A DNA stretch of 64,000 bases, from the NCBI GenBank assembly GCA_034422875.1, contig DAOUJI010000107.1:6260-70259 (forward strand), in the 5' to 3' direction. Numbering within the stretch: the stretch's first letter is position 1; each line of letters begins with the position of its first letter. Positions 1 through 64,000 of the stretch are shown here, piece by piece. Below the pieces are notes generated by a model. It had not been told where the DNA came from. It saw only the letters and a list, made by a program, of their open reading frames with translations, and did not search any database. This DNA is from Dehalococcoidia bacterium (GTDB lineage Bacteria > Chloroflexota > Dehalococcoidia > Lucifugimonadales > JAGWBF01). The translations under genes and the position numbers were made by a program.

Positions 1-93
1 CTGTCCGTTGTCTCTACCCTGCCACGACGAGGTCACCACCGCTATGGGGGACCACAGCTGGCTCATCATAGGAGCAATCTTGGAGTAGTCCAT
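1..93 (-). CDS. partial CDS (5' end only, runs off left edge), flavin reductase-like N-terminus
   Basis: ATG at 93-91 opens an unbroken reverse frame to base 1 (MDYSKIAPMMSQLWSPIAVVTSSWQGRDNGQ). The IAVVTS..G.DNG pattern resembles flavin reductase-domain N-termini. Only 31 codons are visible and the RBS is weak. Confidence 0.3.
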   Translation of the reverse strand, partial: MDYSKIAPMMSQLWSPIAVVTSSWQGRDNGQ

Positions 94-176
94 TCCACGG
101 GTAGTCTAGCATACCGTCAGGGTTGGTTGGTAAGAGCCACTGTTTGATATAGTGGAGTGAATAGGGGGCGAACAGC

Positions 177-560
177 ATGTGGGAAGTAGGAGACAGGGTT
201 TATGTCGGCTGGCCCGACCACCAGCGTCGGCCACAGCCTTATGAAGTCATCGAGGTCGACCAGTCGGGCCCGGTGGTCCGAGTGAGGGTCCAGGACGAGT
301 CGGGACGCCAGGGAGGATTCCTGGTGGCGCTGGGTGTTCCCGACGACAAGCTGGATTCCCTGGCGGAAGAGGCCACGCGACGCCTCGGCTACGAGGTAAC
401 GGCTCCCGACCTGAGGTGCAGCCTCGACGGCAAGACCTTGCGCAGCTTCGACTACGAGTGGTGGCCCATCCCCGAATACGAAGACAGGCCGAGGACAATC
501 GTAGAAACCTTGGCCCAACTGGTGGAAGAAATGGGAAGTGGGGGCGAGGGGTCTGCTTAA
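177..560 (+). CDS. hypothetical protein (127 aa)
   Basis: ATG preceded by AGGGGG about 8 nt upstream. The composition is more protein-like than the overlapping antisense ORF 117..566. No family recognised. Confidence 0.5.
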   Translation: MWEVGDRVYVGWPDHQRRPQPYEVIEVDQSGPVVRVRVQDESGRQGGFLVALGVPDDKLDSLAEEATRRLGYEVTAPDLRCSLDGKTLRSFDYEWWPIPEYEDRPRTIVETLAQLVEEMGSGGEGSA

Positions 561-622
561 ACGCAACTCTTTCGACGCCCAAGCCGTCGTGGGGTCATTT
601 GTCCATCAACCGGTTCGGGTTT

Positions 623-1009
623 CTACGTCCCGGGTAAGGGTTTGACATGCTCCTCCAGCCAGGAACGCAGTTGTGAGAATCGGAACGAATTCGTCTCGAA
701 CAGGTGCATGAAGAAATCATATGCCGCGTTGCTGTCGCAGTCGATGAAATGGCCATTCAGTCCCAAGAAGGCTTCGGTTACGCCGAAAGCGACCCGCTTG
801 TTTCCGTCCACAAAGGGATGGTTCATCGCCAGGCTCTCCATGAGCGCGGCCGCTTCGTCGATGAGACCATCGTAGTAACCAAGCTGGGGACGCATGAGTG
901 CGGACACCAGTGCACCTTCATCGCGAAGGCCCGGAGCGCCGCCGAATTCCCGTATCAGAGCGTCATGTATCGCAAGGGTTTCCTGAATTGTAGGGAAGTC
1001 ACGAGTCAT
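623..1009 (-). CDS. doc: Doc (death-on-curing) / Fic-family toxin
   Basis: Fic/Doc core motif HPFVDGNKR is present. Size of 128 aa fits. The start overlaps the stop of the upstream small gene by ATGA. Confidence 0.85.
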   Translation of the reverse strand: MTRDFPTIQETLAIHDALIREFGGAPGLRDEGALVSALMRPQLGYYDGLIDEAAALMESLAMNHPFVDGNKRVAFGVTEAFLGLNGHFIDCDSNAAYDFFMHLFETNSFRFSQLRSWLEEHVKPLPGT

Positions 1010-1233
1010 TCGGCCAGCAATTCATAGAGCCGGCGATTCCGCTCAACGCTGGCCCGGTAGTGGGCCATCACCTCAGGCCGAACGTTTTCCTGAGCTTTGC
1101 TCGCAATATAGTCCCGCATAGCGTCTTCCAGTACGGCCTGGAATTGGCGCCCGTCCTTGCGGGCAATCTCGCGCATCCCCTGCAGCAGATCCGGGGATGC
1201 CTGGCTGGAAAATTTCTCTCTTCGTGCAACCAA
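1006..1233 (-). CDS. ribbon-helix-helix type antitoxin partner of Doc
   Basis: 75 aa ORF translationally coupled (ATGA overlap) to doc. It has an RHH-like N-terminal segment (KFSSQASPDLLQGMREIARKDGRQFQAVLEDAMRDYI). Confidence 0.6.
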   Translation of the reverse strand: MVARREKFSSQASPDLLQGMREIARKDGRQFQAVLEDAMRDYIASKAQENVRPEVMAHYRASVERNRRLYELLAE

Positions 1234-1384
1234 CAGCTTACTCCTCTCTAGAGTCTTTCCATTATGGAACTAAGGAATTGGTAGGTCAAGAATTATCAAG
1301 ATGAAGATGGGCACATGGTCTTCTTGGGAACTGGCCCAGCCAACGTAACGACAAACGGGTTCCTGCAAGCAGTAGGTTGGTCCG

Positions 1385-2647
1385 CTATACCACGCCTTCG
1401 CGACGGAGCGCGTCCAACTCCTCGCGGCTTAGGCCAAGCTCTCCGACCAGCACGTCCTCGGTGTCCTCTCCCAGCAAGGGGGGACGGCGGCGGACGGACC
1501 ACTTGGCGTCGGAGAAGGAGTAAGGGGCGCCGGGGTACCTGTAGGTCCCACCGACCTCAGGATGCTCCACGTTCACCACAAACCCGCGGGCGTTGAAGTG
1601 GGCGTCCTCAATCATCTCCTCCGGCGAGTAGATGATGCCCCATTGCAGCCCGATGGACTGGGCCTTCTGGAACAGCTCGTAACCTGTCATGGTCTGGGCC
1701 AACTGAGCCACAGCATTGGCGAAGAACTCCCGGTGCTCCCTGGCCTTGGGAGCGCCGGAGGTGACCTCTTCACGTGTGGGAGGGACAAGATAGGGTTCGA
1801 TGTCTTCCACGATGCCCACTTCGTTAAGCCACGCCGCGAGTTGTATCCATTGCTCCTCTGATCGGGCCATGTTGCCCGTGTTCACGTAGGTGCCGTCTTT
1901 GCACACTACCTGGGCCTGAGGGGTGGGGGTCACTGAAGAATGGCGTCCCGTCTGCCTTTGGACAGTGCCCTGGTTGACCAGCCAGTTGTAGGAGCCGCCT
2001 TCGGTCATCACGTTCATGGCGGCGTGCATGTTCACGTCGATGAACTGCCCCTCACCAGTCTGCTGGCGTTGTAGGAGAGCCATTAGTATTGCCATAGCAG
2101 CCCAGTTGCCTGCGGTGTGGGCCCACTGGTTGCCTCCGCCCCGAACTGGCGGGATGGAGTGGTCGTCGTATCCAGTGCTCCAGACCGGTCCACCGAAGGC
2201 CAGGCCGGTCATGTCGGTCATGACGTATTCGTTGTAGGGACCTTTCTGGCCGAAGGGGGTTATGGAAGCCATGACTAGCGTAGGGTTGGACTTGCTCAGT
2301 TCGGCATAGCCGACGCCCAGATTGTCCAGGGTCTCGGCGGGAAGGGCGTCCACCAGAATGTCGGCTGTCGCTACTAACGCCTTGAATATGTCCTTTCCCT
2401 TGTCAGAGTCTATGTCGAGGCTTACCGACTTCTTGTTGGTGTTGTAGTACCAGTAGAAGAGACTTTTGTCCTTGTCTGCTTCACCCTTAAGGAACGGCGG
2501 GTATGTGCGGGTGCGGTCTCCTTCCGGAGGCTCCACCTTGGTCACTTCGGCCCCCATGTCGCCCAACAGCTTGGTACACCAGGCGCCCAACTCGTGGCCG
2601 ACTTCCACGACCTTCAGTCCGGTCATCGGTCCGAGTCCTGCAGCCAT
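1385..2647 (-). CDS. CoA-transferase family III (CaiB/BaiF-like)
   Basis: N-terminal GLKVVEVGHELGAWCTKLLGDMGAEVTKVEPPEGD is typical of family III CoA-transferases. Length is 420 aa. Confidence 0.85.
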   Translation of the reverse strand: MAAGLGPMTGLKVVEVGHELGAWCTKLLGDMGAEVTKVEPPEGDRTRTYPPFLKGEADKDKSLFYWYYNTNKKSVSLDIDSDKGKDIFKALVATADILVDALPAETLDNLGVGYAELSKSNPTLVMASITPFGQKGPYNEYVMTDMTGLAFGGPVWSTGYDDHSIPPVRGGGNQWAHTAGNWAAMAILMALLQRQQTGEGQFIDVNMHAAMNVMTEGGSYNWLVNQGTVQRQTGRHSSVTPTPQAQVVCKDGTYVNTGNMARSEEQWIQLAAWLNEVGIVEDIEPYLVPPTREEVTSGAPKAREHREFFANAVAQLAQTMTGYELFQKAQSIGLQWGIIYSPEEMIEDAHFNARGFVVNVEHPEVGGTYRYPGAPYSFSDAKWSVRRRPPLLGEDTEDVLVGELGLSREELDALRREGVV

Positions 2648-3891
2648 TAGATGGCTCCCAAGTCTTCCAGGGACTTCACGCCATCGAGTCCGGCGCCCAA
2701 TATCTCTCCCACTACCAAGTCGTTGTGCTGGCCCAGGACAGGGGCGCCGTGCTCGAACCGCGTCGGAGCCTTGGACATCTTGACCGGAACTCCGTCAACC
2801 CTGACGTTGCCCATTTGGGGATGGGTCACTGTGGGCCACAGTCCCCACGCGGCGGTGTTGGAGTCCTGGTCGATGCGCTCCTCAGGCCATTGCACTGCGG
2901 CCGCGGGAACGCTTACCGCTTGGAGAATGTCCATCGCTTCTCTCGGGGTCTTGGAGACTGTCCAGCTCTCCACCATCTCGTCCAACTCGTCCTGGCGTTC
3001 CATCCTGGACTCCAGCGTAGTGAACCTCGGATCGGCCAGCCATTCGGGATGTCCCACTGCCTTGCACATAGCGGCCCAATCGGAGTCAGACCTCACTGAT
3101 ATAGCGACCCAGCGGTCGTCTCCAGCGCACTTGTATATGCCGTGAGGGGCCATTGGAGGGAACTCATTCCGGTTGCTGTTGGGTTGTCCGGGCCTGCGCA
3201 TGGGGCGGCCGTTAATCGTGTAGTCCAACAGACCCGGTCCGTTCATGGCCGCCGCCGCGTCGGTGCATGACATGTCCACTCGCTGCCCCTCGCCTGTGGC
3301 GTTCCGGTGGTAGAGGGCCATCAGTATGGCGATACACATGGCATAGGCGCCGCCGTGGTCCATATAGGAGTAGCCCCAGCCAGCGGGGGGCATGTCCGGC
3401 AGGGCCGATTGGAATGTCAGACCAGACAACGCCTGCACCACCGGCCCGAAGGTCTTGTAGGTGCGGTAGGGACCCTCATGGCCGCAGCCGCTGTTGGAGA
3501 CGTATATGATATCGGGCTTTATTGCCCGCATCTCGTCGTAGGTGAGGCCCCAGCGCTCCATGACACCTGCGCTGAAGTTCTCCGCTACGACATCGCTTAC
3601 CGAGATGAGTTGGCGGGCAAGCTCCCGGCCCTCGGGCAGTCGCATGTTGATGGTGACGCCCAGCTTCTCCACGTTGTGGTTGTTGAAAGCTCCGCCCAGC
3701 TCGATGCCTCTCCGTTCGTCAGGGTAGGGCGGGCCGCCTCTGAGCACATCCCACGTCCCTTGGCCAACCCGGTCCTCTATGCGTATGACCTGGGCGCCGA
3801 ATATAGCCATGATGCGAGTCGCTCCGGCGCCCGCCAACTGACCGGTAAAGTCGCAAACTCGTATGTGTGACAGGGCTGAGGGTTGGGACAT
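2647..3891 (-). CDS. CoA-transferase family III (paralog)
   Basis: IRVCDFTGQLAGAGATRIMAIFGAQVIRIEDR signature. I chose the ATG at 3891 (MSQPSALSHIRV) because AGGAG lies 7 nt upstream. The stop overlaps the next gene's start by 1 nt (TAATG). Confidence 0.85.
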   Translation of the reverse strand: MSQPSALSHIRVCDFTGQLAGAGATRIMAIFGAQVIRIEDRVGQGTWDVLRGGPPYPDERRGIELGGAFNNHNVEKLGVTINMRLPEGRELARQLISVSDVVAENFSAGVMERWGLTYDEMRAIKPDIIYVSNSGCGHEGPYRTYKTFGPVVQALSGLTFQSALPDMPPAGWGYSYMDHGGAYAMCIAILMALYHRNATGEGQRVDMSCTDAAAAMNGPGLLDYTINGRPMRRPGQPNSNRNEFPPMAPHGIYKCAGDDRWVAISVRSDSDWAAMCKAVGHPEWLADPRFTTLESRMERQDELDEMVESWTVSKTPREAMDILQAVSVPAAAVQWPEERIDQDSNTAAWGLWPTVTHPQMGNVRVDGVPVKMSKAPTRFEHGAPVLGQHNDLVVGEILGAGLDGVKSLEDLGAI

Positions 3892-3934
3892 AAGCGGCTC
3901 CTGAAGTGAGGCAGCCACTAGGCTACTATCAGCC

Positions 3935-3958
3935 CATATAGGTGTCAAGCCGATGGGG
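3935..3958 (+). repeat. direct repeat copy 1 flanking the GIY-YIG cassette
   Basis: CATATAGGTGTCAAGCCGATGGGG compared with CATAAGTGTCAAGCCGAGGGG at 5005..5025. Confidence 0.6.
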
Positions 3959-4139
3959 ACTTTATGCTTTCCAAGCCATGGATAAGGCCAGCTTGGTGCA
4001 GTCCGCAAGCCTGGACTATAATGCTCATACAGACCTGAATTGACAGGACGCAGTTTTAACCTGTGATAACTCCCTGCTACGTGGTGACAGCTGGGACAAC
4101 AGGGATTGTTGTGAGGCTACGACAAAGGAATGAGCGAAA

Positions 4140-5000
4140 ATGACTGAAGCGAAAGGATTCTCAGTGAGGATCTTCTTACCGAATGGAGAACCGGAGGGTC
4201 TGCGCATCGTCGAGAAATCGAATTGGACAGGACAGGGCCTCATCTTTCCAAGATCCCTCTATTCTGAAGCGCGAGATAGAGAGGAACTGACACGCACCGG
4301 CGTATACGTCCTCTGGGGACAGGATGAGTCGGATCAATTTCCAACTGCCTACGTAGGTGAAGGGGATGGATTGAAATACAGGTTCGACCAGCATCAGACA
4401 AATAAAGATTTCTGGACCCACGCCATAGCTTTCACCAGTAAAGACAAGAATCTGAATAAGGCCCATGTCCAATATCTGGAAGCTCGTTTAGTTGAGCGAG
4501 CGACCGAGGCCAACCTTTGTAATCTGGACAACAAAAATGTGCCGCAGCGTCCCTCATTGTCGGAGGCAGATATCGCAGACGCTGAGTTATATGTCAACGA
4601 CATGCTGTTATGCCTACCGGTTGTGGGCGTGAGTTTCTTTGAGTCATCTCATTCTCGTGACAATGGCAGCATGGACCTGATCGTGGTGGGGAAAAATGTA
4701 ACCGCACAAGGCTATGAAGTTGCGGGAGGGTTTGTGGTGAGGTCTAGGTCACAAGCAGTCAGGGAAGAAGTGCCCTCGATCCACAGCTACATATCCGACC
4801 TGCGAACCGAGCTCAAGTCAAAAGGTGTCCTTCAAGACAAGGGCGACATACATCAGTTCACCCAGGACTACATATTCAAGTCACCGTCCACCGCATCTAG
4901 TGTCATTCTCGGAAGGTCGAGCAATGGACGTACAGAGTGGAAAGACACCAAGGGACGTACCTTGAAGGAGATCCAGGAAGCGACCGTAGGCCAAACCTGA
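4140..5000 (+). CDS. GIY-YIG nuclease domain protein with C-terminal DUF4357-like domain
   Basis: N-terminal GVYVLWG...AYVGEG (GIY-YIG pattern). The C-terminal GFVVRSRS...PS...F.SPSTASSVILGRSSNGRTEWKD matches my memory of DUF4357. GC is clearly lower than in the flanks. Confidence 0.7.
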   Translation: MTEAKGFSVRIFLPNGEPEGLRIVEKSNWTGQGLIFPRSLYSEARDREELTRTGVYVLWGQDESDQFPTAYVGEGDGLKYRFDQHQTNKDFWTHAIAFTSKDKNLNKAHVQYLEARLVERATEANLCNLDNKNVPQRPSLSEADIADAELYVNDMLLCLPVVGVSFFESSHSRDNGSMDLIVVGKNVTAQGYEVAGGFVVRSRSQAVREEVPSIHSYISDLRTELKSKGVLQDKGDIHQFTQDYIFKSPSTASSVILGRSSNGRTEWKDTKGRTLKEIQEATVGQT

Positions 5001-5004
5001 TCTC

Positions 5005-5025
5005 CATAAGTGTCAAGCCGAGGGG
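5005..5025 (+). repeat. direct repeat copy 2 flanking the GIY-YIG cassette
   Basis: See 3935..3958. It overlaps the -35 region of the putative selD promoter. Confidence 0.6.
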
Positions 5026-5038
5026 CAGAGGGTATAAT
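5010..5038 (+). promoter_or_regulatory. putative sigma70-type promoter of selD
   Basis: GTGTCA - 17 nt - TATAAT (5033..5038), about 38 nt upstream of the selD ATG. Confidence 0.4.
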
Positions 5039-5075
5039 AACGGTCTAGACCCCTAGGCAGCCCTATAGGAGAGTT

Positions 5076-6122
5076 ATGACCGAGTTGAAGCTCACGTCCC
5101 TGGCCCACTGCGCAGGTTGAGCCGCCAAGTTCAGCCCATCAGACCTGGTCCAGGTTCTGGAACAACTGCCCGTAATGTCCGACCCCAACCTGCTGGTGGG
5201 GACGGAGACCGGAGACGACGCCGGAGTCTACCGCATCGGGGACGACAAGGCCCTGGCGCTCACGGTGGACTTCTTCCCGCCAATAGTGGACGACCCCTTC
5301 AGCTACGGGGCCATCGCCGTCGCCAACTCCCTCAGCGACGTCTACGCCATGGGCGGGAAGCCGATATTGGGCCTGAACATTGTCGGCTTTCCTGTCGACC
5401 AGCCCAAGGAAATCCTGGGGGACATCCTCAAGGGCGGGTACACCAAGGCCCAGGAAGCAGGCTGCCTCATAGTGGGCGGCCATACGGTGGACGACGCGGA
5501 ACCCAAGTACGGCCTGGCCGTCGTGGGAATGGTCGAGCCGGGCAGCCAGATAACCAACGCCGGAGCCAAACCCGGGGACGCCCTCGTGTTGACCAAGCCC
5601 ATCGGCACCGGAGTGATCACCACTGCCGGAAAGCAGGGAGTTGCCAGCGAGCAGACCGTATCCAGGGCCGTAGCCGTGATGAGCGCGCTGAACCGGGCCG
5701 CGTCGGAGACGATGATGAAGGTGGGCGTGAACGCCTGCACCGACGTCACCGGATTCGGACTGATCGGCCACCTCAACTCCATGATGAAAGGCAGCGACGC
5801 CTCGGCTGTCATAGAGTTGTCGGCAGTGCCGGTCATCCCCGGGGTTTGGGAACTGCTGGAACAGGGGATAGCGCCTGGCGGCACTCACCGCAACCTGAAC
5901 AGCATGGAAGGTAAAGTGCATTGGGACGACTCCCTTACCGACAATGACAAGCTTCTTCTTTGCGACGCTCAAACGTCCGGAGGGCTGCTCATTTCCCTAC
6001 CCGCCGCCAAGTCTGACCAACTGTTGCGAGAACTAAACGCCGTTGGAGTGGCGGACGCTGCAGTGATTGGGCGCGTGTTAGCCAAAGGCTCCGGGCCAGA
6101 AACTATTCACGTAGCGCCCTAG
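5076..6122 (+). CDS. selD: selenide, water dikinase (selenophosphate synthetase), selenocysteine-containing form
   Basis: The ORF-track fragment 5175..6122 is clearly SelD (NLLVGTETGDDAGVY, DFFPPIVDDP, AMGG). In the same frame an ATG at 5076 with an AGGAG RBS gives MTELKLTSLAHCAG-[TGA 5118..5120]-AAKFSP. This aligns with the SelD N-terminal G(C/U)xxK loop. Confidence 0.85.
5140..5159 (+). promoter_or_regulatory. SECIS-like hairpin downstream of the selD UGA
   Basis: CAGACCU(G)-GGUC(C)-AGG-U-UCUG. This is a 7-8 bp stem with one bulged U and a GGUC-containing apical loop, starting about 20 nt after the UGA. Confidence 0.4.
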
Positions 6123-6166
6123 GCCCATTATCGGTTTCAAAGCCCGCTCGTTTGTTCAGAAAGCGT

Positions 6167-6586
6167 TTACGTAGGTAGCAATATCGACTTAAGACTGCCG
6201 GTACGCGCCACCGAATAGATGAAGGGACGCTCCGTATCCCGGGCTGCATCCAAGATTCGGTCATACGCTCTAGCAAAGCAACGCATGATTTCCCACTTGG
6301 GGGCCTCCGCACCCCAAAGATAAAAGCACCCTACCCCGTATTGCCTCAAAGCATATAGTTCTTGCTCTTTTTTATGGATAGACGAGTCCTGGGTGATGAC
6401 AAACCATCCTAGATTCCCGACGATACTGAGCCAAAGGTCATCGCCGCCTTCTTGATGTCTGTCGCTTAGAGGGAAATGGTCGAGATATGTCTCGATGCCA
6501 ATGGTTGCGCCGTCAACCCGTGGAGTGAGTAGTTTAAGAGCTTCAGGGATAGTCTTAGGTAGGTTCTTGTCCCAAAAGAATATCAT
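6167..6586 (-). CDS. PIN-like (DUF5615/Mut7-C-like) putative toxin
   Basis: MIFFWDKNLPKTIPEALK...GWFVITQD pattern is typical of DUF5615-type PIN-like proteins. There is an ATGA overlap with the upstream DUF433 gene. The region is low GC. Confidence 0.55.
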   Translation of the reverse strand: MIFFWDKNLPKTIPEALKLLTPRVDGATIGIETYLDHFPLSDRHQEGGDDLWLSIVGNLGWFVITQDSSIHKKEQELYALRQYGVGCFYLWGAEAPKWEIMRCFARAYDRILDAARDTERPFIYSVARTGSLKSILLPT

Positions 6587-7317
6587 GCGGAATTTTCTAT
6601 TTTGACTCCCTCGAATCTTAGCCCTTCAACCACTAGTTCCCTTGGGAGATCGAAATCACTCACGATCTCGTCAACTTCTTCACCGGCAAGATACCGCCCT
6701 TTCAGCGTCCATGTTGGAAGTCCTTGCACTGTGGGCGCACCGAAAGCCACCCTTGGGTCCAAGACCACTGGCGAGTTGCGGCCCGCAGGATGCCACCGTA
6801 GGGCTAGCTCATTCTCGTAGTCGAACTCCGCGAACTTCTCCCCTAGTAAATCGGTCCATGCCAACTGTCCACTAGAATCCGCTACTATCACCTTATTGAA
6901 CTCTTGGGAAGGGTTGAACTGCTGATAGTCCATGAGAACATGGAACCCCTCGGTTTTGAACTCCAACTGTACGAAGGGATATTCCGCACGGAATGTTTGT
7001 GCTACATATTCCTTGGCGGAGCGGATCCTGGGCATGGGCACTCCGATACTCCTGAAAAAAGCCACGAACGCGACTTCAACAAGCTGCATATAAGACAGAG
7101 GAGTTCTATGCTTCCGGAATTCCACAACAGGGCTGGTCCCTCGGCACCAGGAAGCTACTGTGTTTGGGTGGGCTCCTGAGTACCTTGCTGCATCGGATAC
7201 CTGATAGGCTGGAAGGAACAGCCGTCGGAACCAGGGTTCACTCTTTCTTTCATAGGTTTCTAACGCCATTTTACCTAGCTCTTCTTCATTGGTTCGAATT
7301 GTGTCCTGATCCGTCAC
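6583..7317 (-). CDS. DUF433 domain protein with N-terminal HTH-like extension (putative antitoxin)
   Basis: C-terminal VVLDPRVAFGAPTVQGLPTWTLKGRYLAGEEVDEIVSDFDLPRELVVEGL resembles DUF433. The start is uncertain: GTG at 7317 overlaps the translin stop, or ATG at 7269. Confidence 0.6.
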   Translation of the reverse strand: MTDQDTIRTNEEELGKMALETYERKSEPWFRRLFLPAYQVSDAARYSGAHPNTVASWCRGTSPVVEFRKHRTPLSYMQLVEVAFVAFFRSIGVPMPRIRSAKEYVAQTFRAEYPFVQLEFKTEGFHVLMDYQQFNPSQEFNKVIVADSSGQLAWTDLLGEKFAEFDYENELALRWHPAGRNSPVVLDPRVAFGAPTVQGLPTWTLKGRYLAGEEVDEIVSDFDLPRELVVEGLRFEGVKIENSA

Positions 7318-7970
7318 GGGCCGTCGGAGGCGGTGTTTTCCAGGGCGGCGAGCTTCTGCTCCAGGTCTCTCTGCCTGAGGGCCATGGTGAGGTCGCCCCT
7401 GGTGCGCTCCAGGATCGCACGCATTGCGTCGGTGGTTCGGCGAAGTCCTCCGGTCACCCCTTCGGGGAAGTCCACCGTCACCAACAGGTTGTATATCTCG
7501 TCCATGGTCTGCAGCAACTCTTCACACCGTGACGTGTCGTTCTTCCGCAGCGAGTCCAGGATGAACCGCCTCAACTCGCCAATCACCTCGCCCATGCCGT
7601 TCAGATATGGCGCCATTTCCACTCCCAGTGATTCAGGAGCGGGCACCGGACGGCCGGCTATGAGCGCCACGGTTATGTTGGCTTCGGTGAACTCCTTGCG
7701 AGCGTCGGCCAAAAACCCGGCGTAGTATATCTCCGGCCATTCGTCCAAGATGCTTTTGGACTCCGTGTGCCGCTGTTCGGCCTGTGCCAGCAGGTCCAGG
7801 GCTTGATCGAAGTCCAACCGGTGCGTCGCCCGGATGGAGTTGGCAGAGAGACGTATGACCTCACGGGATATTCTCAGGCCATTCTCTCTAGCCTGATGCT
7901 TGGCGGTGAACTCCTCCAGGGCGGCGTCCCTGACAGGACCCAGACGGTCGTCGTATGAGGAATCGCTCAT
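7314..7970 (-). CDS. translin-family protein (COG2178-like)
   Basis: Helical 218 aa protein with a YLNGMGEVIGELRR motif resembling the translin Y..G..D..GEL.R signature. Confidence 0.5.
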   Translation of the reverse strand: MSDSSYDDRLGPVRDAALEEFTAKHQARENGLRISREVIRLSANSIRATHRLDFDQALDLLAQAEQRHTESKSILDEWPEIYYAGFLADARKEFTEANITVALIAGRPVPAPESLGVEMAPYLNGMGEVIGELRRFILDSLRKNDTSRCEELLQTMDEIYNLLVTVDFPEGVTGGLRRTTDAMRAILERTRGDLTMALRQRDLEQKLAALENTASDGP

Positions 7971-8659
7971 GCCTTGCCCCCCGCCTCTCGGATAAGCTCC
8001 ACCAACCGCCGGGCCGCGTCCTCAGGGTTCGGGGAGAGGCCCACAGCACTGGCTACGCAAATCGCGTCGGCTCCAGCCTCCACCACCGGGCCGATGTTGT
8101 CCCCGTTGATTCCACCTATGGCTACCACGGGCGTTTGCACCGCCGTCTTGAGCGTGGAGAAGACGGCGGTCCCTGTGGGAGCCCGTCTTCTTATGCTGGC
8201 TTTCGTCTCAGTGGGGTAGACGTTGCCCAGGGCCACGTGGTCTGCGCCCATCCGCTCCGACTCCACCGACTCCTCCACGGTGTGGTTCGAACGGCCTACT
8301 ATCTGGTGCGGCTTCAGCACAGAGCGTACGTCAGCGACTGCCATGTCTCCCTGACCCACGTGCACCCCATCGGCCTCCGAAACCACAGCCACGTCGGGAT
8401 GGTCGTTGATTATGAGGAGGGCGTCATGCCTGACGCACAACTCCTTGAGTTGGCGGGCCAGGGACACTATGGCGCCCTTGTCTCGCACCTTGTCCCGGAG
8501 CTGTATGATGCGGGTCCCGCCTTTCAGAGCGGCTTCTGCAACCTCCGCTGCGTCGCGGCCTTCGGTCACCTCCGGGTCGATGATCACGTATAGGCCGTAC
8601 AGCCGGGCGTTGAGCTCCCCCCGCATCGCCTGTCCTTCGTCATTCCCGGTTAGGGTCAC
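7967..8659 (-). CDS. thiE: thiamine-phosphate synthase
   Basis: LYVIIDPE...RIIQLRDK...LIINDHPDVA...DGVHVGQ...GGI pattern of ThiE. There are 4-nt overlaps with both neighbours. Confidence 0.85.
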   Translation of the reverse strand: MTLTGNDEGQAMRGELNARLYGLYVIIDPEVTEGRDAAEVAEAALKGGTRIIQLRDKVRDKGAIVSLARQLKELCVRHDALLIINDHPDVAVVSEADGVHVGQGDMAVADVRSVLKPHQIVGRSNHTVEESVESERMGADHVALGNVYPTETKASIRRRAPTGTAVFSTLKTAVQTPVVAIGGINGDNIGPVVEAGADAICVASAVGLSPNPEDAARRLVELIREAGGKA

Positions 8660-9003
8660 AGGTCGACTCCTTCCGGAAGTTGCCCGTCGCGGGCCGCGTC
8701 GATGGTATCTCTCACACTGTCGGGCATATCCACTCCGAACCTCTCGAAGGACCTTTCAACGCCCCGCCCGATATTTCGCGGGTCACTGTAGTAGTCCAGG
8801 CCAGGGTCTCCCAGGCCGGGAGGCCCTCCCGAACGTTCGTGTATGTCGGCCATGGACCTGTGGTGGGCCACCCTGGAAATCGTCCTCGACATGCGATCGC
8901 TCTGGCAATGCTCGCAAACTGCGCTCACCTCCGAGTTGACGGAGCGCACAAAGAAGGACGACTTCTTGTTGCAGTCCTGGCACCGGTATTCGTAGATAGG
9001 CAT
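8656..9003 (-). CDS. FmdB-family zinc-ribbon protein
   Basis: MPIYEYRCQDC...CEHC (CxxC...CxxC, FmdB/CxxC_CxxC_SSSS type). The ATG at 9003 lies 5 nt after the stop of the paralog upstream. Confidence 0.7.
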   Translation of the reverse strand: MPIYEYRCQDCNKKSSFFVRSVNSEVSAVCEHCQSDRMSRTISRVAHHRSMADIHERSGGPPGLGDPGLDYYSDPRNIGRGVERSFERFGVDMPDSVRDTIDAARDGQLPEGVDL

Positions 9004-9007
9004 GTCG

Positions 9008-9349
9008 CTACTCGTCGTGGCTGTGGGAATGGCCCGCTTCCCGCTCAACGGCTCCCAGCGTCTCGTTGAAGTCGGGGGACACTCTGCCGCCCATTTCGCC
9101 TTTCATGTCCCGCAGCCATTCGGCTCCGGCACCGGGGTCTCCGCCGGCCGGGTCGTCAGGAGGACCCGAATTGGGCATCCAGTTCAGGCTGTCACCCCAT
9201 GAACGCTTGAAGGAGAACTTGGAAATAAGCCTGGACAGGTTTCCGCCGCCGCAGTGAGAACATGACGCTGGAGAGGGGTTGGATATGCTTCGGACTAGTA
9301 TTGTGGACCTGCGCGAGCAGTCATCGCATCGGTACTCGTAAAGGGGCAT
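9008..9349 (-). CDS. FmdB-family zinc-ribbon protein (tandem paralog)
   Basis: MPLYEYRCDDC...CSHC N-terminus. Confidence 0.7.
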   Translation of the reverse strand: MPLYEYRCDDCSRRSTILVRSISNPSPASCSHCGGGNLSRLISKFSFKRSWGDSLNWMPNSGPPDDPAGGDPGAGAEWLRDMKGEMGGRVSPDFNETLGAVEREAGHSHSHDE

Positions 9350-9467
9350 AGGGTTCTATTCGCTCCTATGGGCTGAATCTCATTCTAGCACAGATTGGCT
9401 GGCCCACATCGAGAGGCCGCTAGACGCCGTTCCCGGCGCTCTCCGGCCCAGGCCAAGCGCCCGGCTT

Positions 9468-10578
9468 CTAATATGCGTCGCCTTTGCCCATCGTGGAGCG
9501 CAGGTAGGCTTGTATGAAGCCGTCGATGTCTCCGTCCAGCGCCGCGTCTGCGTTGGAGGTCTGATGGTCCGTCCGGTGGTCCTTGACCAGCTTGTAGGGG
9601 TGGAGGACGTAGCTCCGTATCTGGCTTCCCCACTCGGTGGCCAGACGGTCACCCCTTAGCAGAGCGAGTTCCTGCGCACGCTCCTCCATCCTCTTCTCCA
9701 GAAGCCGGGCCATCAGTATTCGCATGGCGAACTCCCGGTTCTGGTATTGGGAGCGTTCGTTCTGGCACGCCACAACGATCCCCGACGGTAGATGGGTCAG
9801 CCGAACGGCGGAGGCCACCTTCTGGACGTTCTGTCCTCCTGGACCGCTGGACCTGAAGAAGTCCATCTTCAGGTCATCCGGCTTGATCTCAACTTCTTCC
9901 TCATCGTCGGCCACAGGCATCGTTTCGACCTGCGCGAATGACGTGTGGCGCAGGTGGTTGGCGTCGAAGGGTGAGAGACGCACCAGCCTGTGAACACCCT
10001 TTTCCGCTTTGAGATAACCGTAGGCGTATTTGCCTCCCACCTCAAGGGTTGCGCTCTTTATGCCGGCCTCCTCACCGTAGGAGGTGTCCAGCACCTGGGC
10101 CGCCCGCCCCTGGTTTTCAGCCCAACGGAGATACATGCGCAGCAACATCTCGGCCCAGTCCTGGGACTCGGTGCCGCCCGCACCTGAGTAGACGGTGACG
10201 ATGGCTGGACGGTCATCGTAGGGGCCGGACAGGGTCAGCAGGAACTCCTGGCGTTCCAACTCTTCCGAAAGCTCGCGACACTCGCTCCGAAGCTGTTCTT
10301 CCAGAGTGTCGTCAGTTTCCGCGAGGGCCAACTCCACCAGTTCCAGCAGCGAACCGGCGCTCTGCTCCAGTCCCCGCCAGGTGTCGACTGTGTCCTTCAA
10401 CCGGGCGAGACGCTGCATCACTCTTTGGGCTTCCTGGGGATTGTCCCAAAACGAGGCTGCTCCGGCTTCTTTCTCAAGCCGGTCTACCTCGGTCTCTTTG
10501 GCCGGGACGTCAAAGACGGTCCAAGGCTCCGGCGATCCGCTGGGTCATCTCGATAAGCTCAGCCCTGAGGTCTTGCAT
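9468..10578 (-). CDS. prfB: peptide chain release factor 2, requires programmed +1 frameshift
   Basis: Frame 0 reads MQDLRAELIEMTQRIAGALDRL then TGA. After CTT TGA C, the +1 frame continues DVPAKETEVDRLEKEAGAASFWDNPQEAQRVMQRL... into ORF 9468..10421, which contains SPF and GGQ motifs. AAGGAG RBS precedes the ATG at 10578. Confidence 0.9.
10509..10515 (-). promoter_or_regulatory. prfB +1 frameshift site CTT TGA C
   Basis: The reverse strand reads ...GAC CGT CTT TGA CGT CCC. This is the canonical RF2 autoregulatory slippery site. Confidence 0.85.
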
Positions 10579-10588
10579 CCGCAGCTCC

Positions 10589-11281
10589 TTATGTCCGCGC
10601 GGCCAGTTTAGGCGGCCTGCCCGCAGCGGCGTTATGTGCATTTCTCGTAGTTTCCGGCAGCCGAAATTTGTTGCAGACGGACAGCGTCCACTCAACCGCA
10701 CAGTCCAACTCTATCATATGTCCTACGGACACGAACACGGGACTGACCCCCGTCCTGGTCCTAACTGCCATTCCAATAACTTCACCCTTGTGCATCAGCG
10801 GCGTCCGTGAACCCCGTTCCTGCCCCAATTCGGCATACTCTCCCACCAGTATGGACTTGGCGCAGCCGATGGTTGGGGTCTGGGCTACCAGACCGATATG
10901 GCAGGCGATGCCGAACCGCCTGGGATGCGCAGCTCCGTGGCCGTCCACAATAATCAGGTCGGGTTCGACGCTCAACCCTTCCAAAGCCATCGCCAGCGCC
11001 GGGGTCTCCCTGAATGAGAGAAGTCCAGGCACATAGGGCATCGACGGGACCATCCTGGCAATTGATGAATCCACCGGCTCCAATTCTGGGAACGCCAACG
11101 CCACTGCGGCGGCGGTGACAACTCCGTCGGAGTCAGGAGCGGACATATCGAGACCAACCACGTAGCGCACGTCAGCCAACCGTGGACATCCGGACGCGAA
11201 AACCTGCGGGGCCAGCAGCTTTTGCATCTCCCGGGCCTCGCCAGGGGTGACATCCCAGGAATGGAGGGTTCGCAGTTCCAT
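10589..11281 (-). CDS. nfi: endonuclease V
   Basis: VVGLDMS...YVPGLLSFRE.P...LIIVDGHG..HPRRFG.ACH.G pattern of Nfi. Confidence 0.85.
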   Translation of the reverse strand: MELRTLHSWDVTPGEAREMQKLLAPQVFASGCPRLADVRYVVGLDMSAPDSDGVVTAAAVALAFPELEPVDSSIARMVPSMPYVPGLLSFRETPALAMALEGLSVEPDLIIVDGHGAAHPRRFGIACHIGLVAQTPTIGCAKSILVGEYAELGQERGSRTPLMHKGEVIGMAVRTRTGVSPVFVSVGHMIELDCAVEWTLSVCNKFRLPETTRNAHNAAAGRPPKLAART

Positions 11282-11302
11282 TCCGGAATTATAGCGCCGG
11301 GG

Positions 11303-11893
11303 CTACAGGTCCATTCGCAGGTCGACGACTCTGGAAAGAGCCGCTACGACCAGTGCGCTTCTTATGTTCCCATCCAAGATGGCTTGTTTGACCTGGAGCA
11401 GCGGCATGGTCTCGACTCGAATGTCCTCACCCATGCTGGGGTCGGGGTCATGGGTCTGGACGCATCCCCGGGCCAGCCAGTGGTGTACCAGGTTGTTGTG
11501 CACCGCCGGGTTGGGCTCGTGGGAACCCAGGTACGCCCAGTCAGAGGACGTATACCCCGTCTCCTCCAGAAGCTCTCGTTGGGCCGCGTGACGGTGGTCC
11601 TCACGCTCCATTACCGACCCTCCAGGTATTTCCAACGTCACTTCACCTGTCCCGAACCTGTATTGGCGCACCAGCACCAAGCGTTCATTGGGAGTCAGAG
11701 CCACTACACTGCACCAGTCGGGACTTTCCAACACGATGGCGCGCCGCTCCACGAAGTTACGGGGATTGACGACCTGATCAAAGCGGACTTGAAACAGGGG
11801 CATGTCCGGTCCATGTTCACTGCTCAAAACGTTCCAAGGAGCGGGCGGAGGTTGGCGGTCGGGGTCGTGGCTGGACCGATTGTCACGGCTCAC
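11303..11893 (-). CDS. NUDIX hydrolase (ADP-ribose pyrophosphatase-like)
   Basis: Nudix box GG.....E....AAQRELLEETG. GTG start. Confidence 0.8.
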   Translation of the reverse strand: MSRDNRSSHDPDRQPPPAPWNVLSSEHGPDMPLFQVRFDQVVNPRNFVERRAIVLESPDWCSVVALTPNERLVLVRQYRFGTGEVTLEIPGGSVMEREDHRHAAQRELLEETGYTSSDWAYLGSHEPNPAVHNNLVHHWLARGCVQTHDPDPSMGEDIRVETMPLLQVKQAILDGNIRSALVVAALSRVVDLRMDL

Positions 11894-11905
11894 GGGGATG
11901 GGTCC

Positions 11906-13600
11906 TCAAACGGTTTCCGAGGGCCGAAAGTCCACGACCATCAGCTCCATAATGGGAGTGTTTCCGACGCGTCCAGCGCCCACGGTGTACACCACGTCCA
12001 CCCTGGACGTACCGGCTTCCCACTTATCGGCCTGCCTAAAGGCCAGGGCGTCCCACACCACCCTTCCCTCTTTCAGTCTTAGTTTCATGTGCTGACCCTG
12101 GGCGCCCATCGTGCGGACATGAGCGGCCTCCAGATTTCGGGTCAGGAACGTAGGGGCCGGGTTGTCCACTCCGAAGGGCCCCAGGTCCTGCACCCACTGG
12201 AAGGCGGCGCCGGGGATGGTGGACACCGGAGCCTCTGCGTCTATGTGCAGCGGAGCGGCTCCTTCAATGTGCTCCGACGCCTCGTCGGAGATCAAGCCCA
12301 GCCTGGATTCCAGCTGGGCCATGTTGAAAGAGGGCATCACAAACCCGGCTGCTTGCCCATGGCCTCCGTACCGTGTGAAGAGGTCTGCGCAGGGCTTTAA
12401 CGCTTCGTTGAGGACGTGAAATTCTGGAACGCTTCTGGCGCTGGCCCTCACTACGTCCCCGATCTGTGAAACGACTATGGCAGGCCGGGAGAATTCGTCT
12501 ACCAGCCTGCTCGCCACCAGCCCGGCTATGCCAGGCGCAACCCACTCCCCGCCGGCCAGAATGACCGACGGCAGGTCCCGCCTGCTCAGGGTCTGCTCTT
12601 TTGCCCTGGCAAAGGAGTCCAGGGTCATCTGCTGGCGTTCCCTGTTCAGCTTTTCCAGGTGGGAAGCGAGGCTGGCGGCTTCATCCTTGGAAGCAGTCGT
12701 CAAGAGTTTGTAGGCCAGCGACGCATGGTCCAATCTTCCTGCGGCGTTTAGCCTTGGAGATATCATGAAGGCAATGCCATCTACGTCAATTCCGGTGGGA
12801 TCGATGCCGGCCTGTTTGTACAGCGCCTGGAGGCCCGGTCTGCGTGTGGTCTGGAGGCGCTTGAGCCCCTCTTTGACGAAACGCCTGTTCTCGCCCACCA
12901 GAGGCACCAGGTCCGCAACCGTGCTCAACGCCACCAGTTCGAGCAGGTCGCGGCTCCAGTCGCGGCCCAGGTCGTTGTACAGGGCTTCCACCAGTTTGAA
13001 GGCCAGGCCCGCCCCCGAAAGCTCGGTGAAAGGATATTCCGAGTCCACCAGCTTGGGATCGATTATGGCGACAGCAGGCGGAATCCTGTCAGGAGGCAGG
13101 TGGTGGTCCGTGACAATCACGTCCATTCCCAGTTCGCCCGCCAGAACTATCTCATCCAGGGATGTGATGCCGCAGTCAACCGTGATGATAAGTGACACGC
13201 CCGCCTGTTTGAGGGCCATGACGGCTTCAGCGTTCAGACCGTGTCCTTCGTCCTCTCGGTGGGGGATGTAAGGCGCGACCGTCGCCCCCAGCTCCTCCAA
13301 TCCTTGGGCGGCTATGGCTGTTCCGGTGACTCCATCCACATCGAAATCGCCGAAAACGCCGATAGTCTCACCGGATGTGAGGGCTGTGCGGAGCCTGGCA
13401 ACGGCGGGACCCATGCCGGGGAGAAGCGCCGGGTCATGGAAGGCCGGGTTCATGTAGTCCGCGAGGCTCTGCTCGGAGTCGATGCCTTTGTTCGCCAGCA
13501 GTTGGGTCACTAGAGGGGGCAAGTGAGATAGGCCGTTAAGAGCCTTGGATACGGGAGGCCGGACCCTCCACACCCTGCGTCCACCCCCGTTGACGTTCAT
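11906..13600 (-). CDS. recJ: single-stranded-DNA-specific exonuclease RecJ
   Basis: DHH motifs (GDFDVDGVTG, VTDHH) and a DHHA1 region. Length is 564 aa. Confidence 0.9.
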   Translation of the reverse strand: MNVNGGGRRVWRVRPPVSKALNGLSHLPPLVTQLLANKGIDSEQSLADYMNPAFHDPALLPGMGPAVARLRTALTSGETIGVFGDFDVDGVTGTAIAAQGLEELGATVAPYIPHREDEGHGLNAEAVMALKQAGVSLIITVDCGITSLDEIVLAGELGMDVIVTDHHLPPDRIPPAVAIIDPKLVDSEYPFTELSGAGLAFKLVEALYNDLGRDWSRDLLELVALSTVADLVPLVGENRRFVKEGLKRLQTTRRPGLQALYKQAGIDPTGIDVDGIAFMISPRLNAAGRLDHASLAYKLLTTASKDEAASLASHLEKLNRERQQMTLDSFARAKEQTLSRRDLPSVILAGGEWVAPGIAGLVASRLVDEFSRPAIVVSQIGDVVRASARSVPEFHVLNEALKPCADLFTRYGGHGQAAGFVMPSFNMAQLESRLGLISDEASEHIEGAAPLHIDAEAPVSTIPGAAFQWVQDLGPFGVDNPAPTFLTRNLEAAHVRTMGAQGQHMKLRLKEGRVVWDALAFRQADKWEAGTSRVDVVYTVGAGRVGNTPIMELMVVDFRPSETV

Positions 13601-13615
13601 CCGGCCGAGGATGCT

Positions 13616-14866
13616 CTAGCTCCGGTCCACCGCTCCGAAGATGAGGACCGAATTATGGCCCCCAAACCCGAAAGAGTTGCTCATCGCATAACGTATCTGG
13701 GCTTCACGGGACTTGTTCGCCGTGTAGTCCAGGTCGCAGTCAGGGTCTTGGTCGTCCAGGTTGATGGTGGGCGGCAGGACTCCGTCTCGGATTGCCATAA
13801 TCGTGGCTGACGCTTCCAGGGCGCCTCCGGCGCCAAGCAAATGGCCAGTCATGGACTTGGTGGAGCTTACGGGAGTCCGGTGGGCGTCCTCACCCAACGC
13901 CAGCTTGATGGCCAGCGTCTCCTGCCTGTCATTCAGAGGCGTAGATGTGCCGTGGGCGTTTATGTACCCGATTTCTTCGGGCGCCACTCCCGCCCTCTCG
14001 ATAGCCGTCTTCATAGCCCTGGCGGCGCTTACGCCGTCGGGATGGGGCTCAGTCAGGTGGAAGGCGTCGGAGGTGGCGGCGTAGCTGACCAGTTCCGCCA
14101 GCGGCTCCGCCCCCCGCTTTTCCATGTTCTCTTCGCTCTCGAGGACCAGAATGGCTGCGCCCTCTCCCATTACGAAACCGTCCCGAGCGGTGTCAAAGGG
14201 GCGACTGGCCTTCTGAGGCTCCTCGTTGCGCTTGGACAGGGCATGGAGCGAATTGAATCCCGCGACGGCAATGGGGCATATCGGAGCTTCGGCTCCTCCC
14301 GCCAGGACCACGTCGGAGTCTCCCCGGCGTATCATCTCCCACGCCTGCCCAATCCCGTCGGCGCCGCTGGAGCACGAGGACACGGCACAGAAGTTGTGGC
14401 CCATCGCCCCGGACAGCATGGAAACCTGTGCCGACCCCATGTCGGCCAGCATCATGGGCACCAGGAACGGAGACACCCTGCGCGGGCCTTTTTCCTTCAG
14501 CGTCTCCACCTGTTGGGACAGGGTGATGACGCCTCCAATGCCGCTTCCCACGATGGAGGAGAGGCGATAGGGGTCCATCTCGTCGGGCTTGAGCCGAGCC
14601 TGGGCCATAGCCTGGGCCGAGGCGACCGCCGCGAACTGGGCGAACCGGTCCATCCGTCTGGCTTCTTTCTTCTCCAGATAGTCGGTCGGCTCGAACCCCT
14701 TTACCTCGGCGGCGAAACGGGTTTCGAATCCCTCCGGGTCGAATGCGGTGATGGAGTCGACGCCGGACACGCCGCCCACCAGATTGTCCCAAGAAGTGGA
14801 AAGGTCCAGACCGAGGGGGCTAATGACTCCGATGCCGGTTACGAATACTCTCGTCGACAACCACAC
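13616..14866 (-). CDS. fabF: beta-ketoacyl-ACP synthase II
   Basis: RVFVTGIGVISPLG N-terminus, active-site context SSCSSG, INAHGTSTP and GFGGHNS motifs. Confidence 0.9.
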   Translation of the reverse strand: MWLSTRVFVTGIGVISPLGLDLSTSWDNLVGGVSGVDSITAFDPEGFETRFAAEVKGFEPTDYLEKKEARRMDRFAQFAAVASAQAMAQARLKPDEMDPYRLSSIVGSGIGGVITLSQQVETLKEKGPRRVSPFLVPMMLADMGSAQVSMLSGAMGHNFCAVSSCSSGADGIGQAWEMIRRGDSDVVLAGGAEAPICPIAVAGFNSLHALSKRNEEPQKASRPFDTARDGFVMGEGAAILVLESEENMEKRGAEPLAELVSYAATSDAFHLTEPHPDGVSAARAMKTAIERAGVAPEEIGYINAHGTSTPLNDRQETLAIKLALGEDAHRTPVSSTKSMTGHLLGAGGALEASATIMAIRDGVLPPTINLDDQDPDCDLDYTANKSREAQIRYAMSNSFGFGGHNSVLIFGAVDRS

Positions 14867-14906
14867 ACCTTCCCGTTGCGTCTCGCCGTCGTAACGACAC
14901 CTGGGT

Positions 14907-16703
14907 TTATGCAGTCTCCCGTTTGAATTCGGACAACCTCATCATGGCCTCGTTCACTTCGTTGATACGGACCGAGATAGTGTCGCTTATTTCGCGTCCC
15001 GTCTGGGCGATTTGGATTCTGTATCTGCCCAGGGCCTCACTGGCCTCGTTGATGCGTTGGGAAATCACGTCGGGGAGTTCCCGTCCGGTTTCCGACAGCT
15101 GGATGCGGTACTTTGCGAGAGTTTCGCTTACTTCGTTCATCCGGGCGGATATGGCCTCGGGCAGCTCTTTGGAGGAATCAGACAGCGTACGCAGAGCTTC
15201 GCTGAACTCCCCAATGCGGAGTGATACAGTCCCGCTCAACTCTCGTCCGGCCGACTGCCTCTTGGACTTGGGGGACCTGATAAGGCGGAATATCCGCTCG
15301 TACAGCTTGTCTATTGGGTTCAGCTTTGCGTGGTACCTATTGAAGAGGTCTCTGGACTCTTCCAGGGACCATCGTTCGTCCTGGTGGACGAACTGACGTC
15401 CGGTGTAGAGTTCGTAGGGCCTCATGCCGTACTCGGCGAGCACGTTGCCGCGCTCATCGGTGGGCAGCGGGTTCCCCTTGGCGTCCAAGGGCACCAGCGA
15501 GTCCCAGTTGGACGTGGCGGGCAGCGGGGTCAGTAGATTCGCCGTCTGGTACTTGCTCACCTTCGTAACCCAGTCAGCCATGTCCATGATTCCCTGTTCC
15601 GTGTCGTAGGGAAGCCCGATGATGGTCATCGCCACCAGGGTGAAGCCCATCTTGTTGAGCTGCACCAGGTCTTTGTGGACCTGACCGGGCTCCTGGCGCT
15701 TTCGCACCAGCTTCAAATTCTCGGCGTTGTCGGACTCGACTCCCACGTAGAGCATTCGAATGCCGGCTTCATACATGGCGTCAGCCAGTTCGGGGTCCTG
15801 GCCGATCTCCGCCCGTGTCTGGCAAATCATATACATGTCGTCGGTGTGGCCCTTCCAGTTCTCCAGCCGGGCCAGACGCTCGTTTCTGTACTTCACTGCC
15901 CTGAGGGGAGGAGGATGGAGGTCGTCGGAGATGAAGACGCTGAACCGTCCGTCCCTGGCAGTGTGGATAAGGCCGTCGGAGGCCAACTGCCTGAGTTGGC
16001 GTAGCCTCTTGATTTCAGTTTCCCGGTTGATCAGGCGATACCCCAGGAACTGTTGTATCACCTGGCAGTAGGTGCACTTTTCGGTGCAACCCCGGACGGT
16101 TTCCAGCACTCCGCCTGCCATGGGCATCTGAGGCGTCAGGTCCCTTATGGCCCTGAAGTCGGGCAGAGGAATGAAGTCCGGCTCTATGACCCCCTTCCGG
16201 GGAGTCTGAATCAATTGCCCCTCTCTGACAAAGGATATCCCTGGTATCTTCCTCAGCCTTGTAACGGGCACTGGGCCTTTGTGCTCCAGGAGCATGTCGC
16301 AAAGGGGGCCTATGATGTCTTCCCCTTCGCGATTGACGATGATGTCAAAGTGTCCTTCCCGGATGGCTTCCTCCGGGAGAGGGCTCATCTGGGGTCCGCC
16401 ACCTATGGTCACCAACTCTGGATGGAATTGCTTGGCAAGCCTGCCGATTTCATAGCCGCGTGGGGCCTCGTTAATCAGGGCGGTGATCATGAGGACGTCA
16501 ACGCCCTCCAGGTCCTTGTCAGGGTCCATAGGACCGCTGCGGTCCTCGAACCATATCTCTGTGTCGTAGAGGAAAGGACCTTTCCACTGCTTTAACGCGG
16601 CGGATAGAAAGAGCATGCCCTGCCGCGGGATGGCAACGAACTCGAAGTTGCCTCCCTGGGAGCTGGGTTGGACAAGAACCACTCTTTTGAACTTAGACTT
16701 CAT
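14907..16703 (-). CDS. B12-binding-domain radical SAM protein with C-terminal tandem-repeat extension
   Basis: N-terminal Rossmann-like VVLVQPS...DVLMITA segment, radical SAM cluster motif CTEKCTYC, then about 113 aa of repeats at the C-terminus. Lies 40 nt upstream of fabF on the same strand. Confidence 0.8.
   Translation of the reverse strand: MKSKFKRVVLVQPSSQGGNFEFVAIPRQGMLFLSAALKQWKGPFLYDTEIWFEDRSGPMDPDKDLEGVDVLMITALINEAPRGYEIGRLAKQFHPELVTIGGGPQMSPLPEEAIREGHFDIIVNREGEDIIGPLCDMLLEHKGPVPVTRLRKIPGISFVREGQLIQTPRKGVIEPDFIPLPDFRAIRDLTPQMPMAGGVLETVRGCTEKCTYCQVIQQFLGYRLINRETEIKRLRQLRQLASDGLIHTARDGRFSVFISDDLHPPPLRAVKYRNERLARLENWKGHTDDMYMICQTRAEIGQDPELADAMYEAGIRMLYVGVESDNAENLKLVRKRQEPGQVHKDLVQLNKMGFTLVAMTIIGLPYDTEQGIMDMADWVTKVSKYQTANLLTPLPATSNWDSLVPLDAKGNPLPTDERGNVLAEYGMRPYELYTGRQFVHQDERWSLEESRDLFNRYHAKLNPIDKLYERIFRLIRSPKSKRQSAGRELSGTVSLRIGEFSEALRTLSDSSKELPEAISARMNEVSETLAKYRIQLSETGRELPDVISQRINEASEALGRYRIQIAQTGREISDTISVRINEVNEAMMRLSEFKRETA
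14910..15248 (-). repeat. four tandem 26-30 aa (about 87 nt) coding repeats at the 3' end of the radical SAM gene
   Basis: GRELSGTVSLRIGEFSEALRTLSDSS / KELPEAISARMNEVSETLAKYRIQLSET / GRELPDVISQRINEASEALGRYRIQIAQT / GREISDTISVRINEVNEAMMRLSEFKRETA. Confidence 0.8.
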
Positions 16704-16936
16704 CTTGTCTCCACCTAGCGACTTTCGCTGAATTATCGTCCTGTTGTTGGCTCGCCATCAGATTACATCCTGTTCCACGGCTAGACTTCGCCCATCCTAC
16801 TTGTTGAATTATACATGACAGTCAATGGGAATTGATACAAGAAACGGCAATTGGCGAAAACTGCTTCGTCATAGAAACCTCGGAGCGGGACTGTAGGGCG
16901 AGGTGGAACAGAAATACGTCCTTTGCAGGGTTCGGA

Positions 16937-16964
16937 CTGACAGCCTCATTCGTTGTGTTAGAAT
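16937..16964 (+). promoter_or_regulatory. putative promoter of the hicB-like gene
   Basis: CTGACA - 16 nt - TAGAAT, with a TGT immediately upstream of the -10 (extended -10-like). Confidence 0.4.
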
Positions 16965-16989
16965 CTGGTTCTAGGATATTCGGAGACTA

Positions 16990-17204
16990 ATGATGGTTGA
17001 ATCGGAAATAACCTTCCAGGTACGGGAATCCCCTGAGGGGGTTATAAAGCCCGCGCCCTGGGGCACAGCATCTTTACTGAAGGCGATGACTGGGAACATC
17101 TGAAGTCTATGTTGCGAGAGGCTGTGCTATGCCACTTCGAAGAAGAGGACACGCCTCGACTAATACACATCCATCTTGTCAGGGATGAGGTCATTGCGGT
17201 GTGA
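16990..17204 (+). pseudogene. HicB-like antitoxin family gene disrupted by a 1-nt frameshift in a G run
   Basis: GGAG RBS and ATG at 16990 give MMVESEITFQVRESPEG. After the G5 run (17037..17041) the frame one base back reads GYKARALGHSIFTEGDDWEHLKSMLREAVLCHFEEEDTPRLIHIHLVRDEVIAV*. Joined, this is about 71 aa and resembles small proteins paired with HicA toxins. Confidence 0.45.
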
Positions 17205-17251
17205 GATTCCGCTCACTTCATCGTCTCTCCGGCGCAGACCGGAGGCCAGGC

Positions 17252-17274
17252 CCCTCTCCCTTGACGGGTGAGGG
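17252..17274 (+). repeat. degenerate copy of the CCCTCTCCC-loop-GGGAGAGGG family
   Basis: CCCTCTCCC TTGAC GGGTGAGGG. Confidence 0.4.
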
Positions 17275-17318
17275 TGACTCCCTGCTCCGCCCAAGGCGAA
17301 CGGTGGGGGGGCTGAGTC

Positions 17319-17343
17319 GGGCGACCAGCCGGTCGCCCCTACA
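17319..17343 (+). repeat. GC-rich palindromic (REP-like) element
   Basis: GGGCGACC AGCC GGTCGCCCCTAC. Related to 37155..37182 and 41230..41255. Confidence 0.6.
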
Positions 17344-17449
17344 TGCTTGCGTCCTGGCGTCATTGCGCCATTGCGTTCCCCGGCATGCCCCCTCCCCCTC
17401 ATCATAACCTTTTCCCGCCAGGGGAGAAGGAACATCTGGACCCCACAGG

Positions 17450-17821
17450 TCATTCCAACTCGACGGCGTGGGTGACGTGCTCGACCTGGGGAGATGAACC
17501 TCGGGTCAGGGTCACGGCTATCAGATCGATCCTCCAACCGGGAGGCGCCTCTTCCAGCCCTTGAATGTAGGTTTCCGCCGTGGCCTGCAGCCGTTCCTTC
17601 TTACGTTGGGTGACCGACTCTTTAGGCCCGCCGAACTTGTCATCGCTTTGGCGAGTCCGCACCTCTACGAACACCAGGTGATCTCCGTCCTGGGCGACGA
17701 TGTCCACTTCGCCCCACTTGGTCCGGTAGTTGGTTCCCAGGATTTTCCAACCCAGCCCGAGCAAGTGTCTGCGGGCGATGTTCTCACCCCTGTTCCCCAG
17801 TCTAATCCTGGGCGTGGACAC
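17450..17821 (-). CDS. yraN: YraN-family endonuclease (UPF0102)
   Basis: LGNRGENIARRHL...GW.ILGTNYRTKWGEVDIVA....LVFVEVRTR pattern. GTG start. Overlaps the rnhB 3' end by 20 nt. Confidence 0.8.
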   Translation of the reverse strand: MSTPRIRLGNRGENIARRHLLGLGWKILGTNYRTKWGEVDIVAQDGDHLVFVEVRTRQSDDKFGGPKESVTQRKKERLQATAETYIQGLEEAPPGWRIDLIAVTLTRGSSPQVEHVTHAVELE

Positions 17822-18479
17822 CCGACTCCTCTCCGTCGGCTATCAGTCTAACAGGGGCGAATGTGCGCCGGTGGATGAGGCATGGGCCCAGTTCCGAAAG
17901 CCTGCGCCGGTGTTCGACCGTTCCATAGCCCTTGTGGGACGCAAATCCGTATCCAGGGTACATGGCGTCGGCCTCCGACATCATCCCGTCTCTGGTCACC
18001 TTGGCCAGAATGGACGCCGCAGCGATGGAGTAGCTTATGCTGTCGCCGTGGGGAAGGGAATAGTAGGGAATGCCGGGGGCCTTAAGCTGGACATGGTCGA
18101 TAAGGAGGTGGGATGGAGAAACATCCAGGCTTTCCAGCGCTCTCTGCATAGCCTTCTTAGTCGCCGGAACTATTCCCCAGTCGTCTATCTCCTGCGCGGT
18201 GGCAATGCCCACACCCATTGATAGGGCATATTCGCGGATGTTCTCCAGTGCCTTTAGTCTTTGGCGGTGGCTCAGGGCCTTTGAGTCGTCCACCATGCCC
18301 AGCCAGGAATGGTCATGATTGCCGTTGTGGAGAGACGAGGAAAACAGACTGGCCGGGAATATGACGGCCCCGGCGACCACGGGACCGGCGAGCGGACCGC
18401 GGCCTGCTTCATCAATCCCCGCCACCAGGTCGAAACCCTGGGCATAGTACCTGCGTTCCAGGTCGAACGTAGGCGCCAC
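17802..18479 (-). CDS. rnhB: ribonuclease HII
   Basis: GIDEAGRGPLAGPVV and DDSK motifs. Confidence 0.9.
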   Translation of the reverse strand: MAPTFDLERRYYAQGFDLVAGIDEAGRGPLAGPVVAGAVIFPASLFSSSLHNGNHDHSWLGMVDDSKALSHRQRLKALENIREYALSMGVGIATAQEIDDWGIVPATKKAMQRALESLDVSPSHLLIDHVQLKAPGIPYYSLPHGDSISYSIAAASILAKVTRDGMMSEADAMYPGYGFASHKGYGTVEHRRRLSELGPCLIHRRTFAPVRLIADGEESGVHAQD

Positions 18480-18530
18480 CGCCTCCCCTCCCCACGCTCT
18501 GTCTGTCCTAACGTTGCAGTCCCAACGGAA

Positions 18531-19631
18531 CTATCTGGCGGCAGTCACGGCAGGGATTTGGGCGGACTCGATGCGCCCCCCGCCGAGAACCTCGTCTCCT
18601 TGATATATCACCATAGCCTGCCCTGGAGTGACGGCCCGTTGCGGACACTCGAACTCTAACCTGGCCTTTTCGCCGTCCGGGTGGAGAATCGCCGCGGCTT
18701 CAGGCGACTTGTAACGTATCTTCACCATCACCTGAGAGCCATCTTCCGGCTGGCGCCCGGATATGTAATTTACATCCGAGGCGACAAGAGTCATGCTGTA
18801 GAGTTGCTCCTCCGGGCCAACGACCACATCCCCTGACTCGGCGTCGATGGCAATCACGTACTGGGGATTCTTTGTGGATATCCCCAGCCCGCGCCTCTGG
18901 CCCACGGTGAAGAACTCCATTCCCTCATGCCGCCCCAGAACAGATCCTCCACTGTCCACAATCAGGCCGGGCCGTGGAGTCACCCGTTCCTTCAGGAACT
19001 GCCTGTAGTCCCCTGACGGTATGAAGCATATGTCCTGGCTGTCAGGTTTCTCGGCGTTGGGGAAGCCTGCCTTGAGAGCCGCGTCTCTAATTTCCTCTTT
19101 GGTGTAGCCGCCCACGGGCATCAGGGTGTGGCCCAACTCCTTCTGTCCCATGCCGTACAGTACGTAAGACTGGTCCTTGGACCGGTCCATACCCCGCAGC
19201 AGGCGGAAGCCATCCGGCCCAGGCTCGATGCGGGCGTAATGACCGGTGGCCACGTAGTACGCCCCAAGAATCCGGGCCCGGTCGTATAGGAAGCTAAACT
19301 TGATCCGGTCGTTGCAGGCGATGCACGGGTGAGGGGTCATGCCCCGCTGGTACTCACGGCAGAAGTAGTCAATGACGAAAGCCTGAAACTCCCGCTGGAG
19401 ATTGAAGACATAGTGGGGCGCTTCCAGGCGTGCGCATACGCGGCGGGCGTCCTCCACATCATCGATGGTGCAGCAACCCTTGTAGTAGTCGGGAAGGCTG
19501 TCCAAGTCCACGTCGTAGAGCTTCATCGTGACGCCCACGATGTCATAGCCCTGCTCCTTAAGAAGCAGGGCTGCAACTGATGAGTCTACGCCGCCGCTCA
19601 TCGCGACGGCCACTTTGCCATTAGTTGGCAT
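18531..19631 (-). CDS. mnmA: tRNA 2-thiouridine(34) synthase
   Basis: KVAVAMSGGVDSSVAA PP-loop and conserved Cys contexts. I prefer the ATG at 19631 (MPTNGK) over the TTG at 19643. Confidence 0.9.
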   Translation of the reverse strand: MPTNGKVAVAMSGGVDSSVAALLLKEQGYDIVGVTMKLYDVDLDSLPDYYKGCCTIDDVEDARRVCARLEAPHYVFNLQREFQAFVIDYFCREYQRGMTPHPCIACNDRIKFSFLYDRARILGAYYVATGHYARIEPGPDGFRLLRGMDRSKDQSYVLYGMGQKELGHTLMPVGGYTKEEIRDAALKAGFPNAEKPDSQDICFIPSGDYRQFLKERVTPRPGLIVDSGGSVLGRHEGMEFFTVGQRRGLGISTKNPQYVIAIDAESGDVVVGPEEQLYSMTLVASDVNYISGRQPEDGSQVMVKIRYKSPEAAAILHPDGEKARLEFECPQRAVTPGQAMVIYQGDEVLGGGRIESAQIPAVTAAR

Positions 19632-19649
19632 CAGGGTATCCAAATTACT

Positions 19650-19683
19650 CCCTCTCCCCGTGGGAGAGGGTCGGGGTGAGGGC
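19650..19683 (+). repeat. CCCTCTCCC-CGT-GGGAGAGGG hairpin plus TCGGGGTGAGGGC tail (dispersed family); possible terminator of the cupin gene
   Basis: Perfect 9-bp stem. It lies between the cupin stop (19697) and the mnmA start. Confidence 0.6.
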
Positions 19684-19696
19684 CGTATCCTACGAA

Positions 19697-20053
19697 CTAT
19701 TCCAGCGTCTCGGTCTGGCTGTCCTTGGCGGTCACGGTTATGTGGGACATGGCGGACTCGGCCCTGGCGCCGTGCCAGTGCTTCTCGCCTGCGGGGATGT
19801 GAATCACGTCCCCAAGCCTGACCTCAACCTGCTCATCGTCGGTGACCACTAAGCCGATGCCGGAGGTGATGATCAGCACCTGGTCGCCGCTGTGGGCGTG
19901 GAACTTGTTCCTGGCGCCCTTGGAGAAGTTGACGATGGCGCAGTTGAAGCTTTCCACGTCGGGCGTGATGGCCTGGCGTGTAACGTTTCCGCCGATCATC
20001 AGAGGGCTGTTGCCGTCGGACTCGGGCACTTCAGGAATTCTGGACACTTTCAT
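19697..20053 (-). CDS. cupin domain protein
   Basis: HAHSGDQVLIITSGIG....V..GDVIHIPAGEKHWHGA cupin_2 pattern. ATG at 20053 has AGGAGG 6 nt upstream. Confidence 0.7.
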   Translation of the reverse strand: MKVSRIPEVPESDGNSPLMIGGNVTRQAITPDVESFNCAIVNFSKGARNKFHAHSGDQVLIITSGIGLVVTDDEQVEVRLGDVIHIPAGEKHWHGARAESAMSHITVTAKDSQTETLE

Positions 20054-20251
20054 AATCGCCTCCTGGACATAGCCGTGTTGTGGGTACGAAAGACCACCGC
20101 CTATCATAATACAGGGCCATGAGGCCGTCTACCCGCGCCTGTGTCCAGGTTGTCCGCATGTGGGGGCCGTGATACCATACGCTCGTGGCTGGCCAGGCCC
20201 ATCGCCGCCGCTCATATTGTTCTCAATCGACCTGACTTCAGGAGGTCCTTA

Positions 20252-20641
20252 ATGCCCGCTTTCGTCTACGACCACATACATCTGAGAAGTCCCGATCCCC
20301 ATGCCGCCGCCGAATGGTACAAGGACAAGTTCGACGCCAAGCTCATCTACACTCCCCAGCCCGACAATCAGCCCGACCGTGTGGACATCGACCTGGACGG
20401 ACTGATGATATTTGTGGCGGGTAAACTTCCCGACGGCAAGGAAATCGACGAACCCCGCGACCCTCACTACGGGCTGGACCACTTCGGACTCAGGGTCGAA
20501 GACCTGGACGCTATGCTGGCCCAGATGACTTCCAGGGGCGTGGAAATAACCGAAGGCCCACGCATGGCGCCCAGCGGAGCCAAGATTGCCTTCGTGAGGG
20601 GTCCTGACAACGTGCGCATAGAGCTGCTCCAGCGCTACTAA
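20252..20641 (+). CDS. VOC/glyoxalase-family protein
   Basis: HIHLRSPDPHAAAEWY...GLDHFGLRVEDLD pattern. ATG at 20252 follows AGGAGG. Confidence 0.75.
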   Translation: MPAFVYDHIHLRSPDPHAAAEWYKDKFDAKLIYTPQPDNQPDRVDIDLDGLMIFVAGKLPDGKEIDEPRDPHYGLDHFGLRVEDLDAMLAQMTSRGVEITEGPRMAPSGAKIAFVRGPDNVRIELLQRY

Positions 20642-20709
20642 CGGAGCCATCCTTCGACTGCGCTGCACTACGCTCCGCTGCGTCTCGCTGCGCTCAGGAT
20701 GAACGAAGT

Positions 20710-21576
20710 ATGAGATTCGGAATATTCGTCTTTGACTCGGCCCGCAACATGGACCCGGCGACTCTGGCCAGGAGGGCCGAGGAGTTGGGATTCAGTTCCT
20801 TTTGGATTCCGGAGCACACCGTGCTCCCTGTGCATCCTTCCAAGGGTCCAAGCGGCTCGACCACCGCCGAGTTCCCCGAGTCTTTCTACCACATCTCCGA
20901 CCCGGTGATTTCCCTGGCGCGGGCGTCGGGGGCCACGTCCACCATCAAGCTGGGCACTGGAATCCTGCTGGCCGCCGAACGCAACCCGTTGCTGACCTCC
21001 AAAAGCCTTGCAACTCTGGACCGTTTGTCCGGGGGACGTCTGCTGGTGGGCATTGGCACGGGCTGGTCGCCAGAGGAGTACGCCGCCATGGGCGGGGACT
21101 TCCAAAACCGCTACTCACAGCTGAGGGAGCACGTCCAGGCGCTCAAGACCATCTGGAGCGAAGACGAACCGGAGTTTCACGGCCGCTTCTACAACTTCCC
21201 TCCGGTCCGGGTTTATCCCAAGCCCGTCCAGACGCCACATCCGCCCATCTTCATAGGGGGCGGCCTGGGTAGATTAGCGGAGCGAGTTTTCAAACGCATC
21301 GTCAATTGGGCCAACGGCTGGGTCCCTGTGATAACTGAAATCGAGCAGGTGCGGCAGGGACGGGAGTCTTTGACCCGCCTCGCCGAGGAAGCCGGCAGGG
21401 ACCCCGCGTCCATACCCGTATACGCCATGACCCGAGGCCGGGCGTTTAGAACGAGCGACGACGTGGCTCGTCTGGAAGAGGCCGGGGCCGACGAGGTGGT
21501 CTTCTGGCTCCAGAGCCCTTACGACGATGACAACGCGTTAGTCGAGCTTGAGAACCTAGCCCAGAGCGTGATGTAG
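20710..21576 (+). CDS. LLM-class (luciferase-like) F420-dependent oxidoreductase
   Basis: MRFGIFVF....D...LARRAEELGFSSFWIPEHTV and GTG....ER.P pattern of the LLM family. Confidence 0.8.
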   Translation: MRFGIFVFDSARNMDPATLARRAEELGFSSFWIPEHTVLPVHPSKGPSGSTTAEFPESFYHISDPVISLARASGATSTIKLGTGILLAAERNPLLTSKSLATLDRLSGGRLLVGIGTGWSPEEYAAMGGDFQNRYSQLREHVQALKTIWSEDEPEFHGRFYNFPPVRVYPKPVQTPHPPIFIGGGLGRLAERVFKRIVNWANGWVPVITEIEQVRQGRESLTRLAEEAGRDPASIPVYAMTRGRAFRTSDDVARLEEAGADEVVFWLQSPYDDDNALVELENLAQSVM

Positions 21577-21581
21577 AGCGG

Positions 21582-21612
21582 CCCCCATCCCAACCTTCCC
21601 CCTGAGGGGGAA
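21582..21612 (-). repeat. dispersed hairpin-plus-tail element, inverted orientation
   Basis: Reverse strand reads TTCCCCC TCA GGGGGAA GGTTGGGATGGGGG. It lies between the two LLM paralogs. Confidence 0.5.
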
Positions 21613-21631
21613 GGGGAAAACGAGGTGATCT

Positions 21632-22504
21632 ATGGCGATTCCAGTTGGAGTATTCGTACTGGACACAGGAGCTGCTACGGACGTGGCCGTTCTGGCCAAG
21701 CGGGCCGAGGAGCTGGGATTCGCCTCCTTCTGGGTGCCTGAGCATCCAGTGATACCTGTGACAAGATCCACTCCGTACCCAGGCGACCGGAGCGGAGTGA
21801 TTCCCGATGGGTACTACTGGATGGCCGATCCATGGATAACCCTGGCCCGCGCTTCGGGGACCACCAGCAACATCCTTCTGGGAACGGCGATATGCATCCT
21901 GCCAGAGCACAACCCGCTCCTTACGAGCAAGCAGGTCGCCACTCTCGACAATCTGTCGGGAGGCCGCGTCATTGTCGGCCTGGGAGTCGGTTGGCTCAAG
22001 GAGGAGTTGGAGCTCCTGGGCGGCAACTTTGAACGCAAGGGGCCACAGTCGGTGGACAACATCCGGGCGCTTAAGGAACTCTGGACCAAAGACGAAGCGG
22101 AATATCACGGCGAGTTTTACGACTTCCCCGCTGTAAGGGTCTTCCCAAAGCCCACCCAGAAGCCCCACCCTCCCATCGTGTTCGGCGGCGGGCTGACGCC
22201 GAAGAACTCCGAGATTATTTTTCGGCGCATTGTCCGGGTCGGCGACGGCTGGCTTCCGGTCCTTCATGAGCCGGAGCCCATCGAGGACGGCAGGCGCCGC
22301 CTAGACGAAAAGGCCAAAGAAGCCGGACGTGACCCATCGTCCATCAAGATATACGCCATGGGGCGGCCAGGCGCCTTTGGGACGAGAGACGACATCAAAG
22401 CCCTTGAAAACGCCGGAGCCGACCACGTAGTCCTTTGGATGGACAACACCAAGGGAGAAGCCGCCCTGAACGAGCTGGAAGAGCGGGCGCGAATAGCGCT
22501 CTAG
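21632..22504 (+). CDS. LLM-class F420-dependent oxidoreductase (tandem paralog)
   Basis: Collinear similarity to 20710..21576 (LAKRAEELGFASFWVPEHPV...). GAGGTGA RBS. Confidence 0.8.
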   Translation: MAIPVGVFVLDTGAATDVAVLAKRAEELGFASFWVPEHPVIPVTRSTPYPGDRSGVIPDGYYWMADPWITLARASGTTSNILLGTAICILPEHNPLLTSKQVATLDNLSGGRVIVGLGVGWLKEELELLGGNFERKGPQSVDNIRALKELWTKDEAEYHGEFYDFPAVRVFPKPTQKPHPPIVFGGGLTPKNSEIIFRRIVRVGDGWLPVLHEPEPIEDGRRRLDEKAKEAGRDPSSIKIYAMGRPGAFGTRDDIKALENAGADHVVLWMDNTKGEAALNELEERARIAL

Positions 22505-22536
22505 CCTTGGGCCGGCCGTAAGGGGAAGACTTTAGA

Positions 22537-22872
22537 ATGGCATCTAGGGTCTACTACGACGCCGACTGCCGCCTTTGTTCAGGCGGAGTCAGCCTGGTTT
22601 CGCGGGCGGGTGTGCTGGGAGAAGTAGACTGGACGCCGATCCAGTCAGGCTCCTGCCCGGAAGGCGTCTCAGGCGAAGACTTGGACCGTGCAATGCACCT
22701 GGAAACGCCGTCGGGGGTGTACAGCGGGTTCGATGCCGTCAGGCGCATAGCCTTAAGGACTCCTGTCCTGTGGCCGTTTGCCCTGGTGTTCTGGCTGCCC
22801 GGCATGGGCGCGCTCGGCTCTTGGGCTTATGCTCTTGTCGCCCGCAACCGGAGGCGGATGTGGGGCCGCTAG
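22537..22872 (+). CDS. thiol-disulfide oxidoreductase DCC-family protein (DUF393)
   Basis: N-terminal YYDADCRLCSG (DxxCxxC) and a hydrophobic C-terminus. The last ~45 codons are duplicated at 25111..25248. Confidence 0.75.
   Translation: MASRVYYDADCRLCSGGVSLVSRAGVLGEVDWTPIQSGSCPEGVSGEDLDRAMHLETPSGVYSGFDAVRRIALRTPVLWPFALVFWLPGMGALGSWAYALVARNRRRMWGR
22726..22851 (+). repeat. 126-bp direct repeat, copy 1 (3' end of the DCC gene)
   Basis: Aligns base for base with 25111..25236, with about six mismatches by eye. The first ~85 nt are nearly identical. Confidence 0.85.
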
Positions 22873-22880
22873 GGACGATC

Positions 22881-23864
22881 CTAAGATTCGAAACCAGGCA
22901 GCAATGAACCATTGGTTTTGCTTTTAGTATTAGGCAAAGCAGGCTTTGGGTTTCTTTTCTGAATGGTGAACATGGTACTCGCAGCACTTGCTTTTGCTTC
23001 CGCTAGCTTAGCAGTTGCTTTGTTAACGTATTCCAAGTTGATCTCATAGCCAATATACCTACGGTTCGCGCGTATTGCAGCTTCGGCGGTCGTTCCTGAA
23101 CCGATGAAAGGGTCCAACACTATATCACCTACGAAAGAATACAAATTGATGAGACGGAGGGGCAGTTCAACCGGGAAGGGAGCAGGATGATTGGCCTTCT
23201 TTGCTCTTGCAGCAGGAAATCTCCAGATACTCTTGGTATACTCTAAGAAATCATCGCGGCCTATGCTGTTTTGGCGAATGGGGTGGCGTTTGAATGTTCC
23301 TTTGCAAAACACGAGGATGTATTCATGGACATCGCGCAGGACAGGATTGCTGGATGACTTCCAACTCCCCCAAGCAGACGACGAACCTGCACTTGCCCCC
23401 TTGTCCCATATAATCTCTCCGCGCATGTAGAATCCGCAATCCTGGGCAATCTCTATGATGTATGCGTGTAGCGGAATGTAGGGCGTTCGGCCAACATTGG
23501 CGATATTGATGCACGCGCGGCCCCCTTCCACAAGAGTCCGATAAGTTTCTTGTAAGACTTGCGAAAGCAGGTCCCGATATTCTGAGAGAGAAAGGTCGGC
23601 ATCGTATTCTTTTCCAACATTGTATGGCGGTGAGGTAATCATCAAATGTATAGAGTCATTTGGCAAGCGTGACATATCCCTGCTGTCTGCGCCATATATG
23701 ACATCCAACTCATTTGGAACATTTTCACTGTACTTTCCGTTCTCACTGTTTCTGGGCCTCAAGTCTTCATATAGTCTTTTTCCATAAAACTTACTCGAGT
23801 CGTGACCCGTACGACTCACTGTTCCGAATGACGACGTTTCCGTTCTCTTCACAGTGTGTCCCAT
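22881..23864 (-). CDS. site-specific DNA methyltransferase, beta-class (N4-cytosine or N6-adenine)
   Basis: Motif IV ITSPPY precedes motif I LDPFIGSGTT, which is the beta-class order. Low GC. The start is uncertain: ATG at 23864 (16-nt overlap with the upstream gene) or ATG at 23924. Confidence 0.85.
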   Translation of the reverse strand: MGHTVKRTETSSFGTVSRTGHDSSKFYGKRLYEDLRPRNSENGKYSENVPNELDVIYGADSRDMSRLPNDSIHLMITSPPYNVGKEYDADLSLSEYRDLLSQVLQETYRTLVEGGRACINIANVGRTPYIPLHAYIIEIAQDCGFYMRGEIIWDKGASAGSSSAWGSWKSSSNPVLRDVHEYILVFCKGTFKRHPIRQNSIGRDDFLEYTKSIWRFPAARAKKANHPAPFPVELPLRLINLYSFVGDIVLDPFIGSGTTAEAAIRANRRYIGYEINLEYVNKATAKLAEAKASAASTMFTIQKRNPKPALPNTKSKTNGSLLPGFES

Positions 23865-24502
23865 AACTGTATCCAACGATGGTACAAGGCCCGCTCGACC
23901 AATAGTGACGGATCCCGGTTCCATTCAATAGGAAGAGACTGAGTGTTCTGATGGGTTTGTAGTAGATGCATCGCGTCTCTTGAGATTTCAACGCCGCGAG
24001 GATTGGTTCCCCTTGGTGGCACTTTCGTATAACCAGAAATGGTCAATGCGCGCATTACCTCTTCTTGAACCTGTTGGGGAAACAGAAACATCCTACCAGT
24101 TTTGCCCCACAAGACATTGACATAGAGCAAGTGGCTGGAAGGAGCGTACGTGCCGAGGAAATCGTCAATCTTGTCCCAATCCACCGTCCACACCAGTTTT
24201 ACACCACCCAGTCCTCCTGTTGATTTAGTCTTGATGGACACAGGGTGGTTGTTTACTAGAACATCTAGTGCTGGTGAAGTACTTGGAGGAAACTCAACGC
24301 TGTCAACTCCGTACACATACATGAACAGAGCAATTAGCACCCGCTCCCGTGCAGTGCCGACCTCCATGCCCAGCCGTTTGCCTCTCCTATTCTCCAACTC
24401 TACCATATTAAACAAGGTAGGTAGAACACGTTGGATTCTCTCGCTATATGGAGAAGAGAATAACTCGACCCCAAATGGTGATTCGGCTACGGAGGTGTTC
24501 AT
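23849..24502 (-). CDS. candidate type II restriction endonuclease (cognate of the methyltransferase)
   Basis: Immediately upstream of and overlapping the MTase gene. Possible PD-(D/E)XK-like element ALDVLV...SIKTK. No family recognised with certainty. Confidence 0.45.
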   Translation of the reverse strand: MNTSVAESPFGVELFSSPYSERIQRVLPTLFNMVELENRRGKRLGMEVGTARERVLIALFMYVYGVDSVEFPPSTSPALDVLVNNHPVSIKTKSTGGLGGVKLVWTVDWDKIDDFLGTYAPSSHLLYVNVLWGKTGRMFLFPQQVQEEVMRALTISGYTKVPPRGTNPRGVEISRDAMHLLQTHQNTQSLPIEWNRDPSLLVERALYHRWIQLWDTL

Positions 24503-24674
24503 GGCATCGTAGTTGTCAGTGTATCAAGTTAATGGTTGCTTTTTACCCGCATCTGCACCATTCATCGACACGTACGAAAATGATTGAGTGACTACAGGCT
24601 CCTTCTGAATTTGTTTCCATATCTGGCGGCCTCTCTGCCGGGCCTCTTCAGTGAGAAAACTCTCCCAGGTTCGC

Positions 24675-25028
24675 TCATACCCCACCTCGTCCCCCGCGAC
24701 CTCCACCACCGCGGTGTTTATAACTGTCCGCCCAATAGAGCTCCTTGGATTCCATGTATCGCTGGGTCATCATCTCTGATGCCGTCTTGCGCTGTTCAGG
24801 TGGACTTGGTTTGTAACCGCTTTCTTGGACGACCTTCTTAAAAACTTCCTGTGCCTGCTTCAAGGATCGGAACGAGCCCAACGTTTCGCCTTTTTGAAGA
24901 ACGTGATACTTCCCATCGTCCGGTGTATTTTCCGTATATCTTTCGATGGATAGGTTTAGGTCTGGGATATACTGGCGATAGGAGTCGGTGGCCAAAATGT
25001 CGCCTCCGGCGGCATAATTCCAGCGCAT
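24675..25028 (-). CDS. hypothetical protein with Gly/Arg-rich tail
   Basis: 117 aa ORF in the low-GC islet ending in KHRGGGGRGGRGGV. No recognisable domain. Confidence 0.4.
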   Translation of the reverse strand: MRWNYAAGGDILATDSYRQYIPDLNLSIERYTENTPDDGKYHVLQKGETLGSFRSLKQAQEVFKKVVQESGYKPSPPEQRKTASEMMTQRYMESKELYWADSYKHRGGGGRGGRGGV

Positions 25029-25110
25029 TATAGCAGCACGTCAGTGAGGAGAACATCCTCTGATGTCGGTCAATTTTGGGAGGTTAAACCTCCCAAGGGA
25101 ACCGGCGAAA

Positions 25111-25236
25111 GGGTTCGATACCGTCAGGCGCATAGCCTTAAGGACTCCTGTCCTGTGGCCGTTTGCCCTGGTGTTCTGGCTGCCCGGCATGGGCGCCCTT
25201 GGCTCGCGGGCCTATGCTCTTGTCGCCCGCAACCGG
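25111..25236 (+). repeat. 126-bp direct repeat, copy 2
   Basis: See 22726..22851. Confidence 0.85.
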
Positions 25237-25248
25237 CCCCGTTCTTAG
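25111..25248 (+). pseudogene. displaced 3' fragment of the DCC-family gene
   Basis: Encodes GFDTVRRIALRTPVLWPFALVFWLPGMGALGSRAYALVARNRPRS*, matching the C-terminus of 22537..22872. There is no upstream homologous coding sequence. Its stop overlaps the ribBA stop in convergent orientation. Confidence 0.7.
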
Positions 25249-26450
25249 CAGTGCCAGAGGGTGTGGCCCAGCTTGTTCCGCTTGGTCCGCTTGTAGTGGC
25301 GGTTTTCCTCGTTGACCTCGGTCTCTATGGCGCGCTGTTCGACTATGTCAAAGTCGTACCCCAGCAGACCGACGATCTTACGGGGATTATTGGTCAGCAG
25401 CCGGATTTTATTCACGTTCAGGTCCCGCAGTATCTGGGCGGCGATTCCGTAGTGGCGATGGTCTGACTCGAAGCCCAACATCTCATTGGCCTCCACAGTG
25501 TCCATGCCGGTGTCCTGGAGAGAGTAGGCCTTAATCTTGTTGTGCAGCCCGATTCCCCGCCCCTCCTGGCGCATGTAAAGGAAGACGCCCTTGCCTTCCT
25601 GGCCAATTATCTCCAGCGCGAGCATCCGCTGGTCTCCACAGTCACAGCGGATGCTGCCGAGGACGTCGCCAGTAAGGCATTCGCTGTGGATGCGGACCGA
25701 AATGGGCTCGTCGGGCTCCCATTCACCCAACACCAGGGCTACGTGCTCACCGGGCTCTATTGGACTGGTGTAGGACTTGACTTCGAACTCTCCGAATATA
25801 GTGGGAAGACGGGCCTCAGCTATTTCCTCGATGTGCCTCTCGTGTCGTCTACGGTAGGCGATGATTTGTGCGATCGTGATTATCTTGATGCCATGGAGTT
25901 CTGAAAACTTTTCGAGTTCGGACATGCGGGACATGGTCCCATCGGGGTTCATGATTTCGCAAACGACGCCGGAGGGGTACATTCCCGCGATGCGGGCCAG
26001 GTCCACGATGGACTCGGTGTGGCCTGGGCGGACCAGCACTCCTCCGGGCTGGTAACGGAGGGGGAAGATGTGGCCAGGGCGGGCGAAGTCATCGGGTTTG
26101 GCGTCCGGGTCTATCATGGCCAGGATCGTCTTGGCCCGGTCGGATGCCGAAATGCCGGTGGTGGTGCCTACGTTGTAGTCGACGGATACGGTGAAGGCAG
26201 TTCCGTGCCTGGCGCTGTTATACCCGTCAACCATCAGCGGCATGTTGAGCTGGTCCAGCCTCTCTCCCAGGACGGGCATGCACAGCAACCCGCGGGCTTC
26301 GGTGACCATGAAGTTGACGGCATCGGGAGTCATGGCCTCCGCGGCCATGACTAAGTCGCCCTCGTTCTCCCGTTTCTCGTCGTCTACGACGATGAGAAAC
26401 TTACCCTGACGTATGTCCTCCAGGGCTTCTTCAACGCTGGATAGAGCCAT
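25245..26450 (-). CDS. ribBA: bifunctional 3,4-dihydroxy-2-butanone-4-phosphate synthase / GTP cyclohydrolase II
   Basis: DDEKRENEGDL (RibB) and CLTGDVLGSIRCDCG (RibA zinc site). Confidence 0.9.
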   Translation of the reverse strand: MALSSVEEALEDIRQGKFLIVVDDEKRENEGDLVMAAEAMTPDAVNFMVTEARGLLCMPVLGERLDQLNMPLMVDGYNSARHGTAFTVSVDYNVGTTTGISASDRAKTILAMIDPDAKPDDFARPGHIFPLRYQPGGVLVRPGHTESIVDLARIAGMYPSGVVCEIMNPDGTMSRMSELEKFSELHGIKIITIAQIIAYRRRHERHIEEIAEARLPTIFGEFEVKSYTSPIEPGEHVALVLGEWEPDEPISVRIHSECLTGDVLGSIRCDCGDQRMLALEIIGQEGKGVFLYMRQEGRGIGLHNKIKAYSLQDTGMDTVEANEMLGFESDHRHYGIAAQILRDLNVNKIRLLTNNPRKIVGLLGYDFDIVEQRAIETEVNEENRHYKRTKRNKLGHTLWHC

Positions 26451-26481
26451 TACACGTTATCTCCCGGAGATTTGGGTTGGA

Positions 26482-27087
26482 TCAACGGTCTCCGTTCTTG
26501 AGCAGGCTTTCGACGTACTTTGCCAGTATGTCTACCTCCAGGTTGACCTGATCGCCTACTCGCTTCTCCTTCAATGCCGTATTGTCTAAGGTGAAGGGGA
26601 TAAGAGATACACTAAAGTAAGTGGCCCCCCTTTTTACCACGGTAAGACTTATACCGTCAACCGCGATAAATCCCTTCTCAACCAGGTAGGGGCTGAGCCG
26701 CTTGGGGACTCGGAACCGCATGAGTATGCAGTCGCCTTCATGCTTGATGGAGCTTACCCGTCCCCGGTCGTCTACGTGGCCCTGCACCACGTGACCTCCC
26801 AGCCTGTCCGAAAAGGACAATGCTCGTTCCAGGTTTAGCCCCATGCCCTCGTCCAGAGAGCCCAGGTTGGTGCGCCGCATGGTTTCGGGCGCCAGGTCCA
26901 CGCTGAAGCCGTCGGGCGTAATGTCCACCGCCGTTAGGCAGGCCCCGTTGACGGACACGCTGTCCCCCAAACCGAGTCCCTCCAGGACCTTGGAAGCCCC
27001 AACCGTCAGCCGGACGCTCCCATCCTGAACTTGGGCGTCGGTCAACGATATGACTTTGCCAACTTCTTCGACTATGCCTGTAAACAC
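26482..27087 (-). CDS. ribE: riboflavin synthase alpha chain
   Basis: MFTGIVEEVG N-terminus, internal duplication, GDSVSVNGACLT. Confidence 0.9.
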   Translation of the reverse strand: MFTGIVEEVGKVISLTDAQVQDGSVRLTVGASKVLEGLGLGDSVSVNGACLTAVDITPDGFSVDLAPETMRRTNLGSLDEGMGLNLERALSFSDRLGGHVVQGHVDDRGRVSSIKHEGDCILMRFRVPKRLSPYLVEKGFIAVDGISLTVVKRGATYFSVSLIPFTLDNTALKEKRVGDQVNLEVDILAKYVESLLKNGDR

Positions 27088-27106
27088 TGGCTTTCCTGTC
27101 CTTGCC

Positions 27107-27137
27107 TCCTCCCCCTCTGGGGAGGGTTGGGGTGGGG
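27107..27137 (+). repeat. dispersed hairpin-plus-G-rich-tail element between ribD and ribE
   Basis: CCTCCCC CTCT GGGGAGG followed by GTTGGGGTGGGGGG. Confidence 0.5.
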
Positions 27138-27156
27138 GGTTGTCCCTCCTCCGTAC

Positions 27157-28272
27157 TTAGCCTTTTCCGTCGGGCTTGTCCACGTATCCTACCACCAGAA
27201 CGTCGTGCTCGATGGTTTCCACTGTGACATCCCTGAGCCTCAGCGCTTCATACATGGTTTCCGCCCCGAGGCCTCCGACAGGGGTCTGCGTTCCTTCGCC
27301 TCCCACGATGACAGGAGCAATGAAGGCGTACACCTTGTCCAATAGTCCCTCGTCTAAGAGAGACCCCATCAGCGTCCCGCCGCCCTCCACCATGAGGCTG
27401 ACCACTCCCATGGAACCCAGGTAGGCCATAAGAGACGGGAGGTCTACTCTTCCGGTTTCGGCATTAGGCAGACAGACTGTTTCCGCCCCAGCGGACTCCA
27501 GGGAACGATGTTTTCCGGGGTCGAGTCCAGCAGCGGCAATCAGGGTCCGGCCGGGCTCCTTCAGGAGCGTCGAGGCAACAGGGGTGCGGCCCGAGCTGTC
27601 CACTACGACCCTGAGAGGTTGCCGTTCCAGTGGGTGTCCTTTATCGTCTCTGGCCGTCAGCTTCGGGTCATCCTTGACGACGGTGTTCACTCCCACCATC
27701 ACGGCGTCGGAGATGCGGCGGATCTCTTGCACCCGCTCACGGGACTTGGGACCGGTGACCCACTTGGAATGGCCGGTCCGGCTGGCAATCTTGCCGTCCA
27801 GGCTCATGGCGAACTTTGCGGTGACGTAGGGAAGGCCGGTGTTGATATGCTTCTTGAAAGCCTCGTAGAGCCGTTCGGCCGTTTGGGCTTCCTCGCCAGT
27901 CTCCACCCCAACTCCGGCCGATTTAAGCAGCGAAATGCCCTGCCCGTTCACCCTGGGATTGGGGTCATTGGAAGCCACGTGGACCTCGGAAATTCCCGCG
28001 TTAATCACGGCGTCGGTGCAGGGCGGAGTCCGTCCATGAATCGAGCAGGGCTCCATAGTGACGTACAGCGCGGCTCCGGCGGCGTCTGCTCCCGCCTTCT
28101 GCAATGCAACCACCTCTGCATGGGCCTGACCGGGGGGTTGAGTATGGCCCTCGCCGATGATGCGCCCATCCTTGACCACTACGGCGCCTACGGCGGGATT
28201 GGGGCTGGTCTTGCCCAAGGCCTCATGCGCCAACTCTAAAGCACGCTTCATGTAATGGTTGGAGGAGGTCAT
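27157..28272 (-). CDS. ribD: bifunctional diaminohydroxyphosphoribosylaminopyrimidine deaminase / 5-amino-6-(5-phosphoribosylamino)uracil reductase
   Basis: HAEVVAL...YVTMEPCSIHGRTPPC deaminase zinc motif plus a C-terminal reductase domain. Confidence 0.9.
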   Translation of the reverse strand: MTSSNHYMKRALELAHEALGKTSPNPAVGAVVVKDGRIIGEGHTQPPGQAHAEVVALQKAGADAAGAALYVTMEPCSIHGRTPPCTDAVINAGISEVHVASNDPNPRVNGQGISLLKSAGVGVETGEEAQTAERLYEAFKKHINTGLPYVTAKFAMSLDGKIASRTGHSKWVTGPKSRERVQEIRRISDAVMVGVNTVVKDDPKLTARDDKGHPLERQPLRVVVDSSGRTPVASTLLKEPGRTLIAAAGLDPGKHRSLESAGAETVCLPNAETGRVDLPSLMAYLGSMGVVSLMVEGGGTLMGSLLDEGLLDKVYAFIAPVIVGGEGTQTPVGGLGAETMYEALRLRDVTVETIEHDVLVVGYVDKPDGKG

Positions 28273-28490
28273 GTCAAGGACAGCGGCTTACGCCAGACGT
28301 GATTCGCGGGGAAGTGGAACGCCGTTAATGAGACGTGCGGGTTGGTGGATGGGGAGGGGTCCGGCGGGTCTTGATTTATCCCGTTTGTACAAGGGTTGGC
28401 TCCGTTCAGGCAGCCGCCCTGTTCGCTGGGGCCTAGTTCAATTGTCTCGCCCCATTTTATCCAATGTCAAGGGATAAAACCAAATGAACA

Positions 28491-28508
28491 TTATCCGATT
28501 GCGGATAA
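28491..28508 (-). terminator. possible intrinsic terminator of dcd
   Basis: Reverse strand reads TGA TTATCCG CAAT CGGATAA TGTTCATTTGGTTTT. This is a 7-bp AT-rich stem directly after the stop, followed by a T-rich tract. Confidence 0.35.
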
Positions 28509-29096
28509 TCAACCACGCCGAACATTCTGGTCTGCGCGGTAGTTGCGGAAGTACTGGCTGGGCACCGGTTCTCCCTGGTCCTGGTACTTGCTGTCCAACT
28601 GGCCGGAGCCGTAGGGATTCTCGGCGGGTGTGGACAACTCCATGAAAGAGATTTGGGAGACCCTCATGCCAGCGTACAGGGTTATGGGAGACCCGGAGAC
28701 GTTGCTCAACTCCAGGGTAAGGTTGCCCCTCCAACCGGGATCGACCCAGCCTGCGGTGGAGTGCACCAGCAGGCCCAGCCTGCCCAGGGAACTCTTGCCA
28801 TCCAGCCTGGCGGCTATGTCGTCGGGTAAGCAGATGCGCTCTTCAATTACTCCCAGGGCGAACTCGTGGGGATGGAGGTAAAAGGGGATGTCCTCGTGAA
28901 TCTCCACCTCCTCGGTCAGCTCCGGCAATTCCTGCTTCACGTCGATATAGGGGACCCTGGAGTTGCGGAAGACCCGCATCTTGGAACCGAGGCGGAGATC
29001 GACGCTCGCGGGTTGGAGAAGGCTCTCGTCCCATGGGTCGATAATGATTCTCCCGGCCTCAACGGCCTCGCGTATGCTCCGGTCACTCAGCAGCAC
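28509..29096 (-). CDS. dcd: dCTP deaminase
   Basis: MLLSDRSIREAVEAGRIIIDP....LQPASVDLRLG N-terminus. Confidence 0.9.
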   Translation of the reverse strand: MLLSDRSIREAVEAGRIIIDPWDESLLQPASVDLRLGSKMRVFRNSRVPYIDVKQELPELTEEVEIHEDIPFYLHPHEFALGVIEERICLPDDIAARLDGKSSLGRLGLLVHSTAGWVDPGWRGNLTLELSNVSGSPITLYAGMRVSQISFMELSTPAENPYGSGQLDSKYQDQGEPVPSQYFRNYRADQNVRRG

Positions 29097-29239
29097 TTCC
29101 CACCCTCACTCGCCTTACTCGACCGCGTTTACCGACGGCAGGGCGAGTTTTGCATAGCCATCCGGTCTAGTCAAGCTGGCCCGGCGTTGTGAGAACCCTC
29201 CACGCCGGGCCAATCCCCCGCAGTTAAATTGAGGACGAC

Positions 29240-30094
29240 CTATTCCAGATTGAACACGCCTTGGACGGTTATGGTCACGCCGAGTTCCCCGCCACTGATG
29301 GGCGTCGCCGCCGAATCCATCGCTTCGACCCTCGCCAATCTGGGATACGACACGTCGAACGTTCTCGGCGATGACCCGAAGGACTCGCTGATGTGGACGA
29401 GGTCGCCCAGGCTGACTCCCGCGTTTTCAGCCAGTTCCATGGCCTTGGCGGCCATGTCCTCGACCGCCAACTTGCGGGCCTCCGTTTCCAGCGACTTTGG
29501 GTCGTCCAGCCCGAAACGAATCCCGTTAAAGCGGGCGAGGTCGCCTCCCGCCTCCACCATGTCGTCGATCGCTGCGCCCACCTGCTCCAGGTCTCTGATC
29601 GTCACCGCGATCTGGTTGTTGACCCGGTAGCCGACCAACTCACTCCGGTCGTTTTCCCGGTCGTACTGGTATTCGGGGTAGATGTTGAAGCTGGTGGTCT
29701 GGATGTCCCGGTCTTCCACTCCCAAAGCGGCCAGAGCTTCCATCATGGCGTCCATGGCTTCGGCGGCGTTGCTCCGGGCCTCGGCGACGGTTTCTGCCAC
29801 TGCTTCGACTCCCCCATTCAGTGTGGCGATGTCAGGCGCTGACGTGACCTGCCCCATTCCCGTCACCCAGATGCCGGACTGAGCGTCGTCGGAGGTCTTT
29901 GTGGAACCTTCCAAGCCGCTGAGGGCTCGGTCCACCCGCTCTTCGATGCGTGTGATCTGGGCCGAGTTGTCCTGGGGAGCCGGGGGGTCCGTGTCTGCGG
30001 AGTTGCAGGCGGCAGCCACAAGAGACAACGCCAACATTCCCGCCAGCGCCGTAACGAGGATGTTCCGGTTTATGTAGGTCCAGAGTCTGTTCAT
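29240..30094 (-). CDS. SIMPL (DUF541) domain lipoprotein
   Basis: Lipobox LVAAAC. The body and the C-terminal ISGGELGVTITVQGVF are typical of DUF541. Confidence 0.75.
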   Translation of the reverse strand: MNRLWTYINRNILVTALAGMLALSLVAAACNSADTDPPAPQDNSAQITRIEERVDRALSGLEGSTKTSDDAQSGIWVTGMGQVTSAPDIATLNGGVEAVAETVAEARSNAAEAMDAMMEALAALGVEDRDIQTTSFNIYPEYQYDRENDRSELVGYRVNNQIAVTIRDLEQVGAAIDDMVEAGGDLARFNGIRFGLDDPKSLETEARKLAVEDMAAKAMELAENAGVSLGDLVHISESFGSSPRTFDVSYPRLARVEAMDSAATPISGGELGVTITVQGVFNLE

Positions 30095-30163
30095 CTTTCA
30101 CCTCCTATGTGGTTCAAAAGTTATGACGTACCCGACAGGCGATTTGTTCCCGGCGCCCTGCCT

Positions 30164-31294
30164 TTAGGAGACCCTCCTACGACGTGTGCGCAGTTTAAGA
30201 GCCAGGACGACGACCAACCCCAGGGCCAATGCAGCCAGAACCCCCTCGACTATCCACCACACCGAGACGCCCCGGTCCGTCCCCAGCGACTCCCGCATAC
30301 GAGTGGTCTGTTCGGTAGTTATGTCGGTCGATTCTCTGGCCCCCCGACGTTCCATGTCGTCGTCCGGCGCGACTTGGGGCGCGGGCGGCGAGGTGGAATG
30401 TGGCGTGACGGTAGGCGTTGGCCAAGGGGTAAGCGTCGGAGTAGCAGTCGGCCGGGGAGTGGCGGTCCGCTTGGGCGTCGGCGTATCTGTAGGTTGCGGA
30501 GTTGGCATCGGGGGAGCTGGAACGGCCGTGGGCCGATAGGTGGGAGCGTCGGCCGGCCTCTCTGCGACATCGCCCACGGGAGGAGCAGAGGTCGAGGCGC
30601 CCGACGTGGGTTCCACAGCACGACTCATCGCCGTGTCCGGCTCTGAGTCGTTCTCATCGGCTCTGCCCATCGAGAGAGCAGCGGGCTGGGGAGTCTGTGT
30701 AGGCGCTGGCGTCGGCTCTACCATAGCCATCTCAGGCGCCGGAGTCGGCTCCAACGTTGACGTAGGGGGGGCTGGCATAGCGGTGACGCCGGGAGGTTTT
30801 TCTTGAGGCGCAGGAGTAGCTCTGGGCGGTATCGGAGTGCCTGTGGGCAAGACGTCTGGATCGTCCAGAATTGTTGCGAAGGAGTCCCCGTTTTCCTCGG
30901 CGACCAGCGCAGTTTCTCCTCCGTCGTCCGGCCCGCGGGTCACGTCAATGGACAGGGTAACGGCGAAGGCAACCACCGCCACTGAAGCCGCAGCCCCATA
31001 GGCCCAGACCGGTACTCGAAAACCCGGGAATCCTTTGGCGGCAACTGGCTCCAGAGGCTCAGGCACGGAGTCGGGAGCCTCTGCAAACGTAAAGTCCCGT
31101 CGGGTCGGGATGACCGGCGTCTGGCGGAGCAGACCTACAGTGTCTCTCAGGGAGTCCAGTTCTTCAGAGCAGGACCCGCACGTCTGGAGATGGTCCTCGA
31201 TCTTCCGTACGTCGGCGTCGCTCAGGCCGCCGTCCAGATATTCGGACAAGCTCTCCATCGGTATATGTTTCGGTCTACGTTTGAATAACCACAT
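30164..31294 (-). CDS. anti-sigma factor (zf-HC2) with Pro/Thr-rich extracytoplasmic region and second C-terminal TM helix
   Basis: HLQTCGSCSEEL zinc-finger anti-sigma motif and TM helix VWAYGAAASVAVVAFAVTL. A long PT-rich tract follows, then VWWIVEGVLAALALGLVVVLALKLRTRRRRVS. The ATG lies 6 nt after the sigma factor stop. Confidence 0.7.
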   Translation of the reverse strand: MWLFKRRPKHIPMESLSEYLDGGLSDADVRKIEDHLQTCGSCSEELDSLRDTVGLLRQTPVIPTRRDFTFAEAPDSVPEPLEPVAAKGFPGFRVPVWAYGAAASVAVVAFAVTLSIDVTRGPDDGGETALVAEENGDSFATILDDPDVLPTGTPIPPRATPAPQEKPPGVTAMPAPPTSTLEPTPAPEMAMVEPTPAPTQTPQPAALSMGRADENDSEPDTAMSRAVEPTSGASTSAPPVGDVAERPADAPTYRPTAVPAPPMPTPQPTDTPTPKRTATPRPTATPTLTPWPTPTVTPHSTSPPAPQVAPDDDMERRGARESTDITTEQTTRMRESLGTDRGVSVWWIVEGVLAALALGLVVVLALKLRTRRRRVS

Positions 31295-31300
31295 GGCTCT

Positions 31301-31924
31301 CTAATTATCCTGACGGAACCTGTCCGGCAAAAGTTCCGGTTGCTGCCGCAGTCGGTCTCTGATTCCAGCCCGGGCTCTGGCCAGCCGCGATTTCACTGTC
31401 CCGACGTTCACATTGGTGATGCGGGCCGCGTCTTCGTAGCTGTAACCCTGGACGTCAATCAGAATTGCCGTGAGCCTTCGCTCTTCGGGCAAGCTTAAAA
31501 GCGCGGACTGTATCGCCCTGCTTAGCTCCTCCCTGACCGCATAGTCGTCCGGTGATTCTTCCCCAGATGGCAGGTCGAGAGGAGGTCGGTCCGTGTCCTC
31601 ATATGAAGACGGGGCGTCCACGGACATCACCGGACGGGCCCGCCTGGACCTGAGCATGTCCTTGCAGGCGTTGGAAACGATGCGCATCAGCCAAGACGTG
31701 AGGTTCTCGCCCCGGAACGTCCCGAAAGCCCTGTACCCTGACAAGAAAGCTTCCTGCACCGCGTCTTCGGCGCCCGCCCAGTCTCCCAGCATCCTATAGG
31801 CCAGGTTCTGAGCCCTGGTCTGGTGGTCTACGATAACGCAGTTGTAGCAATGCCATGCGCCGGACCTGTCGGTTACGGCTACGAGGGCATGCTCTTGAGG
31901 CCGCAAACACGCGTCCGATCTCAC
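31301..31924 (-). CDS. ECF-type RNA polymerase sigma-70 factor
   Basis: Region 2 (AEDAVQEAFLSGYRAFGTFRGENLTSWLMRIVSNAC) and region 4 (LPEERRLTAILIDVQGYSYEDAARITNVNVGTVKSRLARAR). The start is uncertain. I chose the GTG at 31924 because the longer ORF (to 31993) runs through a strong hairpin. Confidence 0.75.
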   Translation of the reverse strand: MRSDACLRPQEHALVAVTDRSGAWHCYNCVIVDHQTRAQNLAYRMLGDWAGAEDAVQEAFLSGYRAFGTFRGENLTSWLMRIVSNACKDMLRSRRARPVMSVDAPSSYEDTDRPPLDLPSGEESPDDYAVREELSRAIQSALLSLPEERRLTAILIDVQGYSYEDAARITNVNVGTVKSRLARARAGIRDRLRQQPELLPDRFRQDN

Positions 31925-31947
31925 GGGCAACCCTAACAAACGGCTTC

Positions 31948-31980
31948 CAGTCCCTCCCGAACAGCATCTGGGAGGGACTG
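31948..31980 (-). terminator. strong hairpin between the VWA gene and the sigma factor gene
   Basis: CAGTCCCTCCC - 11 nt loop - GGGAGGGACTG, a perfect 11-bp stem. It is followed on the reverse strand by GAAGCCGTTTGTT. Confidence 0.45.
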
Positions 31981-32078
31981 GAGACAGGCCCAATCTTATT
32001 TTAGGCGTTTGCCAGGGTCAAGGCGGCTTGGCAGGCCGGGGGTTGCCGTCCTCTCCTTCCTGTAATCGACTTCCAGGA

Positions 32079-33950
32079 CTATCCACGCTTCCACAAACCC
32101 GCCGCCTGTTCAATCAGCCGCACCAGCTCAGCCACGTCAGGGTCTTCCGGGAAAAGCCGCCGGACGTCAATCGCGGTTTGCGCCAGGTTCTCCAGACTCC
32201 CGTCCTGGGCCCAGTAGCTCTCCCGGAGAATCTCCGCAAGCTCTGCGGCCACAGCGGCCAACCGGAACGTCGGAGCGGACTGCTCAAAGCTGGCGGCAAG
32301 CTGGTTGGTGTTGAAGGCACGGCTCAGTTCGATGACGTTCCGGCTGTCGGGGTCCTCGTACCTGATGAAGACCTCGGCCATCTGTCCCTGGGTCTCCGGG
32401 TGTAGCTTTATCTCATACAGGGCCGTGACACTGTGGCCGGCGCCCACTTCTCCGGCGTCCACCTGGTCGTTGCGGAAGTCGGCGTCGTCCACGCGCCGGT
32501 TTTCATATCCCAGGAGACGGTAACGGCTCACCACGCCGGGGTTGAAGTCCACCTGCACCTTGGAGTCCAGCGCAATGACCTGAAGGGTTCCCGTCAGGTT
32601 CTCAACGAAAATTCTCTCTGCTTCTTTCAGGGTGTCAACGTAGGCGTAGGCTCCGTTTCCGTCGTTTGCCAGCTGCTCCATGAGGATGTCGTTGTAGTTG
32701 CCCATGCCGAACCCAACGGTTGACAGGGTGACGCCTTCCTCCACCTGGTTCTTGATGAGCTTCAGGATGGAGTCTGGGCCGGTGTCGCCCACGTTGGCAA
32801 CGCCGTCGGACAGCAGCATCACACGGGTGATCCTGTCGGGGTGGAGTTCGGCCTCGGCCATCCGGTATCCCAACTGCAGCCCCTCGGCGGCATTGGTTGA
32901 ACCTTCTGACTGTAATGCGTCGATGGCGCCCATAATCCTCTCGGTGTTCGAGCCTGCGGTGGGTTCCAGCAAGACATGACCTCGGGAACCGTATACCACA
33001 ATGCCAACCTTGTCCTCGGGACGGAGCTCTCCCACCAGCAGTTCCAGGGAGCGTTTCACCAGACCTAGGCGGTCTTCCCGCGCCATGGAACCGGACACGT
33101 CGATAACGAATATCAACGTGGCGTCTTTGCGCTCGTCAGCGGAAATCATCTTGCCCTTCAGTCCTACCCGCATCAGCAAATGGTTGGGACCCCCGAATGG
33201 AGAGGGAGAGCCTTCGATGTGTATGGCGAATGCGCCCTCTTCCGGCGGCCGGTAGCCGTGGTCAAAGTAGTTGACGAACTCCTCGACACGCACTGCCTCG
33301 GGCAAGGGCAGGTGGCCGTCCATGATGAAACGGCGTGCCACCGCGTAAGAGGCCGTATCGACATCCATGGCGAAGGTCGAAAAATGGTCGTCTTCGGTGT
33401 CAATAAAGGGGTTTACGCCATAGTGCTTGAAGAAGAGCAGGTCGTAGGGGGCATCGTTGACGGTGTCGGTTCCACCGGCTCCCAGAGGGTACTGCCCAGC
33501 TTCTGGGTCAGACAATTGAACTCGCAACAGGGCAGTTGAGGACTCAGAGATGCCGGTCGGCCTGGCCCCGCGATATTCCAAGGCCGCGGGCGCTGGAGTG
33601 GCGGTGGGGTGGGTGGTGGCGCCTCTAAGCGGCATGGGCGCTGCTGTAGGCCGGGGAGCGGCAGTGGGCGGCGCCTGCTGGACCTGGTCTGAGTCGCTGG
33701 TCTGGACAGGCTTGGGCGCAGGATCGGAATGGGACCCCGGAGTCGGTACCTCCTTGTTGTTCACTGTGTCCCCGCCCGACGGTTTTATGGTCGACGATTC
33801 GCCTGGAGGCTGCTGCGTAGCGGGTCCTTCGTCCTGTCCGCAGGCCACAGACAGCAGCCCCACCAGTCCCAGGAGCAGCGCCCAGAGAATCAGGCTTCTC
33901 AGCGGCGTATTCCACGCTTCCTTCTTGAATATACCGACTACAATTCTCAT
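32079..33950 (-). CDS. von Willebrand factor type A domain lipoprotein (YfbK-like)
   Basis: Lipobox LLSVAC, PT-rich linker, MIDAS FVIDVSGSM, and conserved N- and C-terminal flanking domains typical of YfbK-like proteins. Confidence 0.8.
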   Translation of the reverse strand: MRIVVGIFKKEAWNTPLRSLILWALLLGLVGLLSVACGQDEGPATQQPPGESSTIKPSGGDTVNNKEVPTPGSHSDPAPKPVQTSDSDQVQQAPPTAAPRPTAAPMPLRGATTHPTATPAPAALEYRGARPTGISESSTALLRVQLSDPEAGQYPLGAGGTDTVNDAPYDLLFFKHYGVNPFIDTEDDHFSTFAMDVDTASYAVARRFIMDGHLPLPEAVRVEEFVNYFDHGYRPPEEGAFAIHIEGSPSPFGGPNHLLMRVGLKGKMISADERKDATLIFVIDVSGSMAREDRLGLVKRSLELLVGELRPEDKVGIVVYGSRGHVLLEPTAGSNTERIMGAIDALQSEGSTNAAEGLQLGYRMAEAELHPDRITRVMLLSDGVANVGDTGPDSILKLIKNQVEEGVTLSTVGFGMGNYNDILMEQLANDGNGAYAYVDTLKEAERIFVENLTGTLQVIALDSKVQVDFNPGVVSRYRLLGYENRRVDDADFRNDQVDAGEVGAGHSVTALYEIKLHPETQGQMAEVFIRYEDPDSRNVIELSRAFNTNQLAASFEQSAPTFRLAAVAAELAEILRESYWAQDGSLENLAQTAIDVRRLFPEDPDVAELVRLIEQAAGLWKRG

Positions 33951-34199
33951 ATCTCCCTCCCAATTTCGCTTATTGCCAAACTAGACGGATGAAGAGGAGA
34001 TATTGTTCCCGGCAGGCCCTGGACAGTCACTAGGCGATAGGGGTTTACCTTGACACCTTTTAGCCTTCACCCTAAAATCCCATATTGAAAGTGGGCGTCC
34101 TCTCTGCCTGTATTCCTTACGGAAACAGGCTTGCCGGAGACAGTCAAAGAGGCGTCCGTTTCCCGATAACCCGGCAGAGGGCCGTTCCAAGGAACCACC

Positions 34200-35300
34200 T
34201 TGAAAGTAGTCGAAGGTATAGCATTCCAGGACTCGTCCCTGGTCCCGATTTGGGAGAAGACCTTAGCGGGCCAGCGCCTTTCCATGGACGACGGAGTCCG
34301 TTTGTTCGAAACCGCCGACCTTCCGGCGGTGGGGCGAATGGCTGATCACGTCAAGAGCCAAAAAGAGGGCGACAAGGTCTACTTCGTCCTGAACCGCCAC
34401 CTGAACCCCACCAACATTTGCGTCCTTAGCTGTAAGTTTTGCGACTTCGCCAAGAAGAAGGGCGACCCCGACGCTTACGAGATGTCCATGGAGGAAATCC
34501 TGGACCACGTGGATGAGGACACCCGAGAGGTCCACATGGTGGGAGGCCACCATCCCGACTGGCCTTTCGAGAAGTACGTGGAGATTGTCTCCTCCATCCA
34601 CCAGCAGCACCCTCACGTCCAGATAAAGGCCTTCACGGCAGCTGAAATCGAGTATTTCAGGAGACGCTGGAAGGTGGACCCTGAGGAGTCGCTGGCCCGG
34701 CTCAAAGAGGCAGGACTAAGCTCCATGCCCGGCGGCGGCGCCGAAGTGTTCTCGTCCCGGGTGGGAAAGGTTCTCTACCCCGGCAAGAACCACCCCGACC
34801 GGTGGGTAGAGATTCACCGGGTGGCCCACAACATGGGCATCCGCTCCAATGCCACACTTCTCTACGGACACATCGAGACCTATGAAGAGCGAGTAGACCA
34901 CTTCATGCGTCTCCGGGAGCTCCAGGACGACACAGGCGGCTTCCTGGCCTTCATTCCCCTGGAGTACCAAGTGGGAGACACCAACCTGGTGTCCCGGCAG
35001 GCCTCAGCGATAGAAGACCTGAAGACCATCGCAGCAGCCAGGCTGATGCTGGACAACTTCCCCCACATCAAGTCCTACTGGGTGATGATCACTGAACAGA
35101 CCGCCTCGGTGGGGCTCCACTTCGGCGCCAGCGACATGGACGGGACCATCGGCAAGGAGCGCATAGCCCATGCTGCCAAGGCCGAGAGTCCCGGCGGGCT
35201 AGCCAGAGACAGGGTGGTCCAACTCATACGGGAAGCCGGAAAGACTCCCGTCGAGCGGGACGCACTCTACAACGTGGTGCAGGTGTATGGACGTAATTAG
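34200..35300 (+). CDS. futalosine-pathway radical SAM enzyme (MqnC/MqnE family; which of the two is not resolved)
   Basis: NRHLNPTNICVLSCKFCDF cluster motif, GGHHPD, GGFLAFIPLEY. TTG start with AAGGAA upstream. Confidence 0.7.
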   Translation: MKVVEGIAFQDSSLVPIWEKTLAGQRLSMDDGVRLFETADLPAVGRMADHVKSQKEGDKVYFVLNRHLNPTNICVLSCKFCDFAKKKGDPDAYEMSMEEILDHVDEDTREVHMVGGHHPDWPFEKYVEIVSSIHQQHPHVQIKAFTAAEIEYFRRRWKVDPEESLARLKEAGLSSMPGGGAEVFSSRVGKVLYPGKNHPDRWVEIHRVAHNMGIRSNATLLYGHIETYEERVDHFMRLRELQDDTGGFLAFIPLEYQVGDTNLVSRQASAIEDLKTIAAARLMLDNFPHIKSYWVMITEQTASVGLHFGASDMDGTIGKERIAHAAKAESPGGLARDRVVQLIREAGKTPVERDALYNVVQVYGRN

Positions 35301-36036
35301 AGTCGGAAGAATCCCATACCTCAACTCGGAGCCCTTCTACTACCAGATGATCCGGAACGACATCGAGCTCCACAGCTTCGTTCCCAGCGAGTTGACCAAG
35401 GCCGCAGAACGGGGCGACATCGACGCAGGCCCCATGCCCTTGGTGGACTACTTTCGTCTTGAAGACCAGTTCAACAGGCTGGGCCAGTTCTGCATAGCCA
35501 CCCTGGACAAGTCCCGCAGCATACTGTTCTACTCTAAAACGCCCATAGAGGAACTGAACGGCGCCACCATCGGCGTCATCCCCGACACGTCTACGTCGAT
35601 CAAGCTGCTCCAGTCCCTCTTCAAGGAACGTTTCAACGTTAAGCCCGGCAAATATGTGGGGCTGAAGGACGAGAACGACGCCTTTCTGCTGATAGGAGAT
35701 GAGGCCCTAAAACGCCGCTACGGCGTCCCCGGCTACCCCTACCGATACGACCTGGGCGAAGAGTGGTTCAAGTGGCACAGGATGCCCTTCGTGTTCGCTG
35801 TGTGGGTCGTCTCCAACGAGATGCCGGAGAAGCGGGCCAACTATCTGGAGAACGTGCTCTACACCTGCGTGGACGAGGGACTGGAGCACATGTACGTTAT
35901 TGCCCAGACAAGGGAAGACGTGCGAATGAGCAACAAGGAAATAGTCGACTACTACCAGGGCATCCGCTACTGGGCTGGAGTGGGAGAGCTGAAGGCTATC
36001 CGGCTATTCCGGGAGCTCGTGGACAGCCTGGACTAG
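35287..36036 (+). CDS. mqnA: chorismate dehydratase (MqnA-like, PF02621 family)
   Basis: IRVGRIPYLNSEPFYY N-terminus. Sandwiched between the two Mqn radical SAM genes and overlapping the upstream one. Confidence 0.7.
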   Translation: MDVIRVGRIPYLNSEPFYYQMIRNDIELHSFVPSELTKAAERGDIDAGPMPLVDYFRLEDQFNRLGQFCIATLDKSRSILFYSKTPIEELNGATIGVIPDTSTSIKLLQSLFKERFNVKPGKYVGLKDENDAFLLIGDEALKRRYGVPGYPYRYDLGEEWFKWHRMPFVFAVWVVSNEMPEKRANYLENVLYTCVDEGLEHMYVIAQTREDVRMSNKEIVDYYQGIRYWAGVGELKAIRLFRELVDSLD

Positions 36037-36038
36037 CA

Positions 36039-37130
36039 ATGACCTCGGACATTCTGGACACTGTCAGGTCCAAAGTCGAGGCTGCGGACCGCATCACCAA
36101 CGACGAAGCCCTCTTCCTGATGCGTGAGGCCAACATCCTGGACCTGGCCCCCCTGGCCCAGACCGTAAGGCAACGCCACAACCCCCAGGACGACGTCACC
36201 TTCGTCGTAGACACCAACCTCAACTACACGAACGTCTGCGACGCCTATTGCACCTTCTGCGCCTTCTACCGCACCGAGAGAGACGACGACGCCTACACCC
36301 ACTCTGTGGACGAGGTCATGGAGATGCTGGGGCAGGCCCGGGACAAGGGTGTCACCACCGTCCTGATGCAGGGCGGGCTAAACCCCAAGCTGCCCTTCCA
36401 GTACTACCTGGACCTGGTCAGCGAGTCCCGCCGCAGGTACCCGGAAATCCATCCCCATTTCTTCTCAGCCCCTGAAATCATGAAGATGTCCGAAGTGTCG
36501 AAACTGTCCGTGCATGACGTCCTGGCCCAGCTTAAGGACGCAGGGCTCCAGACCATCCCCGGCGGCGGCTCCGAGATTCTGTCCAACCGGGTGAAGCACA
36601 AAATCAGCCGCCTCTTCCCCAAGGGCAAGGTGGACGACTGGACGTTGGTCCACAGCGAGGCCCACAAGCTGGGCTACAAGACCACGGCCACCATGATGTA
36701 CGGCCACCTGGAAGACGACGAGGACGTAGTCGAGCACCTCGACCACATACGACAGGTGCAGGAGGAGAACGGCGGCTTCACGGCCTTTATTCCGTGGAGC
36801 TACAAGAAGGACAACACTGCTCTGGGCAAGCGGGTGAAACAGGAAGCGGGCCCCAACTCTTATCTCCGCATCATGGCAGTTTCCCGCATCTACCTGGACA
36901 ACTTCCCCCACATCCAGGCGTCATGGTTCTCCGAGGGAAAGAAGACCGGCCAGGTCGCTCTCCATTTCGGAGGAGACGACTTCGGCGGCACCCTGTTCGA
37001 CGAGAACGTGATGCAGGAAGCGGGCTTCTACAACCGCACGACAGTGGACGAGGTCTGCAACATCATCCGCGACGCCGGCTTCACCCCCGTCCAGCGCAAC
37101 ACCCTCTACGACATAGTCAAGCGCTGGTAG
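36039..37130 (+). CDS. futalosine-pathway radical SAM enzyme (MqnC/MqnE family, second paralog)
   Basis: Starts MTSDILDTVRSKVEAADRITNDEALFLM. NLNYTNVCDAYCTFCAFYR, GGFTAFIPWSY, HIQASWFSEGK. The ATG is 2 nt after the mqnA stop. Confidence 0.7.
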   Translation: MTSDILDTVRSKVEAADRITNDEALFLMREANILDLAPLAQTVRQRHNPQDDVTFVVDTNLNYTNVCDAYCTFCAFYRTERDDDAYTHSVDEVMEMLGQARDKGVTTVLMQGGLNPKLPFQYYLDLVSESRRRYPEIHPHFFSAPEIMKMSEVSKLSVHDVLAQLKDAGLQTIPGGGSEILSNRVKHKISRLFPKGKVDDWTLVHSEAHKLGYKTTATMMYGHLEDDEDVVEHLDHIRQVQEENGGFTAFIPWSYKKDNTALGKRVKQEAGPNSYLRIMAVSRIYLDNFPHIQASWFSEGKKTGQVALHFGGDDFGGTLFDENVMQEAGFYNRTTVDEVCNIIRDAGFTPVQRNTLYDIVKRW

Positions 37131-37154
37131 CAGATTGACCTGATGACTAATGGC

Positions 37155-37182
37155 GTAGGGGCGACCGGCCGGTCGCCCCTAC
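37155..37182 (+). repeat. perfect 28-nt GC-rich palindrome (REP-like)
   Basis: GTAGGGGCGACC GGCC GGTCGCCCCTAC. Confidence 0.7.
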
Positions 37183-37315
37183 AAATGAATCTATATTCAG
37201 AGTTTACGTGGCTTGGCACGAGCGGCCCGAAGTCTGGCATGCCCCTAGTCCACGTCTACGGCCTGGCCTGTTTCGATGGTGCGATAGATGGCTGGGATCG
37301 TGGGTGCCCTGACAG

Positions 37316-37588
37316 TCATACGCCCTGGACTATCAGGGTGGCCAACATGCCGATCAGGGCTGCCATTACGCCACCGCCTATACCCAAGACTGCAAAAAAT
37401 AATCGGTCGATGCGGGCGTTGACTTCGTTAATCCTGGACTCGACTTGGGTAATACGGGCAGACATCTCTAACATCCCGGCCCTGAGGTCCTGCTGACCCG
37501 CCCTCAGGTCCTGGAGAGCCGCTGAAATTTCGACCATTCGACCTTCCAGCGTTCCCAGCCGTGTCGCCAATTCCGTTTCCGTAGCCAT
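37316..37588 (-). CDS. small coiled-coil protein with C-terminal transmembrane helix
   Basis: 90 aa. It has a repetitive DLRAGQQDLRAGM and ESRINEVNARIDRL coiled-coil segment, then FFAVLGIGGGVMAALIGMLATLIV. Confidence 0.5.
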   Translation of the reverse strand: MATETELATRLGTLEGRMVEISAALQDLRAGQQDLRAGMLEMSARITQVESRINEVNARIDRLFFAVLGIGGGVMAALIGMLATLIVQGV

Positions 37589-37610
37589 ATTCGCCGCTTT
37601 CTATACCATT

Positions 37611-38696
37611 TTAGTCAACGTAGGAGTCGACGTCTACGGCTTGGCCGGTTTCGGCGGCGCGGTAGATGGCCAAGGCCGTCTGCACCGTCTTCTTGGCGAA
37701 ATGGGCTTCCAGGTCCGGCTGTGTGCCCGCCAGGATGGAGTTGACGAAGTGCTGGGCCGACCTGTTGAAACCCTCGGACCAGATGTGAGGCACGTCATAG
37801 GGGATGGTCTCTGTGCCGGTGACTAAAAGCACCGGCGGAAGGTCCATGATTTCCCCTGTGCACCGGGTGACGTGTATCACACCCTTGGAACCGTGAATCT
37901 CGAAATAGTTGTCGGAGCGGCCAAAGGTGCTGCGGATGGGCATCTCGTAGCCGAAACTCTCGTCCAGAACGCCCAGACACTCCCGGTCCTTGTACTTCCA
38001 GATGGCGGCTATGGGGGCCTCCATGTGCCAGTCCCGTGCAGCGCCGCCTTCCGTGGGCCTGCGGACGATGCCCTGGACCGTCTCAATCTCACCGATCCAT
38101 TTCATTGCTGTGGCGAGCTTGTGGACACCGTCGTCGAACAACATGCCGCCCGCCGCCAGCGACGGGTCCCTCTTCCAGGCCAAGGGATTGTCGTCCGGCG
38201 GGAGAGCCGAGTTCACAACGGAGCCGCCCCTGGTGGTGTGTATCCGCACCAGTGAAGGCTCTCCAATGGCGCCCTCGTCGATAAGCTCCTTTGCTTTCTC
38301 AATAGGAGGGTAGAAGAAGAAGTTCTCTGTGACCCGGTAGTAGGTGTTGGCCTTCTCGGCGGCGGCGATAATCCGGTCAGCCTCAGCCACGGTGTTGCAC
38401 ATGGGTTTCTGGCACGAGACGTGCTTGCCCGCTTCCAGCGCCGCCACGACCTGGTCGGCGTGCATGTAGATGGGAGTGAGCAGCTCGATGGCGTCGATGT
38501 TGGGGTCGTTGAGCACCTGCTCGAAACTGGGGTAAATCCGAGGCTCGATTCTCCACTTGCGGGCCTGGTCCGACGCCCTGTCGGTCAGGGGGTCACAGAT
38601 AGCGTAGACCTCACAATTCGCCTCTTGGAGATACCCTGGCACATTCATGTTGGATATGCGCCCACAACCCACAATCGCCATACGAACCTTGTCCAT
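37611..38696 (-). CDS. Gfo/Idh/MocA-family oxidoreductase
   Basis: MAIVGCGRISNMNVPGY Rossmann N-terminus. AAGGGGGA RBS. Confidence 0.85.
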   Translation of the reverse strand: MDKVRMAIVGCGRISNMNVPGYLQEANCEVYAICDPLTDRASDQARKWRIEPRIYPSFEQVLNDPNIDAIELLTPIYMHADQVVAALEAGKHVSCQKPMCNTVAEADRIIAAAEKANTYYRVTENFFFYPPIEKAKELIDEGAIGEPSLVRIHTTRGGSVVNSALPPDDNPLAWKRDPSLAAGGMLFDDGVHKLATAMKWIGEIETVQGIVRRPTEGGAARDWHMEAPIAAIWKYKDRECLGVLDESFGYEMPIRSTFGRSDNYFEIHGSKGVIHVTRCTGEIMDLPPVLLVTGTETIPYDVPHIWSEGFNRSAQHFVNSILAGTQPDLEAHFAKKTVQTALAIYRAAETGQAVDVDSYVD

Positions 38697-38716
38697 CTTA
38701 CGTCCCCCTTTTCACG

Positions 38717-39574
38717 CTATGCGCCGAGGATGTCCCCCAGTATGTCCAAAGAGGGAACCTCCGAAATGATCCCGCGTTCTTTGGCCTTGGAGTACATGGT
38801 CTCAAGGGCCTTTGCACCCTCCTGTCCCATGTTGACCGTGTCCTCATTAACGTACATCTTGACGAATCGGCGGCAGGTCTCCCTGTCGATGCCCCGGCCA
38901 AAAGGCAGGGAATAGTCAACCGCGTCGTCTTCGTGGTCCAGTGCGTACTTTATGGAGGAGCCAAAAGCCTCGGTGACCCGCAGGCTGGCGTCCTCTCCCA
39001 GCCTCCTGTGCACCACGTCGATGCCCAGAGGAATAGGCAGCCCCGTGTCTCTGCCCCATTCGACGCCCAGGTCCATCAGGTTTGTGAATCCCTGGGACTG
39101 CCAGGTTATCTGCCCTTCGTGGATGATGAGGCCGGCATCCACCTCGCCCGATTTGACGGCGTCTCCTACTGCGTCGAAGTTAAGGAACACGGGCTCAAAA
39201 GGCCGTTCGAGATATATTCTGAGAAGCAGATAGGCGGTGGTGTAGGGGCCAGGGATGCCGATTCTCTTGCCCTCCAGGTCGGCAAGGCTACCAGGGCCGC
39301 CAGAGCCTTTCCCCAAGAGAATAGGCCCGTAGTTCCGTCCGATGGATGAGCCGCACACCATGATGCGGTACTGGTCGGCGACCATGGGGTAGGAGGCTGC
39401 GGAGATGGCTGTCACCTCAAGCTCACCCTGGAGCGCCCGCTTGTTGAGGGACTCAATGTCCTCAAGGACCTGCTCGACCCGGAAGCCGTCGATGGTCACC
39501 TTGCCCGCTGCAAAGGCGTAGAACATGAAAGCGTCGTCGGCGTCGGGGCTGTGTCCTATGCGCAAAGTCTCCAT
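38717..39574 (-). CDS. mqnD: 1,4-dihydroxy-6-naphthoate synthase (MqnD-like)
   Basis: METLRIGHSPDADDAFMFYAFAAGKV...EDIESLNKRA resembles the MqnD N-terminus. The longer ORF to 39790 overlaps the divergent gene and is rejected. Confidence 0.7.
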   Translation of the reverse strand: METLRIGHSPDADDAFMFYAFAAGKVTIDGFRVEQVLEDIESLNKRALQGELEVTAISAASYPMVADQYRIMVCGSSIGRNYGPILLGKGSGGPGSLADLEGKRIGIPGPYTTAYLLLRIYLERPFEPVFLNFDAVGDAVKSGEVDAGLIIHEGQITWQSQGFTNLMDLGVEWGRDTGLPIPLGIDVVHRRLGEDASLRVTEAFGSSIKYALDHEDDAVDYSLPFGRGIDRETCRRFVKMYVNEDTVNMGQEGAKALETMYSKAKERGIISEVPSLDILGDILGA

Positions 39575-39740
39575 GAATCGTCTCGAACGGGGCCGCTCAA
39601 GTATATGGCATGGGGCTATGGGAGTAAAGGAGCGCGGCTGACAGCGACTCTGACGCCGTGCTAAGATTCCTAATCCGCCGAGCAGGGCCGCAGCCAGCGG
39701 GACCTCACGGCAGACCTCTCCCTTCGGGGGGGTTACGTTA

Positions 39741-40604
39741 ATGAAAGTCACCGATCTCACAGCCAGCCGGGGCGACCAGCCTGTTTTCATCTGCGACTTC
39801 TCCCCGCCCAGGTTTGCCGACTGGAACGTAGTCCAGCGGGCGGCGGAGCTAAGCGCCGACTTCTTGTGCGTGGCCTACAACCCCGGTAAAGCCGTGCGGG
39901 TGGACTCTGCCATGCTGGCGTCGGCGATAAAGACTCACACTGGGAAGGAGACCGTCTTCAACCTGGCCACCCGGGACATGAACAGACTGGCCCTGCAGAC
40001 CCATCTGCTGGGCGCCCAGATGCTAGGGCTGGAAAACGTGGTGGCGGTCAAGGGCGACGACTTCACCCCGCGTGACCTGGAACGGGTCAGACCTGTGGAT
40101 GACTACCTGCCCACGGAGCTGATACGGGGCGCTGCAACCCTTAACCAGGGGGTGGACTTCAGAGGTTCCCAGCTAAGGGCGCCAACGGATCTGTGTGTCG
40201 GCGCCTCCATCGACCTGGGGCGTGGTGTCCAAAAGGAGGCCGCCCTGGCCCACCGCAAAGTCCAGGCAGGCGCCCAGTTCTTCATCACCCAGCCAGTTTT
40301 CAGCATGGCCGAGATAGACGCCTTCCATGCCGCATACCGGGAAGCCGCTGGTCATGAAATGGAAGTCCCAGTGTTTTTCGGGCTTCAGGTGATGATACAG
40401 GGAGGTGTGGTCTTTTCAGGGGTGCCGGAGAGCGTTCGGGACGAGTTGGACAGGGGCAGAGACGGCTCGGACATGGCACTGGAACTCCTCAGCTCCTTCA
40501 CAGAGAACGGTGTGAACCGCATCTATCTGGTGCCTCCAATACTCAAAGGCGGGGCCAGGGACTATCCCGCGGCCCAGCGGGTGCTAGACGGGTTCTACGG
40601 GTAG
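39741..40604 (+). CDS. methylenetetrahydrofolate reductase-like protein
   Basis: TIM-barrel MetF-like pattern (VFNLATRDMNR..L...LLGA...G..NVVAVKGD, AQFFITQPVF). Confidence 0.65.
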   Translation: MKVTDLTASRGDQPVFICDFSPPRFADWNVVQRAAELSADFLCVAYNPGKAVRVDSAMLASAIKTHTGKETVFNLATRDMNRLALQTHLLGAQMLGLENVVAVKGDDFTPRDLERVRPVDDYLPTELIRGAATLNQGVDFRGSQLRAPTDLCVGASIDLGRGVQKEAALAHRKVQAGAQFFITQPVFSMAEIDAFHAAYREAAGHEMEVPVFFGLQVMIQGGVVFSGVPESVRDELDRGRDGSDMALELLSSFTENGVNRIYLVPPILKGGARDYPAAQRVLDGFYG

Positions 40605-40648
40605 CCCGAACTTACAACAACTGCATTAACAACAAGAGAGGTGCAACT

Positions 40649-41131
40649 ATGGCGTCGCTACAGGAAGAAGTTGGGCAACAGCTCGCGGAAAAAGGACTCA
40701 AAATCGCGGTGGCTGAAGCCTGCACCGGCGGGCTGGTGGGCTCCAAGATTATCAGCGTGCCCGGTAGTTCCAAGTATTTCATCGGCGGGGTAATCGCCTA
40801 CACCGGCGGCTCCAAGACCAAGGTGCTTGGGGTCTCCCAGGAAGTCATGGACACCGAGGGCTCGGTCAGTCCTAAGACTGCCGTAGCGATGGCGGAGAGG
40901 GCATGGAGGCTCATGGAAGCCGACGTAGGAGTCTCGACCACGGGAGTCGCAGGGCCCGGTCCAGGCAGACCGGGCTTCCCGGTGGGACTGTTTTACATCG
41001 GGCTATCCGCTGCCGACGGCTATGAGGCTTCCAGGGAACTGCGTTGGAACGATGACCGGAACGGGAACCGGGACCGGACAGCCGACGCGGTGTTGGAAAT
41101 GGTCAAGGAATACCTGGCCCAGAAGAGCTGA
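40649..41131 (+). CDS. CinA-family nicotinamide-nucleotide amidohydrolase domain protein
   Basis: IAVAEACTGGLVGSKI and VSTTGVAGPG motifs. Confidence 0.85.
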   Translation: MASLQEEVGQQLAEKGLKIAVAEACTGGLVGSKIISVPGSSKYFIGGVIAYTGGSKTKVLGVSQEVMDTEGSVSPKTAVAMAERAWRLMEADVGVSTTGVAGPGPGRPGFPVGLFYIGLSAADGYEASRELRWNDDRNGNRDRTADAVLEMVKEYLAQKS

Positions 41132-41179
41132 CGGTAGAGCCGATTTCTCGTATTGCACGCGAAGACCTTTGGACAACTG

Positions 41180-41205
41180 GTAGGGGCAACCCTCGTGGTT
41201 GCCCT
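41180..41205 (+). repeat. GC-rich palindromic element
   Basis: GTAGGGGCAACC CTCGT GGTTGCCCT. Confidence 0.55.
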
Positions 41206-41229
41206 GTTCCCCGACTGGACGACACCTTT

Positions 41230-41255
41230 GGGCGACCACAAGAGTCGCCCCTACA
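41230..41255 (+). repeat. GC-rich palindromic element
   Basis: GGGCGAC CACAAGA GTCGCCCCTACA. Confidence 0.55.
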
Positions 41256-41323
41256 GGTTTCGCTGGCGGTCCGTGGCGCCCCATCGCCGCCTTCTCTCGA
41301 CGGTGGAGAAGGGACAATATGCC

Positions 41324-41356
41324 CCCTCTCCCAGGGGAGAGGGTTGGGGTGAGGGT
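41324..41356 (+). repeat. CCCTCTCCC-A-GGGGAGAGGG hairpin plus TTGGGGTGAGGGT tail
   Basis: Same family as 19650..19683. Confidence 0.6.
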
Positions 41357-41372
41357 ATGACCCTCCCCTAGG

Positions 41373-42308
41373 CTAGGCCGGAGCCTCTTCTCCGCCGCCG
41401 CCGTACACTTCCGCAACCGGCGCTGGGCGACCCTCATCGGCTGCTAGAGCCGTGCCCATCGCCAGAATGGCAACCTCTATCTGGCTGTCATCGGGTTGGC
41501 GCGTCGTGAGCTTCTGCAGCGTTAGCCCTGGAATGGCGAACAGTTGCGTTATCGGGTTGTCCCGATGCGCGCCGCTGAACCGTATGACCTCATAGCTCAG
41601 GGCGGCAATGATGGGAATAAAAATCACCCGCGAAGTAATCAACCACCAGAGAGGTTCTCTGCCCAGAAAGGCAAACACCAGAATGGCCACCACCGCTACG
41701 GTGAGAAGGAAGGCTGTCCCGCACCTGGGATGGGCCGTGGGGAATTGGCGCACGTGCTCTACGTCCAGAGGAAGGCCCGCCTCATGAGTGTGGACAGCCA
41801 TGTGCTCTGCGCCGTGATACGCGAAAACCCGGCGTATGTCGGGCATGAGTCCTATCAGCCCTATATACCCTACCAGCAGGATCAACCGAATCACGCCTTC
41901 GATGAGGTTGACCAGAGGGTCGGACGAGAAGACGTCTTCCAGTGGGCGTGTTGCGAAAAGGGGCGTGAGAAAGAAGATGCCTATGCCGAGAGCCAGTGAG
42001 AAAGCAATCACTATGGCCATCGTCCATTTCGACACTTCTTCCTGGCCGTCGGTCTGGTCCTCCACGGCAATGAGCGCCGACTTGTTGAGGGCCTTGATTC
42101 CCAGGCTCAGGGTTTCGATGAGGACCAGAATGCCCCGTATCAGGGGGACCTGGCGGAGCTTACCGGTGTATATCTGGCTTAACGGCTCGGACAGGGTGTG
42201 TATCTGCCCGTCGATCCGCCTTACTGCGAGGCTGTAATGACGGCGACCCCGTATCATCACGCCTTCGATGACCGCCTGACCGCCGTAGAAAAATGGTTGC
42301 TGAGACAA
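41373..42308 (-). CDS. DUF1385 domain membrane protein
   Basis: FYGGQAVIEGVMIRG N-terminus, multiple TM helices, HGAEH motif. TTG start. Confidence 0.8.
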   Translation of the reverse strand: MSQQPFFYGGQAVIEGVMIRGRRHYSLAVRRIDGQIHTLSEPLSQIYTGKLRQVPLIRGILVLIETLSLGIKALNKSALIAVEDQTDGQEEVSKWTMAIVIAFSLALGIGIFFLTPLFATRPLEDVFSSDPLVNLIEGVIRLILLVGYIGLIGLMPDIRRVFAYHGAEHMAVHTHEAGLPLDVEHVRQFPTAHPRCGTAFLLTVAVVAILVFAFLGREPLWWLITSRVIFIPIIAALSYEVIRFSGAHRDNPITQLFAIPGLTLQKLTTRQPDDSQIEVAILAMGTALAADEGRPAPVAEVYGGGGEEAPA

Positions 42309-42351
42309 GCTCGGCTCCTATGCTCCTACCGAGAAGGACCTTGCCGTTACA

Positions 42352-42372
42352 CCCTCTCCACCCGGGAGAGGG
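42352..42372 (+). repeat. CCCTCTCC-loop-GGAGAGGG hairpin (family member without tail), downstream of rpmE
   Basis: 8-bp stem. It lies between the rpmE stop and the DUF1385 gene start. Confidence 0.45.
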
Positions 42373-42499
42373 CGCTTCCATACATGACCGCAAACCCTGG
42401 ATTCCGGCCTGCGCCGGAATGACGGAAGTTGAGTAGAGGTCTCCCAAGGGGAAAAGGCGAAGTCGCCGTCAATTTGCATAGGAACGGCCGGGGGGCGAC

Positions 42500-42700
42500 C
42501 TACTCCATCTTGAAGCGGCGCCTCAGCCTTTCGATGCGACCCTCGGTGTCGACGACGCGCTGCTGCCCCGTGTAGAAGGGATGGCAGCGGCTGCATATCT
42601 CAACTCTCAGGGCGCCTTTGGTGGCCGCCGTTTGAAACACATTGCCGCATGAGCAGGTGATTGTTGCGGCCTCGAAATTAGGGTGGATTTCCTTCTTCAT
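42500..42700 (-). CDS. rpmE: 50S ribosomal protein L31
   Basis: MKKEIHPNF...CSCG...[10 protein letters not shown]. Confidence 0.95.
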
Positions 42701-42719
42701 GTCGCTGTCCTGTTGGCGC

Positions 42720-42977
42720 CTAGCTGGCGGGATACACGCTGGCCCGTTTTCGGTCCTTGGTGTCCCATTCGAATTTCACTCTTCCGTCTATGAGGGAGTA
42801 CAGTGTGAAGTCACGTCCGAGCCCTACGTTGCGGCCGGGCCTGATGCGGGTGCCCCGCTGCCGGACGATAATGGAGCCGCCTCTGACCTGTTGCCCGTCG
42901 TAACGCTTTACGCCCAGCATCTTGGGTTTGCTGTCGCGGCCGTTTCTGGAGCTTCCTCCGGCCTTCTTATGAGCCAT
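42720..42977 (-). CDS. rpmA: 50S ribosomal protein L27
   Basis: [17 protein letters not shown]-terminus. Confidence 0.95.
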
Positions 42978-43527
42978 TGTCGCTCTCCTCTTCGCCGTCA
43001 GCCTCGTCGGAGGCTTCCTCTGCGTCTTCTTCTATATCGTCGTCCTCAACCGTTTCGTCGTCGGACGTTTCTTCGTCCGCGAGCTCCTCTTCGGTCTCTT
43101 CGGCCTCGTCTACCGGTTCCTCCAGGGCCTCGGCCTCATCAACCGGCTGCTCCGGTTCCACGTCTTCGGGCACAACCACTTCATCAAGCGCTGGAATTCC
43201 CACGTCCTCGCCGTCCAGCATGATGGCCGTGATTGCCAGCCTGGTGTACGGCTGCCGGTGGCCCCGCTTGACCCTGTAGCGCACCTTACGCTTGTACTTG
43301 AAGACGATGATCTTGTCATCTTTAATCTGGTCCTGGACGTTTGCCAGCACGGAAGCGTTCTCGACCACGGGTGCGCCCAGTACGATGCCGTCGTCCTTGG
43401 ATACAGCCAGGATGTCCCCCAGCTCAATGGACGACCCCGGCTCCACCGGAAGCTTGTCCACGTCGATAACGTCCCCAGGGCGGACCCTGTACTGTTTCCC
43501 ACCGGATTTTAATATTGCATAAGCCAT
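42967..43527 (-). CDS. rplU: 50S ribosomal protein L21 with long acidic C-terminal extension
   Basis: [15 protein letters not shown]... core of about 100 aa, then about 80 aa rich in D/E. ATG at 43527. The 3' end overlaps the rpmA start by 11 nt. Confidence 0.9.
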
Positions 43528-43544
43528 GTTATCCCCAACTGGGT

Positions 43545-43574
43545 ATTGTATGCGCCGTCCAAAGGGAGTGTCAA
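43545..43574 (-). promoter_or_regulatory. putative rplU-rpmA-rpmE promoter
   Basis: Reverse strand reads TTGACA - 18 nt - TACAAT. This lies about 18 nt upstream of the rplU ATG and 25 nt downstream of the transposase stop. Confidence 0.5.
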
Positions 43575-43598
43575 CAAAACCGGACACCGGGTGGTGAC

Positions 43599-44435
43599 TC
43601 AGTTTGAATTAATCTCTTTCAAAATCCACTCGAACCCATATTGCTTGTCCACCAAGCCAGCCGCCTGAGCGGGCGTCTGTTTCAATGTCTTGTGAATCCT
43701 ACAGAAGTTGTACCAGCCGAAATAGAGGGCCAGAGCGTGACAGTGGTTTTCCAGCTTCTTACAAAAAGCGTTGGTGAGTCGGGTGTGCCGACGTAGGGAC
43801 ATGCGGGTTGTTAGATTGTGTCGCTCAACGTGGGAAGTGCTTATGTCCTCTTGGGCCGGATTCCCGACAACCCGAACCCTCTTTGCACTTACGCAATAAG
43901 CGGGGCTATAACGACCGCTGGGAATCGACGGACCCGCCCCGTAGAGCTTCACCAGGTGGCCGTAGTCCACGTATCCCTCGAAAGCTCCCTCTACGGCTTC
44001 TAGGTAGGCCCTGTAGCCGTCTGTGGTCAACTGGACACGGTTGGCAAGCCGTTCTCTCAAATCATCCATGAATTCAATGGCGTAGCCGCCGTCCCTGCCA
44101 GGGCTGACAAGCCAAGAGATTATGAGCTTGGAGTCGCTGTCCAGGCCCGTCCATGTCCAAACATCCCCTGCTCCCTCTGGAGCGGCGTCCGAACGGTCTA
44201 CGTTCTTGGCCTTGGCGTAGCAGAAACTCCAGATTTCGTCACATTGGACACGGCTGGCGTGGACGTCCCGCACACGCTCATTGTGGATGCGTTCACAGGC
44301 AATGCCAGCGTCAACTAGGAGCTTGGTGACGGTGTTTATGGAGACTCCAACCACACGGGAGATTGACCGCATGGAAGAGCCTTCGACCAACATGTTGAGT
44401 ATCTGAATCCGCTTGTGTTCAGGCAGTTTGTTCAT
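43599..44435 (-). mobile_element. IS1-family-like single-ORF transposase gene
   Basis: N-terminal HTH (RIQILNMLVEGSSMRSISRVVGVSINTV) and a DDE-type core (VQCDEIWSF...WTWTGLDSDSKL...LTTDGYRAY). Lower GC. Terminal inverted repeats could not be defined. Confidence 0.65.
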
Positions 44436-44541
44436 GCCTGAAGCATATAGTATTCACGAGCAATTGGCAAGCATTTAGGTCAGATTGAGTAAGGTGTTAA
44501 AAACACTAGGTGAACTTGCACCTAGGGTTTTGGGTGACAAG

Positions 44542-45012
44542 TTACTCTACGACTTGTATATCCAAGCTGATGAGAATCTTGCGAATCGTTTCGGGATGGG
44601 GAAGGTCCTTAAGAATCACCCCTTTGCTAACATTGTGCAAACTGACTCCAATGGGATGGCCAGGATTAAGAGAATAGTCTATGATTCGGTCGTCATCCAA
44701 CTCCTCTGCATAGCCAGCCGTCCCCGACTCGAATTCAATCAACACAGAATCAATCTCGTCGCTCTTCATTATCGTTATCATCGCTACCTTCTTGGTGTGT
44801 CTGAGAGTGTGTGTGTATACGTCTCTGATGCGTCTATCACCATCTGTTTGAATTTTCACTACCCGACCGTCTGGGAGTCGACCACGGTATATCATTGTAC
44901 TGTCGGACCCATATGACGGATTCCAGTGACTTAGACCGTACTCCATTTGGTCTCTTGTAATGCCAAACTTATCCATCCGCCTCTGGATATACTCATTGAT
45001 CTCTACCGCCAA
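44542..45012 (-). CDS. fusion protein: DUF4258-like N-terminal half plus DUF2283 C-terminal half
   Basis: The C-terminal half (MKSDEIDSVLIEFESGTAGYAEELDDDRIIDYSLNPGHPIGVSLHNVSKG) fits DUF2283. The N-terminal half (YIQRRMDKFGITRDQMEYGL...GRVVKI) is weakly DUF4258-like. Confidence 0.5.
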   Translation of the reverse strand: MAVEINEYIQRRMDKFGITRDQMEYGLSHWNPSYGSDSTMIYRGRLPDGRVVKIQTDGDRRIRDVYTHTLRHTKKVAMITIMKSDEIDSVLIEFESGTAGYAEELDDDRIIDYSLNPGHPIGVSLHNVSKGVILKDLPHPETIRKILISLDIQVVE

Positions 45013-45162
45013 CGGACATTCACCACTTCACCAAGAATGATATCGTTACCCCAGCTTTTAATCTCTCCCCCTTTCTCAGTGGCAGTTCAAAAAGTGCTAT
45101 ACCCCGCTGACACAGAGTGTGGTTCAGGTTGAATCCGACGCCAGCACAGCCAGTTTTCGATG

Positions 45163-45465
45163 TTAGGCAGTCTTTTTGCCGCTACCCCATCGGGCACGAG
45201 CCGCATTACGGGCTATGTCGGAGCGTTGCTGAGGAGTCAGGGATTTGGCGCGGGCCTTGCCACCAACTAGACCGCCGTCACGCCGCTTAGAGGGTGTATC
45301 CTCTTTCAATTCACCGGTTGCTATCTTCGCCACCTTAACGGCGGCTCCTACGGTGTCTGCTGAGCGTCTCTCTCCTTGCGGTCCTCTGACCATGCCGGTT
45401 CCCTCCTTACCCAATGGACAACTGGCGACCTGTAGCAGCTCGGTATCGCCATTGCCATTTGTCAA
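45163..45465 (-). CDS. small basic hypothetical protein
   Basis: The C-terminal GGKARAKSLTPQQRSDIARNAARARW motif recurs in small mobile-element-associated proteins as I remember them. Start uncertain. Confidence 0.4.
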   Translation of the reverse strand: MTNGNGDTELLQVASCPLGKEGTGMVRGPQGERRSADTVGAAVKVAKIATGELKEDTPSKRRDGGLVGGKARAKSLTPQQRSDIARNAARARWGSGKKTA

Positions 45466-45649
45466 ATTTACGCCTTTGTCTATACTTCGTCAAGAGTTTT
45501 CGATTAGGCCGAATCTAAGACTTCGACCAAAACCATTGCTAATCTCCAAGTCCGTCAAACTGAGACACTATCCGACACCGGATTGCTCGTTGAAGGCGAC
45601 CACCTGGCCGTCTTGTGTCCCAATGCTATAATCCACTCGGAACGCAGAT

Positions 45650-46363
45650 ATGGAAATGCTTGAAACCGGGTTCAACCGCCTTGGGTTGGACCTCTCCCCC
45701 GGCGCAGCGAGTCAATTCGAGACCTACCACCGCCAGCTGGTGGAATGGAATTCCCACGTCAACCTGACCGCCATCACCGACTGCCGGGAGGTCCAGGCCA
45801 AACATTTCCTGGACTCTCTCACCGTTTCAGCAGCCCTCAGCGACACCGTGAAGAAGTCGGGGCGCTTGGTGGACGTGGGGTCTGGCGCCGGTTTCCCCGG
45901 GGTCCCCTTGAAGCTGGCCTACCCCGGAATGCATGTGACCACGGTGGAGTCATCGGTCAGGAAGAGCGCATTCATATCCCACATCGTGGAAGTCCTGGGT
46001 GCCGAGGATGTACAGGTATGCGCCCGGCGGGCCGAACTGGCAGCCCGTGAACCCTGCTACAGGGAGACCTTCGACGTGGCCGTCAGCCGGGGAGTGGCCT
46101 CCCTGCGGGTTGTGTCAGAGTTGTGCCTTCCCTTTTGCAAGTTGGGCGGCGTGACCATTGGCATGAAAAAGGGCGACATTAGCCAGGAAGTGGAAGACGC
46201 CGCCAACGCCATCGACCTGCTGGGAGGCCGCCTGAGGGATGTCCTGCCGGTGGAAGCGCCGGGACTGGAGGACGATCGAGTTCTGGTGGTAATCGACAAG
46301 GTGAAGCCCACCCCTGAGAAGTATCCCCGCAGGCCAGGGATGCCCAGGAAACGCCCTCTCTAA
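45650..46363 (+). CDS. rsmG: 16S rRNA (guanine527-N7)-methyltransferase
   Basis: LVEWNSHVNLTAI and DVGSGAGFPGVPLK motifs. Confidence 0.9.
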   Translation: MEMLETGFNRLGLDLSPGAASQFETYHRQLVEWNSHVNLTAITDCREVQAKHFLDSLTVSAALSDTVKKSGRLVDVGSGAGFPGVPLKLAYPGMHVTTVESSVRKSAFISHIVEVLGAEDVQVCARRAELAAREPCYRETFDVAVSRGVASLRVVSELCLPFCKLGGVTIGMKKGDISQEVEDAANAIDLLGGRLRDVLPVEAPGLEDDRVLVVIDKVKPTPEKYPRRPGMPRKRPL

Positions 46364-46376
46364 TCCCCGATACGAC

Positions 46377-47438
46377 ATGTCGCTGCTTCAACCCAACCGC
46401 CAGCCCGTCAGCCTGACCAGACGGCTGTTGTCGCCAGCAGCCGTGGTTTCGTTTGCCGTGGCCGGGGCGTTCATATTTTTCCTGGTCGCCGGTTTAGACA
46501 TCGACCTGGACACTGCCTGGGACAGCTTGAAGTCCAGCGACCTGATTCTTTTCGTTGGAGCGATCCTGGTCCACTATACGACTTTCTTGTTTCGCGGCGC
46601 CCGCTGGAAGCTCCTCCTGGAGAACGCCCAAACCAGTGACGAACCGCACAAGCCCGGAGTTCTCCATTGCGGACATTTGCTGCTTTTAGGTTGGTTCGTC
46701 AACTCGATCACCTGGTTCCGACTGGGTGACGCCTTCCGGGCCTACGCCTACTCGGAAGACACGGGCTCCGGTTTCCCTCACACCATCGGCACGATATTGG
46801 CGGAACGCTTCCTGGACATGATCCTGGTGCTGGCGCTGTTGCTATTGGCCACGGCAATACTGGTGGTTACCGGCGCCGGGACTTCCTGGGTGTTCGTCGG
46901 CCTGGCGGCCGTGATGGCGGCGCTCATCGGAGGAATTCTCGCCGGGATGGGTTTCTTCAGGGAACGTTTGCTCAAGATATTGCCAAACAAAGTGCAAGGG
47001 CATTATCGACGGTTTAACGACGGCGCAATGGGCAGCTTCGGAAGGCTCCACCTGGCCACAGCCTTGGGTCTGCTGGGGTGGGCCTCCGAGATGGGACGCC
47101 TGATGCTGGTGACCGAAGCCCTCGACCTCCCCCTGGGAGTCCCACTGGTTATATTCGTCACATTGGCCAATGCTATGCTGACCCTGGCTCCCATCACACC
47201 CGGAGGTCTGGGCGCCGTCGAGTGGGGCGTCACAGGTTTGTTGTTGTTGGGCGACAACATATCCACGGAGACGGCGGCCTTCTCCGTCGTGGCCCTGGAC
47301 AGGTCCATCAGTTGGCTGAGCGTCATAGGGGTAGGCGCATGCGCATTCATCGGCAGAGAGTTGTGGAAGCGGCGCAGGAACGCAGCGGCTGCCGGCGCCC
47401 CGCCTGAGTCGGAACAGGTGTCGGCGGACACTTCATGA
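46377..47438 (+). CDS. flippase-like (UPF0104 / lysylphosphatidylglycerol-synthase TM region) membrane protein
   Basis: Polytopic membrane protein with ITPGGLGAVEWG near the C-terminus. Confidence 0.65.
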   Translation: MSLLQPNRQPVSLTRRLLSPAAVVSFAVAGAFIFFLVAGLDIDLDTAWDSLKSSDLILFVGAILVHYTTFLFRGARWKLLLENAQTSDEPHKPGVLHCGHLLLLGWFVNSITWFRLGDAFRAYAYSEDTGSGFPHTIGTILAERFLDMILVLALLLLATAILVVTGAGTSWVFVGLAAVMAALIGGILAGMGFFRERLLKILPNKVQGHYRRFNDGAMGSFGRLHLATALGLLGWASEMGRLMLVTEALDLPLGVPLVIFVTLANAMLTLAPITPGGLGAVEWGVTGLLLLGDNISTETAAFSVVALDRSISWLSVIGVGACAFIGRELWKRRRNAAAAGAPPESEQVSADTS

Positions 47439-47490
47439 CCAACTTGGCCACGGCGCATCGGTCGGGGTGACGTTCCGGTCCCAAACTATA

Positions 47491-48192
47491 ATGTTGAGCA
47501 AGGCGCTGTTTCTGTCGTTGAGGCCTGGACTGTCTGTTTGGGCTTTGGCTGCGTTGGCCTCGTTGGCAGCTTGCACTTCCTCCGACGCCAGCACACCCAC
47601 TCCCGCCGGGCAAGTCTCCGAGAACCCTACACCCCTCCTCGAACCGACCAACACGCCGCTTCCCACAAATACTCCGGCGCCGGTGGTCTCCCCAAGTCTG
47701 GCCCCCACCATCAAGCTTGCACCGACGGTAGTGGCGACACCGACCAGAGAATCCATTTTGGCCCCTGACGTCCCCACCAACACACCTGTACCTCAACCGA
47801 CGCCTACACCATCCCTAACCCTGCAGGCTCCTCCCGCTCCAATGCGCACATCTACTCCTGTACCTACACCCAAACCGGCGCCTACGGCTACGCTTCAGCC
47901 AACCGCTACTCCTACACCAGCTCCGACGCCATCGCCGACTCCGGACCCCACACCCACGTCTTCACCGACTCTTATTCCGACGCTCACTCCGCGTGACGCA
48001 ACAACCTCTCCCGAGGAAGGCAGGCTTAAATATGACCCGGCGGGGGAAGACCGGAACTGCAGCGACTTCGCTACGTGGAGAGAGGCCCAGGACTTTTTCG
48101 AAGCGGCTGGCGGCCCAGACGAAGACCGTCACCGTTTGGACGGTGATAGAGACGGAATGGCTTGTGAAGGGCTGCCGGGAGCGCCGAGTTGA
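47491..48192 (+). CDS. Excalibur calcium-binding domain lipoprotein with PT-rich linker
   Basis: Lipobox LAACTSS, a long Pro/Thr tract, and C-terminal DRNCSDFATWREAQDFF...DGDRDGMACE (Excalibur). A GTG at 47467 is an alternative start. Confidence 0.75.
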   Translation: MLSKALFLSLRPGLSVWALAALASLAACTSSDASTPTPAGQVSENPTPLLEPTNTPLPTNTPAPVVSPSLAPTIKLAPTVVATPTRESILAPDVPTNTPVPQPTPTPSLTLQAPPAPMRTSTPVPTPKPAPTATLQPTATPTPAPTPSPTPDPTPTSSPTLIPTLTPRDATTSPEEGRLKYDPAGEDRNCSDFATWREAQDFFEAAGGPDEDRHRLDGDRDGMACEGLPGAPS

Positions 48193-48214
48193 TGGGCTGC
48201 TTAAGCGTAGCGTC

Positions 48215-48682
48215 TCACGCCCAAGCAAAACGCCAACTGGGAAGGTCCACCATCCATTCTCCGTCTTCGAGCAGCATGGGGATGATCAGGCCGGACATGG
48301 CCCTGCGGCTTTCGACGACCTGCTGGTCATCTTTGACCCCAAAGGGCAGGAACGCAAAGGCATGGGAGTCGTCGATGTAGCTGGTTGGGGCCACGCCCAG
48401 GTCAGTCAGGTCTTCCAGAGGCCACATCTTGAGCACTGCCTCCCGGAAGTCTTCCATCATCAGCGCAAACATGGGGTGGTTGGCATCGTGGGCGGCCCGG
48501 TAGACAACCTGCATGTCCACTTCGTGCTGGGTGCCCCAGACTCCCTGGCGGACGCCCCGCGATTCCCGCGAAAGCAGGCTCCACGCCGCGGCGATATCGT
48601 CTCTGACCGCTTCCGCAAACCTCCCGGCGCGAATGCCGCACTCGTCCGGTGAGTTGCTGCGCTTGTGTCCAGGTATTCGCAT
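48215..48682 (-). CDS. hypothetical protein
   Basis: ATG at 48682 follows GGAGAGG. No family recognised. Confidence 0.4.
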   Translation of the reverse strand: MRIPGHKRSNSPDECGIRAGRFAEAVRDDIAAAWSLLSRESRGVRQGVWGTQHEVDMQVVYRAAHDANHPMFALMMEDFREAVLKMWPLEDLTDLGVAPTSYIDDSHAFAFLPFGVKDDQQVVESRRAMSGLIIPMLLEDGEWMVDLPSWRFAWA

Positions 48683-48833
48683 CCGATCCTCTCCGCTACG
48701 ACCTGAAGCGGCGCCTAGCTGGTTGGGGCATTGTACCACGGGGCACGGCGCCCACAACCAACGAGCCGCCTCCCAGCCCTTGACACGCGGCCTCCTTTGC
48801 TCTGGAATATATACGGACCTCTTAACCTGCTGA

Positions 48834-51800
48834 ATGAGTCTTACAGGGTTTCTAGACCTATTCCGGGACCACCCGGTTTTCGACAGGCTTGCCCAGGCCC
48901 TCGGCCAGAAGCAAGCCCGTTGCCTGTTGGAAGCGCCTGAGGCGGCCCGGCCTCTAATAGCGGCGACTGTCTGGCGTCATTGCCGCAGACCTGTTCTGGT
49001 AATTTCGCCCCGGCCCGACGAGGCGAGGAAGTTCCACGACAACCTCCAGTTGTATCTGGGAGAAGACGCTCCTGTCCGCCTCTTCCCTGAACCCGACGTC
49101 ATGCCCTTCGAACGGCTTGTGGCAGACGCTGACGCCAACAACCAACGTTTGGCGGCGCTGTCCGAGCTCCATCAGGACGTTGGGTCAATAGAGGCATGTC
49201 CCGTTATCGTGTCGTCCGTTGCAGCCCTGCTGCAAAAGACTCTCCACCCCGAGTCTTTCAGGGCCACGCGCCACACGCTGGAGGTTGGCCAGGAAATACG
49301 TCTGGGCGAGCTCCTGATGCGTTGGGTGGAACTGGGATACCGGCGGGAGAGCAGCGTGGAAATTCCCGGCTCCTTCAGCCACCGGGGTGGCATTCTGGAC
49401 ATCTACTCCCCGGCATCTCCGTTGCCCGCCCGCCTGGAGTTGTGGGGAGAGCGTATAGACAGCATCCGCCTCTTCGATCCCGCGTCCCAGCGTTCTGTGC
49501 GCAGGGTTGAGTCGGTGACCGTGATCCCGGCCAAGGAGACCTTGCCGTCTCTCGCTGACAAGGAACGCGTCTCAGACCTCATCGGAGCGTTGGGGTACGA
49601 TGGCTGCGCTCCCTCGGTTGTCGAGCGGTTTCAGGACGAGCTCACAGCCATCTTTTCGGGACTGGAAGTTGACGAGCTTCCGTTGTACAACGGCTTTCTG
49701 AACCACTCCACGCTGCTGGACCATCTTCCTCCTGAAACCATGCTCATATTCGACGGAAAGACATCTGTCGAGTCCGAGGCCGAGTCCTTAGTCCTCAGGG
49801 CTGAAGAGCTGAGAGCAGCCCGTACGAGCCGCCATGAGCTGCCCGTCAACTTCCCCTCGCCTCAAGCTGACTGGGACAGCCTGTTCCCAATGCGCAGCGC
49901 AGGGCCCACCCTGGAGCTGGACGGCTGGACATCAGGCGACGACGGCCTGGACTTACGGCCAGCCCCATCCTATTTCGGACGGCAGGGAGAATTCGCCCAA
50001 GACCTGAAATCGGCTCTCGCGGCCGGGAAGCGAATCGCTGTCGTGAGCCGGAATGCCCGCCGCCTCTCCGAGGCGTTGGGGGACGAAGGTCTGATCGCCT
50101 CCGTATCTTCGGACCTCGATGAACCCCCACGTCCCGGAAGCCTGACGTTGGTCTCTGGCGCGCTGATGGAAGGATGGACCCTTCCCCTGGACGACGGCGA
50201 CCTCACCGTGTTCACCGACTCTGAGATCTTCGGTGTTTCTAAAGAGAGACGCAGGCGCAGAAGGACTCCGGTCCACAGGGGTCACCAATCAGTGGAACTC
50301 ACCCCAGGGGAATTCGTGGTCCATATAGACCACGGCGTAGCGCTCTTTACCGGAACGGTTAGGATGGACCAAGGAAACGACGAGCGAGAATATCTCGCGC
50401 TGGAGTACGCCGAGGGCGACAAGCTCTATGTGCCCACGGAACACCTGGACAGGGTCGCTCCTTACGCGGCGCCCGGGGACCAGAGACCCAATCCCACGCG
50501 GTTGGGGACCGCCGAATGGAGCAGGGTCAAAGAACGGGTCAGGAACTCAACACGGGAGATGGCCAAGGAGTTGCTCAATCTCTACGCATCCCGTCAGGTG
50601 GTTGAGGGCACCACTTTCGGCGGAGACACTCCCTGGCAGCAGGAGCTGGAGGACGCATTCCCCTACGAAGAGACCGCTGACCAGGAACGGACCATCCGGG
50701 AAGTCAAGACAGACATGGAGCAGCCCAGGCCCATGGACAGGCTGGTGTGCGGCGACGTAGGCTACGGCAAGACGGAAGTGGCGTTGAGAGCATCCTTCAA
50801 GACCGCCGCAGACGGCCTTCAGACGGGCATCCTGGTGCCCACGACCGTGCTGGCGCAGCAACACTACGCCACCTTCAAGGAGAGGCTCAGCCCCTTTCCG
50901 ATCAGGGTCGAGGCGCTCAGCCGTTTCCGCACCAAGGCTGAGCAACGGGAAGTCATAGACGGGTTGAAATCCGGCGCGGTGGACATCGTCATCGGCACCC
51001 ACAGACTTCTGCAACGGGACGTGGAATTCAAGGACCTTGGGCTGGTGGTGGTGGATGAGGAACAGCGCTTTGGAGTGGCCCATAAAGAGCGGCTCAAGAG
51101 AATGCGCCAGGAAGTGGACGTTCTGACATTGAGCGCCACACCCATTCCCAGGACCCTGTACATGGGTCTGTCGGGCATCCGGGACATGAGCGCGATGGAG
51201 ACTCCTCCCGAGGAACGACTGCCCGTCAAGACTTACGTCAGCGAATACAGCGACGACCTGGTCAAAGAGGCTGTAGTCAGGGAGTTGGAAAGGGGCGGCC
51301 AGGTCTTCTTCCTCCACAACCGGGTCAAGACCATCCGGCGCAAAGCGGCAGAGCTGGCCCAACTGGTGCCCCAGGCGCGGATAGCCATAGGCCACGGACG
51401 CATGGCCGAGGAGGATCTGGAGGACGTCATGGCCGACTTCTCCGACGGCAACGTGGATGTACTGGTATGCACCACGATCATCGAGTCCGGGCTGGACCTT
51501 CCCAACGCAAATACGCTGATAATCGACCGGGCAGACAGGTTCGGCCTCTCCCAACTCTACCAGCTGCGAGGCAGGGTCGGCCGGGGCGCCAACAGGGCAT
51601 ACTCTTACTTGCTCATCCCCAAGGGTCGCAAAGTCACCGAGGCGGCGTCGAAACGGCTCAAGGCGATTCTGGAAGCGTCGGAGTTGGGAGCGGGATTCAG
51701 GGTCGCCATGAGAGACCTGGAGATCAGAGGCGCCGGAAACATCCTGGGCCCGGAGCAGAGCGGCCAGATTCACGCAGTGGGGTTCGAACTATACACCCAG

Positions 51801-52322
51801 CTTCTCAACGAAGCCGTCACCGAGCTCAAGGGCGAGCAGGGTGCGGCTCCGGAGAGGGAAGCCTTGCCCCCTGCCAGGGTCAGCCTTTCGTTGTCGGCGC
51901 ACGTCGAGGAGAGATACGTCTCCCACCTCCCCACCAGACTGGGCGTATACCAGAAACTAGCCCGCATGACCGAACGGCAACAGGTGGAAGACCTGAAAGA
52001 GGAGATGAAGGACAGATTCGGGCCGCTGCCGGAGGCCGCTGAGAATCTCTTGTACCTGGTGGACTTGAAGATACTCGCAGGCGAGGCCGGAGTCGAGTCA
52101 ATCACACAGTCAGGGAGTTCCGTGACCTTGGCCCTAAAAGAAAGCGCGGGAGGAGCAAGGCTGGCTTTGGAAAAAGCCTTGGGCCCCCACAGTCGAGTAG
52201 GCAACCAACAGGTCCACGTCCGGCTGACGGGTTCGGATGAGCAATGGCGGCAGACTTTGAAGGAAACTGTGGAGCGTCTGAAGGAGTTTGGCGCCCAGAT
52301 GGCTGCGCTGGCTGTGGGCTAG
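48834..52322 (+). CDS. mfd: transcription-repair coupling factor
   Basis: 1162 aa. It has a CarD-like segment (GEFVVHIDHGVALF), helicase motifs (GDVGYGKTEVA, DEEQRFG) and a TRG motif region. Confidence 0.95.
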   Translation: MSLTGFLDLFRDHPVFDRLAQALGQKQARCLLEAPEAARPLIAATVWRHCRRPVLVISPRPDEARKFHDNLQLYLGEDAPVRLFPEPDVMPFERLVADADANNQRLAALSELHQDVGSIEACPVIVSSVAALLQKTLHPESFRATRHTLEVGQEIRLGELLMRWVELGYRRESSVEIPGSFSHRGGILDIYSPASPLPARLELWGERIDSIRLFDPASQRSVRRVESVTVIPAKETLPSLADKERVSDLIGALGYDGCAPSVVERFQDELTAIFSGLEVDELPLYNGFLNHSTLLDHLPPETMLIFDGKTSVESEAESLVLRAEELRAARTSRHELPVNFPSPQADWDSLFPMRSAGPTLELDGWTSGDDGLDLRPAPSYFGRQGEFAQDLKSALAAGKRIAVVSRNARRLSEALGDEGLIASVSSDLDEPPRPGSLTLVSGALMEGWTLPLDDGDLTVFTDSEIFGVSKERRRRRRTPVHRGHQSVELTPGEFVVHIDHGVALFTGTVRMDQGNDEREYLALEYAEGDKLYVPTEHLDRVAPYAAPGDQRPNPTRLGTAEWSRVKERVRNSTREMAKELLNLYASRQVVEGTTFGGDTPWQQELEDAFPYEETADQERTIREVKTDMEQPRPMDRLVCGDVGYGKTEVALRASFKTAADGLQTGILVPTTVLAQQHYATFKERLSPFPIRVEALSRFRTKAEQREVIDGLKSGAVDIVIGTHRLLQRDVEFKDLGLVVVDEEQRFGVAHKERLKRMRQEVDVLTLSATPIPRTLYMGLSGIRDMSAMETPPEERLPVKTYVSEYSDDLVKEAVVRELERGGQVFFLHNRVKTIRRKAAELAQLVPQARIAIGHGRMAEEDLEDVMADFSDGNVDVLVCTTIIESGLDLPNANTLIIDRADRFGLSQLYQLRGRVGRGANRAYSYLLIPKGRKVTEAASKRLKAILEASELGAGFRVAMRDLEIRGAGNILGPEQSGQIHAVGFELYTQLLNEAVTELKGEQGAAPEREALPPARVSLSLSAHVEERYVSHLPTRLGVYQKLARMTERQQVEDLKEEMKDRFGPLPEAAENLLYLVDLKILAGEAGVESITQSGSSVTLALKESAGGARLALEKALGPHSRVGNQQVHVRLTGSDEQWRQTLKETVERLKEFGAQMAALAVG

Positions 52323-52340
52323 TCGGACTGCTCCGGTCAG

Positions 52341-53033
52341 CTACAACAGGTCGTTCAATTCAGGAAGCGATGCGATGCGGGGCACGTCCGTGACCTCGTC
52401 ATGCCAGCCGTCCCTGTCCAGCAACACAGCGCCGATTCCCGCGGCTATTGCGCCCTGAATGTCCGACTGGTACTGGTCCCCCACGTGAAGGGCCTCGGAA
52501 GCAGCGACTCCCGCCTTATCCAAGGCCTCCTGGAAAATGGGAGGATGCGGTTTCGCGAGAGCTTCCTTTTCTGACGAGACTGAAAAGCTGACATACGTGT
52601 CCAGGCCCAACTGCGTCAAGGTCTCTTCAACGTTTCGCAGGTTGGATATCACTCCGATGGTCAAGCCGCGGCGTTTGATGGCCTCAAAGGCAGGAATCAC
52701 GTCATCGTACAGAACGAATTCTTTGGGCACGCCAATGGCCAGATTCCATATCTGGGAAGCCAGGCAGGGTGAGACCTCCACACCGGCTCCGGCGAGAAGG
52801 ATGCGCTCGTATTCGATAAAAAACCGGTCCCTCTCTTCACTGGTCCTGTCGCTGATGTGCTTGACGCTGTTTTCCTTGTTCATGTATTCGTCGGCGTACA
52901 TGTAGCCGCGGCGTATGTTCTCTTTAGGGATGTTGATGCCCAACTCCCTGCTCGAAGCCTGCTGGATTTCTTCCAAAGGCGGAAAGAAGTGGACCAACGT
53001 GTTGTAGAAATCGAAGAATACTGCGCGAACCAT
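52341..53033 (-). CDS. HAD-superfamily hydrolase (haloacid dehalogenase-like DxYxT variant)
   Basis: MVRAVFFDFYNTLV motif I with Tyr at the second-Asp position. C-terminal HVGDQYQSDIQGA. Confidence 0.75.
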   Translation of the reverse strand: MVRAVFFDFYNTLVHFFPPLEEIQQASSRELGINIPKENIRRGYMYADEYMNKENSVKHISDRTSEERDRFFIEYERILLAGAGVEVSPCLASQIWNLAIGVPKEFVLYDDVIPAFEAIKRRGLTIGVISNLRNVEETLTQLGLDTYVSFSVSSEKEALAKPHPPIFQEALDKAGVAASEALHVGDQYQSDIQGAIAAGIGAVLLDRDGWHDEVTDVPRIASLPELNDLL

Positions 53034-53238
53034 TAGCGATTCCGGCTCCAACGGCCTGGCTGCAAAAGCCTCCTTGAGGCTCAGACCCCTGTCAGGCAGC
53101 CAATTGTATCATAGGGCCTACCCATTGTGAATCATTTTACAATCCGCACACCGCTGCGGGCGGAGAGACAAAAGACCCATGATATAATTTAACCCTGTGT
53201 CTCTGCCGTTGTACAACTCTCAAGGAGGCCCGCATACT

Positions 53239-54468
53239 ATGGGCGCCCGCCAACGCCCGGCTTCCTCCACCCCTCGGAATCACGACCTCGACACCGAACA
53301 CACAGGCCTCGTCTCGACCGGCCAAGAGGCGGACATCGAGCAGGCATTTCTTTATCCCCGCATCGTGGTAAAGGCGGGCACCGGCATCCTGACAGGGCCG
53401 GAACACCAGCTGGACATTGGGGCGATGGAGCGGCTTGTCGATCAGTTGGCCGTACTCCATAACGCGGGCTCTGAGGTCCTGCTGGTCACGTCGGGCGCCG
53501 TCGCCGCAGGCAGACACGCTCTCAACCGAGGCGAGGAGCGGAGAGACATACCCTTCAGACAGGCCCTTGCAGCGGTTGGGCAAAGCAGGTTGATGGAGGT
53601 GTACCAGCGGCTGTTCGATCAGCACGACATGGTTGTCGCCCAGGTCCTCCTTACCTGGAACGACTTGGCCAACAGGCAGGGGTACCTAAACGTCAGGAAC
53701 ACCGCCCTGGCCCTGCTGGAGGCCGGTGTGACGCCCATCTTCAACGAAAACGACGTAGTTGCCCCAGACGAGATTGGAGAAGTGTTCGGCGACAACGATC
53801 GCCTGTCAGCCCTGATTACCAGCCTGGTGGACGCCGACCTCCTCATCATCCTGACCGACATTGACGGACTTTACACCGCAGACCCGCGAACGGACCCCGA
53901 AGCCCAGCTTATCGAACGGGTGGAAAAAGTGGACGACACCGTCGTGGCGCTGGCAGGTTTCCACAGGAACACATACGCCAGGGGCGGCATGCCCACCAAG
54001 CTGGACGCCGCCAAGCTGGTGACCTCAGCCGGCATACCAACTGTAATATGCAACGGACGTACGCAGGACCCTGTTGTGCGAATCGCCCGGGGAGAGGGAC
54101 TGGGCACCTACTTTGCGCCTACCGCGAACCGGGTGGAGAGCAGAAAGCGCTGGATGCTCAGCGCATTGGCCAACAAGGGCGAAATCGTAGTGGACGCCGG
54201 GGCGGCTTCAGCTCTACGAGAGCAAAGCAGAAGCCTGCTCCCCGCCGGCGTTAGCGGAGTACAGGGAAACTTCCAGCGGGGCGACACTGTATACATCGTC
54301 ACGCCACCCGAAGCGCCAGGACCCTCCAGGGTCGCCTGTGGAATAGCCAATTACGGATCGGCGGACGTGGAGAGAATTAAGGGCATCCGGTCGGACCGGA
54401 TTCAGGAAGTCCTGGGCTACCACTACGGCCAGGAAGTGGTACACAGAAACAATTTGGTCATCCTGTAA
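53239..54468 (+). CDS. proB: glutamate 5-kinase (with PUA domain)
   Basis: IVVKAGTGILT, LLVTSGAVAAG, and C-terminal PUA-like GEIVVDAGA. ATG at 53239 has AAGGAGG 10 nt upstream. Confidence 0.9.
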   Translation: MGARQRPASSTPRNHDLDTEHTGLVSTGQEADIEQAFLYPRIVVKAGTGILTGPEHQLDIGAMERLVDQLAVLHNAGSEVLLVTSGAVAAGRHALNRGEERRDIPFRQALAAVGQSRLMEVYQRLFDQHDMVVAQVLLTWNDLANRQGYLNVRNTALALLEAGVTPIFNENDVVAPDEIGEVFGDNDRLSALITSLVDADLLIILTDIDGLYTADPRTDPEAQLIERVEKVDDTVVALAGFHRNTYARGGMPTKLDAAKLVTSAGIPTVICNGRTQDPVVRIARGEGLGTYFAPTANRVESRKRWMLSALANKGEIVVDAGAASALREQSRSLLPAGVSGVQGNFQRGDTVYIVTPPEAPGPSRVACGIANYGSADVERIKGIRSDRIQEVLGYHYGQEVVHRNNLVIL

Positions 54469-54494
54469 CCGGCTAGATTAGCAAGGGGCCTGGC

Positions 54495-54866
54495 TCAGCT
54501 CCTCTGACCGTTGACGTTCTCCAGATCGAGCAGCCGCTCTACGAACTGACGCACAACCGGACGGTCGACGTCGATCTCAAACTGCTCCATAACTCCGTGG
54601 TAGAAGTTGATATGAAACTTCTCGGCTGCGATGAACCTATCTAGTATAGACTGGTCATTGTATTCAACAGCCAGCTTGCCGACGGCCTCCTTCAAGGCGC
54701 GATGGCTTCCTGCATTCCAACCCCGGCGTATCGCCGCCGCCATCACAGCATGAGAAGCGGCTCCCCATAGTTTTTCTGATCCCTGGAGCTCGTCACCAGC
54801 GTCGAATTCCCGCTCCGCCGCATCCAGGAAGTCCTTGGCCGTCTGTACGTGATCTTCAACCAACAT
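54495..54866 (-). CDS. PaREP1/HEPN-like family protein
   Basis: SEKLWGAASHAVMAAAIRRGW..GSHRAL...V..L and AEKFHINFYHG match my memory of the archaeal PaREP1 family signature. Confidence 0.6.
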   Translation of the reverse strand: MLVEDHVQTAKDFLDAAEREFDAGDELQGSEKLWGAASHAVMAAAIRRGWNAGSHRALKEAVGKLAVEYNDQSILDRFIAAEKFHINFYHGVMEQFEIDVDRPVVRQFVERLLDLENVNGQRS

Positions 54867-55002
54867 TCACTGACCCAGTTTGGCCTTATTCAATATGGCC
54901 TGCAATCTGTTATCATTCTATCATAACGACTCAATGTCGCCATGACAGGCTGACAGAGCCGCTCGTGGCGACCGACGCATACAACTTTACAGAGGCAGTC
55001 CA

Positions 55003-56274
55003 ATGACTGTGACCACAGAGACGCTAGTCGATAAGGGAAAAGCAGCCAAGGCAGCCGGCCGCATTCTGGCGAGAGCATCCTCAGAAACGAAAAACGCGTT
55101 GCTCCTCAAGACCGCCGACCTGCTCATCGACCGCCAGGAAACCATCATATCGGCCAACCAGCAGGACTACGCCGAGGCCCAGCCTCACCTCTCCGATTCG
55201 ATGCTGGACCGTCTGATGCTCAACTCACAGCGCATCGAAGGGATGGCTCGGGACGTGAGGAACGTAGCCTCACTCCCCGACCCCGTAGGCGAGGTCTTTG
55301 ACATGCGCACCCTTCCCAATGGACTCATGGCGGGCAGAAAACGGGTCCCGTTGGGAGTCGTGGGCTCCATCTACGAAAGCCGCCCCAACGTGACCATCGA
55401 CATATCGGCCCTGTGCCTGAAGTCGGGCAACGCCTGCATACTCAGGGGCGGGAAGGAAGCCATCCAGACCAATTCCATTCTGGCCGGAATAGTCAGGGAC
55501 TCTTTGGTTCAGGTCGACTTACCCGCGGACTGCATGCAGTTCATTGACGACCCGGACCGGGCTCTGGCCAACGGGCTGTTGAAGATGAAGGAATATATCG
55601 ACTTGTTCGTTCCCAGAGGCGGGCCTGACCTGATTCGGTTCGTGGCCCAGGAAGCCGCAATGCCTGTGGTAGCCGGGGGCGTTGGCGTGTGCCACACATA
55701 CGTAGACGGCACGGCAGACCTGGAAAAGGCCGTGGACATTGCGTTCAACGCCAAAGTCCAACGCCCCACCGTATGCAACGCTCTCGACTCATTGCTCGTC
55801 CACTCTTCGACGGCCCCGGACTACTTGCCGCGCATAGCACGGGAATGGGCCAAGGCCGGAGTCGAGATACACGGAGACGGGCGGACCATGAGCATCCTGG
55901 GAGCCGAGCCGGACCTGAACCTTTTGCCGGCCCAAGAGGAAGACTGGGGCCGCGAGTTCCTGTCGCTTACCGCGGCGGTGAAAGTAGTGGACTCCCTCGA
56001 CGAAGCCCTGGAACACATCCAGACCTACGGCTCCGGCCATTCTGAGGCCATCGTCTCCGAAGACTATTCAGCAACCTCCAGGTTCTTGGACGAAGTGGAC
56101 GCCGCGGCGGTCTATGTCAACGCCAGCACCCGCTTCACAGACGGGTCAGCGTTGGGCCTCGGCGCGGAGGTTGGAATAAGCACCCAGAAATTCCATGCCC
56201 GCGGCCCCCTCGGACTAAGGGAGATGACCTCCTACAAATGGATAATTACTGGGAACGGCCAGGTGCGTTCCTAG
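55003..56274 (+). CDS. proA: glutamate-5-semialdehyde dehydrogenase
   Basis: GVVGSIYESRPNVT, CNALDSLLVH and GHSEAIV motifs. Confidence 0.9.
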   Translation: MTVTTETLVDKGKAAKAAGRILARASSETKNALLLKTADLLIDRQETIISANQQDYAEAQPHLSDSMLDRLMLNSQRIEGMARDVRNVASLPDPVGEVFDMRTLPNGLMAGRKRVPLGVVGSIYESRPNVTIDISALCLKSGNACILRGGKEAIQTNSILAGIVRDSLVQVDLPADCMQFIDDPDRALANGLLKMKEYIDLFVPRGGPDLIRFVAQEAAMPVVAGGVGVCHTYVDGTADLEKAVDIAFNAKVQRPTVCNALDSLLVHSSTAPDYLPRIAREWAKAGVEIHGDGRTMSILGAEPDLNLLPAQEEDWGREFLSLTAAVKVVDSLDEALEHIQTYGSGHSEAIVSEDYSATSRFLDEVDAAAVYVNASTRFTDGSALGLGAEVGISTQKFHARGPLGLREMTSYKWIITGNGQVRS

Positions 56275-56306
56275 CCGGAAGCCTTTCGAATTTACTGAGG
56301 TATGTG

Positions 56307-56636
56307 ATGGCCGACTACTACTTTGAGCGCGATTGCAGGACTCCCAACTCCGAGGCCTACGACATCCTGTCCGGCGGCCAGTCCGTAGGAAGGATAGACT
56401 TGCACTATACGACCAGCGTGGTCCACGCCACCCTCTGCGTTCTGGAGAGCTTCACTCAAGAGGACATTCAGGAGCTAATCGACGACATTGACGACGACCT
56501 GATCGACGTAGTCGGAGTGCACCGGGAGGAGTTCATAGTCCACGTCTACCAGGGTCGGGAGACGGGAGTCTTCAGCGACAGTGACTTTGGCGAAGCCGGG
56601 AGCAACGCGGTAAACGGCGGCCCGGCAGAAAACTAG
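56307..56636 (+). CDS. hypothetical acidic protein
   Basis: ATG at 56307 follows GAGG. 109 aa. No family recognised. Confidence 0.4.
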   Translation: MADYYFERDCRTPNSEAYDILSGGQSVGRIDLHYTTSVVHATLCVLESFTQEDIQELIDDIDDDLIDVVGVHREEFIVHVYQGRETGVFSDSDFGEAGSNAVNGGPAEN

Positions 56637-56647
56637 CTGGGCGGGGG

Positions 56648-57592
56648 TTACTTCCTGGAGACGGCGGCTCTCGCGGCTTGGGCTATGCCGGCGGCTGTCA
56701 AGCCGTGCTTTTCGAGAAGCTGGTCCGGCTTGCCCGACTCGGCATACTTCTCCAACCCCACCATCTCTATGGGAACTGGTTTGTTGCGTCCCAGGGTTCC
56801 CGCCACTATGCTCCCCAACCCGCCATAGAGGTAGTGCTCCTCTACGGTAACTACGGCGCCGGTTTCGGACGCAGCCTTAATCAAGGTCTCCTCGTCCACC
56901 GGCTTCAGGGTAGCCATGTTCACGACCCGGCAACTGATTCCCTCGCCTGCCAGAGACTCCGACGCCTCGATTACCAGGTGGAGGACCGCTCCTGTGGACA
57001 CAATGGTCACGTCGGTCCCCTCTCTAATCGTCTCGGCCTTCCCGATGGTGAAGTCGAACCCCTCGGGATGCAATATCGGGGTGGCAGCCCGGTATAGCCT
57101 GATATACACGGGGCCCTTCATGCTGGCCGCCGCCTTGACCGCAGCAACTGTCTCGGGAGCGTCCGACGGTGTGAGCACCGTCATTCCTGGAAGAGAGCAC
57201 ATCAAGGCAAGGTCCTCAATGCTGTGGGCCGAGGCTCCGTCCTCGCCCGTAATGATTCCCGAATGGGTGCAGACTATCTTGACGTTAAGGTGGGGCTGGG
57301 CGATTCCCACCCTTATCTGGTCGAAGGGACGCCCAGTCCCGAACACGGCGAATGTGCTTACGAAGGGAGTCTTTCCGGAGGAAGCCAGCCCCGCAGCCAC
57401 GCTCATCATGTTCTGCTCGGCAGGGCCGAAGTCGAAGAACCGCTCAGGGTAGGCGTCTCTGAACAGGTGGACGAAGGTGGACACGTTCAGGTCGCCGCCG
57501 AGAACGACTATGTTTTCGTCGGTGGCCCCCATGTCCAAGAGCGTCCTGCCGTAGGCTTCTCTAGTGGACGCAGTTGGGGCAGTTGTCGCCAT
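56648..57592 (-). CDS. transketolase, C-terminal (pyrimidine-binding) subunit
   Basis: Starts MATTAPTASTREAYGRTL after a GAGGGAGG RBS. Typical split-transketolase B subunit. Confidence 0.85.
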   Translation of the reverse strand: MATTAPTASTREAYGRTLLDMGATDENIVVLGGDLNVSTFVHLFRDAYPERFFDFGPAEQNMMSVAAGLASSGKTPFVSTFAVFGTGRPFDQIRVGIAQPHLNVKIVCTHSGIITGEDGASAHSIEDLALMCSLPGMTVLTPSDAPETVAAVKAAASMKGPVYIRLYRAATPILHPEGFDFTIGKAETIREGTDVTIVSTGAVLHLVIEASESLAGEGISCRVVNMATLKPVDEETLIKAASETGAVVTVEEHYLYGGLGSIVAGTLGRNKPVPIEMVGLEKYAESGKPDQLLEKHGLTAAGIAQAARAAVSRK

Positions 57593-57606
57593 CCCTACCC
57601 CTCCCT

Positions 57607-58506
57607 CTACGCCAACTCTGCCATGGCCAAAGCGTACTCGTCCTTGTTGGGCGCCTTGCCGTGGAAGTCGGGGTTGTTCTCCATAAAACTGACGCCCTTC
57701 CCCTTCACGGTATGGGCGATAATCATCGTAGGCCGGCCTTTGGTCGCCTTGGCCTCGTCTATGGCATCGAGTATCTGGGCAATGTCGTGGCCGTCCGCCT
57801 CCAGGGTGTTCCAGCCGAAGGCCCTCCACTTGTCCGGCAGGGGCTCAAGCTGCATGACTTGATCGGTGAAGCGGTCGTTTTGAATGCGGTTCCTGTCTAC
57901 GATAGCTGTCAGGTTATCCAACTTGTAGTGGGCGGCGGACATGGCAGCCTCCCACACCTGGCCCTCGTCACACTCCCCGTCTCCCAGAAGCGCGTAGACC
58001 CGGTAATCGGCCTTATCCATTCGCCCGGCAAGGGCGGCGCCTACCGCGAAGGACAGCCCCATGCCCAAGGAGCCGGAGCTCATCTCCACTCCTGGAGTCA
58101 CGACGGAGGCGTGGCCTTGTATGCGGCTGTCTATCTTCCGGAAGGTCCAAAGCTCCTCACGCGGGAAATACCCAGCCCGGCTCAACACCGCGTAGAAACC
58201 CGGACAGGCATGTCCCTTGCTGAGTATGAAACGGTCTCTGTCCTTCCACGAGGGGTTCTGGGGGTCGTAGCGCATCACTTTGAAATAGAGAGCCGAAAGT
58301 ATCTCTATCTCAGACAACGAACCTCCGGGATGCCCGCTGCCCGCCTCGAAAATAATGTCGATGATGTCCCGGCGGAGCTCTTTGACTAGGGACTTCAGTT
58401 CGTCGATTTCAGCGGTGCGCTGTCCGGCGCCCGATCCGGTAGAAGAAGAGACCTCGGCAACGTTGTCCGAGGTCTCTGCAGATTCGCGTCCCGTAGGCGA
58501 GTTCAC
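57607..58506 (-). CDS. transketolase, N-terminal (TPP-binding) subunit
   Basis: GSGHPGGSLS and GDGECDEGQVWEA motifs. GTG start uncertain. Confidence 0.85.
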   Translation of the reverse strand: MNSPTGRESAETSDNVAEVSSSTGSGAGQRTAEIDELKSLVKELRRDIIDIIFEAGSGHPGGSLSEIEILSALYFKVMRYDPQNPSWKDRDRFILSKGHACPGFYAVLSRAGYFPREELWTFRKIDSRIQGHASVVTPGVEMSSGSLGMGLSFAVGAALAGRMDKADYRVYALLGDGECDEGQVWEAAMSAAHYKLDNLTAIVDRNRIQNDRFTDQVMQLEPLPDKWRAFGWNTLEADGHDIAQILDAIDEAKATKGRPTMIIAHTVKGKGVSFMENNPDFHGKAPNKDEYALAMAELA

Positions 58507-58604
58507 ACAGGCCCCCTCTCGTCCTGTTGCGGCAGGCCCGATTATAGCAACGGCCTTGGGGGCTGTCTAGCGTCCCGTCCGCCCTCCGAATATAATCGGA
58601 TTAG

Positions 58605-59456
58605 ATGGTTATCGATTTCCACACGCACGTATTTCCTACGAGCTTTTCTACACGTCGGGAAGAGCTGGCGAAGAAGGACGCAACCTTTGCCGACCTCTAC
58701 GCCAATCCCTCCTCAAAGATGGTGTGTGCCGATGAGCTTATAGCCGCCATGGACAAGGCGGAGATCGAACATTCGGTGATAATGGGAGTGGGTTGGTCGG
58801 ACCGGGAGGTCGCGAGGGAAGCCAACGACTATTTGATTGAGTCAATCGTTAAACACCCAAGACGGCTGACCGGCCTGGCGTCCGTGAACCCTGCCTGGGG
58901 AGACGCAGCCCTGGAGGAGTTGGACCGCTGCACCAAAGCAGGGCTAAGAGGCGTAGGAGAACTGCACCCAGACACCCAGGTTTTCGACATCGCGGACTAT
59001 GAGACTATGGCGCCCATGATGGACATGGCCCATGAGAAGGGACTGCTCGTGCTCACCCACGCCTCCGAGCCGGTCGGCCATCTGTATCCCGGCAAGGGAC
59101 ACACAACTCCAGAAAAGCTCTACGCACTGGCCAGGAACTTCCCGCAAAACACCCTCATCCTCGCCCATTGGGGGGGCGGGCTCCCCTTCTATACGCTCAT
59201 GCCGGAAGTGCGAGAAGAGTTGAGCAGCGTCTACTACGACAGCGCCGCTTCGCCTTTCCTGTACAGCCCTGACGTGTTCCAAAGGGTCGCCGAGATTTGC
59301 GGAGCCGAGCGCATCCTGTTCGGCACCGATTTCCCGTTGCTCAGGCAATCTCGAATACTGGACCAGGTGCGCGGGTCTTGTCTTCCCGACCTCGACCAAG
59401 CCGCGATTCTGGGGGGCAACGCACGTCTACTGCTGGGATTAGAGGCGCGGGCCTGA
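58605..59456 (+). CDS. amidohydrolase-2 family metal-dependent hydrolase
   Basis: MVIDFHTHVFP N-terminus, with later HW/GTDFP motifs. Confidence 0.75.
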   Translation: MVIDFHTHVFPTSFSTRREELAKKDATFADLYANPSSKMVCADELIAAMDKAEIEHSVIMGVGWSDREVAREANDYLIESIVKHPRRLTGLASVNPAWGDAALEELDRCTKAGLRGVGELHPDTQVFDIADYETMAPMMDMAHEKGLLVLTHASEPVGHLYPGKGHTTPEKLYALARNFPQNTLILAHWGGGLPFYTLMPEVREELSSVYYDSAASPFLYSPDVFQRVAEICGAERILFGTDFPLLRQSRILDQVRGSCLPDLDQAAILGGNARLLLGLEARA

Positions 59457-60037
59457 TGGTGCGTGCCTTTATTGCAGTAGAAGTCCCGTCTCCTGCCCGA
59501 CGGGCGCTTGGTTCGGTCATCCAGGACCTGAAACGCAAGCGGGTCACAGGAGTACGATGGGTCGACCCAAAGGGAATCCACGCCACGTTGAAGTTCCTGG
59601 GAGAAATAGAGCCTGAGTCCATCGACCGCGTGATGGAGGGTCTGGGCAAGGCGTGCAGCGGCTCCACACCCTTCAGTGTCGGCCTGTCAGGGACTGGCGC
59701 TTTCCCCAACACACGCGGCCCAAAAGTGCTGTGGGTGGGACTGTCAGGAGACATGGACCGGCTCAAAACCCTACAAACGGCCATCGACCAGGAGATGCAC
59801 TCAGTCCTCGGTCTGGACATCGAGACCCGCCGCTTCAATCCTCACCTGACCCTGGGCAGAGTCCGGAACGGAGTGCTGCCCTTTGGACAGCGGGACATAG
59901 GCAAGGTGGTGGAAAACTTCAAGCTGAAGGAGTCCCACGCATGGACCGTTGACCGCGTCCAACTGATTCAGAGCACCCTCACGCCCGATGGCCCCATATA
60001 CGAGACCCTCGGCACACAGCCATTGGCTTCTCAGTAA
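59456..60037 (+). CDS. thpR: RNA 2',3'-cyclic phosphodiesterase (2H family)
   Basis: MVRAFIAVEVP, HATLKFLG and PHLTLGR (two HxT/S motifs). The ATG overlaps the upstream stop (TGATG). Confidence 0.85.
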   Translation: MVRAFIAVEVPSPARRALGSVIQDLKRKRVTGVRWVDPKGIHATLKFLGEIEPESIDRVMEGLGKACSGSTPFSVGLSGTGAFPNTRGPKVLWVGLSGDMDRLKTLQTAIDQEMHSVLGLDIETRRFNPHLTLGRVRNGVLPFGQRDIGKVVENFKLKESHAWTVDRVQLIQSTLTPDGPIYETLGTQPLASQ

Positions 60038-60062
60038 ATGGTCGCTGTACGACCGTCAGAGC

Positions 60063-60100
60063 CTGCACAAATTGCAAGTAATACTTTCAATCTACGCATT
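60063..60100 (+). repeat. 38-nt direct repeat, copy L (just beyond the 3' end of the AAA ATPase gene)
   Basis: CTGCACAAATTGCAAGTAATACTTTCAATCTACGCATT compared with copy R at 61325..61362. Confidence 0.75.
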
Positions 60101-60112
60101 TTGGGCGCGTGA

Positions 60113-61303
60113 TTAAGGCTCCGCAGTGTTTTGATTCAATTCAAATCTTTCCAAGACCTGAGGGAAATCGCGCAACGGCGTTATCTCGACGTCGCTCCGA
60201 GACTGCCGGGCCGTTCCTCCATATACCACCGCCCTTCCAGATATCTCGGGAACTAACTCAGACACGCGATTGAGGGAACGGAAGAAGTCGGAAGAAATAG
60301 TTGAGCCAGACTTGACCTCGATGGCGCATATGCCGTTACCGCTTTGATAAAACAGGTCACATTCCAGTCCCCGGGAGTCACGGAAGAAAGATAGATTAGG
60401 TTGCAGCCCCCGATTGGTGCGGCTTTTGAGGGCTTCGACCACTGCCGCATTTTCAAAGAGCGCTCCACGGAGTGGATGAGAGGCTATTTGCGCAGCATGT
60501 TCGATGCCTAAGAGAAAGCTCGCCAGTCCAACGTCGTAGAAGTACAGCTTGGGAGACTTGACCAGTCGCTTTCGAATATTGGTGAAAAAGGGTTGCAGTT
60601 GAAAAACGATGTAGCTCGCCTCCAACACCGTAAGCCACTCACGGGCCGTGGTGTGGGAAACGCCTGCGTCGTCCCCCAAGGAAGTGAGATTGATCAGCTG
60701 GCCTACACGTCCAGCGCATAGGCGCACGAATCTCCGGAAGGTGGACAGGTTTCGTATCTCACCCAACCGGCGCACATCGCGCTCAACGTAGGTCTCGAAG
60801 TAGTCGCCCAGGGCCTGTCGCGGACTGAGCCCTTGGTCGTGAATCCGTGGGTAGAAGCCCGAGTGCAGGATGTCATCAATTGAATCACCGGCTCCGGCCC
60901 TCTGGCGCTCCACCAGGGAGAATGGCAACAGCCGGACCAGGGCCGTACGCCCTGCCAAGGATTGACTGATGGCGTTGGAGAGCCTGAATTGTTCGCTTCC
61001 TGTGAGCACGAACAGGCCGTTCTGTCTAACTTCGTCAGCGAAGACCTGCAAGTATGACAGCAGCGACGGGACATGTTGCACCTCATCGATGACGGCCCCG
61101 CCGCTGAGTTGGGATATAAGGCCCCTCGGGTCGGATTCCGCGAATTCGCGTTGGTCGGGCGCCTCCAAGTTCACGTACGCCAGGTCGGGAAAGGCTGCTC
61201 GGCAGAGGGTTGTTTTGCCGGACTGCCGGGGCCCGGTAACAGTCACAAATGGGTATTGTTGGAACAGGGAGAGCAGCACGGGTGCGACTTCACGTTCAAT
61301 CAT
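60113..61303 (-). CDS. AAA-family ATPase with DUF4143 domain (COG1373-like)
   Basis: Walker A VTGPRQSGKTTL and the typical architecture and length. I prefer the ATG at 61303 (MIEREVAPVLL); the TTG at 61339 lies inside the repeat. Confidence 0.8.
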   Translation of the reverse strand: MIEREVAPVLLSLFQQYPFVTVTGPRQSGKTTLCRAAFPDLAYVNLEAPDQREFAESDPRGLISQLSGGAVIDEVQHVPSLLSYLQVFADEVRQNGLFVLTGSEQFRLSNAISQSLAGRTALVRLLPFSLVERQRAGAGDSIDDILHSGFYPRIHDQGLSPRQALGDYFETYVERDVRRLGEIRNLSTFRRFVRLCAGRVGQLINLTSLGDDAGVSHTTAREWLTVLEASYIVFQLQPFFTNIRKRLVKSPKLYFYDVGLASFLLGIEHAAQIASHPLRGALFENAAVVEALKSRTNRGLQPNLSFFRDSRGLECDLFYQSGNGICAIEVKSGSTISSDFFRSLNRVSELVPEISGRAVVYGGTARQSRSDVEITPLRDFPQVLERFELNQNTAEP

Positions 61304-61324
61304 AGGCGCCAGCGTAGCTAAATT

Positions 61325-61362
61325 CTGCACAATTTGCAAGTGCTACTTTCAATTTGTGCATT
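61325..61362 (+). repeat. 38-nt direct repeat, copy R (upstream of the ATPase gene), internally palindromic
   Basis: CTGCACAATTTGCAAGTGCTACTTTCAATTTGTGCATT. About 32 of 38 positions match copy L by eye. It is itself an imperfect 35-nt palindrome, TGCACAA...TTGTGCA. Confidence 0.75.
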
Positions 61363-61401
61363 GTAAGGGCGTAAACGGCTGGCCTGGCGTTAAGGAACCG
61401 G

Positions 61402-61468
61402 GCGTTGAGAACGGGCTAAGGGCGGACAAGAAGAGGCTTATGATGGAAACCATGCCAAGAAATTCCTG
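61402..61468 (+). repeat. about 70-nt direct repeat, copy A (downstream of the helicase gene)
   Basis: GCGTTGAGAAC..GGGCTAAGGGCGG..AGAGGCTTATGATGGAA..CAAGAAATTCCTG, related to 63354..63425. Confidence 0.65.
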
Positions 61469-61672
61469 TGTGTCGGCGCAGCCGACACAGGGAGTGCAAA
61501 GCAAAAGCTGGCAGCAGTTAGGTGCTTGATCAGGGTTTCAACGCCTCTCTCAGAAGAGGCTGCGCGAGGCGGGCTGACTGGTCATAGTCCTTACGAGTTG
61601 CCCCTACAGGACGTTCCTGATACCCGCTGGTCTATGGCTGAGCGTCGCAGGCATGCCGGGGACTGAGGGCTG

Positions 61673-63055
61673 CTACGACACTGTCTCTCCCGCCGTCACT
61701 CCCCTACCAGAGGCGGTCCATGGCCTGCGAGTGAACCGGCGGCCTAAGCCTCGTTCGATCTCACGCCATTTCCCCTCTTCCTCCAGCGTGATGAACGTCA
61801 CCGCCTCACCGGAACGGCCCATGCGGCCAGTCCGACCGACACGGTGCGTGAACAGCAGTTCCGAGTCGGGCAGGTCATAGTTAATTACCTGGCCAATGCC
61901 CTCAACGTCCAGGCCTCTGGCGGCTACATTCGTCGCCACCAATATCGACGCGGCGCCGGAACGGAAGTCCGTCAACACACGTTCACGTGCACTCTGACTG
62001 AGATTTCCTTGGAGCCCCTCAGCCGGATATCCCAACGAATTGAGATGTCTTGCCAGTTTCTTGACGCCGTGCTTGGTCTTGCCGAAAACGATGACCGAAG
62101 AGCCATCCCGCTGGTCCAACAGCGTTCTAAGAGCTTCCATCTTGTCGCTCTTTTGGATGGTGTAGACCACGTGTTCCACAGCATGAGACTCCCGTACGGT
62201 CGCGTTCAATGCCACGGTTACGGGTTGGCGAAGGTGCTTTTTGGCGGTCTTAGCCACCCAGTCAGGCATGGTTGCAGAGAAGAGCGCCGTTTGCCGTCCG
62301 GTCGGCGTCCGACCAAGGATAGCTTCGACATCCTGGGCAAAACCCTGGTCCAACATTTCGTCAGCTTCATCCAGTACCAGGAACCGGACTGATTGCAGGT
62401 CTAGAGAGCCTTGCCGCAGATGGTCCAGGGTACGGCCCGGTGTGCCCACGACGATTTGGGCTCCGCTCCTCAACGCTTCGTACTCGGGCCTTAGCGACCT
62501 GCCGCCGTAGAGCAACGTCACACGCAATCGCTGGGAAGAAGCCAGGGCTTCTATGACCCCGGCCACCTGAATGGCCAATTCGCGGGTGGGCGTCAACACA
62601 AGCGCCTGGACCTGACGGGTCGACGGGTCGCATTGCTCAATCAGGGGCGCCGCAAACGCCAGAGTCTTTCCCGACCCTGTGGGCGCCTGCGCTATCAGGT
62701 CCCGTCCCTCCAGGAGATTAGGGATGGACTGTTCTTGAATCGGTGTGGCTTCCGATATGTTCATCCGGGAAATCGCCGCCCTCGTGGCGCCCTTCAAAGG
62801 CATTTCAGAAAACACCGAGACGGACGTGCCGTCTACCTGGGGATCATTTGAAGCAAATGACTCGCCCCCGGGTGTTGTGACAGGGGAGGAAGGGCCATTA
62901 CGACGGGCTTTGAAGCATCGGCGGCAATATGTAGGTCTGTCCGGGCTTGGCCGGAAGGGGACGGTCGTAGACGCGCCGCAATCAGCGCAAACGGCTTGGC
63001 TGCGCTGGGTGCGAGACGACCGGATTGGGCGACTGGTCAGAGATTCGACAGGCAT
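61673..63055 (-). CDS. DEAD-box ATP-dependent RNA helicase with N-terminal CxxC-x17-CxxC zinc ribbon
   Basis: Q motif, AQAPTGSGKT, DEAD, SAT and HRVGRTGR motifs. The N-terminal segment is CADC-x17-CRRC. Confidence 0.9.
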   Translation of the reverse strand: MPVESLTSRPIRSSRTQRSQAVCADCGASTTVPFRPSPDRPTYCRRCFKARRNGPSSPVTTPGGESFASNDPQVDGTSVSVFSEMPLKGATRAAISRMNISEATPIQEQSIPNLLEGRDLIAQAPTGSGKTLAFAAPLIEQCDPSTRQVQALVLTPTRELAIQVAGVIEALASSQRLRVTLLYGGRSLRPEYEALRSGAQIVVGTPGRTLDHLRQGSLDLQSVRFLVLDEADEMLDQGFAQDVEAILGRTPTGRQTALFSATMPDWVAKTAKKHLRQPVTVALNATVRESHAVEHVVYTIQKSDKMEALRTLLDQRDGSSVIVFGKTKHGVKKLARHLNSLGYPAEGLQGNLSQSARERVLTDFRSGAASILVATNVAARGLDVEGIGQVINYDLPDSELLFTHRVGRTGRMGRSGEAVTFITLEEEGKWREIERGLGRRFTRRPWTASGRGVTAGETVS

Positions 63056-63353
63056 ACGGAAACAGACTCCTTGGCATACAGAGGTGACACAGGTGATTCA
63101 GCGCGGGGCGAAAAGACAAGAGTGCGGGGTCTGACGGTCCGTTGCTGTGCGAAACCTTGGCGCGTAAATGGGCGCGCACCCGCTATTGTAACAGACTTGC
63201 CCCAAGACGTATACGGGTGCGGATGTCGGTAACAGCCCAGACTTCGTGAGACATGCGGGCAGTAGGCATGATGCGAGAGGATCCCCCCAATATTGCGCCC
63301 AGACAGCGACTACCGGTAGGCCGGGCGCCGTGAGACATCGTTTTGGGCAGCGG

Positions 63354-63425
63354 GTGTTGAGAACCGGGGAGGGGACGGGCTGACGGCAGGCGGGAAAAGG
63401 CTTATGATGGAACAAGAAATTCCTG
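63354..63425 (+). repeat. about 70-nt direct repeat, copy B (upstream of the helicase and of the TIM-barrel gene)
   Basis: GTGTTGAGAAC..GGGCTGACGGCAGG..AAAGGCTTATGATGGAACAAGAAATTCCTG. Confidence 0.65.
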
Positions 63426-63437
63426 AAGGGGGTCCAA

Positions 63438-64000
63438 GGTGATTATAGGAGCAATCACCAACTCATGGAGGGAACACATTCCCCATACCGACATGGCCCG
63501 AATGGTGGAGCGAGTGCGGAATCGAGGCGCTACTCACATCGAACTGCGGCAAACTTGTTTAGGGCAGTATGAACAGGGCGCGGGAGACGACTGGCGCCCC
63601 GACATAGCCGGGCTGGAGAAGCTGTCCCGAACCTTCCCCACTATGTCATTCAACCTGGCCGCAGGGTACCCTTGTCTGACCCGGGAGCAGGACCCCACCG
63701 AGCCGGTGTTTCAAGCCTGCCTGGAGACTGCGAAGCGAGTCAACCCGGTCACTCCCCGCCTGCGGTTAGTGGACACAACACGCTCCGAGGGATTCTGGGA
63801 GAAGCCTGACGACATACCCGCGACGGCCCTTGGAGTCGCCACCCTGGTGAGGGAAGCCGCCAGCCAGGGCGTTCAACTGTTTCTGGAAAACGGCCCTCAG
63901 CCCATCCGCTCCATGACCTTACTGGTGCAAGAGGTCAGAAACTCCCTTAGCCCGGAAGAAGCGGCCTATTTCGGACTGTGCCTCGACCCAATCAACAGCC
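63438..64000 (+). CDS. partial CDS (runs off right edge), xylose-isomerase-like TIM-barrel / sugar phosphate isomerase-epimerase family
   Basis: Not in the ORF track because no stop lies within the window. A GTG at 63438 follows GAAGGGGG, and the frame stays open to 64000 (VIIGAITNSWREHIP...HIELRQ...LFLENGP...). Confidence 0.5.

Follow-up and report, generated by a model that had tools for sequence, protein, structure and literature searches.

A cobalamin-type radical SAM protein with an apolipoprotein-like tail beside fabF in Dehalococcoidia: a candidate enzyme of the lipid interface

Within the 64-kb window, that is, the whole stretch of 64,000 nucleotides of Dehalococcoidia DNA analysed here, lies a gene for a class B (cobalamin-domain) radical SAM protein which, judged by its sequence and predicted fold, is part of a Dehalococcoidia/SAR202 clade with no characterised member. 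Its catalytic core is followed by an array of amphipathic helices and its gene by fabF. We tentatively propose that the protein is an interfacial, amphitropic (reversibly membrane-bound) cobalamin-type modifying enzyme of fatty acyl chains. It may be the as yet missing mid-chain methylase of Dehalococcoidia, a link drawn at the level of the groups concerned (SAR202, Dehalococcoides and Tepidiforma). The features of the locus are as follows.

14907..16703 (-): whole radical SAM gene, 598 aa, ATG start (open reading frame and translation, Pfam)
16194..16703 (-): cobalamin-binding-type Rossmann-like N-terminal domain, residues ~1-170 (Pfam, AF2, invariant columns)
16065..16088 (-): CxxxCxxC [4Fe-4S]/SAM cluster motif CTEKCTYC, with C206, C210 and C213 (read directly)
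15504..16118 (-): radical SAM partial TIM-barrel core, residues ~196-400 (Pfam)
15264..15503 (-): family-specific C-terminal core extension, residues ~401-480 (alignments)
15171..15248 (-): tail repeat 1, residues 486-511
15087..15170 (-): tail repeat 2, residues 512-539
15000..15086 (-): tail repeat 3, residues 540-568
14910..14999 (-): tail repeat 4, residues 569-598
14867..14906 (-): spacer of 40 nt from the radical SAM stop to the fabF start (46 nt with the gene caller's start)
13616..14866 (-): fabF, canonical beta-ketoacyl-ACP synthase II (TIGR03150, 592 bits vs a cutoff of 493.75)
11906..13600 (-): recJ, third gene of the block (Pfam DHH/DHHA1/RecJ_OB)

An earlier sequence-only reading of this DNA had reported the same reading frame with an identical translation, and had assigned to it a cobalamin-binding-like N-terminal domain and a radical SAM site at CTEKCTYC; Pfam, the invariant cysteines and the fold matches agree on both. 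The CxxxCxxC motif, a Radical_SAM match over residues 201-379 (PF04055, 48.8 bits vs a cutoff of 29.5) and an AF2 beta/alpha core with pLDDT of 80-95 place the protein in the radical SAM superfamily, and all three cysteines are invariant in two alignments (A1 and A2, with 24 and 16 homologues). The N-terminal domain keeps the motifs GGGPxMSPLPEEA and REGEDIIG, which are conserved in the alignments, and is modelled as a beta-alpha pattern, again at pLDDT 80-95. The B12-binding profile PF02310 scores 26.2 bits over residues 66-130 of the 598-aa protein, under its cutoff of 32.1, and passes that cutoff in the orthologues P0082 and P0113 (33.4 and 33.7 bits). These orthologue matches, with the fold matches in the PDB, identify the domain as that of class B enzymes. 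Use of cobalamin by the protein is predicted. AprD4, the second-best fold match, reportedly has a cobalamin-type domain without binding or using cobalamin. Alignment of generic class B relatives stops at about residue 403; the core extension carries the invariant motifs YQTANLLTPLPATSNW and RPYxLYTGRQ, is kept in all family members, the tail-less and archaeal ones included, and is unmatched in generic class B enzymes.

Over 120 full-length homologues share 64-96% identity with the protein, and the tight Dehalococcoidia/SAR202 clade to which it belongs comprises more than 1000 sequence clusters. In a search of 1.84 billion representatives, the score falls from 763 to 224 and then to ~110 bits. 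The best 16 fold matches in the PDB are chains of six class B enzymes, MgmA, AprD4, TsrM, CysS, OxsB and TokK (E from 1e-11 to 3e-14). No NCBIfam equivalog cutoff is reached for MgmA, HpnJ, HpnR, BchE, PhpK, ApyD, rSAM_ocin_1 or the ladderane family TIGR04072. The best sub-threshold match is MgmA, a protein methylase (58.5 bits vs a cutoff of 360), followed by HpnJ (54.5 vs 577.6), ApyD (52.4 vs 750), BchE (46 vs 481), HpnR (41.6 vs 650) and TIGR04072 (16.5 vs 360). Because these cutoffs go unreached and the score drops so steeply, the protein is, by its similarity scores, a distinct family outside the characterised class B families. Profile and structure searches of the core, which could have assigned it to a characterised non-lipid family, thus placed it in no characterised family at all, and a literature search found nothing on this family in SAR202 or Dehalococcoides.

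The tail occupies nt 14910..15248 and consists of four repeats of 26-30 aa each. These repeats, already described in the sequence-only reading, give a single peak at 29 residues in a BLOSUM62 self-shift comparison (145 vs a shuffle mean of -55, z=10.9). A tandem repeat at the nucleotide level was not found in the tail DNA, and the repeats therefore appear to be old and to have diverged at the protein level. Every member of the tailed clade has kept its tail, although some tails are as short as 50 aa and others as long as 227 aa, and dN/dS in the tail is 0.04-0.14. Because of this constraint and of retention throughout the clade despite varying length, the tail is, on evolutionary grounds, a real, selected and functional module; the same evidence rules out a fused RiPP-like substrate or junk. 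Nor is the tail a module common to other proteins, as a search with the tail alone returned just fragments of 67-171 aa from the same family.

AF2 models the tail as four long helices, packed without confidence. Its hydrophobic moment peaks at 99.5 degrees, or 3.62 residues per turn, a value that beats 1999 of 2000 shuffles, and tails of the family are amphipathic with a periodicity of 3.6-3.7 residues per turn. The eight tails of at least 125 aa that have an alpha-helical peak show it at 97.5-100 degrees. Six tails, the longest, and most short ones peak at other harmonics; the short tail of P0285 peaks at 103 degrees, and long-tail relatives are built of exact 11-mers, with peaks at 131 and 164 degrees that correspond to the 4/11 and 5/11 harmonics. 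On this periodicity we reject a heptad coiled coil, for which 102.9 degrees (3.5 residues per turn) would be expected. Hydrophobic moments of single helices are moderate, at 0.21-0.37. Across 20 tails, the mean angle from the hydrophobic face is 148 degrees for Asp/Glu, 111 for Lys/Arg and 98 for Ser/Thr, and in the 598-aa protein 17 of the 19 acidic residues of the tail lie at 120-180 degrees. Acidic residues thus sit opposite the hydrophobic face, Ser/Thr at the interface and Arg/Lys toward it, a charge layout that is class-A, as in the exchangeable apolipoproteins.

The resemblance stops short of profile cutoffs. The Apolipoprotein family PF01442 scores 19.1 bits (24.8 in P0082) vs a cutoff of 90, and ApoLp-III (PF07464) 15.7-22 bits vs 36.3; long-tail relatives carry a precomputed Apolipoprotein match at E<=1e-5. 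With both families below cutoff, the tail is best described as an apolipoprotein analogue, homology not being demonstrated. The earlier description of the repeats as apolipoprotein- or phasin-like amphipathic helices holds as a structural reading, with helical-wheel analysis and structure prediction giving four amphipathic helices of 3.6-3.7 residues per turn and a class-A layout. Binding of the tail to lipid surfaces is predicted.

The second line of evidence is the neighbourhood. The translated fabF carries the motifs SSCSSG, NAHGTSTP, KSMTGHLLG and NSFGFGGHN, and with them the Cys-His-His residues of a FabF. A divergent, specialised paralogue was considered and rejected: the linked synthase is a canonical FabF, as is the additional copy present in one subclade. 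The radical SAM gene had been placed 40 nt upstream of fabF on the same strand, and it is indeed there. Relatives have spacers of between 34 and 666 nt. On its coding strand the 40-nt spacer contains no terminator-like or promoter-like site, and since no terminator separates the two genes we infer that they are co-transcribed. Whether tailed homologues always neighbour fab genes can be judged from the tail-bearing relatives for which downstream DNA is available: fabF follows directly and on the same strand at all 113 such loci, so that neither tail nor linkage is peculiar to this window. Two apparent exceptions dissolve on inspection. The first (L107) is a frameshift, with the tail reading frame present, and the second (L131) is probably an assembly chimera, in which GC drops from ~55% to 45% and unrelated genes follow.

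A gauge of how much such synteny is worth is provided by recJ, which is probably functionally unrelated to the radical SAM gene and is nevertheless co-conserved in 77% of informative loci, its linkage being broken in the remaining 23%. The junction between the radical SAM gene and fabF is unbroken in the 113 loci, and the genes upstream vary. Neither acpP nor any other fab gene occurs within 10 kb at any locus. A riboswitch in the 750-nt gap upstream was considered; there is no Rfam match there or anywhere else in the 64-kb window, and the gap's sole contents are a palindromic repeat and a HicB-like remnant with a frameshift.

The relatives lacking a tail tell a different story about origins. 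Archaeal tail-less homologues, at 49-55% identity, stand without fabF and beside ribosomal and box C/D genes (L7Ae twice, S28e, L24e, fibrillarin and CysRS), and tail-less members of bacterial type are likewise without fabF. It follows that the ancestral substrate was probably not a bacterial fatty acid. In a rough NJ tree, gain of the tail and linkage to fabF fall on one node. Both therefore probably arose once, as far as the tree tells, and all 113 cases may go back to one event.

These observations lend some weight to a doubtful though serious alternative, in which the substrate, as presumed for the archaeal cousins, is not a lipid but RNA, protein or a small-molecule cofactor, the adjacency of fabF is inherited gene order, and the tail serves oligomerisation, partner binding or solubility. 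Homologues of about 50% identity beside L7Ae, fibrillarin and CysRS point this way, as do the co-conservation of recJ, for which a lipid role is not plausible, the nucleic-acid housekeeping neighbours in the window (mnmA, rnhB, yraN, recJ, nfi and prfB), the MgmA match and the probable single origin of tail and linkage. What speaks against it is that the junction with fabF stays intact while the fabF-recJ junction and all upstream junctions break, and that the tail has apolipoprotein-type periodicity and class-A charges, not those of a coiled coil. Plasticity in tail length argues against a precise protein-protein interface, and the archaeal neighbours are divergent or convergent, not operonic.

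The case for acyl chains as substrate draws on the lipids of the group. In Supplementary Table 4 of PMC10444878, the SAR202 strain JH545 has 54.4% summed feature 9 (10-methyl C16:0 and/or C17:1 w9c, ambiguous by definition) and 20.2% 10-methyl C18:0, D. mccartyi has 25.8% 10-methyl C16:0 and Tepidiforma 90.4% br-C19:0; the table lists no unsaturated fatty acids for any of the three. JH545 salvages cobalamin. The sole established route to 10-methyl chains, that of BfaB/BfaA, requires delta-9 unsaturated chains (PMC5660069, PMC7791843). Our protein is not of that type, which pairs a Cfa-like class I SAM methyltransferase with an FAD oxidoreductase, for its fold is radical SAM/B12, and no CMAS-type gene was found among the open reading frames scanned in the 64-kb window. 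No radical SAM pathway leading to 10-methyl fatty acids turned up in a literature search. The methyl group sits at C10 in C16 and C18 chains alike, and its position is therefore counted from the carboxyl or ester end, a pattern consistent with modification of completed chains at a set depth beneath the lipid head groups.

In the mechanism that we favour, the tail would lie flat against the membrane's cytoplasmic side, keeping the catalytic core positioned at the interface with the lipids. A hydrogen on an unactivated mid-chain carbon would there be removed by the 5'-deoxyadenosyl radical, and the methyl group would come from methylcobalamin. The most likely products would be 10-methyl C16:0 and 10-methyl C18:0, which dominate in cultured SAR202 and are present in Dehalococcoides, and co-expression of fabF would tie branching to the supply and length of the chains. 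Membrane docking and lipid modification had both been suggested by the sequence-only reading; tail structure and fabF linkage fit, and for the functional part the evidence is circumstantial.

The pairing with fabF, tight and probably co-transcribed, would also suit an enzyme acting during elongation on acyl intermediates tethered to a carrier protein or pantetheine and passing its products to FabF, the tail docking to FabF/ACP or to a fatty acid synthase assembly and not to the membrane. CysS and TokK, close structural relatives, have been crystallised with pantetheinylated substrates, and stepwise schemes combining radical SAM enzymes and FabF have been proposed for ladderanes (PMC13459092). 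We regard this arrangement as unlikely: acpP is absent within 10 kb at every locus, the constant C10 branch in C16 and C18 favours action on finished chains, and variable repeat number together with class-A amphipathicity suits a surface over a defined partner.

Less probable again is that the substrate is a lipid and the radical chemistry something other than methylation, such as cyclisation, C-C coupling or a step toward furan fatty acids, which have been reported in Dehalococcoides. AprD4 shows that the class B fold does not oblige an enzyme to methylate, and GrsA/B, Tes, Mss and Gms, which are class B and other radical SAM enzymes, form rings or couple lipids tail to tail (PMC13459092). 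SAR202, however, comes without a report of such lipids, and the abundant unusual fatty acids observed are 10-methyl branched. Most characterised class B enzymes, moreover, are methylases. Very improbable, finally, is a phasin- or perilipin-like tail aimed at neutral-lipid or polyester storage granules and not at the cytoplasmic membrane: lipid-droplet proteins typically have long arrays of 11-mer-type helices that are weakly amphipathic, and the ApoLp-III and Apolipoprotein matches are present, if weak, but storage-lipid genes were not seen in the neighbourhoods examined and the available part of the SAR202 culture paper mentions no granules.

Returning to acyl-chain modification at the membrane, its boldest form is, on balance, rather unlikely in all its parts at once. 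Class B radical SAM lipid methylases (HpnP/HpnR and Gmm) and radical SAM genes among fab genes (the ladderane clusters) are already known (PMC13459092). The novelty would be the first radical SAM methylase of an unactivated mid-chain carbon in ordinary fatty acyl chains, providing SAR202, Dehalococcoides and Tepidiforma with a cobalamin-dependent route to 10-methyl C16:0 and C18:0 independent of oxygen and desaturation. It would operate at the membrane interface by way of a length-tunable apolipoprotein-like tail, acquired as an archaeal-type ancestor was recruited beside fabF.

SAR202 and other Dehalococcoidia rank with the most abundant dark-ocean bacteria and also occur widely in the subsurface, and 10-methyl branched fatty acids are in broad use as lipid biomarkers. 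If correct, the proposal would explain such lipids in strict anaerobes and SAR202 and tie membrane composition to the supply of vitamin B12. Methylation of a plain acyl chain would be a reaction new to radical SAM chemistry, and the enzyme one for making oxidation-stable mid-chain branched fatty acids. Whatever the reaction, a variable-length apolipoprotein-like array on a radical SAM enzyme would be a new architecture for bringing radical chemistry to a lipid surface.

Known systems share parts of this design. Like our protein, HpnP/HpnR and Gmm (the GMGT methylase) combine a cobalamin domain with radical SAM, and the targets of their methylation are unactivated carbons in lipids embedded in the membrane (PMC13459092). 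The similarity is generic, as the HpnR score given above illustrates. Their substrates are hopanoids or isoprenoid tetraethers and not acyl chains, no amphipathic repeat tail has been described in them, and they have no fabF linkage. The GDGT ring synthases GrsA/GrsB are class B enzymes that also act on lipid chains, with a C-terminal alpha-helix proposed to bind substrate (PMC13459092), but as described they are archaeal and ring-forming, with a single helix vs an array of 50-227 aa. Anammox ladderane clusters unite a B12-radical SAM protein (TIGR04072) with FabF homologues and a dedicated ACP, and their proposed lipid role is likewise based on neighbourhood (PMC13459092). They belong to different organisms and lipids, TIGR04072 is far from matched by our protein, and our locus has fabF alone, without ACP, FabZ or desaturase-like genes. 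BfaB/BfaA (a UfaA1-type methyltransferase and an FAD reductase) yield the same class of product, 10-methyl fatty acids, on phospholipid-bound chains (PMC5660069, PMC7791843), but through polar attack on the delta-9 double bond and subsequent reduction, and unsaturated precursors are unreported in the Dehalococcoidia profiles.

For the tail, the closest parallels are ApoA-I/ApoE, apoLp-III, perilipins, alpha-synuclein and the M domain of CTP:phosphocholine cytidylyltransferase, which share with it tandem amphipathic helices, 11/3 periodicity, class-A character and Gly/Pro punctuation. The cytidylyltransferase is itself an amphitropic lipid enzyme and offers a functional analogy. Apolipoproteins have a repeat unit of 11 or 22 residues, vs 29 (eight turns) in the class of the 598-aa protein, whose tail is moreover fused to a radical SAM enzyme. 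In viperin (RSAD2), also of the radical SAM superfamily, an amphipathic helix provides the anchor to membranes and lipid droplets; viperin differs in being eukaryotic, outside class B and active on a nucleotide, and in relying on a single N-terminal helix where our protein carries a C-terminal array.

The radical SAM gene in the window encodes a class B enzyme whose amphipathic repeat tail is without precedent and whose gene is invariably partnered by fabF, arranged as follows.

14907..16703, minus strand: radical SAM gene, 598 aa, ATG start
14910..15248, minus strand: four tail repeats, residues 486-598
13616..14866, minus strand: fabF, canonical KAS II (TIGR03150, 592 bits against a cutoff of 494)

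The translation is identical to that of the sequence-only reading, which had also described a cobalamin-binding-like N-terminal domain and a CTEKCTYC site. In Pfam, the Radical_SAM domain covers residues 201-379 (48.8 bits), and the B12-binding domain (residues 66-130) scores 26.2 bits against a gathering score of 32.1 in the window protein and 33.4 and 33.7, above that score, in orthologues. The cysteine motif (C206/C210/C213) is invariant across two family alignments, and the Rossmann-like domain and the barrel are both modelled with confidence (AlphaFold, 24 homologues). The position of fabF just downstream on the same strand is likewise borne out: 40 nt separate the radical SAM stop codon from the fabF start, and no terminator-like or promoter-like site was found on the coding strand of this spacer.

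Sub-cutoff NCBIfam scores and class B fold matches together place the protein within class B architecture and outside every characterised class B family. None of the curated NCBIfam cutoffs is reached, all matches being far under them (MgmA, 58.5 bits against 360; HpnJ, 54.5 against 578; BchE, 46 against 481; HpnR, 41.6 against 650; ladderane TIGR04072, 16.5 against 360). The best 16 PDB matches of the AlphaFold model are chains of MgmA, AprD4, TsrM, CysS, OxsB and TokK, all of them class B and 14-18% identical to the window protein. Since no characterised family fits, the core (residues ~1-480) does not fall into a non-lipid one, an assignment that would have spoken against the lipid role first proposed. 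The family is also isolated in sequence space: when 1.84 billion representatives are searched without filters, orthologues score ~760 bits, a few distant members 548-224 bits (55-37% identity), and generic class B enzymes ~110 bits, with alignments limited to the stretch 6-403. A subdomain specific to the family, with the motifs YQTANLLTPLPATSNW and RPYxLYTGRQ, spans residues 401-480. The family comprises more than 1,200 clusters at 90% identity, and wherever the organism is named, tailed members belong to Dehalococcoidia, SAR202 or "Chloroflexota" MAGs.

Self-comparison of the tail yields a single sharp peak at a 29-residue shift (score 145, where shuffles give -55 +/- 18; z = 10.9), in keeping with the four tandem repeats originally noticed. 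Tandem Repeats Finder detects no DNA-level tandem repeats in the tail, and the repeats are therefore old and diverged. Family proteins range from 482 to 720 aa, and tail length, counted as residues beyond the core, was sorted into four classes.

Absent: 19-33 aa beyond the core
Short: 50-83 aa beyond the core
Medium: 125-136 aa beyond the core (window protein, 127 aa)
Long: 172-227 aa beyond the core

With dN/dS among close orthologues at 0.04-0.14 in the tail against 0.04-0.09 in the core, the tail is under strong purifying selection; its amino acid evolution is ~2x faster than that of the core. A search with the tail alone returned short fragments of the same radical SAM family and no other protein class, and at that sensitivity the module appears not to be common to other classes. 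Tail-only proteins of 67-171 aa (P0121-P0131) are present in databases, and at one homologous locus, L107 (885..2666), a frameshift parts a 471-aa core from a 115-aa tail ORF; these cases may reflect frameshifts introduced by sequencing or assembly, or genes that are now and then split in nature.

For both the full-length protein and the tail alone, AlphaFold predicts four long helices (~478-507, 514-539, 543-565 and 571-593) divided by linkers containing Gly/Pro, at low confidence and without reliable packing (pLDDT <50 in context; ~60, pTM 0.36, alone). The hydrophobicity spectrum of the window tail has one sharp peak at 99.5 degrees, or 3.62 residues per turn, which equals 8 turns per 29-residue repeat and beats 1999 of 2000 shuffles. 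In orthologue tails of this length class the peak falls at 97.5-100 degrees and never at the heptad value, 102.9 degrees. The spectra of long tails have their peaks at 131 and 164 degrees, which match harmonics of an 11-residue period exactly, and these tails are built of near-perfect 11-mers (e.g. ISLRMEELNET LSSKIEDIRAS LSSTREGLRES). A hydrophobic stripe that runs almost straight suits a flat surface better than a supercoiled bundle.

Among 42 species-representative genomes, fabF lies directly downstream on the same strand at 41 of the 41 loci with downstream DNA. Once the set was enlarged by 80 metagenomic loci and individually fetched contigs, fabF was within 1.5 kb of tail-bearing members in 110/110 cases, and two very long-tail members share the arrangement. 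Overall, fabF adjoins 113/113 tail-bearing loci, so that the linkage between tail and fabF raised by the sequence-only reading extends throughout these homologues. L107 was considered as an exception and rejected, the split-off tail ORF and fabF both being there. Upstream genes vary by lineage, and recJ follows fabF at 68 of 88 informative loci (77%); the block has therefore been broken repeatedly, though never at the junction of the radical SAM gene and fabF. No acpP was found within 10 kb in any locus. The KAS gene linked to the radical SAM gene is of the canonical FabF type. In one subclade there is a second KAS gene, ~50% identical to the linked fabF.

L021, L023, L025-L027, L029-L032, L035, L037, L039, L045: second KAS, ~6 kb upstream of the radical SAM gene (~7.5 kb in L026), opposite strand

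The L045 copy, the sole one scanned, scores 584 bits, above the FabF equivalog cutoff. In some lineages, small inserted ORFs without family match are seen between the radical SAM gene and fabF in L051 (11661..11927, 88 aa) and between fabF and recJ in L045 (13202..13708, 168 aa).

Three distant members (P0136, P0280 and P0144; 52-37% identity) stop right after the core and lie in archaeal contexts, none of which contains fabF.

L050: L7Ae, S28e, L24e, L10/P0, stalk protein (Ribosomal_60s), aEF-2 (best PDB matches, archaeal EF-2)
L049: L7Ae
L047: fibrillarin, CysRS

L7Ae adjoins the tail-less homologues of L050 (9464..11476) and L049 (938..3137) in two independent arrangements (divergent; same-strand downstream), and fibrillarin adjoins the third, in L047 (2496..4719). 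Both are box C/D sRNP components, and their adjacency may be inherited archaeal synteny or a hint of an RNA-related ancestral role. Near the tail-less bacterial-type proteins P0312 and P0317 there is no fabF where DNA is available; the P0312 cluster contains a sequence labelled Dehalococcoidia. L131 lacks a tail and has 69% core identity, but is probably a chimeric assembly. In a rough NJ tree of cores, tail-less bacterial-type proteins are sisters of the tailed ones and the archaeal proteins are basal. All tailed proteins fall into a single clade, so tail and fabF position probably arose together, once, and both were probably kept while tail length drifted. A single joint origin lessens the statistical weight of 113/113, which still shows long-term retention of both. 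The main rival explanation, that the substrate is not a lipid and the fabF synteny is simply inherited, draws on the archaeal homologues and on recJ co-conservation; we regard it as unlikely.

The window derives from a 104-kb metagenomic scaffold, and its neighbourhood is SAR202-typical, with luciferase-like monooxygenase paralogues and CoA-transferases. Directly upstream of the radical SAM gene, on the same strand, lies mnmA-rnhB-yraN (17450..19643); in the 94-96% identical L001-L004 these genes (~2000-6300) are on the opposite strand, 4-8 kb upstream; the block has been locally inverted or rearranged, with the junction in the 16.7-17.45 kb gap. In this 750-nt gap, what remains of a small, frameshifted HicB-like antitoxin gene was identified by eye (16990..17204, plus strand; MMVESEITFQVRESPEG... 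/ ...MLREAVLCHFEEEDTPRLI). A GC-rich 21-nt palindrome, GGGGCGACCGGCTGGTCGCCC, at 17319..17339 and 37158..37179, both intergenic, resembles repeated elements of the REP type (4 strand-matches, where 0.02 would be expected); spurious ORFs cross it. In prfB (9468..10590), the gene for release factor 2, there is a canonical site for programmed +1 frameshifting, CTT TGA C, at 10509..10515 (minus strand), where the short upstream frame stops at ...ALDRL* and the +1 frame goes on DVPAKETEVDRLEKEAGAASFWDNPQEAQRVMQ. A ThaI-like restriction endonuclease and an N6/N4 DNA methyltransferase (22881..24502, minus strand) probably form a recently acquired restriction-modification island, given their lower GC (0.535-0.539 against ~0.60) and absence from the equivalent site of the relative L043. 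Two CofH/MqnC-type radical SAM genes and an MqnA-type (VitK2_biosynth) gene (34200..37130, plus strand; 38717..39790, minus strand) indicate menaquinone synthesis via the futalosine pathway.

We tentatively lean towards an interfacial acyl-chain modifying enzyme. The lipid-modifying role with surface docking proposed at the outset is consistent with a core in no characterised family and a conserved link between tail and fabF, and the case is still circumstantial. A more specific version, a 10-methyl fatty acid methylase, is rather doubtful. Methylation of unactivated sp3 carbons belongs to the established chemistry of class B enzymes, and cobalamin salvage is predicted in the cultured SAR202 strain JH545. 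The three major fatty acids given for this strain in PMC10444878 are summed feature 9 (10-methyl C16:0 and/or C17:1 w9c; 54.4%), 10-methyl C18:0 (20.2%) and C16:0 (10.1%). In Supplementary Table 4 of that paper, Dehalococcoides mccartyi 195 has 25.8% 10-methyl C16:0 and Tepidiforma has 90.4% br-C19:0, and the listing for these two and JH545 contains no unsaturated fatty acids. The sole established 10-methyl route, that of BfaB/BfaA, starts from a delta-9 double bond, which is first methylenated and then reduced (PMC5660069, PMC7791843). Radical SAM methylation of ordinary fatty acyl chains is absent from two 2026 reviews of lipid-modifying and B12-dependent radical SAM enzymes (PMC13459092, PMC12931638), and further literature searches found no proposal of it. 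Whether the chain is C16 or C18, the branch is at C10, and its position is therefore counted from the carboxyl or ester end; this constancy suggests that completed, esterified chains are modified at a fixed membrane depth, exactly as an interfacially docked enzyme would do.

Across 20 tails, if only hydrophobic residues are used to define the hydrophobic face, the acidic residues are on the far side from it (mean 148 degrees), 297 of 347 falling between 120 and 180 degrees; Ser/Thr flank the face at the interface (98 degrees), and Arg/Lys spread interface-ward (111 degrees). The hydrophobic moment per helix is moderate (0.21-0.37), as is also the case for long, weak lipid-surface binders. Pfam matches of the window protein to Apolipoprotein, ApoLp-III and YtxH are all sub-threshold; long-tail relatives carry a precomputed Apolipoprotein match without a weak or faint mark, that is, E<=1e-5. 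Predicted helices, helical pitch and class-A charges thus lend support to the apolipoprotein-like character first suggested for the tail, a resemblance treated here as functional analogy rather than homology: the charge pattern of the radical SAM tails is the class-A pattern of the exchangeable apolipoproteins.

Follow-up and report, generated by a model that had tools for sequence, protein, structure and literature searches.

[quoted passage not shown] (2000, Gene) and by Furuta, Abe and Kobayashi (2010, NAR; PMC2853133), and how such systems, free of mobility genes, enter a chromosome has gone unexplained since 2000. The class is delimited (PMC2853133) by an insert of less than 20 kb that contains both R and M, by repeats longer than 30 bp that exist as a single copy at the empty site, and by the lack of other mobile-element genes. 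The locus that we describe here has all four of these properties: R and M are both present, the insert is 2,259 nt long, its 126-nt repeat is a single copy in the related genome L003, and there are no mobility genes. It is an instance of the published class and resembles its other members in having R and M alone in a short insert between long direct repeats (46 to ~420 bp in the class), in the absence of mobility genes, in an insert GC content below that of the flanks and in a repeat that covers the 3' end of a host gene. It differs from them in that part of the "duplication" is not the recipient's own sequence (one copy has a foreign tail and derived alleles), in that the repeat boundary and an adjoining end module are common to cassettes with different nucleases in different genomes, and in its host, an uncultured member of the Dehalococcoidia and thus outside the published survey.

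Two other described systems are close enough to warrant comparison. As in integrative and cis-mobilisable elements that target gene 3' ends, the repeats here derive from the 3' end of a gene, the gene is left intact and an orphaned native fragment lies beyond the element. Unlike those elements, this one has a homology of 126-144 nt and not a short core, and neither an integrase nor an excisionase turned up in the element itself, in the window ORFs that were screened or at the corresponding site of related genomes. Allelic R-M substitution (PMC2853133) provides the second comparison, since ThaI-type and HNH-type systems occupy one chromosomal position in related genomes; here, however, the alternative cassettes share repeats and a promoter-like module and not host flanks alone.

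A repeat-bounded slot at the 3' end of a DCC-family gene

The window, by which we mean the whole 64-kb stretch of DNA analyzed, carries an intact three-gene Type II R-M cassette consisting of an endonuclease, an SPPY methyltransferase and a 106-aa partner. The cassette sits at the 3' end of a DCC-family gene of a Dehalococcoidia genome, in a slot specific to the clade. The limits of this slot are set by a direct duplication of DCC codons 64-105 together with an 86-nt promoter-like end module. The left repeat copy (22726..22851, plus strand) comprises these codons within the DCC gene, and the right copy (25111..25236, plus strand) is an orphan DCC fragment with the native allele. Alignment of the two 126-nt copies gave 120/126 identical bases (six mismatches) with a shared, fully identical core of 76 nt, and the window contains exactly two instances of a 63-nt core of the repeat, against an expectation of 0 from shuffled sequences. 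The spacing between the copies is 2,259 nt (~2.26 kb), the GC content of this interval is 0.44-0.52 (~0.48) compared to ~0.60 in the flanks, and all of the islet genes (methyltransferase, endonuclease and one small gene) are on the minus strand. An earlier note on this DNA had described a 126-nt duplication with about six mismatches around a lower-GC insert of about 2.2 kb, and both descriptions agree with these measurements.

The same note had called the islet integrase-free, a claim borne out at each scale that we searched. The islet has no integrase, transposase or tRNA and none of its three cargo genes encodes a recombinase. No recombinase domain was detected in the genes called at 16.5-31.6 kb or in the other non-overlapping ORFs of 150 aa or longer that were scanned across the window, and the window contains no tRNA and no Rfam family. 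We also examined the DCC site in eight related genomes or contigs (L003, L004/L023, L005/L022, L006, L011, L020, L021) and in this small sample found no recombinase-bearing element. A separate candidate explanation, the inversion-associated duplication known as the Helicobacter model, was rejected because the direct copies flank the cassette alone and the window holds no third or inverted copy.

A ThaI-type restriction-modification pair with a conserved third gene

The gene at 23849..24502 (minus strand) encodes a 217-aa Type II restriction endonuclease of the ThaI family, a PD-(D/E)XK enzyme. It matches PF15514 at 2e-48 (165 bits against a cut-off of 25) over profile positions 9-201 of 203, and aligns with the ThaI structure (PDB 3NDH) over 195 residues at an E-value of 2.5e-43. 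The active site of ThaI is formed by Glu54, Asp82 and Lys93, and its Met47 intercalates into DNA (PMC3025569). In the alignment, M46, E53, D80 and S89-I90-K91 of the window protein fall opposite Met47, Glu54, Asp82, Ser91 and Lys93 of ThaI. The earlier note had proposed a candidate endonuclease with a possible "D...SIK" element: the nuclease role stands and the element is placed by its alignment with Asp82 and Ser91/Lys93, but the description "family unrecognised" does not hold, since the match to ThaI is clear (PF15514, 3NDH). The profile search that the note had called for as a check could have returned a non-nuclease family and instead returned a nuclease family (PF15514, 2e-48). The closest relative of the endonuclease is 77% identical, and no homologues were found in the plasmid or phage collections searched. 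The enzyme is predicted to recognize CGCG and to cut it as CG/CG.

The partner gene (22881..23924, minus strand; longest ORF 347 aa) encodes a beta-class DNA methyltransferase of the N4/N6 type with an SPPY motif. The gene caller places its start at 23864, which gives a protein of 327 aa and a 16-nt overlap with the endonuclease gene. It matches PF01555 at 2.1e-45, the motif TSPPYNVG can be read in its translation, and it is predicted to be of the N4-cytosine type. The Type II R-M pair that had been proposed between the repeats is therefore present as a PF15514/3NDH endonuclease and a PF01555 SPPY methyltransferase.

The ThaI system of Thermoplasma acidophilum is among the closest described counterparts of this locus. 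The endonuclease retains the intercalating Met along with the catalytic Glu, Asp and Ser-x-Lys, and the partner is an amino-methyltransferase type, consistent with the cognate ThaI methyltransferase, which was reported as an N4 enzyme (PMC3025569). The differences are that the host here is bacterial, that the endonuclease is a distant homologue whose CGCG specificity is predicted, and that the cassette includes a third conserved gene. CGCG is depleted in the host DNA, with an observed/expected ratio of 0.61 compared to 1.02 for GCGC, the single indirect sign of CG/CG cleavage.

The third gene (24675..24995, minus strand) encodes a conserved accessory protein of 106 aa that ends in the tail RGGGGRGGRGGV. 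A Shine-Dalgarno sequence, GGAGG, lies at 25007-25003 and the start is probably the TTG at 24995; the alternative ATG at 25028 was rejected because it overlaps the conserved −10 box and because the homologues begin at the position of TTG 24995. We found 62 homologues, none with a Pfam domain, and in their alignment both the tail and the length are conserved. In all of the contexts examined (L012, L013-L017 and L018) the gene adjoins a ThaI nuclease and a PF01555 methyltransferase, and judged by these neighborhoods the protein is a conserved partner of ThaI-type systems. It matches no Pfam, NCBIfam or PHROG family, a fold search against the PDB gave no match, and a PDB profile search gave a weak match to LidA only. 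The structure model has four beta strands and helices with a disordered RGG tail and does not form an HTH. Identity as a controller (C) protein was rejected on the absence of both an HTH in the model and a family match. The earlier note had counted one or two small ORFs of this kind. One of them is this gene, with its conserved family; the second, a 61-aa ORF at 24524-24709 that matches no family and overlaps the small gene at its end, is probably spurious. We also considered the 117-aa and 61-aa ORFs as a single frameshifted gene and discarded this idea because the family alignment makes the Gly/Arg tail the true C-terminus.

Between the small gene and the right repeat copy is the end module (25025..25110, minus strand), which contains a palindrome (GGGAGGTTAAACCTCCC, 25078..25094, read from the sequence), a TTGACC element and an extended −10 element (TGCTATAAT, at 25035 to 25027). 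A promoter function may be inferred for the module from one feature, the conserved TGnTATAAT, and a consensus promoter scan called no promoter in it. The module is homologous to one at 7375-7460 of L021, with 64/86 positions identical in an ungapped alignment (26% diverged), and a degenerate copy is found at 6577-6659 of L020; the palindrome is partly conserved in both. This divergence between the window and L021 is at least that of the host genes.

Two DCC tails and the site in related genomes

The DCC1-like thiol-disulfide oxidoreductase gene (22537..22872, plus strand; 111 aa) is intact and has a chimeric 3' end. Its product matches PF04134 at 7e-21 with the full profile covered, and homologues at 78-91% identity are 108-121 aa long. 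Exact-protein look-ups of DCC and ribBA found no match beyond the source scaffold, and a DCC profile search of JGI metagenomes found a sole match that is unrelated (29% identical). Beyond the left repeat copy the gene ends in a foreign-type tail (22852..22880, plus strand) that encodes RRMWGR, has its stop at 22870-22872 and, after a further 8 nt, meets the end of the methyltransferase gene. This tail is homologous to that of L005/L022: AGGCGGATGTGGGGC and CGGCGGCTGTGGGGC match in register at 13/15 positions, TAGGGACG matches its counterpart TAGGGGCG, and no alignment with the native tail, CCCCGTTCTTAG, is possible. The native DCC tail, PRS and a stop, instead follows the right repeat copy (25237..25248, plus strand) and is L020/L006-like as far as the junction with ribBA (25245..26450, minus strand; PF00926 at 9.6e-84, PF00925 at 6.6e-67), which forms the right-hand host flank. 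The stop of the orphan fragment (25246-25248) overlaps the ribBA stop, just as the earlier note had read this C-terminal fragment.

That this convergent arrangement is ancestral, and that a search for empty sites should reveal it, had also been suggested, and a clean empty site is indeed present in L003, a relative ~91% identical. It has one copy of the repeat, and its DCC gene (6001-6327) abuts ribBA (6324-7529) with stops overlapping by 4 nt, as in the window. One further homologue, P0130, encodes a truncated DCC protein and was considered as a second insertion near codon 59; it was rejected as a frameshift on a 3x long-read contig that has the usual arrangement.

The six mismatches between the repeat copies are not scattered. 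Five of the six cluster at 22809-22824, and at these five right-hand sites the host base is in the right copy, which matches L003 at 5/5, while at the single left-hand site the host base is in the left copy. The mismatches thus partition in a crossover-type pattern. At least three of the five clustered sites are derived in the left copy relative to L003 and outgroups, and the distance to L003 is 10/126 for the left copy and 6/126 for the right. Four of the five right-hand changes are synonymous and the fifth is an R-to-W substitution; the resulting W96 is Arg in all nine of the full-length homologues that have this segment and in the orphan copy of the window. The intact left copy has the foreign tail and the derived substitutions and the orphan keeps the native allele, and therefore the cassette brought with it the replacement 3' end of the intact DCC copy, leaving the native end orphaned against ribBA. 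A replacement 3' end had been likened in the earlier note to those of integrative elements, and the L005/L022-type tail and derived substitutions of the left copy give that comparison its substance. A plain target duplication followed by drift was rejected, since the aberrations are in the functional copy and the tail of that copy is a genuine DCC tail from a different allele type.

The slot is in use in a second genome as well. L021, a related MAG, has a 144-nt repeat that begins at the same nucleotide position as the window repeat, around a cargo of a methyltransferase and an HNH nuclease with the homologous 86-nt end module; its methyltransferase is 57% identical to that of the window and lies in the opposite orientation. 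At four sites of the L021 repeat the left copy has the allele of the nearest relative, L023, and the right copy that of L020, with the reverse pattern at 0 sites. L020 itself contains a decayed copy of the HNH cassette in which the right repeat is absent. The intervals within which a crossover would have occurred are nt 10-84 of the window repeat and nt ~70 to the tail in L021, and they overlap at ~70-84, with few informative sites in either repeat (6 and 8, respectively).

How the cassette may have moved

The empty site in a close relative, the foreign tail and polymorphisms, and the reuse of the arm in L021 point to homology-driven insertion and cassette exchange and not to a true target duplication. 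The mechanism is most likely host homologous recombination across the repeats. On balance, we think it somewhat probable that this is an integrase-free R-M cassette in a repeat-bounded slot, that it carried a DCC 3' end and that host homologous recombination is its mover. Such a cassette has no dedicated recombinase and brings along a copy of the DCC 3' end; host homologous recombination of this copy with the gene in the chromosome would insert it. The event would be either a single crossover that integrates a circular or tandem form, or a double crossover that exchanges the cassette for an older one. If the two repeat copies then recombined with each other, the cassette would be lost and the empty site restored, an outcome opposed by the post-segregational killing expected of the R-M pair.

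Neither a circular or tandem form nor a donor genome nor a near-identical cassette was found. The closest ThaI cassettes (72% nt identity) follow an fdh-like gene and have no repeats, and therefore give no indication of the donor; other contexts, unrelated to this one, also contain related ThaI cassettes, again without repeats. Over the final 24 nt of the repeat the two copies do not differ, and both have a T that is a derived state when compared with L003 and outgroups, a pattern not predicted by a single crossover with a donor diverged by ~15%. To explain it, the donor must have been close, repeated recombination must have made the repeat a mosaic, or gene conversion must have acted.

A bolder version of homology-driven movement, which we put forward tentatively and regard as unlikely, is that an integrase-free, RecA-dependent mobile cassette has as its minimal backbone the DCC homology arm and the 86-nt promoter module. 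Such a backbone would shuttle R-M systems between related genomes, popping out as a circle via its own repeats and re-entering wherever a DCC gene exists.

The same observations can be set against a single ancient insertion inherited by vertical descent, in which the duplication and end module originated once, in an ancestor of the clade, most lineages lost the islet through recombination of its repeats, gene conversion keeps the repeats alike, the cargo was swapped from HNH to ThaI and nothing moved between genomes. This account, to which we give little credence, explains why the window and L021 share both an identical repeat start and the end module, but not why the right copy of L021 resembles L020 and its left copy L023, nor why the left and right tails of the window resemble different native tail alleles of the clade. 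The 26% divergence of the end module, comparable to or above that of the host, also fits an old, vertically inherited slot, but the cargo, at a GC content of 0.48, is not ameliorated. Gene conversion would give the identical last 24 nt with their shared derived base, yet the derived and non-synonymous changes are in the functional left copy and not in the orphan fragment. Finally, the L003 pattern is equally compatible with excision, but vertical descent needs at least five independent losses, and the A-to-B rearrangement (type B having DCC next to ribBA) must break exactly where the orphan fragment ends.

We consider it improbable that the islet is a non-autonomous, cis-mobilisable-like integrative element whose repeats are the attL and attR sites of a tyrosine or serine recombinase that is encoded elsewhere in the genome or by a helper element and inserts and excises the islet in trans. 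The replacement 3' end is carried as in classical integrative elements, two genomes have the left repeat boundary at one fixed position, and the overlap of the window and L021 crossover intervals at nt ~70-84 makes a common core possible. A homology of 126-144 nt nevertheless far exceeds what a core site needs, the ORFs screened in the 64-kb window have no recombinase domain, 0/8 of the related genomes have a recombinase-bearing element at the DCC site, and the published long-repeat R-M class is likewise without a recombinase (PMC2853133). Very improbable is an assembly artefact in which a type-B strain was joined to the cassette of a co-occurring strain by two template switches in the 76-nt core: the source is a short-read-style metagenome scaffold and host-like outer with foreign inner parts are exactly what two switches would give, but the switches would have to be coordinated, some genome must truly contain the junction of the end module with DCC codon 64, and L021 shows the repeat-flanked architecture independently in one molecule, a 634-kb MAG contig.

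The biology of the locus remains an example of an already described phenomenon. Homologous recombination as the preferred route draws on a locus that is unusually informative within its class, with an empty site, one arm that arrived with the cassette and a second genome that reuses both the arm and the end module. The locus in addition draws attention to a third, conserved protein of ThaI-type systems. A RecA-dependent shuttling backbone, if true, would provide evidence from nature for the "virus-like life cycle" that has been proposed for long-repeat R-M units.

The repeat-bounded cassette and its cargo

Positions 22726-22851 and 25111-25236 form a direct repeat of 126 nt per copy with 95% identity and exactly six mismatches, the number that the earlier note had estimated by eye, and a 63-nt core of this repeat occurs exactly twice in the window and not once in 100 shuffles. 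The left copy forms the 3′ portion of an intact DCC1-like gene (22537-22872, 111 aa; PF04134, 7e-21). As proposed, the right copy is an orphan DCC fragment whose stop codon (25246-25248) overlaps that of ribBA (25245-26450, minus strand). The lower GC content described between the copies was also borne out (0.44-0.52 versus ~0.60 on either side). Directly upstream of the DCC gene lie two tandem luciferase-like PF00296 paralogues (20710-21576 and 21632-22504) sharing an 82-nt stretch with 76% identity, an ordinary case of tandem paralogy that all relatives keep.

The cargo genes all lie on the minus strand. Searching both enzymes with HMMs, as the earlier note had advised, assigned the predicted beta-class SPPY methyltransferase (22881-23924) to the N6/N4 methyltransferase family PF01555 (2.1e-45, motif TSPPY) and the overlapping gene (23849-24502) to the endonuclease ThaI (PF15514, 2e-48; structure 3NDH, 2.5e-43). 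ThaI is a PD-(D/E)XK enzyme that cuts CG/CG, has the active-site residues Glu54, Asp82 and Lys93 with Ser91 at the acidic position, intercalates Met47, and has an N4-methyltransferase as its cognate protector (PMC3025569). All five corresponding residues are conserved (window M46, E53, D80, S89 and K91 aligning with Met47, Glu54, Asp82, Ser91 and Lys93), and therefore the earlier reading of a 'D...SIK' element was correct, although the family it left unrecognised is ThaI. In the host DNA of the window CGCG occurs 201 times against 329 expected from trinucleotide counts (ratio 0.61), while GCGC, a palindrome of the same composition, is at expectation (331 versus 325); inside the cassette CGCG is not depleted (12 versus 8.5). 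Such depletion in host DNA would fit a lineage that has long faced CGCG-specific restriction.

Of the "one or two small ORFs" noted earlier, only one is real. Its 117-aa product is a member of a ~106-aa protein family (62 matches, none with a Pfam domain) with a conserved C-terminus (RGGGGRGGRGGV), whose RGGGGRGGRGG tail is invariant. Its likely start is a TTG at 24995 preceded by GGAGG, giving a minus-strand gene at 24675-24995; an ATG at 25028 was rejected because it overlaps a conserved −10 box. Homologues lie at L012 7001-7321, L013 6001-6321 and L018 415-735. In all contexts looked up (L012, L013-L017 and L018) a ThaI-family nuclease and a PF01555 methyltransferase adjoin the small gene, and both gene order and genomic location vary, some contexts being unrelated. 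ThaI-type systems probably include this uncharacterised protein as a third component. We rejected a helix-turn-helix controller, as the model has four strands, helices and a disordered tail; no fold match was found in the PDB.

The donor of the cassette was not found. The most similar ThaI cassettes (77% and 70% identity at the protein level, 72% and 67% at the nucleotide level) lie elsewhere, after an fdh-like gene, without repeats and without the small gene, and this R-M family moves by other routes as well. On the 4x long-read contig L012 (5032-6135) a ThaI-family ORF is fused to, or directly follows, a DDE_Tnp_IS1595 transposase domain, which may reflect an IS-linked route or an assembly frameshift. 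Four further window ORFs have low third-position GC (0.52-0.58 versus ~0.75 in neighbours): 4140-5000 (+), 6583-7317 (−), 44542-45012 (−) and 47467-48192 (+). They include a DUF4357 protein and one with weak DUF433/HTH_66 matches, and may be further small foreign inserts.

The insertion site in related genomes

DCC homologues with 78-91% identity form only about ten clusters, which a scan of genomes assigned to Dehalococcoidia MAGs. Among these we found the empty site that the earlier note had suggested looking for. Locus L003, which shares ~91% identity with the window on either side of the site, lacks the islet and carries the 126-nt segment once. Its DCC gene encodes 108 aa, and the DCC and ribBA stops overlap by 4 nt, as in the window; this is precisely the ancestral arrangement that had been postulated. 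A possible small dispersed repeat is an ~80-nt sequence that lies between CinA and DUF1385 in the window (41180-41259) and has no Rfam or tRNA match; L003 has two copies of it in opposite orientations (401-475 and 10360-10440; 82-90% identity).

Gene order differs from the window in the relatives L004/L023, L005/L022, L006, L011, L020 and L021. In these six more distant relatives a radical-SAM, KAS, RecJ, NUDIX and EndoV block comes after DCC, whereas in the window (10905-16864) and L003 the block is inverted and upstream and ribBA adjoins DCC in its place; the DCC 3′ end (window 22857/25246) is thus a rearrangement breakpoint in the clade too. A DDE transposase fragment lies at the other edge of the rearranged block in L004.

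The same slot is occupied in L021, where an insert of 2.1 kb separates DCC from the radical-SAM gene. A 144-nt direct repeat (92% identical) bounds this insert, and its first nucleotide is the one at which the window repeat begins. The insert carries a methyltransferase 57% identical to that of the window, in reverse orientation, and an HNH_2 nuclease. Beside the right repeat copy, 64 of 86 positions are identical without gaps between window 25025-25110 and L021 7375-7460. On the minus strand this end module has a palindrome, TTGACC and a conserved TGnTATAAT directly upstream of the cargo, from which we infer a promoter; a simple consensus promoter scan did not call it. At the same site L020 carries a decayed relative of the L021 cassette (5334-6659) without a methyltransferase, in which the HNH gene (83% identical to that of L021) is truncated by an internal deletion. 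Its end module is degenerate (6577-6659) and its right repeat copy is gone, so pop-out by repeat recombination is no longer possible. In all, three genomes have the slot filled, with two types of cargo between them, and at least five have it empty.

A replacement 3′ end

The six mismatches between the window repeats are partitioned as in a crossover: at one left-hand site the L003 base is in the left copy, and at five clustered right-hand sites it is in the right copy. The five clustered changes comprise four synonymous changes and one Arg-to-Trp. By comparison with outgroups the left copy is derived at most of these five sites, and both the orphan copy in the window and all nine full-length homologues that have the segment keep the Arg. 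These derived states and the lost Arg indicate that the aberrant copy is the one inside the functional gene, the opposite of what duplication followed by decay of the orphan would leave.

After the repeat, the left copy continues as AGGCGGATGTGGGGCCGCTAGGGACG (RRMWGR, stop), which matches the L005/L022 DCC tail CGGCGGCTGTGGGGC-TAGGGGCG (RRLWG, stop) at 13 of 15 positions in register. Eight of the nine bases outside Arg codons match (chance ~4e-4 per comparison by our binomial estimate). The right copy continues into the native tail and runs into ribBA. The left tail is a true DCC end belonging to a different type of allele, and the mismatch partition, the derived left copy and this tail together support the suggestion that the cassette carries a replacement 3′ end. 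In L021, all four informative differing sites have the allele of its nearest relative, L023, in the left copy and the L020 allele in the right, as expected, on few sites, if the right-copy body arrived with the element. The original observation is confirmed, and its interpretation is both supported and sharpened.

Proposed movement of the cassette and relation to known insertions

The islet lacks an integrase, as described: we detected no recombinase among the three cargo genes, in genes called at ~16.5-31.6 kb, in the other scanned non-overlapping ORFs of ≥150 aa in the window, or at this site in related loci. The nearest weak transposase-like ORF (43599-44435, minus strand, 278 aa) is 18 kb from the cassette, has only sub-threshold HTH_23 and IS1/IS240 DDE transposase matches, and may be a degenerate IS.

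In the simplest reading the cassette would bring a DCC homology arm and host homologous recombination would do the rest. A circular or tandem form would integrate by a single crossover, or a double crossover would exchange it with a resident cassette, and recombination between the repeats would restore an L003-like gene. Over the final 24 nt of the window repeat the two copies do not differ and have one derived base in common, which argues against a simple single crossover. Since the end module has diverged as far as the hosts have, a serious alternative is that the slot is ancient and descended vertically, with gene conversion and repeated losses. The crossover intervals of the window and L021 overlap, as they might if a trans-acting site-specific enzyme moved the cassette. 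Finally, because the source is a metagenome assembly (scaffold NGUY21-1_SAMN17524321_METAG-scaffold_686), two template switches within the 76-nt identical core could mimic the pattern, but L021 independently shows the same architecture on one molecule.

Furuta, Abe and Kobayashi (PMC2853133), after Nobusato et al. 2000, set four criteria for 'insertion of R-M with long target duplication': the inserted DNA contains R and M genes and is <20 kb long, repeats of >30 bp align with a single copy in an empty-site genome, and no other mobile element is present. All four features are found at the window locus. Members of the class, from several phyla, have repeats of 46 to ~420 bp; its mechanism was stated as unknown, and a life cycle of insertion, repeat-mediated amplification and release was proposed, untested (PMC2853133). 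Beyond this class, one arm of the 'duplication' appears to be imported, and the arm and promoter-like module appear to be reused with different nucleases. Evidence for this import and reuse is what the locus adds to the known class.

What the first reader, a model, noticed from the sequence alone, without database searches (positions are those of the whole stretch)
60063..61362. COG1373-type AAA/DUF4143 ATPase gene bracketed by 38-nt direct repeats, one of which is a 35-nt palindrome
CTGCACAAATTGCAAGTAATACTTTCAATCTACGCATT (60063..60100) lies 13 nt beyond the gene's stop. CTGCACAATTTGCAAGTGCTACTTTCAATTTGTGCATT (61325..61362) lies 22 nt upstream of its ATG. The two are about 32/38 identical, with weaker similarity continuing for about 15 nt more. 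The upstream copy is itself an imperfect palindrome (TGCACAA-N21-TTGTGCA), so it could be an operator or a recombination site. The gene sits in lower-GC DNA between thpR and a helicase. AAA_14/DUF4143 proteins (an ATPase fused to a predicted nuclease-like domain) are multi-copy, poorly understood, and have been noted in defence-island surveys. A cassette-like structure with flanking repeats hints that they move as discrete units.
Basis: partly seen in the sequence, partly recalled or inferred. Interest (0 to 1): 0.6.

Follow-up and report, generated by a model that had tools for sequence, protein, structure and literature searches.

The report
Self-operator palindrome bracketing a roaming ATPase-nuclease gene
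The repeat upstream of this ATPase-nuclease gene (an untested anti-phage candidate) is the gene's own palindromic promoter and probable control site, which travels with the gene across many bacterial phyla; the repeat after the gene is a partly decayed second copy that most likely marks how the one-gene unit was inserted.

Summary
Two 48-nt direct repeats (79% identical; 32/38 over the core) bracket a 396-aa AAA_14/DUF4143 gene (PADLOC candidate PDC-S01). They are the only two copies in the genome.

The upstream copy is not a generic repeat. The same 16-3-16 palindrome lies 18-23 nt before the ATG in 78 of 80 orthologues, from at least eight phyla. It holds the -35 box (TTGCAA); a -10 box follows 17 nt later and ends 7 nt before the ATG, so the mRNA is probably leaderless. 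The palindrome arms co-vary symmetrically. Because only this gene travels with the site, the protein (AAA+, winged helix, intact PD-(D/E)XK motif) most likely binds it and represses itself.

The downstream copy has no -10 box and no gene to drive, and one arm has decayed. Bracketing is a minority state: 77 of 80 orthologue loci show no downstream copy. It recurs independently in another Dehalococcoidia clade, where empty sites keep one degenerate copy, and in one distant homologue. Two more orthologues sit between 73-nt and 177-nt duplications of target sequence.

I read this as a portable one-gene cassette carrying an insertion footprint. Congeners lack the gene here, but none offers a clean one-copy empty site. 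This scan has noted the same pattern on other DNA; I found no published description.

The parts
60063..60110 (-). Downstream copy of the 48-nt repeat (P_down). It consists of an 11-nt lineage-specific flank plus the 37-nt palindrome module (palindrome about 60064-60098). It lies between the stop of the ATPase gene and the convergent thpR stop. The inner dyad TTGAAAGT-ATT-ACTTGCAA is intact; the outer left arm has 3 changes.
   Evidence: 42.9 bits. One search gives 12/16 symmetric pairs. One search shows a full hairpin only on the gene-sense RNA strand (-15.7 against -9.6 kcal/mol). No -10 box follows it and there is no downstream ORF in that direction.
60113..61303 (-). AAA_14 + DUF4143 gene, 396 aa (PADLOC PDC-S01). 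It has Walker A GPRQSGKT and Walker B D73-E74, a winged helix (about residues 186-255), and a C-terminal PD-(D/E)XK fold with E284, D316 and E329-x-K331.
   Evidence: Pfam. PADLOC E 5e-91. Invariant residues in 65 sequences. AlphaFold2 model with pLDDT 91.6. Foldseek hits 2fna, 2qen, Can2 and Orc1/Cdc6 bound to DNA.
61311..61316 (-). Predicted -10 box TACGCT. It ends 7 nt before the ATG (61303), which implies a leaderless or near-leaderless mRNA. There is no Shine-Dalgarno sequence.
   Evidence: Read directly from the sequence. The orthologue alignment shows TAnnnT at the same place in the 80-locus consensus. The tool's strict consensus scan does not call this weak box.
61334..61339 (-). Predicted -35 box TTGCAA, inside the right arm of the palindrome and 17 nt upstream of the -10 box.
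   Evidence: the ACTTGCAA columns are 90% or more conserved.
61325..61372 (-). Upstream copy of the 48-nt repeat (P_up). The 37-nt palindromic promoter/operator module spans 61325-61361 and is preceded by the 11-nt flank.
   Evidence: 49.7 bits. It sits at the same distance from the ATG as in 78 of 80 orthologues. Dyad covariation is shown.
61377..61468 (+). S': a roughly 80% identical copy of the promoter/5' region of the gene that starts at 63439 (S, about 63351-63440). It abuts P_up and forms the far edge of the segment that is absent from congeners G001 and G004.

Best explanation
The 1.26-kb stretch from the palindrome to the stop codon is a self-contained, horizontally transferred one-gene unit. 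The upstream palindrome (P_up) is its promoter and control site. Its right arm supplies the -35 box. A -10 box 17 nt further on places the transcription start at or next to the ATG, giving a leaderless mRNA that needs no host-specific ribosome-binding site. The dyad symmetry most likely serves as the binding site for the gene's own product, an AAA+ ATPase with a winged helix and an intact PD-(D/E)XK nuclease motif, which would sit over the -35 box and repress its own synthesis. The downstream copy (P_down) is a second copy of the same module plus 11 nt of local flank. It was most likely produced when the unit was inserted or locally duplicated: by insertion with a long duplication, by single-crossover integration at a palindrome-like site, or by tandem duplication followed by loss of one gene copy. 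It has no -10 box and nothing to transcribe, and one arm has started to decay. Together the two copies form a direct-repeat bracket that could delete the gene precisely and leave one copy. Shown: the repeat, its uniqueness in the genome, conservation of the element with the gene across phyla, its dyad covariation, the promoter geometry, variability of the locus among congeners, and recurrence of bracketing elsewhere. Inferred: binding by the protein, repression, the leaderless start, and the way the second copy arose.
For: P accompanies the gene. 80 orthologues at 73-79% aa identity come from Chloroflexota, Actinomycetota, Binatia, Latescibacterota, Nitrospirales, Alpha- and Gammaproteobacteria, Opitutales, Acidobacteriota and Chlorobiota. 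In 78 of them the 37-nt module ends 18-23 nt before the start codon. Nothing upstream of it is conserved. The consensus is tGnaCAAaTTGaAAGTAntACTTGCAATTTGtnca, then 17 nt, then TAnnnT, then 7 nt, then ATG.

Dyad symmetry is maintained by changes on both sides. 84.2% of cells are paired against 71.9% in shuffles; 150 cells changed on both sides against 55.8 expected; 0 of 500 shuffles reach either value, and slid controls pair at most 51%. RNA polymerase alone cannot explain symmetric covariation, and the only gene common to all contexts is the DUF4143 gene.

The protein has a confident winged helix and conserved nuclease residues.

The site is never dispersed. There are two copies in this genome. 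Among 150 other genomes of the order the strict core is found only in G028, where both sites lie upstream of the DUF4143 gene, and in G147, one site not inspected. In five further genomes it occurs only at the DUF4143 locus. The two paralogues in this genome carry their own different repeats, built on a related CTTTCAA/TTGAAAG half-site.

The locus is variable. G003 has 245 bp and no gene here; G001 and G004 carry a different 2.1-kb cargo; G002 also lacks the helicase.

Bracketing recurs independently:
- G171 clade: P copies lie on both sides of the gene, the distal upstream copy resembles the downstream copy more than the promoter copy, and four relatives have empty sites, three of which retain one degenerate flank-plus-palindrome copy between the same flanks.
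- L143: a 43%-identical homologue with the layout P-P-gene-P.
- L053 and L066: orthologues flanked by 177-nt (95%) and 73-nt (81%) duplications of non-P target sequence.

This matches 'insertion with long target duplication', described for restriction-modification genes (PMC2853133).

No integrase lies on the 74-kb contig, and there is no tRNA or Rfam family at the site.
Against: No experiment shows that any AAA_14/DUF4143 protein binds DNA, and no published function exists.

My attempt to link operator variants to residues of the winged helix recovered only clade structure. The top columns flank Walker B, and the recognition helix is nearly invariant.

The -10 box of this particular copy (TACGCT) is weak and fails the tool's consensus scan.

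77 of 80 orthologue loci have no downstream copy, so the bracket is not a regular part of the unit. At this locus no relative shows a clean single-copy empty site; the possible vestige ATTTCGCATTG is not significant. The two copies are only 79% identical, so the duplication is old.

In the G171 clade the downstream copies are as symmetric as the promoter copies, or more so (14-16 of 16 pairs). That hints at function, or at arm homogenisation, rather than neutral decay.
Confidence: 0.6

Rival explanations
1. P_down is a working second operator. The oligomeric AAA+ protein binds both copies and loops out its own gene, or blocks read-through from convergent thpR. On this view the bracket is selected for regulation and is not an insertion footprint.
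For: The inner dyad of P_down is fully intact. Extra copies of P occur at several loci: tandem upstream copies 53-125 nt apart in L095, L096, L107 and L111. In the G171 clade and in L143 the downstream copies remain 14-16/16 symmetric, and they differ from the promoter copy by changes on both arms (CAGATTG...CAATCTG).
Against: 77 of 80 orthologues do without a downstream copy. In this locus the outer left arm has three uncompensated DNA changes (12/16 symmetric). Symmetric arm changes can also arise from hairpin-templated repair without any selection.
Confidence: 0.17
2. The palindrome is a recombination or cleavage site used by the gene's own ATPase-nuclease. On this view, P-gene-P is an autonomous minimal mobile element that homes to palindrome-like sites and duplicates them on insertion.
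For: The PD-(D/E)XK residues are intact. Transfer across phyla happens without any linked integrase or transposase. In L235 and L237 the layout is T-[own P-gene]-T, where T itself carries a P-like palindrome, and the empty sites keep one P-like copy. Long flanking duplications occur at L053 and L066. One full-length P stands alone, without a gene, in L160.
Against: Most copies have a single P. There is no multi-copy spread inside genomes. L053 and L066 duplicate ordinary sequence that has no palindrome. No consistent cut position or short target duplication is visible. No nuclease of this fold is known to act alone as a transposase (my own knowledge).
Confidence: 0.12
3. P_down is retained as an RNA 3' stem-loop that stabilises or ends the ATPase transcript. 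Its resemblance to the operator merely reflects its origin as a duplicate.
For: All three arm substitutions (A>G, C>T, A>G) become G-U pairs on the gene-sense strand. That strand still folds into the full 16-pair hairpin (-15.7 kcal/mol), while the opposite strand does not (-9.6).
Against: The z-score is only -1.9. No U-tract follows, and the terminator scan finds nothing. Three transitions all falling on the permissive side has a chance of roughly 0.04-0.12. Other bracketed loci do not show this pattern.
Confidence: 0.08

Closest known systems
PADLOC phage-defence candidate PDC-S01 (Pfam AAA_14 + DUF4143; COG1373)
   Same: It has the same domain architecture and a strong model match (E 5e-91). 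The family is classed in the PD-(D/E)XK superfamily (PMC3424549). It is reported as the fourth most common defence call in prokaryotes and as frequently transferred (PMC12988326).
   Different: The family has no tested function and no described DNA site. This copy sits among housekeeping genes, not in a defence island.
Controller (C) proteins and C-boxes of restriction-modification systems (e.g. C.PvuII, C.AhdI)
   Same: Both have a palindromic operator over the promoter of a potentially toxic nuclease gene, and both are portable together with that gene. C.PvuII transcripts are leaderless (my own knowledge, not checked here).
   Different: In restriction-modification systems the regulator is a separate small HTH protein. 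Here the presumed DNA-binding winged helix is part of the ATPase-nuclease itself. No methylase partner is present.
Insertion with long target duplication of restriction-modification genes (Nobusato et al. 2000; Furuta et al. 2010, PMC2853133)
   Same: A defence-type gene with no integrase or transposase is flanked by direct repeats longer than 30 bp that are unique in the genome. Orthologues L053 and L066 show the classic form.
   Different: Here the duplicated sequence contains the gene's own conserved operator rather than anonymous target DNA. No relative shows this site with exactly one copy.
Integron gene cassettes with attC sites
   Same: Both are single-gene units bounded by imperfect palindromes.
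   Different: This unit carries its own promoter. The palindrome has no GTTRRRY core. No intI or attI is nearby, and there is no cassette array.
Archaeal Orc1/Cdc6 and the SSO1545/PABY2304-type AAA+ ATPases with a winged helix
   Same: The overall fold of AAA+ domain, lid and winged helix is shared (Foldseek hits 2fna, 2qen and 2qby). Orc1/Cdc6 bind dyad-like origin boxes next to their own genes (my own knowledge).
   Different: TM-scores are low (0.24-0.44) and sequence identity is 10-16%. Those proteins have no C-terminal nuclease domain.

Membership tests
PDC-S01 / AAA_14 + DUF4143 (COG1373) | N-terminal AAA_14 P-loop domain with Walker A and Walker B motifs | tested here: met
   PF13173 E 2.7e-24. 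GPRQSGKT and D73-E74 are invariant in 65 sequences.
PDC-S01 / AAA_14 + DUF4143 (COG1373) | C-terminal DUF4143 domain (winged helix plus PD-(D/E)XK fold) | tested here: met
   PF13635 E 1.3e-48 over the full profile. The model shows the winged helix and an alpha/beta core; E284, D316 and E329 are invariant and K331 is 90% or more conserved.
PDC-S01 / AAA_14 + DUF4143 (COG1373) | Match to the PADLOC family models | tested here: met
   PDLC04790 E 4.7e-91 over residues 1-366.
PDC-S01 / AAA_14 + DUF4143 (COG1373) | Protects against phage | not testable with these tools
   Validation is still pending for most PDCs (PMC12988326). This locus is not embedded among defence genes.
Insertion with long target duplication | Direct repeats longer than 30 bp flank the inserted gene, and the insert holds no mobility gene | tested here: met
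   48-nt repeats. The single gene lies between them. There is no tyrosine recombinase on the contig.
Insertion with long target duplication | A related genome holds the empty site with exactly one copy of the repeat | tested here: not met
   G003 has 245 bp without the repeat, and G001/G004 carry other cargo. The feature is met only in the independent G171 clade, where the single copy is degenerate.
Insertion with long target duplication | The duplicated sequence is target DNA, not part of the insert | tested here: not met
   The repeat contains the operator that accompanies the gene in about 80 unrelated contexts. The feature is met for orthologues L053 and L066.
Integron gene cassette | attC site with GTTRRRY core; promoterless ORF; intI/attI platform or a cassette array | tested here: not met
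   No such core is present at the palindrome ends. The unit has its own -35/-10 boxes. The genome's four Phage_integrase matches lie on other contigs. It is a single unit, not an array.
REP/RAYT-type or MITE-type dispersed palindromes | Many copies scattered through the genome | tested here: not met
   There are two copies only. In 150 other genomes of the order the strict core is seen in only two: G028, both sites at its DUF4143 locus, and G147, one site not inspected.
C-protein/C-box style autoregulated nuclease module | Dyad operator overlapping the promoter of the regulated gene | tested here: met
   The palindrome contains the -35 box, and its position and symmetry are conserved.
C-protein/C-box style autoregulated nuclease module | A dedicated small HTH controller protein binds the operator | tested here: not met
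   There is no separate regulator gene in the unit. Binding by the ATPase's own winged helix is inferred, not shown.

The most novel reading that the evidence does not exclude
AAA_14/DUF4143 genes are autonomous minimal mobile elements. The ATPase-nuclease would recognise its own palindrome, cut at palindrome-like sites, and drive insertion with long duplication of the site. Operator, promoter and attachment site would then be one and the same 37-bp element.
Probability: 0.12. Interest if true: 0.85.

Novelty: new variant of a known kind. Interest (0 to 1): 0.55.

Why it matters
AAA_14/DUF4143 (PDC-S01) is among the most frequently called defence candidates in prokaryotes (PMC12988326), yet it has no known ligand, target or regulation. 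A conserved 37-bp dyad that travels with the gene gives a concrete, cheap first experiment: does the protein bind its own promoter? It also offers an explanation for how the gene functions after jumping between phyla, through a generic sigma-70-type promoter, a leaderless mRNA and a built-in repressor. The recurrent long direct-repeat brackets extend 'insertion with long target duplication', so far described for restriction-modification genes, to another nuclease family. They also raise the testable possibility that the operator doubles as an insertion site.

Tried and rejected
1. Generic dispersed repeat: rejected.
2. tRNA-linked or integrase-linked integration, or a known RNA family: none found.
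3. Operator-protein covariation to pin read-out on the winged helix: mutual information tracked only the two main protein clades, and its top columns flank Walker B. The result is inconclusive.
4. Metagenome scan with the 19-nt core to count solo palindromes: chance matches dominated such a large collection. Only 8-9 of 80 hits lay next to DUF4143 genes, and one full-length solo site (L160) was seen, so no frequency can be given.
5. Idea that G002's single S element is an S'/S recombinant, proving repeat-mediated loss of the helicase: not supported. The 7-nt difference is a deletion private to this genome's S.
6. Possible vestige of the palindrome (ATTTCGCATTG) after thpR in G001, G003 and G004: too short to be significant.
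7. Looking for the identical protein in other contexts: found only in this same locus.
9. P_down as a promoter or intrinsic terminator: no -10 box, no U-tract, and no scan hit.
Full report
**1. Observation**

The repeat finder extends them to 48 nt (60063-60110 and 61325-61372), 79% identical and 1262 nt apart. The exact upstream 38-mer is not expected by chance in the window. In the whole assembly (2.6 Mb, 140 contigs; the window is C107:6260-70259) there is no third copy, even allowing 10 mismatches.

The gene between them is 60113-61303 on the minus strand, 396 aa. It has AAA_14 plus DUF4143 and matches PADLOC's candidate PDC-S01 at E 5e-91. The ATG at 61303 is the start used by all orthologues (MIERE...). 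The longer TTG-started ORF begins inside the -35 box.

**2. The upstream copy is the gene's conserved promoter/operator**

The genome has three DUF4143 genes, and each has its own repeat just before the start codon:
- This gene has TGCACAAATTGAAAGT-AGC-ACTTGCAAATTGTGCA.
- The C94 paralogue has the perfect 12-7-12 palindrome GGCTAATTCAAAGTTGGATTTTGAATTAGCC.
- The C18 paralogue has five boxes like ACCTTTCAATTGGACG spaced 23 nt apart.

All three share a CTTTCAA/TTGAAAG-like half-site.

For this gene, the search for related loci returned 80 orthologues at 73-79% aa identity. They come from MAGs labelled Dehalococcoidia/Chloroflexota, Acidimicrobiales, Binatia, Latescibacterota, Nitrospirales, Alpha- and Gammaproteobacteria, Opitutales, Acidobacteriota and Chlorobiota. 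Many are complete long-read chromosomes. Several record names suggest sponge or coral holobionts, but that is only an inference from the names. Identity this high across phyla, in unrelated genomic contexts, means horizontal transfer.

In 78 of the 80 loci the same 37-nt module ends 18-23 nt before the start codon, and in 53 of them exactly 21 nt before it. The consensus is tGnaCAAaTTGaAAGTAntACTTGCAATTTGtnca, then TAnnnT, then 7 nt, then ATG. Sequence further upstream shows no conservation.

In this window the elements are:
- TTGCAA at 61339-61334, read as the -35 box
- a 17-nt spacer
- TACGCT at 61316-61311, read as the -10 box
- 7 nt and then the ATG, with no Shine-Dalgarno sequence

The mRNA is therefore predicted to be leaderless. 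This -10 box is weak and the tool's strict scan does not call it. Most orthologues have better boxes, such as TATATT, TATACT and TATCTT.

**3. Dyad symmetry is under constraint**

I tested the 16 symmetric pairs on the 79-sequence alignment. 84.2% of cells are complementary, against 71.9% in shuffles. 150 cells changed on both sides, against 55.8 expected. 0 of 500 shuffles reach either value, and partners slid by 1-3 columns pair at 24-51%.

The inner dyad (TTGAAAGT/ACTTGCAA) is nearly invariant. The outer arms switch between variants such as TGCACAAATTG/CAATTTGTGCA, TGTATAATTG/CAATTATACA and GGACAAATTG/CAATTTGTCC. RNA polymerase can account for the TTGCAA box but not for symmetric covariation. 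Because the palindrome lies upstream of the -10 box, it is not part of this mRNA.

The only gene shared by all these contexts is the DUF4143 gene, so the simplest reader of the site is its own product. The AlphaFold2 model (pLDDT 91.6) shows:
- an AAA+ module
- a winged helix (helices 206-213 and 217-229, with a beta wing at 233-255)
- a C-terminal alpha/beta domain carrying E284, D316 and E329-x-K331, which are invariant or nearly so in 65 sequences

That last motif is an intact PD-(D/E)XK motif, consistent with the family's published classification (PMC3424549). The best Foldseek matches are the archaeal AAA+/winged-helix ATPases 2fna and 2qen, the Can2 nuclease and DNA-bound Orc1/Cdc6.

My attempt to tie operator variants to particular residues failed. 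Mutual information followed only the two main clades, and the recognition helix hardly varies. Binding and autorepression therefore remain inference. I found no paper that describes a function or a DNA site for this family.

**4. The site is never dispersed**

- A weight matrix built from the orthologous sites finds only the two copies in this genome (49.7 and 42.9 bits; next best 11.0).
- The strict 19-nt core occurs in only 2 of 150 other genomes of the order: in G028, where both sites lie upstream of its DUF4143 gene, and in G147, one site that I did not inspect.
- In five further genomes it occurs only at the DUF4143 locus.

**5. The downstream copy**

P_down lies between the gene's stop codon and the convergent thpR stop codon. 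Its inner dyad is intact, and it shares 7 of 11 positions of otherwise unconserved flank with P_up. This points to a local duplication rather than a foreign site. Within the 37-nt module alone it is no closer to P_up than to several orthologues' sites.

No -10 box follows it, and there is no ORF for it to drive. Its outer left arm carries three changes, leaving 12 of 16 symmetric pairs. All three changes are G-U-compatible on the gene-sense strand, which still folds into the full hairpin (-15.7 against -9.6 kcal/mol). This is a weak hint of a 3' stem-loop role.

**6. The locus in relatives**

Within the genus, the interval between thpR and the helicase differs in every genome:

| Genome | Content of the interval |
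|---|---|
| G003 | 245 bp with a hairpin, no gene |
| G001, G004 | a 2.1-kb segment with a PLP-enzyme-like ORF (named from its sequence, not searched) |
| G002 | no helicase either; thpR is followed directly by the next gene's promoter |

The segment private to this genome runs from just after thpR to 61468. It comprises P_down, the gene, P_up and S', a copy of the next gene's promoter region. None of the four congeners keeps a single clean copy of the palindrome, so this locus offers no classic empty site.

**7. How general is bracketing?**

Among the 80 orthologue loci:
- 72 have just the promoter copy.
- 77 show no trace of a downstream copy; their score distribution equals the control.
- L095, L096, L107 and L111 have a second upstream copy 53-125 nt further out.
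- L083 and L104 have copies that enclose the gene together with a neighbouring enolase-superfamily gene. Comparing them with L105 shows that the ATPase gene has changed sides. At the old place, a palindrome is joined to the last 80 nt of the gene.
- L107, L109 and L111 (one Dehalococcoidia clade, a different genomic context from ours) have a copy 26-32 nt after the stop codon.

In that clade five further genomes are filled, typically with two upstream copies and one downstream. In L235 and L237 the distal upstream copy resembles the downstream copy (both carry CAGATTG...CAATCTG), and the promoter-proximal copy differs. The layout is therefore T-[own P-gene]-T.

Four relatives have the site empty. 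Three of them keep exactly one degenerate copy (GTTGAGAATC-GTGCAAATTGGAAGT...GCAAGTTGCAT) between the same flanks.

A 43%-identical homologue on an AT-rich metagenome contig (L143) shows P-P-gene-P, with perfect 16/16 dyads.

Two more orthologues are bracketed by duplications of ordinary flanking sequence: 177 nt at 95% in L053 and 73 nt at 81% in L066. Long direct-repeat brackets around this gene are thus recurrent but not universal. They match 'insertion with long target duplication', described for restriction-modification genes that lack any mobility gene (PMC2853133).

**8. Reading**

Best-supported: a portable one-gene unit with a self-operator promoter. P_down is a footprint of insertion or local duplication. 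It is now partly decayed, but it could still mediate precise loss of the gene.

The rivals are:
- a functional second operator
- a true recombination site used by the nuclease itself
- an RNA 3' hairpin

The data do not exclude any of them, and each has a direct bench test.

**9. Relation to earlier notes of this scan**

The scan has recorded the same pattern on other DNA several times: self-operator palindromes before DUF4143 genes, and direct-repeat-bracketed DUF4143 cassettes. I used those notes as leads only. I re-derived the conservation, covariation, uniqueness and bracket statistics on this gene's own orthologues. I could not reproduce the claim that covariation points to the winged helix.

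Noticed in passing
window 61377-61468 and 63351-63440: Direct repeats of about 90 nt (about 80% identical) flank the DEAD-box helicase gene. One copy (S) is the promoter/5' region of the gene that starts at 63439. Congener G002 lacks the helicase and has a single S directly after a truncated thpR 3' end. This genome's S carries a private 7-nt deletion, so G002's copy cannot be called a recombinant of the two.
   Followed up: partly
L003 (G000:C18) 740-849: The second DUF4143 paralogue of this genome is preceded by five boxes like ACCTTTCAATTGGACG at a rigid 22-23-nt period, running into its start codon.
   Followed up: partly
G000:C94, about 30-60 nt upstream of the DUF4143 start (locus L001): The third paralogue has a perfect 12-7-12 palindrome, GGCTAATTCAAAGTTGGATTTTGAATTAGCC, just before its start codon. 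It has no flanking bracket.
   Followed up: partly
L083 1290-1418, compared with L104 and L105: In closely related Dehalococcoidia (about 92% identical), the ATPase gene lies on opposite sides of an enolase-superfamily gene. L083 retains, at the old position, a palindrome joined to the last 80 nt of the ATPase gene.
   Followed up: partly
L053 (-307..-131 and +276..+452 relative to the gene); L066 (-132..-64 and +65..+137): Two orthologues are bracketed by 177-nt (95%) and 73-nt (81%) direct duplications of ordinary flanking sequence: a gene 3' end in L053 and a hairpin-containing intergenic stretch in L066.
   Followed up: partly
L038, L039, L045, L050, L054, L062, L065, L073, L077, L081, L087, L093, L098, L102, L103: About one in five orthologues encodes a 571-582-aa protein with a C-terminal extension of about 180 aa that matches no Pfam family.
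   Followed up: partly
L031 and L032 (G003:C4 and G003:C1): Congener G003 carries two copies of a frameshifted orthologue on different contigs. Their flanks are identical over at least 160 nt and the upstream palindrome is degraded. They probably lie inside a larger duplicated segment.
   Followed up: no
L160 3599-3635: A full-length palindrome of this type, TCGTGCAGATTGAAAGTTGAACTTTCAAATTGCACGG, stands upstream of a 764-aa ORF that I read as a peptidase (not searched) on a GC-rich metagenome contig. No DUF4143 gene lies within about 3.6 kb on one side and 6.3 kb on the other. It may be a solo site left after loss of the gene.
   Followed up: partly
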